Source of the DNA: Chloroflexota bacterium
GTDB taxonomy: Bacteria; Chloroflexota; UBA11872; VXOZ01
DNA: 64,000 bases
Direction: 5' to 3'
Assembly (NCBI GenBank): GCA_965221905.1
Contig: OZ244922.1
Span: 352,001-416,000, forward strand
How positions within the stretch are numbered: the stretch's first letter is position 1; every line of letters starts with the position of its first letter. Positions 1 through 64,000 of this stretch are shown here, one piece after another. The position numbers were made by a program, and so were the translations under genes. A model generated the notes under the pieces. That model had not been told where the DNA came from. It made no database searches and saw only the letters and a list, made by a program, of their open reading frames with translations.

Positions 1-1
1 C

Positions 2-499
2 ATCTGGCAGACCGGCAAGGTCGGCTTCCACATTACCAACGGCTACAAGCCGGCGGTCGAGTTCGAGGTGATCGGCGCTGCCCTGCCGTACACGGGCGAA
101 GCGCCAAACACGTCAGGACGTGCCTGGTACCCCGCCATTCTCATGGGCGTCGGCGACAAAGTGGACCACGCTTGGAACGTGATGAAGTGGATGATGTCGG
201 GCGAGAACAGCGTTGGCTACACGTTGGCCGTAAACCACACGATCAGCCCCGTCGCGGCAGTTTCCACGCTGCCCGCAGAGAGGTTGAAGGCAGAGACGGG
301 CTACGACTCGGTTGCCCACGCCAATCAGTCGGCGTACAGCGGCCCGGCCGGCTGGGGCTTGCTGCGCTACACAACGTGGGGTGAATGGCGCGCCGCCATC
401 GATCCGATCTACAAGGAGTTCAACGCGGGCAACATGACCACCGAGGAATATGGACGCACCGCCACCGATCTGCTGAATGCGCTTATTATTCCAGGATAG
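2..499 (+). CDS. ABC transporter extracellular solute-binding protein, C-terminal part (5' end outside window)
   Basis: Open frame from base 2 (IWQTGKVGFHITNG...) to TAG at 499; WxxGKVG...AWxVMKWM pattern typical of sugar-binding SBP family 1. Confidence 0.65.
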   Translation: MWQTGKVGFHITNGYKPAVEFEVIGAALPYTGEAPNTSGRAWYPAILMGVGDKVDHAWNVMKWMMSGENSVGYTLAVNHTISPVAAVSTLPAERLKAETGYDSVAHANQSAYSGPAGWGLLRYTTWGEWRAAIDPIYKEFNAGNMTTEEYGRTATDLLNALIIPG

Positions 500-558
500 G
501 GACGGCAGGACTGTTTGTTCCCGGCGTAATTGAATGAGCAGTCGCTCTGAAGATGGCA

Positions 559-597
559 AGTAAAGAGGCGGGAGGCTTGACCTCCCGCCTCTTTACT
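559..597 (+). terminator. Perfect 17-bp-stem hairpin, probable intrinsic terminator
   Basis: AGTAAAGAGGCGGGAGG-CTTGA-CCTCCCGCCTCTTTACT, 60 nt after the SBP stop. Confidence 0.75.
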
Positions 598-617
598 GAA
601 GTCATCGTGCAACTAAG

Positions 618-930
618 GTGATCATCGGAGTCGATACTCACAAGGATCAGCAAGTAGCTGTGGCCATTCACGGGCTAGGTGTCCGGCTTGGAGAGAGCCA
701 TGTGCCTGCGACCACCTGTGGGTACGAAGAGATCGAGAAGTGATCCCAGAGCCTCGGAGATGTTCGCGACTTCGGGATAAAAGGCACTGGCTATTACGGC
801 GCCTGATTTGCCCGGTCCCTGACCGGCCAGGGCCATACTGTCGTCGAAGTGAACCGGCCTGACCGTTCAGCCCGTTATCGAAATGGCAAGAGCGACCCCA
901 CCGATGCTGAGTCGGCAGCGCGCGCCGCTT
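618..930 (+). pseudogene. IS110-family transposase remnant (N-terminal DEDD domain) with two in-frame TGA stops
   Basis: Translates VIIGVDTHKDQQVAVAI...GYEEIEK*SQSLGDVRDFGIKGTGYYGA*FARSL...VVEVNRPDRSARYRNGKSDPTDAESAARA, matching IS110 motifs GVDTHK, EGTGSYGAG and KSDxxDA; truncated. Confidence 0.85.
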
Positions 931-938
931 GTTTGACG

Positions 939-2309
939 TCAAGCAGAAGGTTCCGTTTCTTCTCCATCCTCCGACTGAGCCTTTACGCTCCGGTACTCCT
1001 CCAAGCAATCAAGGACAATTCTGTTGACCTCAGGGAACTGGCATTGGGCAAAGTCCTCGAGTCTACCGGAAATGGTCTGGCGAATCCTCTCCTCGTCCCA
1101 CCAGTGCTCGTAGTCCGAACTCTCCAGTATGCTCACCCCAAAGGGCAGCGAGATGTAGTTGTCTTCGGCGTATCCCGGCAGCCAACCCTCGAAAATCGAG
1201 GGGTTTGCCGCGACACGATCGAATATCCTTTTCTTCAGGTCGTCAGGGCCTCTCTTAGCGAAGAGCAGGGACAGGTCCGCCCCGTGGTCTGTGACATGAA
1301 TATCAAATAACAATAGGCTTTTAGGAAAAGAGTCAATCTTGAGTACCTCGTACGCGTCCCAATCGGCGGAGATAAACCGGGCATACGGATGATTGCACTG
1401 GCCTTCCTTCCATTCCTTGTTCCTGCGGACCGCCTCGCGCACCATGCGGAATCCCTCGGTCACGTAGTTGGGCTCGTACCGGCCCCGGTGCTCGATAATC
1501 AGATCGATGGCCTTCTTATGCTTCCGGTAGATCTTACAGGCCAGCTTGTGAACGTCGTCGCTGACTTCAGGCACGATATTTCTCCTCAAAGTGATCCCGT
1601 ATTGACGTAGCGTGGCGGCAACGTCCTGGTGAACAGAGGCGCCCTTTTCCTCGATGGTCCGATGAAGAATTTGCGATATGCGCGAGTAGTCAATCGTAGT
1701 CCAATGGTCCCTTTCCGTTGCGTCTTCGGGGATATCCCCCCTCGGCGTGAGAAACACCAGGTAAATCGTGTAGCCTGAGTAAAGCGCCTTGAGTGCCTTC
1801 CGATAGAAGGCCAGTTGGCTCCCGCTTTCCGGCGACCATACTTTGTTTTCCACCGCGCACAGGAATCTGGCCTGCTCATTGAGGATGCAGATGTCCAACC
1901 GGCCGCTTTCCCCGTCAAGTTCGAGATATTGCTCTCGGCGCACCGTCGTGCCCATCCGGGCACCGGCGCGAACTGCGCGGGCGGCGCCGATTTCGGCAAG
2001 AAACTCTCTGAGGAAATAATCGTCGAGGCCGTGATTGCCTCCGGGGCACAACAGCCAGGCGAGAAAATTGGAATGAAAACTCTCCAATCCATCCAATCGC
2101 AAGGTCCTGAAGACGTCCACCTCCTCTTGCCACCTTGGAGCGATGGCCGCCAACCGCTCCATATCCTCTCCGTCCTCCTCCAAGCGCCGCAAGGACCGGC
2201 GAGCGGTTTCATCCTGGAGGATGAAGAGTTGCTCGAGGTCTCCCAAGTCGTCCTGCAGTTCTTCCAAGGCCCCAGTCAGCCCAGGGCTTCGACTGCCGTG
2301 AGTCGTCAT
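939..2309 (-). CDS. PD-(D/E)XK nuclease family protein (PDDEXK_4-like)
   Basis: Motifs ExxHSNFLAWLLxP, RLDI, AVENKV, EsxQLxxY; ATG at 2309 preceded by AAGGA RBS. Confidence 0.8.
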   Translation of the reverse strand: MTTHGSRSPGLTGALEELQDDLGDLEQLFILQDETARRSLRRLEEDGEDMERLAAIAPRWQEEVDVFRTLRLDGLESFHSNFLAWLLCPGGNHGLDDYFLREFLAEIGAARAVRAGARMGTTVRREQYLELDGESGRLDICILNEQARFLCAVENKVWSPESGSQLAFYRKALKALYSGYTIYLVFLTPRGDIPEDATERDHWTTIDYSRISQILHRTIEEKGASVHQDVAATLRQYGITLRRNIVPEVSDDVHKLACKIYRKHKKAIDLIIEHRGRYEPNYVTEGFRMVREAVRRNKEWKEGQCNHPYARFISADWDAYEVLKIDSFPKSLLLFDIHVTDHGADLSLLFAKRGPDDLKKRIFDRVAANPSIFEGWLPGYAEDNYISLPFGVSILESSDYEHWWDEERIRQTISGRLEDFAQCQFPEVNRIVLDCLEEYRSVKAQSEDGEETEPSA

Positions 2310-2319
2310 AGCGTCCTTA

Positions 2320-2520
2320 GAGCCTATTTGAAAAAATACCTGCGTGGTGGGATGGGAGGTGTCCGCCAAACTCACCTACCAGGCAGGAAGATACCATTGT
2401 CGCACAGCGAGCGGAGGTATACTAGCAATCTGACGGACCAGCAGTGGGAAGTAGTGCGTCCGCTGTTGGTCCCGCAGTGGAAAGGGCCCGGACGCCCACT
2501 GGCAATGGCAGTGAGGGGAA
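2320..2520 (+). pseudogene. IS5-family (IS1031/IS427-like) left end with transposase N-terminal fragment
   Basis: GAGCCTATTTGAAAA IR-like end after TTA; peptide RRYTSNLTDQQWEVVRPLL...GPGRP resembles the DUF4096 start YPSDLTDxQW. Confidence 0.7.
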
Positions 2521-2775
2521 GCCTGGCGCTTCCTCTCACTGTCTCGTTTTGTGCACACTGTGTGTATTCGCCCTAGCCCTCAATCGCAAATGGCAGAAAG
2601 GGCGGCCATTGGTGGCAGCATTGCTTGTCGGTCTGGCAGCTCACTTGCTCCTATGTTTCTGAAGAGGCAGCGAAATTCCTAGCTTTACCACGCACTCTCT
2701 ATAATGGGTGCAGTACGACGATCCCCTTGCCAATAGCGAGTCGTGCGCAACCACGAGGAAGAGAGGGAGCCCACA

Positions 2776-4080
2776 GTGGATACGCTGCTGTGGCAAACAG
2801 AGATTACTGTCTCCTGGGTCGGCACTGACCGCGTCGTGCCGCTCACGAACTGGGCGGGGCGCTGCTATCCTTCCTTTCCGGGCGGCGACGAGTTTCTGGC
2901 TCGTGTGCTCGGCATAACACCGGAAGACCATGTGTTGGACGTGGGCGGTGGGGCGGAGCCGTTTCACTATGCATCCGTGGTTTGCGAGAGAGATTTGCGG
3001 GGAACGGGCCAACGGGCCGGTCGCAGCGCGAAACTAGACCGGCGCTTCGTTGCCGGTGATGCGCAGGCACTGCCTTTCCCGAGCGCGAGCTTCGATATTG
3101 CGTTCTCCCGCCACGTGCTCGAGCACGTGGCCGACCCCAAAGCGGCGTGCACTGAGATGATGCGCGTGGCTGCCCGCGGCTATATCGAAACCCCTTGTGC
3201 CCTAAGCGAATACCTGGTCGGCGACCCGACGCATCGCTGGCTGGTGCGTGCGGAAGAGCGCACGCTCATCTTCACGCCTCGCCCCTTTGTCGAGCATCCC
3301 TTTGGCAATGTGTTACGCTGGCTGCTCCACGCGGACAGCGAGCTCTTCTTCCAGTGGGAGATGGCGTATCGCAACGTGACGAATACACAGTTCTACTGGG
3401 AAGAACCCTTCGACGTCGTCGTCGAACAAGCGGCGACGACCGACTATCGGCTTGCAGACCCAGGCCAACTCCTGCGGTCGTACGTCGACTTTGCGCGGAA
3501 TGGAGTTGCCCACGACTCTGCAAACACCGCGGACGTTATTGCCGCCATCAAGTCCGCTCTGGAGTTAGCGCCCGACCATCCGGACGTACAACCACTGGCG
3601 GGATTCGCCTACCCACTGCGTTACGCCGGGGACATCCTTCACGCTGAGCGGGTTACACAGAATGCGCTCGTCATGGGCACCAACGAAGCGTCCCAGCTTG
3701 GCGGCGGGTGGTTTGGCGTCGAGCAATGGCCGCCGGCGGTGCGCTGGACCGGCCCTGAAGCGGTCGCCTACATGCGGCGGCAGGGCGAGCGGCGGCTTTC
3801 GTTGCGCCTCTTCACCGGGCCGGAAGCGTTGCGCCGCACCGTTACCGGCACTCTCTATGTGAATGAAGCCGCGCACCCGGTGGCACTCGAGGCCGGAACG
3901 TGGGTAGACCTCTCGTTTCCATTGCCTGCCGGCGCCGGTGATATTGTTACCGTGGGAATGCGCTGGGACGTCCCTTGGACGCCGCAACAGGTGCTCGGCT
4001 CTCCCGATACGCGCCAACTCGGCGTGGCCGTGCACGAATTACGCTTGCATGATGCGAAGCGCTTCATGTTTAGGCGCTGA
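2776..4080 (+). CDS. Class I SAM-dependent methyltransferase with C-terminal beta-sandwich extension
   Basis: VLDVGGG motif I, GDAQALPFPSASFD, HVLEHV; C-terminal GW...E...RWT...DTRQLGVAV domain; GTG with GAGGGAG RBS (ORF track starts at 2743). Confidence 0.75.
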   Translation: MDTLLWQTEITVSWVGTDRVVPLTNWAGRCYPSFPGGDEFLARVLGITPEDHVLDVGGGAEPFHYASVVCERDLRGTGQRAGRSAKLDRRFVAGDAQALPFPSASFDIAFSRHVLEHVADPKAACTEMMRVAARGYIETPCALSEYLVGDPTHRWLVRAEERTLIFTPRPFVEHPFGNVLRWLLHADSELFFQWEMAYRNVTNTQFYWEEPFDVVVEQAATTDYRLADPGQLLRSYVDFARNGVAHDSANTADVIAAIKSALELAPDHPDVQPLAGFAYPLRYAGDILHAERVTQNALVMGTNEASQLGGGWFGVEQWPPAVRWTGPEAVAYMRRQGERRLSLRLFTGPEALRRTVTGTLYVNEAAHPVALEAGTWVDLSFPLPAGAGDIVTVGMRWDVPWTPQQVLGSPDTRQLGVAVHELRLHDAKRFMFRR

Positions 4081-4909
4081 TCTGACGAAGCCATGCCACA
4101 AACGACTCCGCACACCAGCGCGCCGGTTCAGCCTCGGCGAGCTCCAGCCACGCGTCGACCATCGGCCGCGCGCGGGTACAACGGACGGTAGCGGCGCCAA
4201 TCGTTCCATAGCGTAGGAGACCCCTCTCCGCGAGAATTGACTCGATCGCCTCGCGCGGCTCTAGACCGATGCTCGGCCACACGCCCGGTTGCTGCCACCC
4301 CATGATTTGCGCTGCCAGCTCGTCGCGCTGCTCCGGCGCGGCTCTTTGCAAAGCATGCTCTACCAGCAGACTCTCTACCAAGTGCACCATCGTGTTGAAG
4401 TGAAAGTTCACACCCAGGAAGCAATAGGCCACGTTCCAGTCGTAGAACTTCTGCCAGGGGCTTTCCCGCGCAAAGGCGCGCGGACCCCACGGCCCGGCGC
4501 GCGGGCCCGAGGCGCCGTGATCCGCCGTCAGTTCCTGTGCTCGTGGGCCGATAGCCGACACGGAATGAGTCCCATGGTCGCTGCGCACGGCGTCGGGCCG
4601 GTGGCGAAGGACCTCAGTGATATGGCCCACGCAGGAAGGCGACGTTGCAATGTTCCAGCGCGCAAAGGTTAGATGCCGCTCGCCGTCCGGCATGCGGCAG
4701 AGGGTTGGTACGACAACGGTGCCGCTGGGTCCCACCGCATCCAGAAATCCATCGATCATCGTATCCGCGCCGCCCACGACCCAGCCCATGCTGCTCAGCG
4801 AGCTGTGGAAAATTACGGTGTCGTTACACCGGACGCCAATTTCCTTCAGTGCGGCGGCGATCTCCTCACGGGTAACGTGAATTCCCGTTTCGCCAGCGTC
4901 AGACTCCAT
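4070..4909 (-). CDS. Aminoglycoside 3-N-acetyltransferase family (AAC(3)/YokD-like) protein
   Basis: HSSLSSMGWVVGG, GTVVVPT, RSxHxTHSVSAIG, SPW, LGV...NTMVHLVE. Confidence 0.85.
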   Translation of the reverse strand: MESDAGETGIHVTREEIAAALKEIGVRCNDTVIFHSSLSSMGWVVGGADTMIDGFLDAVGPSGTVVVPTLCRMPDGERHLTFARWNIATSPSCVGHITEVLRHRPDAVRSDHGTHSVSAIGPRAQELTADHGASGPRAGPWGPRAFARESPWQKFYDWNVAYCFLGVNFHFNTMVHLVESLLVEHALQRAAPEQRDELAAQIMGWQQPGVWPSIGLEPREAIESILAERGLLRYGTIGAATVRCTRARPMVDAWLELAEAEPARWCAESFVAWLRQISA

Positions 4910-5126
4910 GTGCGCACTCCCTCCACATTCTCCCAGTCTCGTACGCGCCTATTCTACTAGGGGCATGGCAATGCTAGTATAGTGTTAGTCACGTGCGGGA
5001 AACAGTCACCGCGAGCAAATCAGCCATCCGGCTTAGGGACTTTCATGGCGGTTCGCATCCAGGCACAGGTGCTGAAAAGCTCCTTCACGAAAGAGTGGCG
5101 CCTTGCCGGAAGGAATCGGTAACAAT

Positions 5127-6329
5127 ATGTACGGCGTTATCTGGACGTATCCCTGGGACCTGCTCGACGAAGGTGTCGATACGGCTTTGGCGCGGATCGC
5201 CAATGAGGGCGGCATGAAGGCGGTCTCCCTCAGCCACAGCTACCACAACGTCAAGCACCTGCGGCCCCACAACCCTAAGCGCAAGCTCTTTGTCGCCAAC
5301 TCGTCAGCGATCTACTTTCAACCTGATCTCGAGCGTTACGACACCATCAAGCCCATCGTCGCCCCGCTTGTCCGGGAAGACGACGTGCTGCGCCGTACGC
5401 GTGACGCCGTAGAGAAGCACGGCCTTGCCTATCACGCCTGGACAGTCACCTTGCACAATAGTGCGCTCGGCGCTATCTACCCTGAAATCAACACGCTCAA
5501 TGCGCTGAATGACCGGGTACCGCACTATCTTTGCCCCAGCAATCCCGACGTACGCGCCTATATTGCGGCGCTGGTTAGCGACATTGCTGATAACCTCGCT
5601 CCGGCTGCGGTAGAGCTGGAGTTCCTGCATTTTGGCGGCTTCGAACACGACGTTCACCACGGCATAGGGAGTGTAGTGTTGGATGCGTTCACCGAATATC
5701 TGCTGGGCCTCTGCTTTTGCCCGCATTGCATGGGACGCGCTCAAGCGACAGGTGTGGACGGCGCAGCCGTGCGGCAGTGGGCACGAGGACACCTCATCGA
5801 CTACTTGGAAGGCGATGATGTACCCCCGCTCGGCCGTTTGGGCGACAACATTGCCGGCCACGCGCTGACATTCCCCGCACTAGACGGCTACCTGCGCACG
5901 CGTATCGATACCGTCATGTCGCTCTGGGCGGAGTGCAAGGAAGCCCTGGGCGGAAAATCGGACTTTGTGCCCATCGTAAACATGGGCGGCGTCTCGCCGG
6001 ATCAAGCCGCCGTGCTCCAGGCGCTGGACGGCGTTGACGTTGGCCGGGCCCTCGATGCCGGCATCCCGAATGAACTTCTCGACTGCCAAGGTTATTCGCT
6101 GGACGGTCTTGTTCTCGCGCGTGCCGTCCACGATTTGCAGCGTCTCGTGAATGATCGCGTGCCTATCCGCGAGGGACTGCGCCTCATTCCGCCCCAGGTC
6201 ATTACGTCGGCGGACGTGGCCGGGCAGATTGGAGAGGTGCGCGCGCTCGGCATCGACCGCGTTAGCCTCTACAATTACGGCCTCATGCGGTTGGCAAACC
6301 TGCGTGCGGCAAAGCAGGCGCTGGCGTAG
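5127..6329 (+). CDS. Putative TIM-barrel glycoside hydrolase-like protein
   Basis: YPWDL...SYH, LCPSNPDVRAY, VELE, CFCPHC, YNYG motifs seen in GHL-type hypothetical proteins. Confidence 0.55.
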   Translation: MYGVIWTYPWDLLDEGVDTALARIANEGGMKAVSLSHSYHNVKHLRPHNPKRKLFVANSSAIYFQPDLERYDTIKPIVAPLVREDDVLRRTRDAVEKHGLAYHAWTVTLHNSALGAIYPEINTLNALNDRVPHYLCPSNPDVRAYIAALVSDIADNLAPAAVELEFLHFGGFEHDVHHGIGSVVLDAFTEYLLGLCFCPHCMGRAQATGVDGAAVRQWARGHLIDYLEGDDVPPLGRLGDNIAGHALTFPALDGYLRTRIDTVMSLWAECKEALGGKSDFVPIVNMGGVSPDQAAVLQALDGVDVGRALDAGIPNELLDCQGYSLDGLVLARAVHDLQRLVNDRVPIREGLRLIPPQVITSADVAGQIGEVRALGIDRVSLYNYGLMRLANLRAAKQALA

Positions 6330-6383
6330 GCAGTTTGCGCGCCGCTCTCCTTTCCAAAGCATGGTGCAGAATTGTGGAGCGGC

Positions 6384-6411
6384 GTAGGGGCACGACATGT
6401 CGTGCCCCTAC
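6384..6411. repeat. GTAG-type REP-like perfect palindrome
   Basis: GTAGGGGCACGACATGTCGTGCCCCTAC; related copy at 57669-57696. Confidence 0.8.
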
Positions 6412-6476
6412 AATGAAAACGCTTGATTCACGTATAGCCGCAAAGTTTACGTATTACGCACACTGAGAGGATACAC

Positions 6477-7493
6477 ATGGTAAACATTACACAGTGGAAG
6501 TACGGCAAGCAGTGGGTATACTCCACGACCTACGATGAAGTGGTGACCTCGACGGTCCAGAATGGGCTTCCCATTCACGAGCAGTTTGGCGTGCCCGGGC
6601 ACATAACAGTAGTTGTGGGACAGATGGGAGAACCCCGCGACGTGCAGGGCAGCGGCTACGATGCTACGTATAGGCACATCTCCGTTGAAGAGTGCAAGCT
6701 CGCCCAGCGCTACGGCTGGACGGTTTCCAACCATTCCATGACGCACAACAAGCTGCCCGGCAGCATGGCCGTGCCGGAGAACGCCCGGATCGAGGTGGTA
6801 GACGCCGCGCGCCTACTGGAAGAGCGGCTCGGCACCCTCGTAACCACGTTTATTGCGCCGGGGAGCGATCACTGCCTACCGTATGCCTGGCCGCTGGCGG
6901 AGGAGGCCGGGTGCCTGAGCATGTTCGGCGTACGCGATCGGCTTAACTATCCCGACACGGACTTGATGCAACTCTGCCGCCCGGTGGTCTACCACAAGCT
7001 CGACGAATACAACCGGCGTTACGATCCGTACCGGCTCGTGTACCGTGCCCGTGAGACGAGCGGGTGGATAGTGGACTACACGCATGCGGTGCAGGACGAA
7101 CTCGTAATCCCCAATCGCGAGTTGACGCCAGCGGAGCTCGGAACTCGACTGGAAGCCGTAACGCGGGTTGGCGGGGATGAGGTCTGGCTGGCGGTGCCGG
7201 AAGAGGTGGTGGACTACCTAATCATGGCACGCGAGACGACGGTTATTGACGAGCAACGCACGCAGACCGCCATCACGTACCGCTTGGAAGCGCCTGCCGT
7301 TTCAGAGCGTGTGCAATGGCGCACGGTTACGTTCACGTGCACGGTCCCCCAAGAATGGTCGCACGTTGACGTACAGGTTACACATGCGGATGGATATGAA
7401 CCGGTCGCTCTTGAGCGTATCGACGACACGACCATCCGTTTCAGCCATCGCGTGTACGACGGCCAACATGTGAGGATCAAGCCGAAGTCATAA
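6477..7493 (+). CDS. Polysaccharide deacetylase (NodB/CE4) family protein
   Basis: STTYDE (TFDD-like) and NHSMTH metal-binding motifs. Confidence 0.75.
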   Translation: MVNITQWKYGKQWVYSTTYDEVVTSTVQNGLPIHEQFGVPGHITVVVGQMGEPRDVQGSGYDATYRHISVEECKLAQRYGWTVSNHSMTHNKLPGSMAVPENARIEVVDAARLLEERLGTLVTTFIAPGSDHCLPYAWPLAEEAGCLSMFGVRDRLNYPDTDLMQLCRPVVYHKLDEYNRRYDPYRLVYRARETSGWIVDYTHAVQDELVIPNRELTPAELGTRLEAVTRVGGDEVWLAVPEEVVDYLIMARETTVIDEQRTQTAITYRLEAPAVSERVQWRTVTFTCTVPQEWSHVDVQVTHADGYEPVALERIDDTTIRFSHRVYDGQHVRIKPKS

Positions 7494-7576
7494 CGTTTGG
7501 CCGTAGTTGTTCGCCGCGTTCCCAGCCATCTAAGAACCATACTTGCTGCAGCGCACTGAATCCAGGAGCCACTGCC

Positions 7577-8899
7577 ATGTCGTCTCAGGACCCACCTGCC
7601 GCAGCCCTAGCCGAGATTGCGCGCCAGGCAACTGAAGCGCAGGACGAAGCTACCACCTTCCTGCGGCAGCTTGTTGCCTGCGAGACCGCAGTGCGGAGCC
7701 CCGTTACGCCGGAATTCCTCGCTGAGACGCGCAAGTGCCGCAGTCTTGTCGCCGGCATGCTCGAAGGACTTGGCTGCGAGGTGCATGAGTGGGATACGCA
7801 GGACGGGTACCCTACCCTGGCCGCGCGGCTTCCCGGCAGCGGCGTCGGCAGGTCGTTGACCTTCAACGGGCACATAGACGTGGTACCGGTGGGAAATACG
7901 TCGGCGTGGTCGCACGACCCGTGGGCGGGGGAGATTGTGGATGGCAAGCTCTACGGACGCGGCACGGCCGATATGAAAGCCGGTCTCGTGAGCATGATTT
8001 ACGCGGCCAAGAGTGTGCTGGCCGCCGGGTATCGTCCGACAGGCGACGTTTGGTTCCACGTGGTGAGCGATGAGGAGCTGGTAGGCTACGGCACGCGGGA
8101 CTGCATCGAAAAGTTTCCGGCTACTGCCGCCGTCCTCGATGCTGAACCGACCGACTTAACGGTCATCCCAACGGAGGGCGGTCTGGAACACCTGCGTATC
8201 GAGATCGAGGGTCGCGAAGCCCATGCCGGCAGCCGCTGGCGGAATCTGGCTCCAGGCGAAAACGGCCCTGGCGTCAACGCGGTGGAAAAAGGGGTGAAAC
8301 TCGTCACCGCTATCCAGGACTTGGAGCGTCAGTGGGTAAACCGCAAGTCGCATCCGCTCTTTCCGCCCGGGTATAATTCGCTCCTGCCCGCCATCTTCAT
8401 CGCCGGTCCTGGCGGCGGTCAGGACGGTCAGCTCAACGTGGTTAACAATCCCGGTACTATGGCGAACTACTGCGCCATCGAATACAACATCTGGTACTAC
8501 CCGGATGAGCCCTGCGAGCAAGTTAAAGCAGACTTCGAGGCGTTTGTGCACGCGGTCTGTCAGACTGACGAGTGGCTGCGTGAACACCCCCCGAAATTCA
8601 CCTGGGGCCTGCGCCACGTGACCTTCCCGGCTTTCGAGACCGCGCCCGACCATCCTTTCATCGAGCTGCTGATGCAGAGCGCGCAACACGCTGGTGTGCA
8701 CCCGGAGATCAAGGGATTCTCCGCCGCGAGCGACCTGGCCTGGTATGCACAGCGGGATATGCCCGGCTGCCTCTTCGGCCCCGGCGGCATTGCCCAAGCG
8801 CATAGTCCGGATGAATTCGTTTCGTTGGACGACTTCGCCCGCGCGATCCAGATTTGCGCTATGCAACTCGCTGGCTGGTGTGGTGTGGAAAAGGTGTAG
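7577..8899 (+). CDS. ArgE/DapE-family M20 deacylase
   Basis: FNGHIDVVP, GRGTADMKAG, DEE, AEPT, GPG..AQAHSPDE. Confidence 0.9.
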   Translation: MSSQDPPAAALAEIARQATEAQDEATTFLRQLVACETAVRSPVTPEFLAETRKCRSLVAGMLEGLGCEVHEWDTQDGYPTLAARLPGSGVGRSLTFNGHIDVVPVGNTSAWSHDPWAGEIVDGKLYGRGTADMKAGLVSMIYAAKSVLAAGYRPTGDVWFHVVSDEELVGYGTRDCIEKFPATAAVLDAEPTDLTVIPTEGGLEHLRIEIEGREAHAGSRWRNLAPGENGPGVNAVEKGVKLVTAIQDLERQWVNRKSHPLFPPGYNSLLPAIFIAGPGGGQDGQLNVVNNPGTMANYCAIEYNIWYYPDEPCEQVKADFEAFVHAVCQTDEWLREHPPKFTWGLRHVTFPAFETAPDHPFIELLMQSAQHAGVHPEIKGFSAASDLAWYAQRDMPGCLFGPGGIAQAHSPDEFVSLDDFARAIQICAMQLAGWCGVEKV

Positions 8900-9231
8900 G
8901 GGGTGCGTCGTTGGTTCTAGTCTTGCGTTGGGTCTTTTACATTGGGACCAGGGAGCGCTTACGAGCAAGTAGACCGTCTAGACTTGCGCAATGATCTCTA
9001 GCGACTCCGGTTATTCAAATGAATCCTTCAAAAGGCCCAAGACAATAGCCTCCGACCAAGAATCTCGAATGCATGAATCGTAGGTTCCTCACTGCGCGCG
9101 GAAGTGTAATTGTCAGGCAATTCGTTGAAAGAATTGCGACAAAAAGAAGGTAAGCGGTGCGCTGTGCATACCTTGCATACATGTTATTCCGAACGGAGCG
9201 CAGCGCAGTGTTGCTCTTAACGCGGATTCTA

Positions 9232-10419
9232 GGAAAACTCTGAACAAGTCCCTGGCATAGTATCATAGCAAGAAAGCAGGATACGGTGAGGAGCTGGGTA
9301 ATGGAGCAACCGACGTTTGCCGACTTGGAGTACGCGCAGAAGAAGCGCAAGACGCGCCGGGAGAAGTTCTTGGAGCGGATGGACGCGCTGCTCCCGTGGG
9401 CGGAGATGGAGGCGCGCATTGCGCCGTACTATCCCAAGCCAGGGCGGGGGCGGCGGCCGTATCCCTTGTCGGTAATGCTGCGGATACACTGCGTGCAGTT
9501 GTTCTACAACCTGAGCGATCCTGGGATGGAGGACATGCTGTACGAGGTAGAACCGGTGCGGCGGTTCGTGGGGCTGCGGCTGTCAGAGGCGCTGCCGGAC
9601 GAGACGACTATTCTGCACTTTCGGCATTTGCTGGAGAAGCACCGGTTAGGAGAGGGGTTGTTGGCGGAGATCAACGCGCATTTGGCAGGTCGGGGCTTGC
9701 GGCTGCGAGCGGGGACGGTAGTGGACGCGACCATCATCGCGGCGCCGACATCGACGAAGAACCGAGAGGGGGAGCGAGACCCGGCGATGCGGCAGGTGAA
9801 GAAGGGGAACCAGTATTACTTTGGGATGAAGCTGCACATCGGCGTCGACGCACAGACGGGGCTCGTGCATAGCTTCACCACCACATCGGCCAACGTGCAC
9901 GACGTAACGCAAGCGGCGGCGTTGCTGCACGGCGCAGAGCAGCAGGTGTGGGGAGACGCCGGGTACGTGGGGGTGCAGAAGCGACCGGAGCATCAGGGGC
10001 GCGCCGTAGCGTGGCAGGTGGCGCTCAAGCCGGGGCTGCGGCGGAAACTGGCGCCTGAGAGCGCGGCGGCGCTGGCAGAGCAGCGCAAAGCATCGGTTAG
10101 GGCCAAAGTAGAGCATCCGTTCCTGTGGGTGAAGCGGCACTTCGGCTACGCCACGGTGCGCTACCGGGGTCTGTCCAAGAACAGGCAACGGCTGGCGTTG
10201 CTGCTGGGGCTGACCAATGTGATGACGGCCGCACGCCAGTTGGCAACATGACACGGGAGCAGTGCGCCCAAAACACGGCCAGGAGCGTATTGCGCTTCCA
10301 ACGGGACCGCATCAAAGCCAAAACAGCCCCTCCCACATGCCAAGACACACCTCAAACCACCCCACAATCCCGCACATACCCATAAACCGATGCATATCCC
10401 GACTTGCTCAGACCTTTCC
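9232..10419 (+). mobile_element. IS5-family insertion sequence, copy 1 (1188 bp)
   Basis: IRs GGAAAACTCTGAACAAGTC / GACTTGCTCAGACCTTTCC (16/19 match); CTAG at both ends (9229-9232, 10419-10422). Confidence 0.95.
9301..10251 (+). CDS. IS5-family DDE transposase
   Basis: TRREKFLERMD, PDETTIL, VDATII, FGMKLHIGVD, GDAGY, RAKVEHPF. Confidence 0.95.
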   Translation: MEQPTFADLEYAQKKRKTRREKFLERMDALLPWAEMEARIAPYYPKPGRGRRPYPLSVMLRIHCVQLFYNLSDPGMEDMLYEVEPVRRFVGLRLSEALPDETTILHFRHLLEKHRLGEGLLAEINAHLAGRGLRLRAGTVVDATIIAAPTSTKNREGERDPAMRQVKKGNQYYFGMKLHIGVDAQTGLVHSFTTTSANVHDVTQAAALLHGAEQQVWGDAGYVGVQKRPEHQGRAVAWQVALKPGLRRKLAPESAAALAEQRKASVRAKVEHPFLWVKRHFGYATVRYRGLSKNRQRLALLLGLTNVMTAARQLAT

Positions 10420-10639
10420 TAGAATGCCGGGCCTATTGGAGTATTAGAGGCAGGACCCCAGATTCCTCCCCGTGTTTCGCACGGGGCCGCTGCGCTCGGA
10501 ATGACATAAGCTCTACAATTGCGATAATTTCCCGGCCAAACTCAGGGTTCTTGTCTTGCTACCTGCGCCCACGCTGAGGCAACTTAGGTCACTCTGGGCA
10601 AGCCAAGCGAGGACGCAATTGCAGTAAGGAGTGTTCACT

Positions 10640-11626
10640 ATGGCGCAAGAGCGCAGATTGCCAGAGGACTCTGATAAATTTGAGCGAGAGACCGTGCAAC
10701 GTGCGACAGTGGGCTTTCCGCTGCCGGACGGATCGAAGGTCGAGACTCCCCTGACCCGTGTCTTTGGCCGGAGCCCCGAACCGAGAGTGGTGATTGTTGC
10801 AGGCGTCCATGGCGACGAACTGGTGGGGCCGCATGCGCTGGTTGAGCTGGCGCAGGAGCTTGCGCCCAGCGAGTTGCGCGGTACGGTCGTGCTGGTACCG
10901 AGTGCCAATCCCCTCGCCTTCGCTGCCGGACTGCGCAGGGCCCCGGATGATGATCTCGACCTGAACCGCATCTTTCCCGGCAAACTTGGCGGAACGGCGA
11001 CCGAGCGTGTCGCTGATACTCTCGTCCGCAGGGTCATCGACGGCGCCGACCTGGTGATTGACCTCCATAGCGCCGGTCGCGAAGGCAACTTGGTGCCGCT
11101 GAGCGGCTTTCGTGAGTCCCACAACGCGTGTGCTCAACGGTCTGCCCTGGCGGCTGCGGCGTTCGGGCTGCAGCACTATTGGATGATGCGGTGGTCGCCG
11201 GGCACCCTGTCGACAATGGCTAACCAGCGCGGTATTGCTGCAGTGGGCTGCGAGGTGGGCGGCCGCGGCATGGTCTCGCGGGATGAAATTGACTTGTACA
11301 AAGACGGTATTCGCCGCTGCCTGAGGCATCTCGGCATGCTCGATCCGCCGCTGGAGGTCTCGCTGCCCCCAAAAGTGTGGACGCAAGAGCACCTTGCCGC
11401 GCCATGCGAGGGCTTGCTGGAGATTCTTGTAACGCTGGGCCAGGAGGTCAAGAGCGGAGAGAGATTGGCCCGCGTGCGCGATCTCTATGGAGCCGTGCGT
11501 GGCGAAATCACCGCGCCGCGGGACGGCATGATCATGTATACGCGGGTAATGCAGTCAGTGGCTGTTTGTGAGAACGTCTTCTGGCTGGGGCGACAGAAAG
11601 ACAATCCTTGCAACACGCCGACATAG
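10640..11626 (+). CDS. Succinylglutamate desuccinylase/aspartoacylase (M14) family protein
   Basis: AGVHGDE, DLNRIFPG, IDLHS, EVGG motifs. Confidence 0.9.
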   Translation: MAQERRLPEDSDKFERETVQRATVGFPLPDGSKVETPLTRVFGRSPEPRVVIVAGVHGDELVGPHALVELAQELAPSELRGTVVLVPSANPLAFAAGLRRAPDDDLDLNRIFPGKLGGTATERVADTLVRRVIDGADLVIDLHSAGREGNLVPLSGFRESHNACAQRSALAAAAFGLQHYWMMRWSPGTLSTMANQRGIAAVGCEVGGRGMVSRDEIDLYKDGIRRCLRHLGMLDPPLEVSLPPKVWTQEHLAAPCEGLLEILVTLGQEVKSGERLARVRDLYGAVRGEITAPRDGMIMYTRVMQSVAVCENVFWLGRQKDNPCNTPT

Positions 11627-11780
11627 GCAACGTGTCTGCGTTTCCATCGGCGTAGACAGGGTCCTAAGACCATAGGCTTGAGCACTAAGCGTCTACTCTT
11701 GCCTGCTTGCGCAGCAGGACATTAATCGTCGACTGACACGTCGCAACGACAGAGCGGCTTGTCAGCGGGAAGCGACGCAA

Positions 11781-13526
11781 TCAAAACTCGTTGGCTCTCG
11801 GAGTTGCGCTGCCAGCTACTTGCGCGATGGCATGCAGCTTCTCGCAAATTTCGGCGTCTATCTCTTCTTCCGGCACAAAGTCGGCCAGTTCATAGAAACT
11901 TCTCTTGCGCATGAGATTGGGCAAACCGAGCTTCTTGAAGTAAGCATCGAAGAGCGGCCTGAGGAAGTCGTCACTAACCTTTGTACTAGCATCCCAAGGA
12001 GAGCCTCTACCCAGGGTTTCGAGCGCGCGACTCACCTCGTCGATGGCCTCATTCATCGCGTCCAGCCGGCGCGTGACTTCAGCTCGCGCTAGTAGAGGAA
12101 CGCCCGGTTGCGCGCTTTCCGCCGTTTCACGCGCGTAAGCCTCCAGCGTGCTTTGAGAACAAAGGTAGTTTTCGATCTCGCGTCGCTGCCACGTCAGGCA
12201 CGTGACTAGCCCTGTGTCGTGCGTGCCTGAGTCAGGTCGGTCAAATAGCGCTACACCCTTTAGATTTGGCAGCGCTTCTCTAAGCCCATGGTAGTGGCTC
12301 TGCACCGCCCCCGCACTGTTCCCGACATAGTGCACGTACGGGCGCTCAAGCGCGCTGGACGCTTCTTCGTGACCGAGACGACGAGCGAATGCCTGCAAGA
12401 TTGAGAGATCGGTAGATCCTTCTAGATAGAGTACCCAGCCAGTCTGCTCCGCTTGATTATAGTGTTCGAAGCCTATGTCCCTGAGGGACTTCAGGAGTTG
12501 GCTGCCTTGGCCGTCAATGCGATGGGGCTTGCCGACGAATGCGACCACCATATCCCTTCCGGCTGCTTCATTGAGAATCACTTCCGAGTGGCTCGCCGCA
12601 ATAATTTGGCTGCCACTCTTCTTGGCAGCCTCGGCAATTAAGCGATATATTTGGCGTTGTCGTAGAATTTCCAGATGCGCGTCCGGCTCATCCAGCAAGA
12701 GCACTGCGCCGGGGTTGGCATACATATAAGCCAAAATCAGTATGGTTTGTTGAAGACCGCGTCCGCTGGATGACAAGTCAAGCGTAACGCCACTCTCACG
12801 GTAGCTCATCGCAATCTCGCCACGCTCAGTGATGTACCGGGGCGGCTCCAATTCGACACCAAACAAGCTGCGGATTTCTGTTACCATTTCTTGCCATTTC
12901 TCGACATGTTCCTCGTAGATGCCGTAGCAAAGATTGCGTAGGACCTCCGCTGTGCGTCCCTCGCCTACACGTACGTTCACCGCCCCGGGGTCGAGTCGAG
13001 TTTCAGTGGCGGCAAGACCGGACATTGGCGGCAAGAACGCAACCTGCACACTGTCAGCTGCTTCCGGTACCGCCATTCTCACCGCCGTGTTTTCTTTAGT
13101 TTTTCGCAATGGGCGACAGTAGAATGACTCCTCATTGGCGTAGTCGAACTCTAACCCGCAGGCCCACGGTTGATCGTCAGTGACACCTTCCACGATGACA
13201 TCGATCCGCACGTTCTGTGTCTGCTGCTTACCATCCTCTTTGCGCACGTCCCGCGAATGAAGTCCGTGCCACAAGAGACGTGCACTTGGAACCGGGATGG
13301 CAAAGAGGTCTCGACGATTGACAGTGACGCCGGGACGCTTTTCTGGCGCGCCCTTGCCCTGACGTTTCTCATTCCACCGTTTCAATCCGACGTCCCAGAG
13401 CGCGAGCGCCTGCATGGCCGAGGTTTTCCCCGAATTGTTCGGGCCGATAAAGGCTACGGGGTTACCTAGCTCAATCTCGACCTCGCCGAAACGCTTGAAA
13501 TTGCGGATAGTGAGTTTAGTCAGCAT
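11781..13526 (-). CDS. ABC/AAA_21-type ATPase with TOPRIM-like C-terminal domain (OLD-like)
   Basis: IRNFKRF, Walker A GPNNSGKT, signature-like SSGRG, Walker B LLLDEPDAHL, ASHS; C-terminal YLEGSTD, DRPD, REIENYL. Confidence 0.8.
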   Translation of the reverse strand: MLTKLTIRNFKRFGEVEIELGNPVAFIGPNNSGKTSAMQALALWDVGLKRWNEKRQGKGAPEKRPGVTVNRRDLFAIPVPSARLLWHGLHSRDVRKEDGKQQTQNVRIDVIVEGVTDDQPWACGLEFDYANEESFYCRPLRKTKENTAVRMAVPEAADSVQVAFLPPMSGLAATETRLDPGAVNVRVGEGRTAEVLRNLCYGIYEEHVEKWQEMVTEIRSLFGVELEPPRYITERGEIAMSYRESGVTLDLSSSGRGLQQTILILAYMYANPGAVLLLDEPDAHLEILRQRQIYRLIAEAAKKSGSQIIAASHSEVILNEAAGRDMVVAFVGKPHRIDGQGSQLLKSLRDIGFEHYNQAEQTGWVLYLEGSTDLSILQAFARRLGHEEASSALERPYVHYVGNSAGAVQSHYHGLREALPNLKGVALFDRPDSGTHDTGLVTCLTWQRREIENYLCSQSTLEAYARETAESAQPGVPLLARAEVTRRLDAMNEAIDEVSRALETLGRGSPWDASTKVSDDFLRPLFDAYFKKLGLPNLMRKRSFYELADFVPEEEIDAEICEKLHAIAQVAGSATPRANEF

Positions 13527-13642
13527 TGAAAGCCACAATGATCATTCGCTCAAGCTTGCAAACTGCAGTTCGCCGGATACTGGTTTTGGCAGCATTGTAC
13601 CATGCGACTCATGGCATATTGGCGTCGAACCCCAAATCAACC

Positions 13643-13954
13643 TCAAGTCTCATAGAGGGGCGTCCTTGTGGCCTCGACTGCTTCCAAGAAGTACGGGTTC
13701 TTGATGGCCGACTCGACTACCGGATCCACCCGCCTGTCGAATAGCTGCTGCAGGGCTTCCAACAAACCAAAGTACGTGTTGGCATAGACGCCTGGAGGCA
13801 GCGGTTCGAACTCCACCAGAAAGTCGAGGTCGCTAGCCTCCGTCAAGCCCCGGCCGGTCGCGGCTGAGCCGAACAGGGCAAGCCGCCGGACACGGTAGCG
13901 GCGGCATAGCCGCTCCAAATCGGCAGCCCATTCGCTAATGACCGGGTGCAGCAC
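13643..13954 (-). CDS. Minimal nucleotidyltransferase (MNT-type antitoxin)
   Basis: LFGSAA...SDLDFLVEF, RRVDPV, NPYF. Confidence 0.9.
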   Translation of the reverse strand: MLHPVISEWAADLERLCRRYRVRRLALFGSAATGRGLTEASDLDFLVEFEPLPPGVYANTYFGLLEALQQLFDRRVDPVVESAIKNPYFLEAVEATRTPLYET

Positions 13955-14036
13955 GACACCCTCCCGCTATCATAGTCAGCAGAATCAATTCAATTGCTCC
14001 CTCCGGCCGTCGTCTCGGTCTGGGGCGCGGCGGGTG

Positions 14037-14609
14037 TCACGTGACATCTTCGAAATATCCCGCGATGTGCGTGTCGTATTCGGCAGTATGTTGAAAGGCT
14101 TTGGCTGCCAGCAGGGTGCGCAGCGCAGTGTCAGCTTGTCCCGCGGCGAGTGCGTTGAGCACGGGGGCGTAGTCACTGGGGTCTACCACCACGAGCACTG
14201 AATTAGCGTTCTTGGCGGCGGCGCGGATCAGCGTGGGGCCGCCGATGTCGATGTTCTCGACGATTTCCCCATGATCGGCGCCACTTTGCAGAGTCTCCAC
14301 AAAGGGATAGAGGTTTGAGGCTACCACGTCCACAGGCACAATAGCGTGGTCGCGCAGGGTTTGCACGTGTTCCGGCACGTCCTGCCGTGCCAAAATACCG
14401 GCGTGCACCGCCGGATGCAGGGTCTTCACACGTCCATCGAGGATTTCCGGAAAGCCGGTTACATCGCTAATGCCGGTTACGGGAATGCCCGCTGCTTCTA
14501 TCGCGGTCTGGGTGCCGCCGGTAGAGACAATTTCGAATCCCAGCTTGGCTAGACCATCCGCAAACTCGACGATGCCGGTCTTGTCGAAAACGCTCAGAAT
14601 CGCCCGCAT
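14037..14609 (-). CDS. purH: PurH N-terminal IMP cyclohydrolase (MGS-like) domain only
   Basis: RAILSVFDKTG, STGGT, GRVKTLHP, NLYPF, ENIDIGGPTLIRAAAKN; stops at about 190 aa with no AICAR transformylase domain. Confidence 0.85.
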   Translation of the reverse strand: MRAILSVFDKTGIVEFADGLAKLGFEIVSTGGTQTAIEAAGIPVTGISDVTGFPEILDGRVKTLHPAVHAGILARQDVPEHVQTLRDHAIVPVDVVASNLYPFVETLQSGADHGEIVENIDIGGPTLIRAAAKNANSVLVVVDPSDYAPVLNALAAGQADTALRTLLAAKAFQHTAEYDTHIAGYFEDVT

Positions 14610-15088
14610 GTGCTCTAAAGCCCCTATTCTCATTTGAAAAGATAGATTCTCGTTTTTCCCGGGAATGATGGTCGTTGGCAAAGCGGCGAGCCCCACAGTA
14701 TTACCCCTCGCACCAGTGATTATACACGTGTTCGGGCAGCACCTCCGTCATACGCTTCCCATGTACACGCCAACAGCTATAGCGTAATTTGGATTTCATT
14801 GAGTTTTAGCATGTGGAATTAGCAAGGCGCACACAGGCGGCAGGGACTCGACGGTCAACTGCGCAAGCAGTAAGATAGGCAAGAATGGACACCAGAGCCG
14901 ACCGGTGGCGGAGGGCGTCCGAGCTTAGGCTAACCCAGTTGCAACGGCCCCTAAGGTATTGTCTTCGAAAACAACCCGCCCATTCCTATGAATTCGAGTA
15001 ACGATGATGACCTGCGCCCATACGTCTCTTTCCCCACGCAAATAACAGAGTTCCGAGCGCACAGTTCAACCCAAATGAGGATTTCACC

Positions 15089-16054
15089 ATGACGGAGAAG
15101 CGGCTGAAGTTCATCGTTCCCGGGGACTTCCCACCCCAAATTCAAGGATCGCCACACCTTGACCGGCTTCAGCCGTATGGCGACGTTGACCTGTACCTCG
15201 ACCGGCCGCGGGACATGGCAGAGCAACTGGAACGCGTGCAGGGCGCCCACGTCATCTTGAATACGCGGGGGGCTGTCAAGTGGTTTGCGCCTGCGCTCCA
15301 GGCCCTGCCGGACCTGCGCCTCATCGCTACGTGCTCCATTGGCGTCGACTCGTATGACATTGAGGCGGCGCGGGCATGCGGCGTTGCCGTAAGCAATCAA
15401 CCGGGTAGAACTGCGGCGGTGGTCGCCGAGCACATCATCGGCCTCATGTTCGCCGCTGCCAAGCGCGCTGCGTTTCAGACCGGCGAGCTCAAGGCCGGAC
15501 GCTGGACACTCAAGCAGAACGTGACGCTCAGCGGCAAGACGCTCGGCGTCGTCGGCACAGGCAACGTGGGACGCGAGGTGGCACGGGTGGCCAATTTGCT
15601 CGGCATGCGGTGTCTGGCGTGGACGTATAATCCGTCGCCGGAGCGGGCGCGCGAGCTTGGGGTAGAGTTCGTTGAACTTGACGAATTGCTTGGAGAATCC
15701 GACGTGGTGAGCCTGCACGTGCGGCTCAGCGATGAAAGCCGACACCTCATCGGTGCACGCGAATTCGGATTGATGAAGCCGGGAGCCCTTTTCATCAACG
15801 CCGGTCGCGGCGAGCTGGTGGATACCGCTGCCCTCGTTGACGCCCTGCAATCCGAACACCTGGCCGGCGCCGCTCTCGACGTGTTCGATCAGGAGCCGCT
15901 TCCGCCCGATCACCCAATTCTCGGGTGCGATCAGGTGGTCCTCACGCCGCACCTTGCCGATCAGACCCCGGAAGGCATCGAATTGCTGAACGAAGGCGCG
16001 GTCTCGAACGTCATTGCCTTCTTGGAAGGGCGTCCGCAGAACATCGTCACCTAG
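15089..16054 (+). CDS. D-isomer-specific 2-hydroxyacid dehydrogenase
   Basis: GVVGTGNVG, INAGRG, AALDVF..EP, LTPH. Confidence 0.9.
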   Translation: MTEKRLKFIVPGDFPPQIQGSPHLDRLQPYGDVDLYLDRPRDMAEQLERVQGAHVILNTRGAVKWFAPALQALPDLRLIATCSIGVDSYDIEAARACGVAVSNQPGRTAAVVAEHIIGLMFAAAKRAAFQTGELKAGRWTLKQNVTLSGKTLGVVGTGNVGREVARVANLLGMRCLAWTYNPSPERARELGVEFVELDELLGESDVVSLHVRLSDESRHLIGAREFGLMKPGALFINAGRGELVDTAALVDALQSEHLAGAALDVFDQEPLPPDHPILGCDQVVLTPHLADQTPEGIELLNEGAVSNVIAFLEGRPQNIVT

Positions 16055-16160
16055 AGGAAGATTTCGAATTAACTATGCGCCTGTCCTACGGGATCAAGTT
16101 TCCCTTGGCAGACTTGACGGAAGGAACACGGGAACAGAGCGTCCTGCCCGCCTTGTGCAC

Positions 16161-16266
16161 ATGTCATTCCGAACGGAGCGCAGCGCAGAGAGGAATCTGG
16201 AGTCCCTGACGTTCATGTTCCAGTAGGTCCAGGATTCTAGATTCCTCGCTGCGCTCGGAATGACAT
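16161..16266. repeat. Intact GTCATTCCGA...TCGGAATGAC palindromic (MITE/REP-like) element
   Basis: ATGTCATTCCGAACGGAGCG...GAGGAATCT / AGATTCCTCGCTGCGCTCGGAATGACAT; half copy at 63450-63476. Confidence 0.8.
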
Positions 16267-16366
16267 AGATAGTCTACACATTGTAGTAACAAGCGGCATC
16301 TTTCACGCATAACTCAACAATTACGCTTCCCGGGTGCGCGGGGATCTACCACCTAAGGCCCTATCC

Positions 16367-17170
16367 ATGGATAAACGAATCGAAACGAATCGCATCAACT
16401 GGAACGAAAAAACCTCTGTACACGCCGATTCCGCCTTCTATGACGTAGCGGGCTTCAAAGCGGGCGGCATAACCCTCAAAGCGCTCGAGCGGGAAGAGGT
16501 CGGCCCTGTAGCCGGGAAGAAGCTGCTCCATCTGCAGTGCCACTTTGGGCTGGATACCATGTCGTGGGCGCGGCTTGGAGCGCAGGCAACGGGTATAGAC
16601 TTTTCTGATGACGCGATAGAACTCGCGCGCGCGTTGAATGCTGAAGTCGGAACGGGCGCGCGCTTCATCCGATCCGATGTGTACGATCTGACAAACGTCC
16701 TCGATGAAGAATTCGACATTGTGTTCACGTCGTATGGCGTCTTGGTTTGGTTGCCGGACCTCGACCGCTGGGCCGACGTGATTTTCCGTTGCCTCAAACC
16801 GGGCGGCACGTTCTACATTGTGGAATTCCACCCACACCTGGCAACGCTTGAACCCTCCGCGAGTGGTGACGCGCGCCCATTCTATAGCTATTTTTGCGAA
16901 GAGTTGTTCTTTACGGGCGATGAGCCGTCCTATGCCGGTGACGAGCATATCGCGAGTCCCAATTACGAGTGGCAGCACAGCCTTGGCGAGATTATCACTG
17001 CCTTAGTTGATGCCGGACTCAGGATCGAGTTCCTCCATGAGTTTCCCTTCTGCCACTTTCGAGCGCTGCCCAACATGGTGCAGGGCAAAGATGGTTGGTG
17101 GCGCTTCCCGGAGAAAAACAGCTCCATCCCGCAGATGTTCTCTATTCGGGCAACTAAGCCGCATTCCTGA
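16367..17170 (+). CDS. Class I SAM-dependent methyltransferase
   Basis: LLHLQCHFGLDT, FDIVFTSYGVLVWLPDL, LKPGG. Confidence 0.9.
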   Translation: MDKRIETNRINWNEKTSVHADSAFYDVAGFKAGGITLKALEREEVGPVAGKKLLHLQCHFGLDTMSWARLGAQATGIDFSDDAIELARALNAEVGTGARFIRSDVYDLTNVLDEEFDIVFTSYGVLVWLPDLDRWADVIFRCLKPGGTFYIVEFHPHLATLEPSASGDARPFYSYFCEELFFTGDEPSYAGDEHIASPNYEWQHSLGEIITALVDAGLRIEFLHEFPFCHFRALPNMVQGKDGWWRFPEKNSSIPQMFSIRATKPHS

Positions 17171-17640
17171 CCAGACCCCCTTTAGTAAGACTCCAACTTG
17201 GCGGGATGATTACGCCAGTGTCTCGAAGAGGCTTACCGTCTGCTGGTGGGGGTTCTACTGTTGGGGGCGTGTTTCCAAGAGTGCCGCAACGGCTTGCCAG
17301 GCTCGTGGCAAGAATCCAAAGCTAAACCTCGGAAACTGTTCTGCGGCGAAGAGTGAGTAGGTTTCGGCACGGCATCTTTTGCACGGCCGCGCCGCCTGCC
17401 CTGCAGTTGAATGGCAGGATTAGCGCCGGGATGACGAGGGGGAGTGGGAAGGCGAGTCCTGAACTTAGCCTGAAACGACAGGTCTCATACTTGGATACCC
17501 AGCTTATGTAGGAGGGATAGCGTCCTCAAGGGAAGCGTACAGCATCCGGTTAGGCCGGCCGTGTATGCGCCAACGGTGGAGTACCGATTCCGTTTCGAGA
17601 GAGAGGCGTGAGGCTAGATCGTTGATCGTTGGGCAATTGA

Positions 17641-18813
17641 CTACCGATTGCGGCGGCGGCGCAAAAATGACGGGACGTCTAGATCCTGAACTTGCACGTC
17701 TTCTACTTCCGGCTCGCTGGTGGGCCGGTCGTCAGATGGAGGGGGACGCCTGCCAGCACGCTGCGGCTGTTCATCGGGGAGGCCGGTCGCAATCAGCGTC
17801 ACTTGCACCTCTTCCAGATTTGCTGGATCAATAGACGCACCGACGATGATGTTGGCCTCACTGTCTACTGTGTTGCTGACCACTTCCGCAGCAGCGCTGA
17901 TCTCCTGAATAGTCATGTCGGGACCGCCGCGGAAATTTAGTAGCACGCCGCGAGCGCCTCGAACGGGCTTATCGGAGAGCGGGTCTTTCATCGCCTCTTC
18001 CACTGCGAGCAGCATGCGATTCTCGCCGGACCCAATCCCAATCCCCATCATGGCTGCGCCCGCATCCTGCATGACTGAACGCACGTCGGCAAAGTCAACG
18101 TTGATGATCCCTCTCGTTGTAACGAGTTCAGTGATTGACTTCACTCCGTTAACGAGCATTTCATCAGCCAGGGCAAAAGCCTCGGTAATTGGCGCTGAAG
18201 GCGGCACCGCAGCAAGGAGACGATCGTTATGAATAACAATCAACGTATCCACATGCTGTTGGAGCGCTTGCAAACCGGCAGCAGCGTGACGTTGGCGCGG
18301 CCTGCCCTCGAACATGAACGGCAGTGTGACAACGCAGACCGTGAGGGCGCCATGCTGCTTAGCGAGTTCGGCAACCACCGGTGCCGCACCGGTACCAGTG
18401 CCGCCACCCAAGCCCGACGTTACAAAGACCATGTTTGCGCCCCTGACGAGCTGTTCGATTTCCTGCAGGCTCTCCTCTGCCGCTCGCTTGCCGAGGTCAG
18501 GATCTCCACCGGTCCCGCGGAGCCGTGTAATGCGATCGCCAATGGCGAGTTTCTCGTCTGCGCGCGAGATTTGGAGGGCTTGAGCATCCGTATTGATAAC
18601 TGAATACGAAGCCCCGGCGACACCGGCTTCGATCATGCGGTTCACCGCGTTGCTACCGCATCCACCCACGCCGATAATGCGAATCTGAATGATGCCCTGC
18701 GCGTCGCGCGATTGCGGGCTCGTGCCTACCATATCTGGAACCACCGGGCGGGGGCGTGTGCTGTCTTTCACAGTCTCTAACCGTTCGGGATCAAAGCCGG
18801 GCCGCTTCGACAC
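17641..18813 (-). CDS. ftsZ: Cell division GTPase FtsZ with N-terminal extension
   Basis: GVGGCGSNAVNRM, NTDAQAL, GLGGGTGTG tubulin signature, INVDFADVR T7 loop, C-terminal DLDVPSFLRR. Confidence 0.95.
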   Translation of the reverse strand: MSKRPGFDPERLETVKDSTRPRPVVPDMVGTSPQSRDAQGIIQIRIIGVGGCGSNAVNRMIEAGVAGASYSVINTDAQALQISRADEKLAIGDRITRLRGTGGDPDLGKRAAEESLQEIEQLVRGANMVFVTSGLGGGTGTGAAPVVAELAKQHGALTVCVVTLPFMFEGRPRQRHAAAGLQALQQHVDTLIVIHNDRLLAAVPPSAPITEAFALADEMLVNGVKSITELVTTRGIINVDFADVRSVMQDAGAAMMGIGIGSGENRMLLAVEEAMKDPLSDKPVRGARGVLLNFRGGPDMTIQEISAAAEVVSNTVDSEANIIVGASIDPANLEEVQVTLIATGLPDEQPQRAGRRPPPSDDRPTSEPEVEDVQVQDLDVPSFLRRRRNR

Positions 18814-19567
18814 GGTCTAACACCTCTCTGGCTAGTAGTTGATACGCATTCGCGGCTTTTTTGGCGCCAGAATAGGCATTTACCGGGACGCCCGCTGACG
18901 CCGCTTCCAAAATCTTGCTGTTCGTCCCAATTTCCGTGGTAAAGACGCGATCACCCCAATGTTCATGAAGGTATTGCCAAACCGCTTTTTCTTCACGCAG
19001 ACGGCGGTCGTACTTGCTCAGCAGCACACCTAAAATCTCGACCTTCGGGTTGAGTGCTGCGGCCTCGGCTATGGTTTCTTGCAACATGTACAAGCCTTGC
19101 AAAGAGAAGAAACGCGCTTCGGTTGGAACTATCACACAGTCCGCCGCCACCAGCGCGTTTACCGTGAGCAAACCGAGTGAAGGGGGTGTGTCGATCAGGA
19201 TGAAGTCATAGTCATCTCGTACGCGTTCCAAGCGCTCGCGCAAGCGGAGTTCCCGACCGATAAGCGCAGCTAATTGAAACTCTACGTTGGCAAGCTCCAA
19301 CGACGCGGGCACAACGTCAATCACCATGCCAACGTCGTCCTCAATGCGGTATATAGGCATTTCCACCTTACGGTCCCGCAGTGCGCCTGCAATCGAAGTT
19401 TCCAACTCTCGCTCCAGACCAAGGTGGGCGGTCAAATTGGCCTGTGCATCCATGTCTACCGCCAAAATGCGCTTACCCATCTGTGAAAGAGCAGCACTCA
19501 AATTCGCAGTGGTGGTTGTTTTGCCAACACCACCCTTTTGGTTGGCGCAAGCAATAATGAGAGCCAT
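18791..19567 (-). CDS. ParA/Soj family ATPase
   Basis: Deviant Walker A NQKGGVGKTTT, DMDAQAN, IDTPPSLG, EAxxxGxP; 3' end overlaps ftsZ start by 23 nt. Confidence 0.9.
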   Translation of the reverse strand: MALIIACANQKGGVGKTTTTANLSAALSQMGKRILAVDMDAQANLTAHLGLERELETSIAGALRDRKVEMPIYRIEDDVGMVIDVVPASLELANVEFQLAALIGRELRLRERLERVRDDYDFILIDTPPSLGLLTVNALVAADCVIVPTEARFFSLQGLYMLQETIAEAAALNPKVEILGVLLSKYDRRLREEKAVWQYLHEHWGDRVFTTEIGTNSKILEAASAGVPVNAYSGAKKAANAYQLLAREVLDRVEAARL

Positions 19568-19974
19568 AATACTTGTTTTGCTGCTACCCACGCCCAAGGT
19601 TTGCGCTCCATGCCCGTAGTGTATCATAACAACTATACACCCACAAATAACCGATTGACTAGCGAGTCTGGGTGTATTGTGCATGCGGTTTCTGCCCCAA
19701 GTTTGTGCACCGGGAATGGTATGCTACTAGGCGATCTACATCTCCACGGCGGGTTGAAGAGCACAGAGAGATGCAAATTCCGTAGGATGGTCTGTCTCTG
19801 CGGTTCCGCTTTCGTTCGGCCCCCATTTCTTGCTCTTAGCAAGTGGTGCGAAGCATACGGTGGATGGGTTGCACCATTCGCCAGACTTGACGGGTGTGGG
19901 GGCATAGCACCAGATAGCACCTGCGCCACGCTAGAGCGCAAGTATGCAGTCCATTGAGGCCTGTTTCGTTGCCC

Positions 19975-20604
19975 ATGACCGGTAAACGCGCACTCGATCT
20001 TCGACTCTACGTCGTGCTTGACCCGGCATTAGCCCGGGGGCGATCGGTGGTAGAGATTGCCCGCCATGCTATCGCCGGTGGGGCTACAGTGCTACAGTTG
20101 CGCGACAAACACTCCACCGACCGTGCAGTCTTGGCCGCGGCAACGGAAATTGCGCACCACTGCCGCACTGCACGCATACCCTTCATTATGAACGACCGCG
20201 TGGACATTGCTTGGGCGTCCGGCGCGGATGGCGTCCACCTCGGTCACGATGATCTGCCGCCTGCTCTAGCCCGCAAGCTGCTGGGAGAACGGGCGATCAT
20301 CGGCATGTCAGCGGGAAGTGAAACAGAATTGAAAGCAGCGTTGCCTGGGCAACCGGACTATCTTGGCGTGGGCCCTATGTATGCTACGTGCACGAAGAGC
20401 GATGCCGGTGCACCGGTAGGACCCGCCATGATGCGCACGCTGCGGCAGGCCGCGCCCGGAATCCCCCTGGTGGGTATCGGCGGCATCACGCGGGAGAACG
20501 CAGCGGCAGTGATGGCGGCAGGCGCTGACGGTATTGCCGTGGTCTCGGCGGTGGTGGCAGCGCGCGACGTGGAAGCCGCCACGCGCGCCCTGTGCGGTCT
20601 ATAG
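19975..20604 (+). CDS. thiE: Thiamine-phosphate synthase
   Basis: QLRDK, NDRVDIA, GVHLGHDD, TCTKSDA, GIGGI. Confidence 0.92.
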   Translation: MTGKRALDLRLYVVLDPALARGRSVVEIARHAIAGGATVLQLRDKHSTDRAVLAAATEIAHHCRTARIPFIMNDRVDIAWASGADGVHLGHDDLPPALARKLLGERAIIGMSAGSETELKAALPGQPDYLGVGPMYATCTKSDAGAPVGPAMMRTLRQAAPGIPLVGIGGITRENAAAVMAAGADGIAVVSAVVAARDVEAATRALCGL

Positions 20605-20802
20605 CGTGCGAACCACGTGCTTAGTCTCGCTTACTATCGCTGCCTCTCTGCGGATCGCTATGCCGACACCGACCTGTTATTTCCCAAGCTATCCGTGCTT
20701 GTTTCTAACGCTAGGCGTCGTTTATGCTCGATAGAGAAGGGTATTGTTGCAGTTCCCCGGCTCCTTATCCCTTCGCTTGCTTGGCATAGGGAAGACAACT
20801 CG

Positions 20803-22776
20803 ATGACCTCCATGAACGAGAACAATCAGCGTACACGCTATGACGTAATTGTCGTGGGCGCCGGTCATGCCGGCTGTGAGGCGGCGCTGGCGGCGGCGCG
20901 TATGGGCTGCAGGATTCTCGTCGTGACCGGCGATCGCGATCGCATCGCGTTCATGCCCTGCAATCCCTCGATTGGCGGTCCGGCCAAAGGACATCTGGTG
21001 CGGGAGATCGATGCCCTTGGCGGCGAAATGGGTAAGAACACCGACCGCACCCTGATCCAGATTCGCCTGCTCAACAGCAGCAAGGGACCCGCCGTACAGG
21101 CGCTGCGCGCCCAGTGCGACAAACACCTTTACGCCCAGTCCATGCGCCAAGTGCTGGAGAACCAGCAAAACCTGACGATCCACGACGGCTTGGTAGAAGA
21201 TCTGCTCACGGGCGATGCGCCGGAGGGGCACCGGATTACCGGTGTGGAAACCAAGGACGGTCGCGCCTTCTACGCACAGACAGTGGTGCTCACCACCGGC
21301 ACCTTCTTGCAGGGCATGCTGATCACGGGAGAGAAGCGCATTGGCGGCGGCCGCGAGGGCGAAGCACCGGCGCAGGGCCTTTCGCATGCATTGCGACGCT
21401 TGGGCTTTCGTCTCCGCCGCCTGAAGACCGGCACACCGCCCCGCGTTCTGGCCGAAAGTATCGACTTTTCGCTCACAACGCCGCAACCCGGCTCACCGCA
21501 GCCGCTGCGATTCTCGTTCACGCCTCTGCGAGATGAGGAACTCCGGCGTGATGTGCCGGACCCGGTCTACCCCTTTCAGACTAATACGCCCTGGCGGCGG
21601 CAGATGGTCTGCTATTTGGTGCACACGAATCCGGCAACCCACGCCATCATTCGTGCAAACCTCCACCGGGCGCCGATGTTCAATGGCGCTATTAGCGGTG
21701 TGGGGCCCCGCTATTGTCCTTCTCTAGAGGACAAAATCGTGCGGTTTGCGCATAAAGAATCCCACCAACTATTCCTCGAGCCCGAGGGATTCACGACCCA
21801 TGAAGTGTACGTGCAGGGGGCGAACACCAGCTTGCCTGAGGACGTGCAAGCAGCCATGCTGCGCACCGTACCCGCTCTGCGCCACGCGGAGATTGTGCGC
21901 CACGGCTACGCCGTGGAATACGACCACGTGGTTACGGACCAAACGAGCGTCACATTGGAAGCCAAGTCGGTTTCCGGACTCTTCTTTGCGGGGCAGATAA
22001 ACGGCACGTCCGGCTATGAAGAAGCAGCGGCGCAGGGGCTCATTGCCGGCATAAACGCCGCGCGGGGCGTGCAAGGCAAGCCGCCCATCGTGCTTGGGCG
22101 CGACCAAGCGTACATAGGCGTGATGCTGGACGACCTCGTGAGCCAGGAGCACCAGGAACCTTACCGCCTCTTCACTTCTCGGGCGGAGTACCGGCTGCTG
22201 CTGCGGCACGACAATGCCGACCTGCGCCTTACGTCCCTGGGCTACGAGATCGGCCTGATCAGCCCCGAGCGCCATGCCGGCGTGTTGGCAAAACGGGAGC
22301 AGATTGCGCATACCCTAGACCGTTTGCGCCGGCACCGGATTACTCCTTCACCCAGCACGAATAGCGCATTGACCGAAGCCGGCGTACAACCACTCAGCAG
22401 CCAAACCAAGGCGCTGAGCATACTGCAACGTCCGCGCGCGCGATACGCCGTTGTCGCCGCACTCATGGGCGATCAGACTGACGGCCTCGATCCCGAAGTA
22501 GTAACGCAAATCGAGCTTGAAGCACGCTACGCGGGTTACGTGGAACGGCAACAGGCCCAGGTACGCAAGATGGCGCGCATGGAAGGCTTAGCACTACCGC
22601 AGGACATGGACTATGAACAACTGCTTTCCCTGCGGGTGGAAGCACGCCAAAAGCTGGGACAGTTCCAGCCGCGTACGATTGGGCAGGCCGCGCGTATCGC
22701 AGGTGTCACTCCAGCGGACATTGCTGTACTGATGGTGCACGCCCGCCGGCATACGGCAAGAGCAGCGGTGCGGTGA
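20803..22776 (+). CDS. mnmG: tRNA uridine-5-carboxymethylaminomethyl(34) synthesis enzyme MnmG (GidA)
   Basis: GAGHAGCEAA, CNPSIGGPAKG, GPRYCPSLEDK, GQINGTSGYEEAAAQG, TSRAEYRL. Confidence 0.97.
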   Translation: MTSMNENNQRTRYDVIVVGAGHAGCEAALAAARMGCRILVVTGDRDRIAFMPCNPSIGGPAKGHLVREIDALGGEMGKNTDRTLIQIRLLNSSKGPAVQALRAQCDKHLYAQSMRQVLENQQNLTIHDGLVEDLLTGDAPEGHRITGVETKDGRAFYAQTVVLTTGTFLQGMLITGEKRIGGGREGEAPAQGLSHALRRLGFRLRRLKTGTPPRVLAESIDFSLTTPQPGSPQPLRFSFTPLRDEELRRDVPDPVYPFQTNTPWRRQMVCYLVHTNPATHAIIRANLHRAPMFNGAISGVGPRYCPSLEDKIVRFAHKESHQLFLEPEGFTTHEVYVQGANTSLPEDVQAAMLRTVPALRHAEIVRHGYAVEYDHVVTDQTSVTLEAKSVSGLFFAGQINGTSGYEEAAAQGLIAGINAARGVQGKPPIVLGRDQAYIGVMLDDLVSQEHQEPYRLFTSRAEYRLLLRHDNADLRLTSLGYEIGLISPERHAGVLAKREQIAHTLDRLRRHRITPSPSTNSALTEAGVQPLSSQTKALSILQRPRARYAVVAALMGDQTDGLDPEVVTQIELEARYAGYVERQQAQVRKMARMEGLALPQDMDYEQLLSLRVEARQKLGQFQPRTIGQAARIAGVTPADIAVLMVHARRHTARAAVR

Positions 22777-22993
22777 GCAGCGATCAGACCAAGCGCGAGC
22801 GTGCCGACTGCGTGGGGCTCCACCACCATGCGCGCGGTTTCAAGCACATGTCCTCTTGGCCAAGACCGGTCAAGAGCGTTTCGATAGTTGGTTAAGCCGA
22901 ACAACTGCCCGTTCGAGAATTAGAGTGGCGTGCGGCGTGTGCGCATATAATGTAGTCATCGACCATCAATTTTCATCTTGAGGCGCTTCAAAC

Positions 22994-24397
22994 GTGAGTG
23001 TTCTCGAACTCTCATTCGCAGACATACCACCCGGCGAGATACAGGATGACATGCCAAGCGCAACGGCTCACCCTGGTGAGAATACCCGTGCCCTTGCGCT
23101 GCTTCTTGGCGCGGCCTTGGCGTTGATGCTTGTTTGGACGGCAGTTGTGCCGTTTGACAAAGGCCCCGACGAGGCGGAACACTACCGGGTCGCACACTTC
23201 ATCTATGCGAACGGTCGCCTGCCCGTGTTCGCTCCCGACGGCGACATGTACGGATATGTTGTGAATGCCGAAGAAGCGTTTATATCCTATGCCGCGCTTC
23301 CCGGTTTCAACTACGTACTCTCCGCGCTCGCTATGCGACTCGTTCTGACCGATGACCCGTACGCATTGCTCTACGCGGCACGATTCGTCTCGACTCTCGC
23401 CGTATTGGCGACAATCTACCTAGCGTTTCGCACAGCATGCCTGCTCTTTCCTATGCGTCCCGACATAGCACGCGGCACGGCGCTAATACTTGTGCTCATT
23501 CCTCAGGTGACCCTCACCGGCGCCTACGTGAACCAAGATGCGTACACCATGGCTGTGTGCAGTTGGACCATCTATTTCTTGCTTGCCGGTTGGAAAGAGG
23601 GTTGGACCGCAGGGCGCGCCGCATGGCTGGGTGTAGCTTTGGGACTGGTGCTGCTGGGCAGGCTGAATGGCTACGTGGTCATTCCTTTTGCGTTGCTTGT
23701 TGCCGCACTCTCGCTGCGTGGCGGCGTCGGTATTGTCCTGTTACGGCTGTTCATCACGGGCTCGGTGGCTACGCTCGTTTCCGGTTGGTGGTTCGTGCGC
23801 AGTTACTTGCAGACCGGCGATCCAATTGGCATCCAAGCGGTTATGGAAGCGTGGCGCGCGCTCGCGCCGCTGCGTCGTGCTCCACGAGAGATCGGTGTGT
23901 CTTTCTTAGACATTCTGCGGGGTGATACTCCCTACCTCGTCTTCCGCACCTTTTGGGGCGCATTTGGGCAGTTGGAAGTCTACTTTCTCTGGCCCTACTA
24001 TGTGCTTCTCGGTCTGCTTACCCTCGGTGCTGGGGCCGGTCTAGCGTGGGGTCTAGTGCAGTGGTTTGCCGGTCCGAGACCTTTGCATGCGTTGTTTGAT
24101 CGCGAATATGCGCGGAATCAGGCGTTTCTAGCGGCAGCCGTCGCACTCCTCGGCATGCTTGTGCTTGGCATGGTAGCGCTCGTGTTCTGGCAAGCATGGG
24201 CCACGTCGTTTGCCACCCAGGGACGCTATCTCTTCCCTGCGGTAGTGCCGATCGTGCTCTTCATTACGCTTGGCATCACCGCGCTACCGTTGGGTAGAGT
24301 GCTCCAGCCGCTGGCCCTTGGGTGCGCCATTGCTTTCTTGTTCGTGCTAAATCTAATCGGTCTCTTTGCGTATACGGTACCGACCTACTATCTCTAA
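22994..24397 (+). CDS. GT-C (ArnT/PMT/DUF2142-like) membrane glycosyltransferase
   Basis: PDEAEH after the first TM, multiple TM helices, VNQD, QGRYLFP. Confidence 0.75.
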   Translation: MSVLELSFADIPPGEIQDDMPSATAHPGENTRALALLLGAALALMLVWTAVVPFDKGPDEAEHYRVAHFIYANGRLPVFAPDGDMYGYVVNAEEAFISYAALPGFNYVLSALAMRLVLTDDPYALLYAARFVSTLAVLATIYLAFRTACLLFPMRPDIARGTALILVLIPQVTLTGAYVNQDAYTMAVCSWTIYFLLAGWKEGWTAGRAAWLGVALGLVLLGRLNGYVVIPFALLVAALSLRGGVGIVLLRLFITGSVATLVSGWWFVRSYLQTGDPIGIQAVMEAWRALAPLRRAPREIGVSFLDILRGDTPYLVFRTFWGAFGQLEVYFLWPYYVLLGLLTLGAGAGLAWGLVQWFAGPRPLHALFDREYARNQAFLAAAVALLGMLVLGMVALVFWQAWATSFATQGRYLFPAVVPIVLFITLGITALPLGRVLQPLALGCAIAFLFVLNLIGLFAYTVPTYYL

Positions 24398-25687
24398 ATG
24401 CTCTACCGCGTTTTCATTGTCATCGGAATGCTGGTGTCCGCAGTGTTGTGGGCGGGGTTTGGTTGGCAGGTGCTGGGCAGGCACCATGTCATTCCGTACG
24501 ACCCGCCGCTGCGGTGCTTGCACGTAGCGCTTCCCGTTGCACCCGGCCATACGCTTTCGCAGACAATCCTCGGGCGCTCGCACGGTCTCAGGGGGGTCGC
24601 ATTAGCATTTCGCACAACGTCGGCGGCTACGGTAGCGGTAGCAATTCATGAAGAAGCTCCAAACGGCAAGCCTACTCCGTTGGCAGCAGCTTCTCTGGCA
24701 CTGCCGGCCAACCATCCTTTCTACACAGTTCACGTCGTCTTTCCCACTCAACTTGAATCGGAAGGCAAGACGTATGCCGTGCATGTGCGAGGACTGGATG
24801 AACAGGGCGAGTCAGGCGGTGGCCTGGATACCGCGCCGTTGGCGTGGTCGTGCTGGAGCGATGCGTTCGCGTACGGCGAATTGCTGGTGGATGGCGAGCT
24901 TGCCCACGGCGATCTGTTCCTCCAGCCGCTCTATCAGCGTGGCGCGGCCGGCGCGGTGCAGGCAATCGTGGCACGGTTTCAAGGGATTCGCGTCGGCGTG
25001 TTCCCCGCTTGGCTATGGTGGGCCTGCCTTATCGTCGCCCTTCTCGGCATGCCAACGCTGGTAGTTTGGGCCGCGGGTGGGCGCGTGGGGTCCCTGCCCA
25101 ATCTCATTGCACTGCTCATCGTGCTCCCTCTCGTGGGCCTCGCCGTTTATTGGGGCGATCCTCGGCTGCACCGGCCGGTGGTACAGGCCGGCGAGCCGGC
25201 AAGTGTTGTCGAGGCATCAACGCCAACGACGGTTAACCTACTTCACGAGTTGCGAAAGCAGGCGGTGGGGGAGATTGCGCCGCAGGAAACGTGGGACCGG
25301 CATCTCACGTTCGCACTGGAGCCGGTGACACGTGACAATGGAGAACGCCGACTAGTGCTGCGCACCAGTGTCAATACCACAGCGACGTGGCGCAAAGTTA
25401 CTATCCCGCCGGATGCAGTGCTCTCACTTGAGGCCGTTGTGGATCAGGGACAATGGACGACAGACGACGGGCCCATTGTCGTGCGCGTCACTGCGACCGC
25501 TGACGGCGTAATGCTCTTGGACGTGCGGGAGACCCTCATCGACGAGCAGGGAGAGTCGCATCGGCTAATGCAGACACTCGACCTCTCAGCCCACACAGGC
25601 CAAACTCTCACGCTGACACTCGCCACGCAGGGCGAGACGCGGAACAGCGCTAACATGGTGATCTGGTCCGGACTACTCCTGCAATAA
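24398..25687 (+). CDS. Hypothetical membrane protein with extracytoplasmic domains
   Basis: Starts immediately after the GT-C stop; three hydrophobic segments. Confidence 0.65.
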   Translation: MLYRVFIVIGMLVSAVLWAGFGWQVLGRHHVIPYDPPLRCLHVALPVAPGHTLSQTILGRSHGLRGVALAFRTTSAATVAVAIHEEAPNGKPTPLAAASLALPANHPFYTVHVVFPTQLESEGKTYAVHVRGLDEQGESGGGLDTAPLAWSCWSDAFAYGELLVDGELAHGDLFLQPLYQRGAAGAVQAIVARFQGIRVGVFPAWLWWACLIVALLGMPTLVVWAAGGRVGSLPNLIALLIVLPLVGLAVYWGDPRLHRPVVQAGEPASVVEASTPTTVNLLHELRKQAVGEIAPQETWDRHLTFALEPVTRDNGERRLVLRTSVNTTATWRKVTIPPDAVLSLEAVVDQGQWTTDDGPIVVRVTATADGVMLLDVRETLIDEQGESHRLMQTLDLSAHTGQTLTLTLATQGETRNSANMVIWSGLLLQ

Positions 25688-25737
25688 GCAAAACAGAGCG
25701 CGCTCAATCGACGCATTTCGCGCCGATAGGCAACGCG

Positions 25738-27006
25738 TTAGCTTGCGTGCCGGACTGCCAGCCAGAGGCGGCGGAGGGTCATGCGCTGGCCGTAGATGAG
25801 GATGCCGGCGCGGAAGACGCGGGCGGAAAGCCAAAGCAGCGCTAGGCCGCTCGCGACGGTCACGCCCAGACAGAGCGCGATTTCCCAGAGCGCCACATCG
25901 GTCACGCCAAGCCGGATCATCATGGTGGCGGGAGCGGTAAAGGGGATGAAGGTAAGTATCCGCGCGAATGCGCCATTTGGCGCAAGTGAGATTAGCGAGG
26001 CAAGAATGAGCGGCGCGAGCGCAGGCAGAAGAACAATCGAGGAGAGTGAAGACGCCTCACGCGCCGAGACCGTGGCGGCGCTGATGCCCGCCATCACTAC
26101 CGCAAAGACAAAGTAACCCGCGAGGAAGAAGACGACGATTGCCGCCGCCAATACCGGTGAAAGCGCGAGATCGCCGATATCTGGAAAGGCATTCACAATG
26201 CGCGGGACGAACAATGCCAAGGAGACCAGCCAGACGCCCACTTGCAGCAGGCCGGTAGCGCCCAGTCCAAGCACCTTGCCGGTCATCAAAGCCAGTGGCG
26301 AAACCGACGTGATGAGCACCTCTACGACGCGGTTCTCCTTCTCTTCGGAGACGCTCTGCAGCAAGGTTCCGCTGACCATGTAGATCACCATGATCATGAT
26401 CCACGCCGATAAGAACGGCACCGTAAAGAACTCGAGGATTAGCCCCTCTTCTTCCGCCGCCACGTCGCCAGCGCGCGTAACCTCGAAGCGCGTTAGGTTC
26501 AGGGGGTCTTGCAGGCGTGCAATCCGGTCTGTGGATAGATCGGCAGACGTCAGGGCTTGCAGTAGGATCGCGCGCATGCGGTCTTCGCTGTCGTCTCCGG
26601 CGATGATACTGCTCAAGCCGCTATCCGTGTGGAGCCACTCTACGCGGCCCGTCTGGAGAAAGTCCGCGGGAATGATGAAGAGGTCGTCTACACTACCCTC
26701 TTGCAGCGCGGTGATACCGGCTTGGCGATTGGAAAGAACCTGGAAGTCAGCAGAATTCTGCGGCGCAAATGTCAGGTTGGGGGAGTCGTTGACCACCGCG
26801 ATGGCTCTCCCGCCGTCCGTGCTAGCGGTACTTGCGCTGTCCCCGCTGAAGAGACCGCGCACCAGCGGCATGGCGAGCGCCAATACGAGCACGATTACCA
26901 CCGGCGTAAACGTGATAATGAGGTATTGCTTACGCCGAATATTGCGCCGGAATTCTTCCGACAGGACGATGCTTATTTCGGACCAGAGTCTTTGCACGTC
27001 ATTCAT
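25738..27006 (-). CDS. ABC-2 type (NatB-like) permease
   Basis: SVSEEKENRVVEVLITS, GKVLG, FRAGILIYGQR. Confidence 0.9.
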   Translation of the reverse strand: MNDVQRLWSEISIVLSEEFRRNIRRKQYLIITFTPVVIVLVLALAMPLVRGLFSGDSASTASTDGGRAIAVVNDSPNLTFAPQNSADFQVLSNRQAGITALQEGSVDDLFIIPADFLQTGRVEWLHTDSGLSSIIAGDDSEDRMRAILLQALTSADLSTDRIARLQDPLNLTRFEVTRAGDVAAEEEGLILEFFTVPFLSAWIMIMVIYMVSGTLLQSVSEEKENRVVEVLITSVSPLALMTGKVLGLGATGLLQVGVWLVSLALFVPRIVNAFPDIGDLALSPVLAAAIVVFFLAGYFVFAVVMAGISAATVSAREASSLSSIVLLPALAPLILASLISLAPNGAFARILTFIPFTAPATMMIRLGVTDVALWEIALCLGVTVASGLALLWLSARVFRAGILIYGQRMTLRRLWLAVRHAS

Positions 27007-27039
27007 CCCTCTGCCAACGGTGCGCTACGGCGGCACATC

Positions 27040-27306
27040 CTAGCGGGATAGCAGTTCGAGCGCTGCGATGAGCGCCACACCGGCTGCGATCATGCCCCCC
27101 ATGCGCAGCGTCAGGTCGTGCCGCAGCCGCAACTCCAGCTCCCGCAGGCGCGCGTCCACTTCATCCAGGCGCGCGTCCAGATGGTCTTTGGTCGCCAACG
27201 CGCCATAGCCTTCGCTCCCTACGTCCAGCAGGGCCTGGGCTTGACGCTCCGTGAATCCCGCCTCCACGAGCGTCGTAAACGCCCGGTGAGTGTCGAATAC
27301 GGCCAT
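27040..27306 (-). CDS. DUF1640/CCDC90-like small coiled-coil membrane-anchored protein
   Basis: FDTHRAFTTLVEAGFTERQAQAL, LATKDHL, C-terminal TM. Confidence 0.75.
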   Translation of the reverse strand: MAVFDTHRAFTTLVEAGFTERQAQALLDVGSEGYGALATKDHLDARLDEVDARLRELELRLRHDLTLRMGGMIAAGVALIAALELLSR

Positions 27307-27393
27307 GATTCTTGTTCCTCGCTTTACGCGGTATAATCCCGTCAATACGAATTGTACGTCATACCGACTCCCGCGTGTTCCTTGTACGGTCGC

Positions 27394-28674
27394 TCAGCCC
27401 CCATAACGCAGCGCCGTCCATGCCGCCCGCAAACTCATGCGCTGCCCGTACAGCAGCAAGCCGGCACGGAAGATACGGCTTGCCAGCCAGAGCAAAAGGA
27501 CCGCAGTCACGATCATCAGGCCGAGGCTGAGCGCAATCTCGCTTGGGGCTACCTGGCTGGTTGCCAGGCGCAGCATCATAGCCGTCGCTGCAGTAACGGG
27601 CAGGAACGAGAGCAAGCGAGGCAGCCAATGATCTGCGGACGTCAGGAACAGCGGCATTGCATAGAACGGCGCGGCGAGCGGAATGATGACCAAGGCCGTA
27701 AGCGGACCTGCCTCGGTGGTCGAGGTAGTAGCGGCGCCGATGCCCGCCATGAGAGCGGCTGCAATTGCATAACCGGCAAGATAGAACGCCAACACGAGCA
27801 GCAAGAAGCCAACGTCGATGGGAAAGTCGCCAAGATCCGGGAGAACGCCCGCAAAGCGGGGCACAATCAAGATCACCGCAGCAATCCACACCGACATCTG
27901 TATCAGGCCGGCCAGACCCAGCGCCAGCACCTTGCCCGTCATGATGGCTAGTGGCGAGGCGGAAGTTAGCAAGACCTCCACCATGCGGTTTTCCTTCTCT
28001 TCCGAGACGGTCTGGAGCAGAATCGTGCCGTAGGCAATCAGGGTAAAGATCAGCGCGATGGCGAAGCCTTGACCTACTAAGAATGAAACAGCAACCGCTG
28101 CGCCGCTTTCCTCCTCTATCGCACCATCATCTGACACCGTGACGCGCTGAAATTGCGGACGGGCGAGCGCCTGCTCCCTGTGCTCGGGCGACTGAGTCTC
28201 TCCTAGGAGTGCGTCAGTCAGGATGAGGCGCAGTTGCTGCCGGCCGGCTCCCCCATCGTTGGTGTAGTAGTACTCGATGTGCCCGGTGGCGACATAGTCC
28301 GGTAGGATAACGAAAAGTTCGTTGATCTCCCCGGTTTTCAGATCGTCCAGGCCAGTCGCCGTCTCGGTGTAGACTCGGAACTCCGGAATCTCGCTGTAAT
28401 CTACGGCGAGGTCGGTCGCCTGCATGACAATGCCGACGGGCGCATCGGAAGCGCCTTGGCCAGACTCATTCGCGGTAGTGCTTGCGCTGCTACCGGCGGC
28501 ACCTGAGTCTGCAATGTCATCTTCCACAAGGCCTCTAACAACAGGTATTGCAATCCAGATTAGGAGGAGCAAGACCGGAATTGCCAGCGTGGCGATCAGA
28601 AACCCCTTGCCGCCTATCTGTTTGCGGAATTCGTGCGCAAACACGATGCGAGTGCCGTCAAGCGCTGCGGGCAC
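27394..28674 (-). CDS. ABC-2 type (NatB-like) permease
   Basis: TVSEEKENRMVEVLLTS, GKVLALG; paralog of 25738-27006. Confidence 0.9.
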   Translation of the reverse strand: MPAALDGTRIVFAHEFRKQIGGKGFLIATLAIPVLLLLIWIAIPVVRGLVEDDIADSGAAGSSASTTANESGQGASDAPVGIVMQATDLAVDYSEIPEFRVYTETATGLDDLKTGEINELFVILPDYVATGHIEYYYTNDGGAGRQQLRLILTDALLGETQSPEHREQALARPQFQRVTVSDDGAIEEESGAAVAVSFLVGQGFAIALIFTLIAYGTILLQTVSEEKENRMVEVLLTSASPLAIMTGKVLALGLAGLIQMSVWIAAVILIVPRFAGVLPDLGDFPIDVGFLLLVLAFYLAGYAIAAALMAGIGAATTSTTEAGPLTALVIIPLAAPFYAMPLFLTSADHWLPRLLSFLPVTAATAMMLRLATSQVAPSEIALSLGLMIVTAVLLLWLASRIFRAGLLLYGQRMSLRAAWTALRYGG

Positions 28675-29560
28675 GACTCACCTCTTCGATGAACATTTCG
28701 CGCAAGGAGGGCAAAGCAACTTCAAACCGCTCCACCGGAATACCGTTATCCAGGAAGGTACGGAGAACCGTATTGGGGTCAACGCCATCGGTGAGCATGT
28801 ACTCAAACTGTCCGTCCGCAACCTTGGCGTTGCTGACACCGGGCACGTCTGCCGGTTGCCGCGGCGCAGTTACGCGAATGCTCTGTATGCCGCGCGCGCG
28901 CTTTAGCTCATCGAGCACGCCGTAGAGCAACACCGCGCCGGAACTGATGAGCACGACACGCTCGCACATTTCCTCCACGTCTTCCATGTCGTGGGAACTG
29001 AAGATGATTGAGGCGCCGCGCTGCTGTTGCTCGCTGATGATCTCCTTCATCACCTGCACGTTCAGAGGGTCGAGCCCGGAGAAGGGTTCGTCCAGAATGA
29101 TGAGGTCTGGCAGGTGTAGGAGCGCGCTGGCAAACTGGGCAAGCTGGTTCATGCCGCGTGAGAGCGCCTGCACCTTCTTGGCGCGGTGTTCGTAGAGGCC
29201 GACGCGTTGCAACATAGCGTCGGTCCGAGCCTGCGCATCTTTATTGCTCAGACCTTTGAGTCGCCCCAGGTAACGGAGCACATCACGGAGGACCGCTTTC
29301 TGATAAAGTCCGCGCTCCTCGGGCAGGTAGCCGACCCGTTGCAACGCCTGCCGCGTGGGCGCGCTGCCAAATAGGGCAACCGCGCCGGTATCGGGGTGGA
29401 TGATGTCCAGAGCCATGCGAATGGTGGTAGTCTTGCCGGCCCCGTTGGGCCCCACGAGACCCAGAATCTCCTGCGGCTCCACCGTGAAGGAGACATCATC
29501 GACGACCGTATTGCGGGCATAGACTTTGGTTACGCCCTCAATTGCGAGTGCGCTTGCCAC
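28658..29560 (-). CDS. ABC-2 transporter ATP-binding protein
   Basis: GPNGAGKTT, LSRGM, ILDEPFSGLDP. Confidence 0.95.
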   Translation of the reverse strand: MASALAIEGVTKVYARNTVVDDVSFTVEPQEILGLVGPNGAGKTTTIRMALDIIHPDTGAVALFGSAPTRQALQRVGYLPEERGLYQKAVLRDVLRYLGRLKGLSNKDAQARTDAMLQRVGLYEHRAKKVQALSRGMNQLAQFASALLHLPDLIILDEPFSGLDPLNVQVMKEIISEQQQRGASIIFSSHDMEDVEEMCERVVLISSGAVLLYGVLDELKRARGIQSIRVTAPRQPADVPGVSNAKVADGQFEYMLTDGVDPNTVLRTFLDNGIPVERFEVALPSLREMFIEEVSRARSA

Positions 29561-29650
29561 GAGCAGGGCTCCTTTGTCGCAGGCTTACCGGATATTGTTG
29601 GTTTGTATTTATTATACCTTGCATAAAGCACGTTTAATATACTTTTCGTA

Positions 29651-29680
29651 ATGCCAATGGTAAAAATGCCAATGGTAAAA
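29651..29680. promoter_or_regulatory. 15-bp tandem direct repeat upstream of the ABC operon (possible regulator site)
   Basis: ATGCCAATGGTAAAA twice, in an AT-rich promoter region. Confidence 0.4.
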
Positions 29681-30093
29681 CTTGCATATCGAATTGGGGT
29701 TTACGCTTGGTGGCATTCCAATGATCGCACAATCCCGCAGGCAAGAGACAACGGCCCCAGATGTGTGAAGCCGACCACACGCTGACTAGGTGCTCTGTAG
29801 CGCGGGGATGCAGTAATCAGTTCGATGAGGATTCTCTGGGTAAAGGGCGGATTCCTGATAATGGAGACGTTGGCATGCCGCTGATTGAAGCGAACAATTC
29901 CATCTCCCTGTGAGGGAGTGGGCCAGAACCTGCCTCGTACTTGATACGGGGCTGAGAGTGAGTCCGATCAACCCGACCGGATAACAGCCGGCAATTGGCG
30001 GAGCTTAGGTTCTGCTTGCGCAGGAGAGGACCAACCGCACAAGAGGTCCAGACGGCACTGACGCTGCGGGGCTCAATGTGCCGGCCGTAGAAC

Positions 30094-51422: not shown

Positions 51423-52015
51423 GGGTGGAGACCTTCGTGCGGGGGCCGCTCCAAAACAACGTCTACCTTCTGTGCGACGAGCACAGTAACGAAGCGGCAA
51501 TCATCGATCCGGGAATTGGCAGCGACGATCTGCTGAAGACCATCGAGGAACAGCAGCTTCGTCTGCGCTACGTGCTCGTTACCCACGCTCACTTCGATCA
51601 CATAGATAACGTCGCTCTCTTCCGCGAGCAGACAGGCGCAAAAGTTGTGTTGCATCGCGCCGATGCAGCGGCGCTTGAAGAGCAGGCGGGAGTGGCTGCC
51701 GACGTGCTCCTGGACGGCGGCGAAGAATTGGCGCTCGGCAGCCTTACCCTCCAGACATTCCACACGCCGGGACACTCCCCCGGCGGCGTTTGCTTCTTGG
51801 TAGAAGACCACCTGTTTGCAGGCGACACGCTCTTTGCCGGATCCATCGGGAGGAGCGATTTCCCTGACAGCGATGGTGCGCTGCTGCTCCGAGCGATAGC
51901 CGAGAATATCCTGCCGCTGCCCGATGCGACCCACGTGCTTCCCGGCCACGGCGAGGCAACTACGGTCGGTACAGAGCGCGCCAACAATCCCTTCCTGCGG
52001 GGGCTAGTGGGGTAG
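51419..52015 (+). CDS. MBL-fold metallo-hydrolase (glyoxalase II-like)
   Basis: THAHFDH, TPGHSPG, GDTLF, PGHG; ATGA overlap with tatB. Confidence 0.92.
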   Translation: MRVETFVRGPLQNNVYLLCDEHSNEAAIIDPGIGSDDLLKTIEEQQLRLRYVLVTHAHFDHIDNVALFREQTGAKVVLHRADAAALEEQAGVAADVLLDGGEELALGSLTLQTFHTPGHSPGGVCFLVEDHLFAGDTLFAGSIGRSDFPDSDGALLLRAIAENILPLPDATHVLPGHGEATTVGTERANNPFLRGLVG

Positions 52016-52111
52016 GGGGCACCGCACGATCACTTCAGGGGATGCACGGCCCCTGGGACTCGATGCCACTCAATGCCAGCCGGAATAGTCCTGCCAATTG
52101 GCCTTCGACAG

Positions 52112-52304
52112 GCTCAGGCCGAACGGAAAAAGTGGAAGGCTGTGGGGAAGCCTGGGCCGCTCAGGCCGAACGGAGGAAGTGGAGGACTGTGGGGAAGCCA
52201 GGGCCGCTCAGGCTGAACGGAGGAAGTGGAGGACTGTGGAGAGGCCAGGGGCGCTCAGGCCGAACGGAGGAAGGGGAGGACTGTGGGGAAGCCAAGGCCG
52301 CTCA
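52112..52304. repeat. 47-bp tandem repeat, 4 copies
   Basis: GCTCAGGCCGAACGGAGGAAGTGGAGGACTGTGGGGAAGCCAGGGCC starting at 52112, 52159, 52206, 52253. Confidence 0.9.
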
Positions 52305-52803
52305 ATCCGTTCGTGCGGGGCTTGTCTTTCCTGCATGTGACGAGGTATCGCAGGCCGAATGACGGCGCATGAGAAGTCCGAAGAAAGAATGACCGTCTTG
52401 GCCGCTCGAACTGAGCACTTCGAGATGCTCAGCACAGGCTCGTCGCAGCGCGAACGACGACATTTGAGAAGTCACAGAATTTAACAAGCCACAGAAGGCC
52501 AAGACTACCCGCAACCGCACGGAAAGCCAAGACTGACCGCAACCGTTCGTACTGAGCACTTCGACAAGCTCAGCACAGGCCTGTCGAAGTATGAACGGTT
52601 GCGAGAGACAATTGGCATTCCTCTCAACATCCAAGCAAGCAAGAGCGACGGATTCTCACCGCTCTTCACATCATACGCGGTACAATACTACGTGTCGGCC
52701 ACAAGGCGAATGCACAGTTGAAAACGACTGGCCAGGCCTAGATGTCGGACGAAACGAAATGCAGCATCGATGAGAATTACCCAAGTGCTAGGGAACTGGG
52801 AGG

Positions 52804-53556
52804 ATGAATGTCATGAACAATGAAGAGACCCACGACCACGAGCATAACCAGGGGCGCTCGATTATTGCCCGGCAGCCGTACCGTCCGCCGCCATGCGAGG
52901 CAGACGACCAGGTAGAAGCGGCGGCAGAGCAGCATGCCGGCGAAACCCATGGCGGCGACGCGCATGCTCACGACGAGCACCAGCAAGCCGCCGAGACAGA
53001 TGAGCACGCCCATGACGCGCACGGGCATGGTGAGGCCGCCGCGGTTTCGTCCCCCGACGAGCACCGCCGCGCCGGCGCGGAGCAATTTCCTTCTATCGAG
53101 TGCGCGGTAATTACGGTGAGCGACTCCCGCACGGAACTTACCGACAAGTCCGGGGCGCTCATCCAATCTATGTTGCAGGAGGCCGGCCACGAGGTCGTCG
53201 GCTACCGGTTGGTGAAGAATGACGCGCAGCAAATCACGCAGGCGCTGACCCACATGCTGGCGGGCCGCGCGCGCTTCGTAATGTTGACCGGCGGCACGGG
53301 ACCCGGCACGCGGGATATCACAGTGGAAACGGTGCAGTCGCTGCTAGAGAAGGAGCTCACGGGCTTTGGGGAACTCTTCCGTATCTTGAGCTATGAGGAA
53401 ATTGGCGCAGCGACGATTCTGAGCCGCGCCACAGCCGGCCGCATCGGGAACAAATTCGTCGTCTGCTGCCCCGGCTCGTCCGGCGCCGTCCGTCTGGCGC
53501 TCAACGAAATTCTCATTCCGGAGCTAGCGCATATTCTGCGCGAAATGAATCGGTGA
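52804..53556 (+). CDS. moaB: MoaB/MogA molybdenum cofactor protein with His-rich N-terminal extension
   Basis: VITVSDSRTELTDKSG, TGGTGPGTRDIT, GFGELFR, SRATAG, PGS. Confidence 0.88.
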   Translation: MNVMNNEETHDHEHNQGRSIIARQPYRPPPCEADDQVEAAAEQHAGETHGGDAHAHDEHQQAAETDEHAHDAHGHGEAAAVSSPDEHRRAGAEQFPSIECAVITVSDSRTELTDKSGALIQSMLQEAGHEVVGYRLVKNDAQQITQALTHMLAGRARFVMLTGGTGPGTRDITVETVQSLLEKELTGFGELFRILSYEEIGAATILSRATAGRIGNKFVVCCPGSSGAVRLALNEILIPELAHILREMNR

Positions 53557-53565
53557 GGTACGCTA

Positions 53566-54390
53566 ATGCGAGTGCTTTTTCTCGGAACAGGGGCGGCTGA
53601 AGGGTATCCGGCAGTCTTCTGCGAGTGCGCGCACTGCACGACAGCGCGTGCGCGCGGCGGGCGCAACCTCCGCCGCCGCTCCGCGTTGTTGGTGAATGAC
53701 GATCTCCTGATAGACATGGGCCCCGATCTGCTGGCGAGCATGCACGCCACCGGTGCGAACCTCGGGCGGGTCGCCACCATGCTCATCACCCACAGCCACG
53801 GCGACCACTTCCACCTTCCCAATCTCTACATGCGCCGGAGCAATTTCTGCGCCACGACACCCGCGCAGATGGATGTCTTTGGCACTCCTCCCACAATGGA
53901 AGCGATTAATACTGCGGCCAATGCGCGCAACCTATCCGCAGAGGAGTTTCATCTGCGCCTCAACACCATCAGGCCCGGAGATTCCTGGCAGGCGGGGCGG
54001 TATCGCGTTACCGCGTTTCAGGCCGCACACGCGGAGGAGCTGGAGCCGGTGATCTTTGCCGTGGAACAGGACGGCCGCACGCTTCTCTATGCGTCCGACA
54101 CCGGTCCCTTCCCGGCGGAAACATGGCAGCAACTCCGGGAGTTCAAGTTCGATTGCGCGGTCGTTGAATCCACCATGGGCATCGGCCCGCCGGGCACCCA
54201 CCATCTCTCCATGCACCAATGCGTCGAGCACCATCAGATGTTGGAAAACGAGGGCCTGCTGCAGCCCCGCGCGCGGCGCTACGCCACGCACTTCTCCCAC
54301 AACCGCACGCCTCCTTATCTGGAATGTGCGGAGTTCTTTGCGCCCCACGGCATCGAGCCCGCCTACGATGGGCTGGTTGTGCAAGTGTAG
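53566..54390 (+). CDS. PhnP-like MBL-fold phosphodiesterase
   Basis: FLGTGAAEGYPAVFCECAHC, THSHGDH, YASDTG, THFSHN. Confidence 0.85.
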   Translation: MRVLFLGTGAAEGYPAVFCECAHCTTARARGGRNLRRRSALLVNDDLLIDMGPDLLASMHATGANLGRVATMLITHSHGDHFHLPNLYMRRSNFCATTPAQMDVFGTPPTMEAINTAANARNLSAEEFHLRLNTIRPGDSWQAGRYRVTAFQAAHAEELEPVIFAVEQDGRTLLYASDTGPFPAETWQQLREFKFDCAVVESTMGIGPPGTHHLSMHQCVEHHQMLENEGLLQPRARRYATHFSHNRTPPYLECAEFFAPHGIEPAYDGLVVQV

Positions 54391-54675
54391 CAAGACTGGT
54401 GAAGCGAGTTGCCATTGTATGTGGCAAGTGATGGCGCAGTAAGCGTGGCTAGCTATTTCCGTGCGTACTTCGGCAGGCGCGTGCTGAGCTTGTCGAGGTG
54501 CTCAGCACGAACGGAAAGGGTAAAAATTCGATACCATGACCGTCGAGTTGCACTGCTGCGGAGCGCCGCGATCACGTGTTAGCAGCGCGGTGGCAGATGC
54601 ATGTTTCTCAGCGCTTGGGTAGGGTTTGGAATAAAGGCAAAGGGCTACTGTGGACTTAGGGCTGGTTGAAACGCG

Positions 54676-56046
54676 ATGAGCATATCACGCCGAAAATTCC
54701 TGCTCGCGGCAGGCGCACTGCCGGTGCTGCCGCTATTGGCGGCTTGTGGCAGCAGTATTCCCGATTCAATCCGTCCCGGTGGTGATGACAACGTGCCGAC
54801 AGTGCACGTGGTAGCGCCAAACATCACCCTCATCTCCGCTACCAATCTCATCCGCGCCATTGAAGCCTGGAACGGCGGCGGCATTGAGACGGCCGGGCCG
54901 AGAGAACGCTTCCGCATCTCCCTGCAGATCATCAAGGCCCGTGATGACGGCGGAGTAACCGCCAGCGGCAGTCCGCCGACGTGGACGTACTTTCGCCGCG
55001 GCATCGACGCCGAGGCCGCAGCCGGGCGTCCGGCGGACATTGTCATGCTTACCGGCGGCATATTCACGCTGCCGGGTATTGCCAGCCCGCTCTTTGGGCC
55101 GCTCAACGACTACGTGCAGCGCGACCGAGGCTTTCTTAACGAGTTTGTCACCCAGGCAGTGGAGACGACAACGTTTGGGGGGCGGATACAGGCGGTGCCG
55201 GTGGTGCTCGGCGCCGGTGTGATGGCATGGCATCAGGATCGCTTCAATGACACCGACCTGCCGCCGCCGCCCGCAACGTGGACCTGGAACGATTTGGTGG
55301 CGATGGGCCAAGAGTTTATGACCGCGGCGCGTGAGCGCAACAAAGACAAGTGGTGGGCGATTAGCGAGGGTGTCTATACGGCGCTCTGGGCGCACCTCAT
55401 GACGCAGGCCGGCGGCGGCGTGTTGGACATGAGCGAGGGGCGGCTGAGCCTCACGTCTGCGCAAACTCAGGAAGCGCTTGAGTTGTGGCGCGATCTCGCT
55501 TACACGCACCGCATCATGCCGACAAGCGCCGACATGACCTACCACGACATGACGCGCTTGGTGCCGCGCAGCGAGGCCGCGCTCCATCACGCCATGATCT
55601 ACTCCGGCGAAAACATCGGCCGCGACTGGAAAGTGCAGCACTCGCCGTCGTTTGCCGGAAACGCCAACAGTTCGCTCTACGTGATGGACGTTTTGGGCAT
55701 CCACGGCAAGTCAGTGCAAACCGAGTTGGCATATGAGGCTATCAAGGTGCTCGCGCCCTATGTGGCGGAGCGCTCGATGGTGCCGGCCTGGATTCCGGCC
55801 CTCAAGCACGTTGAAAAACCTTCCGGCGAACGACCGGAGCTTGCGATGGTGGAAGAGCGCGTACCGGTGGTATTGGAGGTGTTGCGCAGCGGCCGGGGCA
55901 CGACGACTCTCCCCTGGACGGAGATCGGTACACTGCTGCAAAGGAACCTCATCCGGCCGCTCTACACCGGCGAACGTACCCTGGCCAATGCCACCGAACG
56001 CGCCACCCGCGCCGTCGCCAACGCCCTGCCGGGAGTTTTGGTCTAG
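54676..56046 (+). CDS. Tat-exported lipoprotein, ABC sugar-type solute-binding protein
   Basis: SRRKFL twin-arginine motif, LAAC lipobox, PxxWTWNDL. Confidence 0.8.
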   Translation: MSISRRKFLLAAGALPVLPLLAACGSSIPDSIRPGGDDNVPTVHVVAPNITLISATNLIRAIEAWNGGGIETAGPRERFRISLQIIKARDDGGVTASGSPPTWTYFRRGIDAEAAAGRPADIVMLTGGIFTLPGIASPLFGPLNDYVQRDRGFLNEFVTQAVETTTFGGRIQAVPVVLGAGVMAWHQDRFNDTDLPPPPATWTWNDLVAMGQEFMTAARERNKDKWWAISEGVYTALWAHLMTQAGGGVLDMSEGRLSLTSAQTQEALELWRDLAYTHRIMPTSADMTYHDMTRLVPRSEAALHHAMIYSGENIGRDWKVQHSPSFAGNANSSLYVMDVLGIHGKSVQTELAYEAIKVLAPYVAERSMVPAWIPALKHVEKPSGERPELAMVEERVPVVLEVLRSGRGTTTLPWTEIGTLLQRNLIRPLYTGERTLANATERATRAVANALPGVLV

Positions 56047-56131
56047 TGCGCTATCTCGGACAAGGCCCGTTGACGGCTGGCAATTCGTGAACGTGTGGAC
56101 GTGATGCGGCCTTGAATCAGTCTACGATAGA

Positions 56132-56512
56132 TCAGGCTACTAGCGGCTCCAGCTTCCCCAGCAGTACTTCTACCCGCTTGATGCCGTCTTGCACGAATTC
56201 GTCCGTCTGCCAGTTCTCATAGAAGTTCATGTGCAACGAATTGGCTGTGCTGAATAGGCCACGAATTTGAGAGTCGTTCGTCTCGCGATATATTCTATCG
56301 ATTGCCTCGAAGAGGTACCGGTGTCCGTCGTGTTGCCACCCTCTCTGCTGAGCAACGGCTTTCACCGCATGCGCAGCCGCGCCCCAGGCCTTCTCTGAGG
56401 CTTGAAGCTTGTCGCCTTTAGCAAACTCTTCCTCCGCTTGACGCATGAATTGACGGCTAATGCGCACGTGCTCTTCTACCTTGCCGTCTCTGTTGTTGAC
56501 TTGCCTAGCCAC
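56132..56512 (-). CDS. PaREP1-family (HEPN-like) protein
   Basis: GDKLQASEKAWGAAAHAVKAVA...GW, LHMNFYE. Confidence 0.85.
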   Translation of the reverse strand: MARQVNNRDGKVEEHVRISRQFMRQAEEEFAKGDKLQASEKAWGAAAHAVKAVAQQRGWQHDGHRYLFEAIDRIYRETNDSQIRGLFSTANSLHMNFYENWQTDEFVQDGIKRVEVLLGKLEPLVA

Positions 56513-56614
56513 GATATGCCCTCAGTCTAACTGCTGCCTATTTGCGTCATGGATATACTTTATACTATAGCACTTATTAGTTAGGCTATTGAGAATACTT
56601 AACTGGGCCGAACT

Positions 56615-57058
56615 TTATCGCCGTAGCCGAGCGACTTCGCGCCTTACCTCGATGAGGCAGCGTTGGAAGCGCACGTGGGGGACGGACAGGTTGTAGGTGC
56701 GAATACGGCGGTTGAGCGCGGAGGCATCTTCTCGAAACGTCGCCAGCGCCTGCTGCCAGCGTGATTCCGCCGCTGGGCCCGGCAGTTCTCCACCACGATC
56801 GCCTGTATACACCGACCACGCGCGCTCCAAGCGCTTCGTCGCTAGAGCCAGCGCCTCATCGATCCGACGGCGCTCCTCGGCCCAGGGCAAGCTCATGCCG
56901 CTATTGCGCAGGATGTGGCGCGCCATCCACTGCGCTGGATCCGAGAGGGGGCTCTCGTCCAGTTCGAGAGGCTTGCCCTTGACGGGCAAGTTCGCGAATT
57001 TCCCATTAGCAAACGCTTCTTGCAGCCGCTGCTCTACCAGCTTGCCCCACTTATCCAT
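56615..57058 (-). CDS. DUF1992 (DnaJ-related) domain protein
   Basis: EQRLQEAFANGKFANLPVKGKPL, ILRNSG..LPW, LNRRIRTYNL; TGATG coupling to the upstream gene. Confidence 0.8.
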   Translation of the reverse strand: MDKWGKLVEQRLQEAFANGKFANLPVKGKPLELDESPLSDPAQWMARHILRNSGMSLPWAEERRRIDEALALATKRLERAWSVYTGDRGGELPGPAAESRWQQALATFREDASALNRRIRTYNLSVPHVRFQRCLIEVRREVARLRR

Positions 57059-57567
57059 CACGCGTTCCTGCCTGCGGGACGGGTGCCGTCGGCAACTGCC
57101 GCCAGACGTTCGAGGTAGCGCCACCAGCCCTCGTCGTGTATGTCGCGCTCTTGGGGAGGCGTAGCAGTGAAACCGGTCTGACGCAGAATCAAGACCGTGC
57201 TGCCACCGACGTCTTCAAGGGTGATGAGCACGTGGAGCGGCGGAAAGGACCAATGCGGATTGTGCCACGTGAAGCCAAACTTTCGGTTAGCGACAAAGTC
57301 CGTAACTTCCCCGGAAAACACGCTGACCGTGCCGTTTTCGTTGAAGAACACGAATTCCACTGCGCCGCCCGGATGCGGCTCGATGCCCGAGACCTGCGCA
57401 AACCAAAGCTCAATCCGATCCGGGTCTGTAAGCAGTGCAAAGACGCGCTCCCGTGAAGCGGCGATGCGCAGCGACATCTCGATCGTATCTATTTCGCGCT
57501 TATTGGGAGAGTTCTCAAAGGCACTCTGTGCGATTTCTTCAGGAGCGCCGCCGGCAGTTTCTTGCAT
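57058..57567 (-). CDS. SRPBCC/AHSA1 domain protein
   Basis: ASRERVFALLTDP...W, TVLILRQTGF, GW..YLERL. Confidence 0.85.
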   Translation of the reverse strand: MQETAGGAPEEIAQSAFENSPNKREIDTIEMSLRIAASRERVFALLTDPDRIELWFAQVSGIEPHPGGAVEFVFFNENGTVSVFSGEVTDFVANRKFGFTWHNPHWSFPPLHVLITLEDVGGSTVLILRQTGFTATPPQERDIHDEGWWRYLERLAAVADGTRPAGRNA

Positions 57568-57668
57568 GGGACTCCTCTGTGTAAAGTTCGGGTCTCACGC
57601 GCCTTGTCTGAGATGAGTATATGGTGCTTCAACAAGTGTTCAGATTAAGTCGGTGTACAGGACTAGCG

Positions 57669-57696
57669 GTAGGGGCGGTTCGCGAACCGCCCCTAC
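57669..57696. repeat. GTAG-type REP-like perfect palindrome
   Basis: GTAGGGGCGGTTCGCGAACCGCCCCTAC. Confidence 0.8.
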
Positions 57697-57738
57697 ACGC
57701 AGGGTTCGTTAATGTCAGGGGCTTACCTAGCGCGTCCC

Positions 57739-58896
57739 CTATTCATACACCGTTTCGCCCGTCTTATTGGCGTTGATGAAGTCCCAGTCGAGCTCCACGC
57801 CGAGGCCGGGACCCTCCGGCACGGCCACGCAGCCCTCAGAGTCCACGGAGTAGAGCTCGTCGCGCCAGCGCGGATCGGCGTAGATGGGCGCTTTGGTATG
57901 CGGCACATTGGGATGCACCAGGCCCAGTTCATAGTAATTGGTGTTGCGGATCGCCGCCATGCAGTGCCGATGGGCCAAGCCGCCGCCGTGCAACTCTACG
58001 TCCAGTCCATATGCCTCTGCCAGCACTGCCAGTTTCATCACGCCCGTAATGCCGCCGTCTCGCCCGGTACCGGCGCGCAGGTAGTCAACGGCGCCGGCGT
58101 GGATGGCATCGGCCTTGGTCTCCAATCCGCGGATGTGCTCGCCCATCAGCAACGGCGTCTTGATGAACTGGCGCAGCTTAGCATGCGCAAACTGGGAAAC
58201 GCCACCGCCGCGGAAGGCATCCTCATACCAGAAGTACTGCGCCTCGTCGCAGGCGCGCCCGACCTTCAGGACATCGTCGAACGTGCCGAACGCTCCAGCG
58301 GGGTCGAGCATGATGTCCATGTCGTCGCCCACGGCATCGCGAATTGCCAGCACCGCCGCAACCTCTCGCGAAATAGGCGCGCCGATCCAGCCATGAATCT
58401 TGAACGCCGGATAGCCGTACTCCTCCTTGCAGTGCAAGGCAAATTCGCCGTAGTCTTCCGGCGTGCTCAGGCCGCCGTTGTCATCGCCGTGGTAGGTGCT
58501 GGCGTAGCAGGGCAGGCGCGTGCGCCAGCCGCCGAGCAGAGTCGCTATCGGCACACCGGCCATCTTTCCGGCAATATCCCACAGGGCAACGTCATGATCG
58601 CCGGGGGGTGTGGACGTGGAACCGCGAAAGAGGCGCTTGAGGTCTTGCCAGATGATCTCGCGTTCCAGCGGATTGCGTCCAAGCAAATAGTGCGCCGTGC
58701 GGTCGTCAATGCCGCCGGGTATCTCTGCGCGCACGCCCGCATCGGTCTCGACAATCAGGATGCTGCCGCCGCCGCCCAAACGACTGCCTTCCTTATAGAC
58801 CATGTCAAAGCCGTACATGTCTTCCAGCGTGAGGTTCTGAATCTCGTGCGCGAAATGCGTCACCGCAATGCGCGTAATCTTCGGCGCTGCGCCCAT
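57739..58896 (-). CDS. Mandelate racemase / enolase superfamily enzyme
   Basis: DVALWDIAGK, FKIH, MLD, WYED, GEH, GGITG, PEGPGLGVELD. Confidence 0.9.
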   Translation of the reverse strand: MGAAPKITRIAVTHFAHEIQNLTLEDMYGFDMVYKEGSRLGGGGSILIVETDAGVRAEIPGGIDDRTAHYLLGRNPLEREIIWQDLKRLFRGSTSTPPGDHDVALWDIAGKMAGVPIATLLGGWRTRLPCYASTYHGDDNGGLSTPEDYGEFALHCKEEYGYPAFKIHGWIGAPISREVAAVLAIRDAVGDDMDIMLDPAGAFGTFDDVLKVGRACDEAQYFWYEDAFRGGGVSQFAHAKLRQFIKTPLLMGEHIRGLETKADAIHAGAVDYLRAGTGRDGGITGVMKLAVLAEAYGLDVELHGGGLAHRHCMAAIRNTNYYELGLVHPNVPHTKAPIYADPRWRDELYSVDSEGCVAVPEGPGLGVELDWDFINANKTGETVYE

Positions 58897-59096
58897 AGTG
58901 CTCCGCTCCTTGCTGCTCCCTGCCATCGGTCAATTTCCTAGTAGGTTACCATCTTGAGCGCCTGTCCTTGCGCTATGTACCGTGATTTCTCTTCCAGTTA
59001 GTCCTTTTTCGTTCGCCAAGCAACCATTGGAGCAGCATGTCCCGGAGAGTGTACCCGACTCCTGTAGCGCGTCGCCGTGGCCTACCGTTTCTATCG

Positions 59097-59517
59097 CTGA
59101 ATCACGCAGCAGGCACGTAACAATGCCTCCCATTGGATCCGGTACCGCAGGTTTGCAACCTGCGTCCTGAATCACGCAGCAGGCGCGTGACAGTACGCCC
59201 CATTGGATCCGGTACCGCAGGTTTGCAACCTGCGTCCTGAATCACGCAGCAAGCGCGTAACAGTGCGCCCCATTGGATCCGGTAGCGCAGGTTTGCAACC
59301 TGCGTCCTGAATCACGCAGCAGGCGCGTAACAGTGCGCCCCATTGGATCCGGTAGCGCAGGTTTGCAACCTGCGTCCTGAATCACGCAGCAGGCACGTAA
59401 CAATGCCCCCCATTGGATCCGGTAGCGCAGGTTTGTAACCTGCGTCCTGAATCACGCAGCAGGCGCGTAACTATGCCCCCCATTGGATCCGGTAGCGCAG
59501 GTTTGTAACCTGTGTCC
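59097..59517. repeat. 70-bp tandem array, 6 copies, each containing a GTAG REP-like hairpin (BIME-like)
   Basis: ATCACGCAGC recurs at 59101, 59171, 59241, 59311, 59381, 59451; each unit holds GGTA(G/C)CGCAGGTTTG(C/T)AACCTG. Confidence 0.95.
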
Positions 59518-59715
59518 GCTTGATGACGGGTAAATTCTCTAAATCGCATTTCCTCCCATTCGGAACCGTTAAGGCTGCGCCTTCGAAGGAATCCATGGAG
59601 ACGCTTAGCGTGCCGAACAAGGCGGGCGGAGGTCCGTTTCTGTGCTACAATGGGCGTATTCAACCTGCAGATTCACACTATTTAACACATTTTGCATGCG
59701 GAGGCGTGGGAAAAC

Positions 59716-62421
59716 ATGAGCCAAGCGGAGGAGCCGGCATCTGCGCCGAAGTCGATGTCTGCGACTGAGTCGAAGTCTGTGACGGAGTCGGCGTCTGCAA
59801 CAGAGCCGGCGTCTACGACGAAGTCGGCGATTGCAACAGAGCCGGCAACGACGGGTGAGGTAGAAACCCCTGCGGATGCGCCAGCGGAAGCCGCCGCAAC
59901 GGAGGCCTCGGTGGACGTTGCCCAAGAGGAAGTCGCGGCTACCGTCGACCAAGTGGAAGAGAAAGCGGTCTCTCAAGACTACCAGCCGCAGGAATTCGAG
60001 CAGGCGTGGCAGGCGCAGTGGCGCGAAACGAAACTCTATAAGACTGAGGATGATACTTCGAAGAAATCATTCTACTGTCTTGACTTCTTCCCGTATCCTT
60101 CGGGTGACGGCCTTTCGGTCGGTCACGGCCACAACTATATTCCGACAGACGTAATCTCCCGCCACATGCGCATGCGCGGTTTCAACGTGCTGCATCCTAT
60201 GGGCTGGGACGCCTTCGGCTTGCCCGCCGAGAACCGCGCCCGCGATACGGGCATCGCGCCCCGGCTGACCGTAGACCAAAACACCGCCAATTACAAACGC
60301 CAACTCGATCTCATCGGCTGTTCTTACGATTGGGACCGCGAGATCGACTCCAGCGCGCCGGAATACTACAAGTTCACCCAGTGGCTTTTCCTGATGATCC
60401 ACCGCCGCGGCCTGGCCTATAAGGCCAAGGGCCAACAGTGGTGGTGCCCCTCGTGTCAGACCATCCTGGCGAACGAGCAGGTGCACGACGGCCGCTGCTG
60501 GCGCTGCGACTTCTTGGTAGAAAAGAAGAGTCTGGAGCAGTGGTATTTCAGCATTACCAAGTATGCGGATCGCTTGCTCAACGATTTGGATAAGTTGGAC
60601 TGGCCGGAATCTACCAAAGAGATGCAGCGCAACTGGATCGGCCGCAGCGAGGGTACGGAGGCGGTCTTTCTCACGGAGTTCGGCGATGAGCTGCGGGTCT
60701 TCACCACGCGCGCCGATACGCTCTTTGGCGCTATGTTCATGGTGCTGGCCCCGGAGCACGAGCTCGTAGGGAAGCTCACCAAGCCGGATCAACAGGAGGC
60801 CGTAGACCGTTACGTGGCCACCGCCGCGCGCACGGCAGAGACTGAGCGCCAATCCACCGAACGCGATAAGACCGGAGTTTTCACCGGTTCCTACGCGATA
60901 AATCCGGTGAATGACGAGCACATCCCCATTTGGATCGCCGACTACGTGCTCGTAACCTATGGCACCGGCGCAATCATGGCCGTGCCCGCCCACGACCAGC
61001 GAGACTTCGAATTTGCGCAGAAGTTCGGCTTGGACGTGCGCGTGGTCGTGCAACCACCGTATGAGGTCGATTGGGATGTCTCGGACGCCTACGAGGGCGA
61101 GGGCACGCTGGTCAACTCCGGCAGCTTCGACAGTGAAACATCCACAGTAGGTGGAGAAAAGATAACGGAGTGGCTGAAAGAGCGCGAGTTGGGCGGCGTA
61201 AAGGTGCAATACCGCATGCGCGACTGGTTGATCTCGCGCCAGCGCTACTGGGGCGCGCCCATTCCCATGGTCAAGTGCCCCAAGTGCGGCTGGGTGGAGA
61301 TGCCGACGCCGAAGCTGCCGGTGTTGTTGCCGGAGATCGCGGACTTTCAACCGACGGGCGACGGCCGCTCGCCGCTCGCCAAAGTGGGCTCATTCATGGC
61401 CACCACGTGCCCTGATTGCGGCGGTCCCGCCGAGCGCGAGACGGACACGATGGACGGCTTTGCGTGCTCGTCGTGGTACTTCCTGCGTTTCGCCGACCCC
61501 CATAACGATGAACTGCCCTTTGGCTTGGACAAGGCGCGCTACTGGCTGCCGGTAGACCTCTACGTCGGCGGCGCCGAACACGCCACCATGCACCTGATCT
61601 ACGCGCGCTTCTGGACTAAGGTCATCAAAGACGCGATGCTCATCGACTTCAACGAGCCGTTTGCAAAGCTGCGGCATCAGGGCGTAGTTTTGGCCCCGGA
61701 CGGCAGCAGAATGTCGAAGAGTCGCGGCAATGTCATCGGTCCGGACGAAATGGTGGAGGCGCACGGCGTAGATGCTTTGCGCGTGTACGAACTCTTCATG
61801 GGTCCCTTCGACCAGAACATTAGCTGGAACAGCGAGGGCATTTCCGGGTCTCGCCGTTGGCTGGTGCGGGTGTGGAACATGCTGCTTGGCCGCGTTGAGC
61901 AGGGCAGCGATCCTCTGCCCGTTAACAAAGCTGAGCCGGAACTGACGCGCTGGATCAATCGCGTGATCAAACGCGCTGACGAGGACATCGACGCGCTCAA
62001 GTTCAACACCATGATCGCGTACTTCATGGAGTTCACGAATTGGCTCTACAAGGTATACACGCCGGAGTTGGCGGCTACCGAGACCTGGAAGCAGGCCATG
62101 GATCAGTTCCTCTTCGTGCTGGCGCCGGTAGCGCCTCACTTGGCCGAAGAAGTCTGGGAGCGCTGGGGGCACGAATACTCCGTCCACCAGCAGGATTGGC
62201 CGGAATTCGACGAGTCGCTCATCCACGAGGAGACGTTTACCCTCGTTATCCAGGTGAACGGTAAGGTGCGCGACACCATCGAGGCCAGCGTTGCGCTGGA
62301 TGAGGAAGGCGCTCGTGAACTGGCGCTAGAGAGCGAGCGCGTGCAGCAGTTCCTGAACGGCCAGGAAGTGAAGCTGGTGAAGTACGTGCCCGGCCGCTTG
62401 ATTAACGTGGTGGTGGGCTAA
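59716..62421 (+). CDS. leuS: Leucine--tRNA ligase with low-complexity N-terminal extension
   Basis: FPYPSGDGLSVGH, MGWDAFGLPAEN, GTGAIMAVPAHDQRD, DWLISRQRYWG, GGAEHA, RMSKS, QVNGKVR. Confidence 0.97.
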   Translation: MSQAEEPASAPKSMSATESKSVTESASATEPASTTKSAIATEPATTGEVETPADAPAEAAATEASVDVAQEEVAATVDQVEEKAVSQDYQPQEFEQAWQAQWRETKLYKTEDDTSKKSFYCLDFFPYPSGDGLSVGHGHNYIPTDVISRHMRMRGFNVLHPMGWDAFGLPAENRARDTGIAPRLTVDQNTANYKRQLDLIGCSYDWDREIDSSAPEYYKFTQWLFLMIHRRGLAYKAKGQQWWCPSCQTILANEQVHDGRCWRCDFLVEKKSLEQWYFSITKYADRLLNDLDKLDWPESTKEMQRNWIGRSEGTEAVFLTEFGDELRVFTTRADTLFGAMFMVLAPEHELVGKLTKPDQQEAVDRYVATAARTAETERQSTERDKTGVFTGSYAINPVNDEHIPIWIADYVLVTYGTGAIMAVPAHDQRDFEFAQKFGLDVRVVVQPPYEVDWDVSDAYEGEGTLVNSGSFDSETSTVGGEKITEWLKERELGGVKVQYRMRDWLISRQRYWGAPIPMVKCPKCGWVEMPTPKLPVLLPEIADFQPTGDGRSPLAKVGSFMATTCPDCGGPAERETDTMDGFACSSWYFLRFADPHNDELPFGLDKARYWLPVDLYVGGAEHATMHLIYARFWTKVIKDAMLIDFNEPFAKLRHQGVVLAPDGSRMSKSRGNVIGPDEMVEAHGVDALRVYELFMGPFDQNISWNSEGISGSRRWLVRVWNMLLGRVEQGSDPLPVNKAEPELTRWINRVIKRADEDIDALKFNTMIAYFMEFTNWLYKVYTPELAATETWKQAMDQFLFVLAPVAPHLAEEVWERWGHEYSVHQQDWPEFDESLIHEETFTLVIQVNGKVRDTIEASVALDEEGARELALESERVQQFLNGQEVKLVKYVPGRLINVVVG

Positions 62422-62792
62422 TCTCGCGCTGTACCAATTAGGCGTCGATGCGACAGGTGTTTGGCCCAGTGTTGCTAGACGTTGAGCGAATTGTAGCCTT
62501 GCGTACTTTTCCGTCGGCGCATAACTCTATATTCTGGACGTAGGCAACAGGTTGGTTTACTTTGACTGCCTTGAGCACTTCCAGTGCTGGGACTGACGAA
62601 GTCGCCTGTTGCAGACGGTTGAGCAGGTGTCCAATCCGTTCGCCCCCGTATCGTGTCGATACGCTGTATCGAGTACGGGGCAGGCTCTGAGCCTGGTTGT
62701 CCTGAGCTTGACGAAGGGTCGAAGGGCGGGTAATTGGGCGGTAAGCCTGCTGGAGACAAAAGAAAGTGCAATGGCTGAAGAGGAGAATACCC

Positions 62793-63356
62793 ATGCGGAG
62801 CCGAAATCTACTTCACGGCCTTGCCAGCGGCGCTGCGGCTGTCGGACTGAGCGCGTGCAGCCAGTCGCTGGTTGGAACCCAGAGCGCCCCGCCACTCGCC
62901 GGTGAGCTTCCCGTGCTCGGCAAAGCGCCGGAGATCAGCTCGACGACGTGGATCAACTCGGAGCCCATTACGCTGGCTAGTCTGCAGGGCAATTCAGCCG
63001 TTGGGATTGCCTTCTGGACCTACGGCTGAATTAACTGCCGAAACGATATCCCCGGTCTGGTGGATATACATGAAACCTACGCGGACGATAGCTTCAAGTT
63101 GATCAGCATTCATACGCCGGAGTTTAGCCACGAAAAGCAATTGGAAAACGTGCGCAATGCCGTGGAACGGCTGGGCGTGCCGTATCCCGTTGCCATCGAT
63201 AACGACTTCAAGGTGTGGCGCGCTTTCGGCAACCGCGCTTGGCCGACCCTCTACCTTATCGACCGCCAAGGCGACGTGCGTCTCGCAAAGGTCGGCGAAG
63301 GCCGCTTCGGCGTAGTGCGCAGCGCGATCGAATACCTCAAGGAAAATGAAGCCTAG
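62793..63356 (+). CDS. Redoxin (DipZ/TlpA-like thioredoxin fold) lipoprotein, probable selenoprotein (UxxC)
   Basis: Two same-frame ORFs joined by TGA 63027-63029 give FWTYG-U-INC, matching FWTYSCINC; also IHTPEF, IDND, AWPTLYLID, LSAC lipobox and AGGAG RBS. Confidence 0.85.
63046..63067 (+). promoter_or_regulatory. Candidate bacterial SECIS hairpin
   Basis: ATATCC-CC-GGTCT-GG-T-GGATAT; GGUCU loop starts 25 nt after the UGA, similar to the fdhF SECIS apical loop. Confidence 0.65.
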
Positions 63357-63578
63357 GAGTTTTTTCAAGGGATCAGGAACCCTCAGCACTTCATCCAGGT
63401 TCCTACTGAGTTGAGCGACCTTTTATATTATTTAGTTGCTACTTCTAGGTGTCATTCCGAGCGGAGCGAGGAATCTAGAGCCTCCGAACACTAGGCACCC
63501 CTTCTTTCCAATTCCCAAGACAAAAAAGTGTAGCGCGGGGGCTTGTCCCCCGCTAACTATTCTCACCAGATCACAATC

Positions 63579-64000
63579 ATGCGTCTTGCTGCCCTCGCGG
63601 ACATTCACGGTAACATCTATGCATTAGAAGCGGTGCTGGCGGATCTCAGGCGCCAAGCGCCGGATGTGGTCGTGGTGCTGGGCGATAGCGTTATAAAATT
63701 CCCGCAGAATCGTGAAGTGCTGGCTGCGTTGGACGCCCTCCCACACGTCGGCATTGCCGGGAATATGGAACGGGGGTTGCAGACGCTGCTCGGAGACGAG
63801 TGCGCCGATCTGACGCAGTACGACTCCGGTAAAGGTGCCACGTACCTCAAGCAGCAGGCACTCGCGGAGCTCGGCAAGCAGCGTGTGGCGCGGTTTCGGG
63901 AATTGCCTGCCGAGCGTTCTTTGTCTCTGCTTGGGGATGAGGATACGCTGCTTTGTCACGGCTCTCCCGGACATCTCACCGAGGCGATTTATCCCGCGCC
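63579..64000 (+). CDS. Metallophosphoesterase (YfcE-like), 3' end outside window
   Basis: MRLAALADIHGN, LGD, GN, CHGSP. Confidence 0.88.
   Translation, partial: MRLAALADIHGNIYALEAVLADLRRQAPDVVVVLGDSVIKFPQNREVLAALDALPHVGIAGNMERGLQTLLGDECADLTQYDSGKGATYLKQQALAELGKQRVARFRELPAERSLSLLGDEDTLLCHGSPGHLTEAIYPA

What the first reader, a model, noticed from the sequence alone, without database searches (positions are those of the whole stretch)
17641..19567. ParA-FtsZ two-gene operon without parB or dcw genes; FtsZ carries a basic N-terminal peptide
Seen: a Soj-type ATPase overlaps ftsZ by 23 nt, with no parB, ftsA or ftsQ nearby. FtsZ keeps its GTPase signature, T7 loop and C-terminal anchor peptide, and has about 40 extra N-terminal residues (MSKRPGFDPERLETVKDSTRPRP). 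Established: ParA partners (ParB, ParG and others) stimulate the ATPase through short basic N-terminal peptides and are encoded just downstream, while MipZ, PomZ and PldP position FtsZ through separate adaptors. Inference: FtsZ itself occupies the partner slot, giving a minimal nucleoid-guided positioning system for an FtsZ (possibly a second paralog). This is the best candidate for an undescribed system in the window.
Basis: partly seen in the sequence, partly recalled or inferred. Interest (0 to 1): 0.75.

Follow-up and report, generated by a model that had tools for sequence, protein, structure and literature searches.

The report
Conserved ParA-FtsZ operon in Chloroflexota
In one branch of Chloroflexota bacteria, the gene for the cell-division protein FtsZ sits where a ParA ATPase normally has its partner gene and carries a conserved N-terminal tag, which suggests but does not prove that ParA acts directly on FtsZ.

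Summary

- **The pair:** a Soj-type ParA (18791-19567, -) overlaps a bona fide ftsZ (17641-18813, -) by 23 nt. The 64-kb window holds no ParB, FtsA or FtsQ.
- **The FtsZ start:** FtsZ starts at the upstream GTG. Its roughly 30-residue extension carries a basic head, then G-F-x-P-x-R-L, then R-P-x-P-V-V-P. F7, P9 and R11 are invariant in 58 relatives whose cores are only about 50% identical.
- **The motif clade:** on a core-only tree, all 50 FtsZs that lack the motif fall on one side of a single branch.
- **The linkage:** 12 FtsZ clusters with the motif share their exact contig length and source with a ParA cluster, six of them on contigs of 2.3-6.2 kb. The protein ends fit an 8-nt (here 23-nt) stop/start overlap.
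- **Outside the clade:** in 80 other genomes the gene upstream of ftsZ is ftsA or ftsQ (68 of 74 readable), never parA.

My best reading is that FtsZ occupies the ParB slot and its N-terminal peptide is the ParA-contact or activating tag. That step is inferred, not shown. Copy numbers of ftsZ and parB in the genome could not be checked. Seven literature searches found no description of this arrangement.

The parts
18791..19567 (-). parA: Soj-type ParA/MinD-family ATPase, 258 aa
   Evidence: AAA_31 at 181 bits and CbiA. It aligns end to end with Thermus Soj 1wcv at 160 bits. It is 42-46% identical to the 25 best-listed matches in the plasmid collection, which include an annotated Bacillus soj, other annotated ParA genes and unannotated chromosome-sized records. 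Met-1 is conserved in at least 90% of 65 relatives.
19517..19537 (-). Deviant Walker A motif KGGVGKT of ParA
   Evidence: Translation. N9-T17 are invariant in alignment A3.
17641..18813 (-). ftsZ, 390 aa, GTG start
   Evidence: TIGR00065 equivalog at 386 bits (cutoff 295), plus Tubulin and FtsZ_C. The AlphaFold2 core has pLDDT above 90.
18791..18813 (-). 23-nt overlap of the parA stop and the ftsZ start (translational coupling)
   Evidence: All 5 of 5 close-clade ParA/FtsZ pairs can be read from a single DNA string with exactly this overlap. It is a derived form of an 8-nt overlap: TAA has become GAA here, which adds EAARL to ParA.
18821..18828 (-). Shine-Dalgarno-like GAGAGGTG, 7 nt upstream of the ftsZ GTG, inside parA
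   Evidence: This is a sequence match only.
18733..18813 (-). N-terminal extension of FtsZ (residues 1-27 of about 40 predicted to be disordered)
   Evidence: pLDDT is below 50 for residues 1-4, 14-19 and 25-40. The extension is conserved in 63 of 121 FtsZ rows, counting the window's own.
18778..18798 (-). Motif 1, GFDPERL (FtsZ residues 6-12)
   Evidence: F7, P9 and R11 are invariant and G6 is conserved in at least 90% of 58 sequences. In 60 of 62 sequences it is preceded by 1-3 K/R and no D/E.
18730..18756 (-). Motif 2, RPRPVVPDM (FtsZ residues 20-28)
   Evidence: R20 and V25 are conserved in at least 90% of 58 sequences. Spacing from motif 1 is 13 residues in 19 sequences and 10 in 33; by the aligned N-termini the longer spacing is that of the window's clade. 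Its role is unexplained.
17644..17685 (-). C-terminal conserved peptide DLDVPSFLRRRRNR, the usual docking site for membrane anchors
   Evidence: P381, F383 and R385 are invariant. Translation.
19632..19661 (-). Promoter-like site upstream of parA (TAGTCA-18-TATAGT)
   Evidence: Consensus scan only; 3 sites found against 1.3 expected. Weak evidence.

Best explanation
In a large, unnamed Chloroflexota clade, ftsZ sits in the gene slot that parB normally occupies. It lies immediately after a Soj-type parA and is translationally coupled to it.

**Proposed mechanism.** FtsZ has acquired a disordered N-terminal tag: a basic head, then G-F-x-P-x-R-L, then R-P-x-P-V-V-P. I propose this tag is how FtsZ contacts the ATP-bound, nucleoid-associated ParA dimer and probably stimulates its ATPase. 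On that view FtsZ polymers themselves are the cargo or target of ParA, and Z-ring placement is tied to the nucleoid without a ParB-, PomX/Y- or MinC-type adaptor.

**What is shown.**
- The operon, its overlap and the true start codon.
- The conservation of the tag.
- The co-distribution of the tag with ParA linkage.

**What is inferred.**
- Binding and ATPase activation.
- DNA binding by ParA.
- Whether the effect on the Z ring is positive (positioning at mid-nucleoid) or negative (nucleoid occlusion).
For: **1. Same-strand overlap.** parA and ftsZ overlap by 23 nt, with a Shine-Dalgarno-like site inside parA.

**2. A peptide under strong selection.** F7, P9 and R11 are invariant, and G6, R20 and V25 are conserved in at least 90% of 58 sequences whose cores are 49-99% identical to the window's. 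The C-terminal linker of the same proteins is free to vary.

**3. Hallmarks of ParA/MinD activating peptides.** Passages of PMC7993993 and of bioRxiv 10.1101/2022.06.09.495121 describe these hallmarks.
- The Phe lies 5-9 residues from the start in 60 of 62 sequences.
- There are 1-3 K/R before it, and no acidic residue in 60 of 62.
- The extension is predicted disordered.
- It is encoded directly after the ATPase.

**4. Conserved linkage.**
- 4 of 23 close-clade and 8 of 45 distant-clade FtsZ clusters share the exact longest-contig length and source label with a ParA cluster. The lengths are 6217, 36404, 47305 and 169758 nt (close clade), and 2314, 2742, 3304, 4088, 5707, 10580, 14617 and 15107 nt (distant clade).
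- The same comparison gave 0 of 50 FtsZ clusters without the motif.
- Shifted-length controls averaged 0.81 matches, with a maximum of 5 in 400 shifts.
- On the 2314-nt contig the two genes fill 1.9 kb.

**5. Protein ends that fit an overlap.**
- 5 of 5 close pairs fit a 23-nt overlap, and 8 of 8 distant pairs fit an 8-nt overlap.
- 138 of 181 distant ParAs end in R-[V/G/A], the residues that FtsZ second residues S, A/V and P would force.

**6. The same junction geometry as soj/spo0J.** The Bacillus thuringiensis soj/spo0J junction (GTG start, 8-nt overlap) has this geometry, and Spo0J there also begins Met-Ala-Lys.

**7. Absent outside the clade.**
- 0 of 80 genome loci have ParA within 7 kb of ftsZ.
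- 0 of 80 have the motif (3 of the 80 gave no readable start).
- The upstream gene is ftsA in 35 and ftsQ in 33 of 74 readable loci, including 5 other Chloroflexota.
Against: - **No test of contact.** No binding or activity data exist, and no computation here bears on whether the two proteins touch.
- **The extension is not basic overall.** Its mean net charge is +0.5 (range -2 to +3), and the invariant Arg is flanked by acidic residues. Classical activating peptides are more strongly basic.
- **An unexplained second block.** R-P-x-P-V-V-P-x-I has no counterpart in known activating peptides. It could mean a different or additional partner.
- **ParA looks like an ordinary Soj.** It is an ordinary-looking chromosomal Soj and lies 1 kb from mnmG. 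A parB elsewhere in the genome could be its real partner, and this could not be checked.
- **One evolutionary event.** Peptide and linkage map to a single clade, so their co-occurrence counts as one event, not repeated association.
- **Indirect evidence for adjacency.** No relative's DNA was seen.
Confidence: 0.5

Rival explanations
1. Co-regulation only. ParA is the ordinary chromosome-segregation Soj and works with a ParB encoded elsewhere. ftsZ landed behind it and stayed because co-expressing segregation and division genes is useful. On this view the FtsZ N-terminal tag binds something else, such as a membrane anchor, a regulator or FtsZ itself.
For: - ParA aligns end to end with Thermus Soj and is 42-46% identical to the best-listed matches in the plasmid collection, among them an annotated Bacillus soj.
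- mnmG, a usual neighbour of soj near replication origins, lies 1 kb away (compare L081).
- The second conserved block of the tag is unlike known activating peptides.
- Clade-specific FtsZ N-terminal peptides with other roles exist in cyanobacteria (PMC6175996; title and start of abstract seen in the listing).
Against: - The stop/start overlap has been kept across lineages with only about 50% FtsZ identity. That is tighter than co-regulation needs.
- The tag has its basic head at the very N-terminus, directly after the ATPase gene, as cognate partners do.
- No parB and no convincing parS lie in 64 kb. The best parS-like matches have 3 mismatches, and 9 of 100 shuffles do as well.
Confidence: 0.3
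2. A MipZ-like or MinCD-like inhibitor. ParA acts on the globular domain of FtsZ to block polymerisation near the nucleoid or the poles. The N-terminal tag is not the contact site.
For: ParA-family ATPases that act directly on FtsZ are known (MipZ; recalled). ParA gives a partial Pfam MipZ match of 48 bits over profile positions 2-136 of 262.
Against: - AAA_31 scores far higher, 181 bits, and the NCBIfam MinD models fall far below their cutoffs (60.5 against 212.9).
- The protein ends in RVEAARL, not in a recognisable amphipathic membrane helix (reading of the sequence).
- This rival leaves the clade-wide co-occurrence of the tag with the linkage unexplained.
Confidence: 0.1
3. A second FtsZ paralog. 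The ParA-linked FtsZ is an extra copy with a specialised role, for example a ParA/FtsZ segregation or compartment-positioning device. The main division ftsZ sits elsewhere, next to ftsA.
For: - The window's clade sits on a long branch of 1.11. It also has unusual substitutions next to the nucleotide pocket, RLRGTGGDP where others have RGLGAGGDP.
- Passages of PMC10608941 say mraZ-mraW-ftsA-ftsZ are adjacent in Dehalococcoidales and SAR202.
- Passages of PMC5102406 list several genes annotated FtsZ in Dehalococcoides.
Against: - The protein scores above the FtsZ equivalog cutoff.
- It keeps the GTPase signature, the T7 loop and the C-terminal docking peptide.
- It is as close (48-54%) to the canonical FtsZ of other phyla as those are expected to be to one another.
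- No second FtsZ cluster with the same chromosome-sized contig length appears among the 120 listed hits. This is a weak test.
Confidence: 0.15

Closest known systems
ParABS chromosome partition (Soj-Spo0J type)
   Same: - A Soj-type ATPase with the deviant Walker A motif.
- The partner gene lies immediately downstream with a stop/start overlap. The same 8-nt geometry is seen in B. thuringiensis soj/spo0J.
- The partner begins with a short, basic, disordered N-terminus containing a conserved Arg.
   Different: - The downstream gene is FtsZ, not a ParB. It has no ParB/HTH fold, and no parS site was found.
- The tag motif G-F-x-P-x-R-L is not the L-G-R-G-L type seen in the three ParBs read here.
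PomXYZ of Myxococcus xanthus
   Same: A nucleoid-bound ParA-like ATPase positions the Z ring. Its ATPase is activated by a short, conserved, positively charged N-terminal peptide (passages of PMC7993993).
   Different: In the Pom system the activating peptides sit on separate scaffold proteins, PomX and PomY, which then recruit FtsZ. Here the candidate peptide is on FtsZ itself, and no scaffold gene is adjacent.
MipZ-ParB of Caulobacter (recalled)
   Same: A ParA-family ATPase that acts directly on FtsZ.
   Different: MipZ is a distinct family; the Pfam MipZ match here is only partial, at 48 bits. MipZ is anchored by ParB and inhibits FtsZ. No FtsZ N-terminal tag is involved.
MinCDE
   Same: The same ATPase superfamily, with activation by the N-terminal part of a partner protein (MinE).
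   Different: MinD binds the membrane and needs MinC to touch FtsZ. The MinD models score far below their cutoffs here.
N-terminal peptide of FtsZ in heterocyst-forming cyanobacteria (PMC6175996; title and start of abstract only)
   Same: A clade-specific, conserved N-terminal extension of FtsZ that has a function.
   Different: - The motif G-F-x-P-x-R is absent from all 80 genome loci, cyanobacterial ones included.
- None of the cyanobacterial loci fetched here (L001, L041, L044, L048, L064, L069) has ParA within 7 kb.

Membership tests
FtsZ (TIGR00065) | Whole-protein score above the curated equivalog cutoff | tested here: met
   386.1 bits against a cutoff of 295.2.
FtsZ (TIGR00065) | Tubulin/FtsZ GTPase domain with GGGTGTG, a T7 loop N-x-D-F-A-D, and the FtsZ_C domain | tested here: met
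   PF00091 and PF12327. GGGTGTG at 136-142 and NVDFAD at 238-243, both invariant in alignments A1 and A2.
FtsZ (TIGR00065) | Conserved C-terminal docking peptide after a variable linker | tested here: met
   DLDVPSFLRRRRNR, with P381, F383 and R385 invariant.
FtsZ (TIGR00065) | Being the cell's single division FtsZ, within a dcw context | not testable with these tools
   Only 64 kb of the genome is available, and it holds no dcw genes.
Soj-type chromosomal ParA | Deviant Walker A KGGxGKT and a full-length match to Soj structures | tested here: met
   KGGVGKT. 1wcv at 160 bits over residues 5-256.
Soj-type chromosomal ParA | A cognate parB immediately downstream | tested here: not met
   The downstream gene is ftsZ. 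No ParB family appears in 66 scanned ORFs.
Soj-type chromosomal ParA | parS sites nearby | tested here: inconclusive
   4 matches, each with 3 mismatches, to a recalled 16-nt consensus. 9 of 100 shuffles give as many.
Soj-type chromosomal ParA | ATP-dependent non-specific DNA binding | not testable with these tools
   This needs biochemistry.
ATPase-activating partner of a ParA/MinD ATPase | Encoded next to, usually after, the ATPase | tested here: met
   A 23-nt overlap here. The linkage is conserved in relatives.
ATPase-activating partner of a ParA/MinD ATPase | A short, disordered stretch at the extreme N-terminus, enriched in positive charge, with a conserved K/R | tested here: inconclusive
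   - Predicted disordered.
- The head has 1-3 K/R, and no D/E in 60 of 62 sequences.
- R11 is invariant.
- But the net charge of the whole extension is about 0.
ATPase-activating partner of a ParA/MinD ATPase | Binds the ATPase dimer and stimulates ATP hydrolysis | not testable with these tools
   This needs an ATPase assay or an interaction assay.
MinD | Score above the MinD model cutoffs, and a C-terminal membrane helix | tested here: not met
   TIGR01968 scores 60.5 against 212.9, and TIGR01969 scores 102.9 against 201.75. The protein ends in RVEAARL.
MipZ | A full-length match to the MipZ model | tested here: not met
   PF09140 scores 48 bits and covers only profile positions 2-136 of 262. 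AAA_31 scores 181 bits.

The most novel reading that the evidence does not exclude
FtsZ itself is both the cargo and the activating partner of a nucleoid-bound ParA. That would make a two-protein, self-organising system that places the division ring relative to the chromosome. It would have arisen when ftsZ replaced parB behind soj and kept, or captured, the first codons of parB, meaning the ParA-activating tag together with its GTG start and 8-nt overlap.
Probability: 0.35. Interest if true: 0.9.

Novelty: new variant of a known kind. Interest (0 to 1): 0.77.

Why it matters
How bacteria without Min or Noc place the division ring is an open question. Every known ParA-family solution (MinCDE, MipZ-ParB, PomXYZ) uses at least one adaptor between the ATPase and FtsZ.

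A conserved, translationally coupled parA-ftsZ pair would be the simplest such system, if the ParA-partner-like tag on FtsZ does what it looks like it does. It would directly couple the nucleoid to the Z ring and would be a natural example of the "luggage-tag" principle.

It is directly testable with two purified proteins and one peptide. It would also give a handle on cell division in Chloroflexota lineages that appear here only as unnamed or metagenome-assembled records.

Tried and rejected
- **Complex prediction.** A ParA dimer with ATP and Mg plus FtsZ residues 1-40, each chain given as an alignment, scored 0.00 in two runs. The verdict was "no answer", and the controls were not run. This is no evidence either way.\n- **Peptide against the representative library.** phmmer of the 40-residue peptide against 1.84 billion representatives gave 0 hits at E of 0.001 or below. 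Even close relatives were not returned, so the query is too short to be informative.\n- **Peptide against PDB sequences.** 0 hits at E of 10 or below.\n- **ESM Atlas.** The peptide, residues 1-34, gave a best score of 0.79 to unnamed clusters, which is noise level. The conserved residues lie upstream of it.\n- **Rejected: plasmid or phage origin.** The window carries leuS, the L25 ribosomal protein gene, mnmG and purK.
Full report
**What is in the window.**
On the minus strand, a 258-aa ParA/MinD-family ATPase (18791-19567) is followed by a 390-aa FtsZ (17641-18813). The FtsZ GTG start lies 23 nt before the ParA stop.

FtsZ passes the curated FtsZ equivalog model, at 386 bits against a cutoff of 295. 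It has both Pfam FtsZ domains. It keeps the GGGTGTG signature, the T7 loop NVDFAD and the C-terminal peptide DLDVPSFLRRRRNR.

ParA carries the deviant Walker A motif KGGVGKT. It aligns end to end with Thermus thermophilus Soj, 1wcv, at 160 bits. It is 42-46% identical to the 25 best-listed matches in the plasmid collection, which include an annotated Bacillus soj. No NCBIfam equivalog reaches its cutoff, and the MinD and MipZ models fall far short.

I scanned 66 ORFs covering the whole 64 kb against Pfam and found no ParB, FtsA, FtsQ or Mur protein. The neighbours are thiE and mnmG, divergent on the plus strand, and a convergent methyltransferase. Rfam finds nothing in 14000-24000.

**The start of FtsZ.**
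A Shine-Dalgarno-like GAGAGGTG lies 7 nt before the GTG. The decisive evidence is comparative.

A search of 5.8 billion proteins returned two groups that carry the extension. One is a tight clade, P0001-P0023, at 65-99% identity. The other is a set of relatives at about 50% identity.

In an alignment of 58 such sequences, F7, P9 and R11 are invariant, and G6, R20 and V25 are conserved in at least 90%. That is as good as the catalytic residues, while the C-terminal linker of the same proteins varies freely. The internal-Met start can therefore be rejected.

The extension is about 20-30 residues longer than in ordinary FtsZ, not 40. AlphaFold2 models the core with pLDDT above 90 and residues 1-40 below 50.

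The Phe lies 5-9 residues from the N-terminus in 60 of 62 sequences. It is always preceded by 1-3 Lys/Arg, with no acidic residue before it in 60 of 62. The whole extension is close to neutral, with a mean net charge of +0.5.

**How far the tag reaches.**
Of 121 FtsZ rows (the window plus the 120 best hits), 63 carry G-F-x-P-x-R.

I built a tree from the core only, with the extension cut off. All 50 rows that truly lack the motif fall on one side of a single well-supported branch (98). These include Ardenticatenia, Caldilineae and Bacilli. The other side holds the 63 motif rows plus 8 rows with shortened N-termini: 7 begin at an internal Met, and the eighth (P0023) has a short, unrelated start.

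The tag is thus a single, old feature of one large FtsZ clade. The window's own clade sits on a long branch of 1.11.

Wherever a source names a ParA relative (12 listed clusters), it says Chloroflexi or Chloroflexota, with one exception, a MAG named Reyranella. One tag-clade FtsZ (P0096) is likewise named Chloroflexota. The nearest Atlas FtsZ cluster is mostly Chloroflexota. I could not determine the class.

**Is the gene pair conserved?**
I therefore used two indirect tests.

*First test: contig lengths.* The homolog tables print the longest contig for each protein cluster.
- 4 of 23 close-clade FtsZ clusters share an exact contig length and source label with a ParA cluster (6217, 36404, 47305 and 169758 nt).
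- After a third search seeded with a distant ParA (P0180), 8 of 45 distant motif-clade FtsZ clusters do so too (2314, 2742, 3304, 4088, 5707, 10580, 14617 and 15107 nt).
- None of the 50 clusters without the motif does.
- Shifting the lengths by -200 to +200 gave a mean of 0.81 matches and never more than 5.
- On the 2314-nt contig the two complete genes fill about 1.9 kb, so they must be adjacent.

*Second test: protein ends.* I asked whether each ParA C-terminus and FtsZ N-terminus can be read from one DNA string.
- All 5 close pairs, counting the window's own, fit a 23-nt overlap.
- All 8 distant pairs fit an 8-nt overlap.
- No close/distant mixed pair fits an overlap of 11 nt or more.
- Among 181 distant ParAs, 138 end in Arg-Val (70), Arg-Gly (35) or Arg-Ala (33). 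Those are the residues that an 8-nt overlap forces when FtsZ starts Met/Val-Ser (20 of 42), -Ala/-Val (10) or -Pro (10).
- These two lists are different samples, so the matching proportions are consistent with the overlap but are not an independent test of it.

In the window the ancestral stop TAA reads GAA, so ParA runs on for five codons (EAARL). This explains the 23-nt overlap as a derived form of the 8-nt one.

**Outside the clade.**
In the 80 genome loci fetched around other FtsZs, tblastn with the window's ParA found nothing within 7 kb (0 of 80). None has the motif in frame upstream (0 of 80; 3 had no readable start).

The gene upstream of ftsZ could be read in 74 of the 80 loci. It was ftsA in 35, ftsQ in 33, another or no family in 6, and never a ParA. 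Five of these loci are other Chloroflexota: Thermomicrobium, Chlorohelix, Anaerolineaceae, Aggregatilineaceae and GWB2_54_36.

Passages of PMC10608941 say ftsA-ftsZ are adjacent in Dehalococcoidales and SAR202.

**How it most likely works.**
[quoted passage not shown] They contact and activate it through a short, disordered, positively charged N-terminus in which one or two Lys/Arg are essential. The sources are passages of PMC7993993 and passages of bioRxiv 10.1101/2022.06.09.495121.

In seven parA loci that I read from the plasmid collection, the next gene began with such a head. In B. thuringiensis, soj and spo0J overlap by 8 nt with a GTG start, the same geometry inferred here.

FtsZ of this clade therefore sits in the partner slot and has the partner's kind of N-terminus. 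I take this as the best explanation: ParA contacts FtsZ through the tag, probably with ATPase stimulation, which ties the Z ring to the nucleoid.

None of the following is shown:
- binding of the tag to ParA;
- ATPase activation;
- DNA binding by ParA;
- the sign of the effect on the Z ring.

The second conserved block, R-P-x-P-V-V-P-x-I, is unexplained.

**Rivals.**
- ParA may be the ordinary Soj, with a ParB encoded elsewhere, and the tag may bind something else.
- ParA may act on the FtsZ core as MipZ does.
- This FtsZ may be a second paralog.

Only a genome census and biochemistry can separate these.

**What gave nothing.**
The complex prediction returned "no answer". Searches with the peptide alone found nothing in the representative library, the PDB sequences or the Atlas.

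**Literature.**
Seven full-text searches found no description of a parA-ftsZ operon or of this FtsZ tag. Subscription-journal papers are not covered by that library.

**Verdict.**
The mechanistic reading is plausible, specific and testable, but unproven.

Noticed in passing
about 9229-10422 (+) and about 37489-38682 (-): Two copies of a roughly 1.19-kb insertion sequence, differing by 1 base over their shared length. Each encodes a 321-aa DDE_Tnp_1/DUF772 transposase and has the ends CTAGGAAA...TTTCCTAG. They lie in inverted orientation and bracket about 27 kb that includes parA-ftsZ. Recent activity could have inverted or reshuffled this segment.
   Followed up: partly
11781-14696 (-): purH appears truncated. 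The ORF at 14037-14696 holds only the MGS domain and the first 58 positions of the AICARFT/IMPCHase domain. Next to it lie a small nucleotidyltransferase (13643-13954) and a 585-aa AAA_15/AAA_21 ATPase (11781-13538). This looks like a toxin-antitoxin or defence-like insertion.
   Followed up: no
17641-18813 (-), FtsZ residues about 98-106 and 194-197: The window's FtsZ clade has RLRGTGGDP where other FtsZs have RGLGAGG(D/N)P, and IHND where others have IPND. The clade sits on a long branch of 1.11 in the core tree.
   Followed up: partly
20617-22776 (+): mnmG (gidA) lies 1 kb from parA but is divergent and lacks rsmG and parB. In B. thuringiensis (L081) the order is mnmG-rsmG-noc-soj-spo0J. 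This may be a remnant of an origin-proximal arrangement.
   Followed up: partly
38668-41904 (-): A 1078-aa protein made almost entirely of leucine-rich repeats, lying directly beside the second IS copy.
   Followed up: no
45832-49535 (-): Three paralogs of the Ldh_2 (malate/L-lactate dehydrogenase 2) family lie in tandem. Each is about 354 aa, and small unassigned ORFs lie between them.
   Followed up: no
4070-4909 (-): A 279-aa ORF matching the aminoglycoside 3-N-acetyltransferase family (Antibiotic_NAT, 146 bits).
   Followed up: no
22994-25687 (+): Two adjacent large ORFs (467 and 429 aa) with no Pfam family. The first is visibly a multi-pass membrane protein. They lie next to two ABC-2 permeases and an ABC ATPase (25738-29560).
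   Followed up: no
17171-17640: About 470 nt of non-coding sequence lie between the ftsZ stop and the convergent methyltransferase. It has no Rfam match, and no terminator-like site was found on the ftsZ strand.
   Followed up: partly
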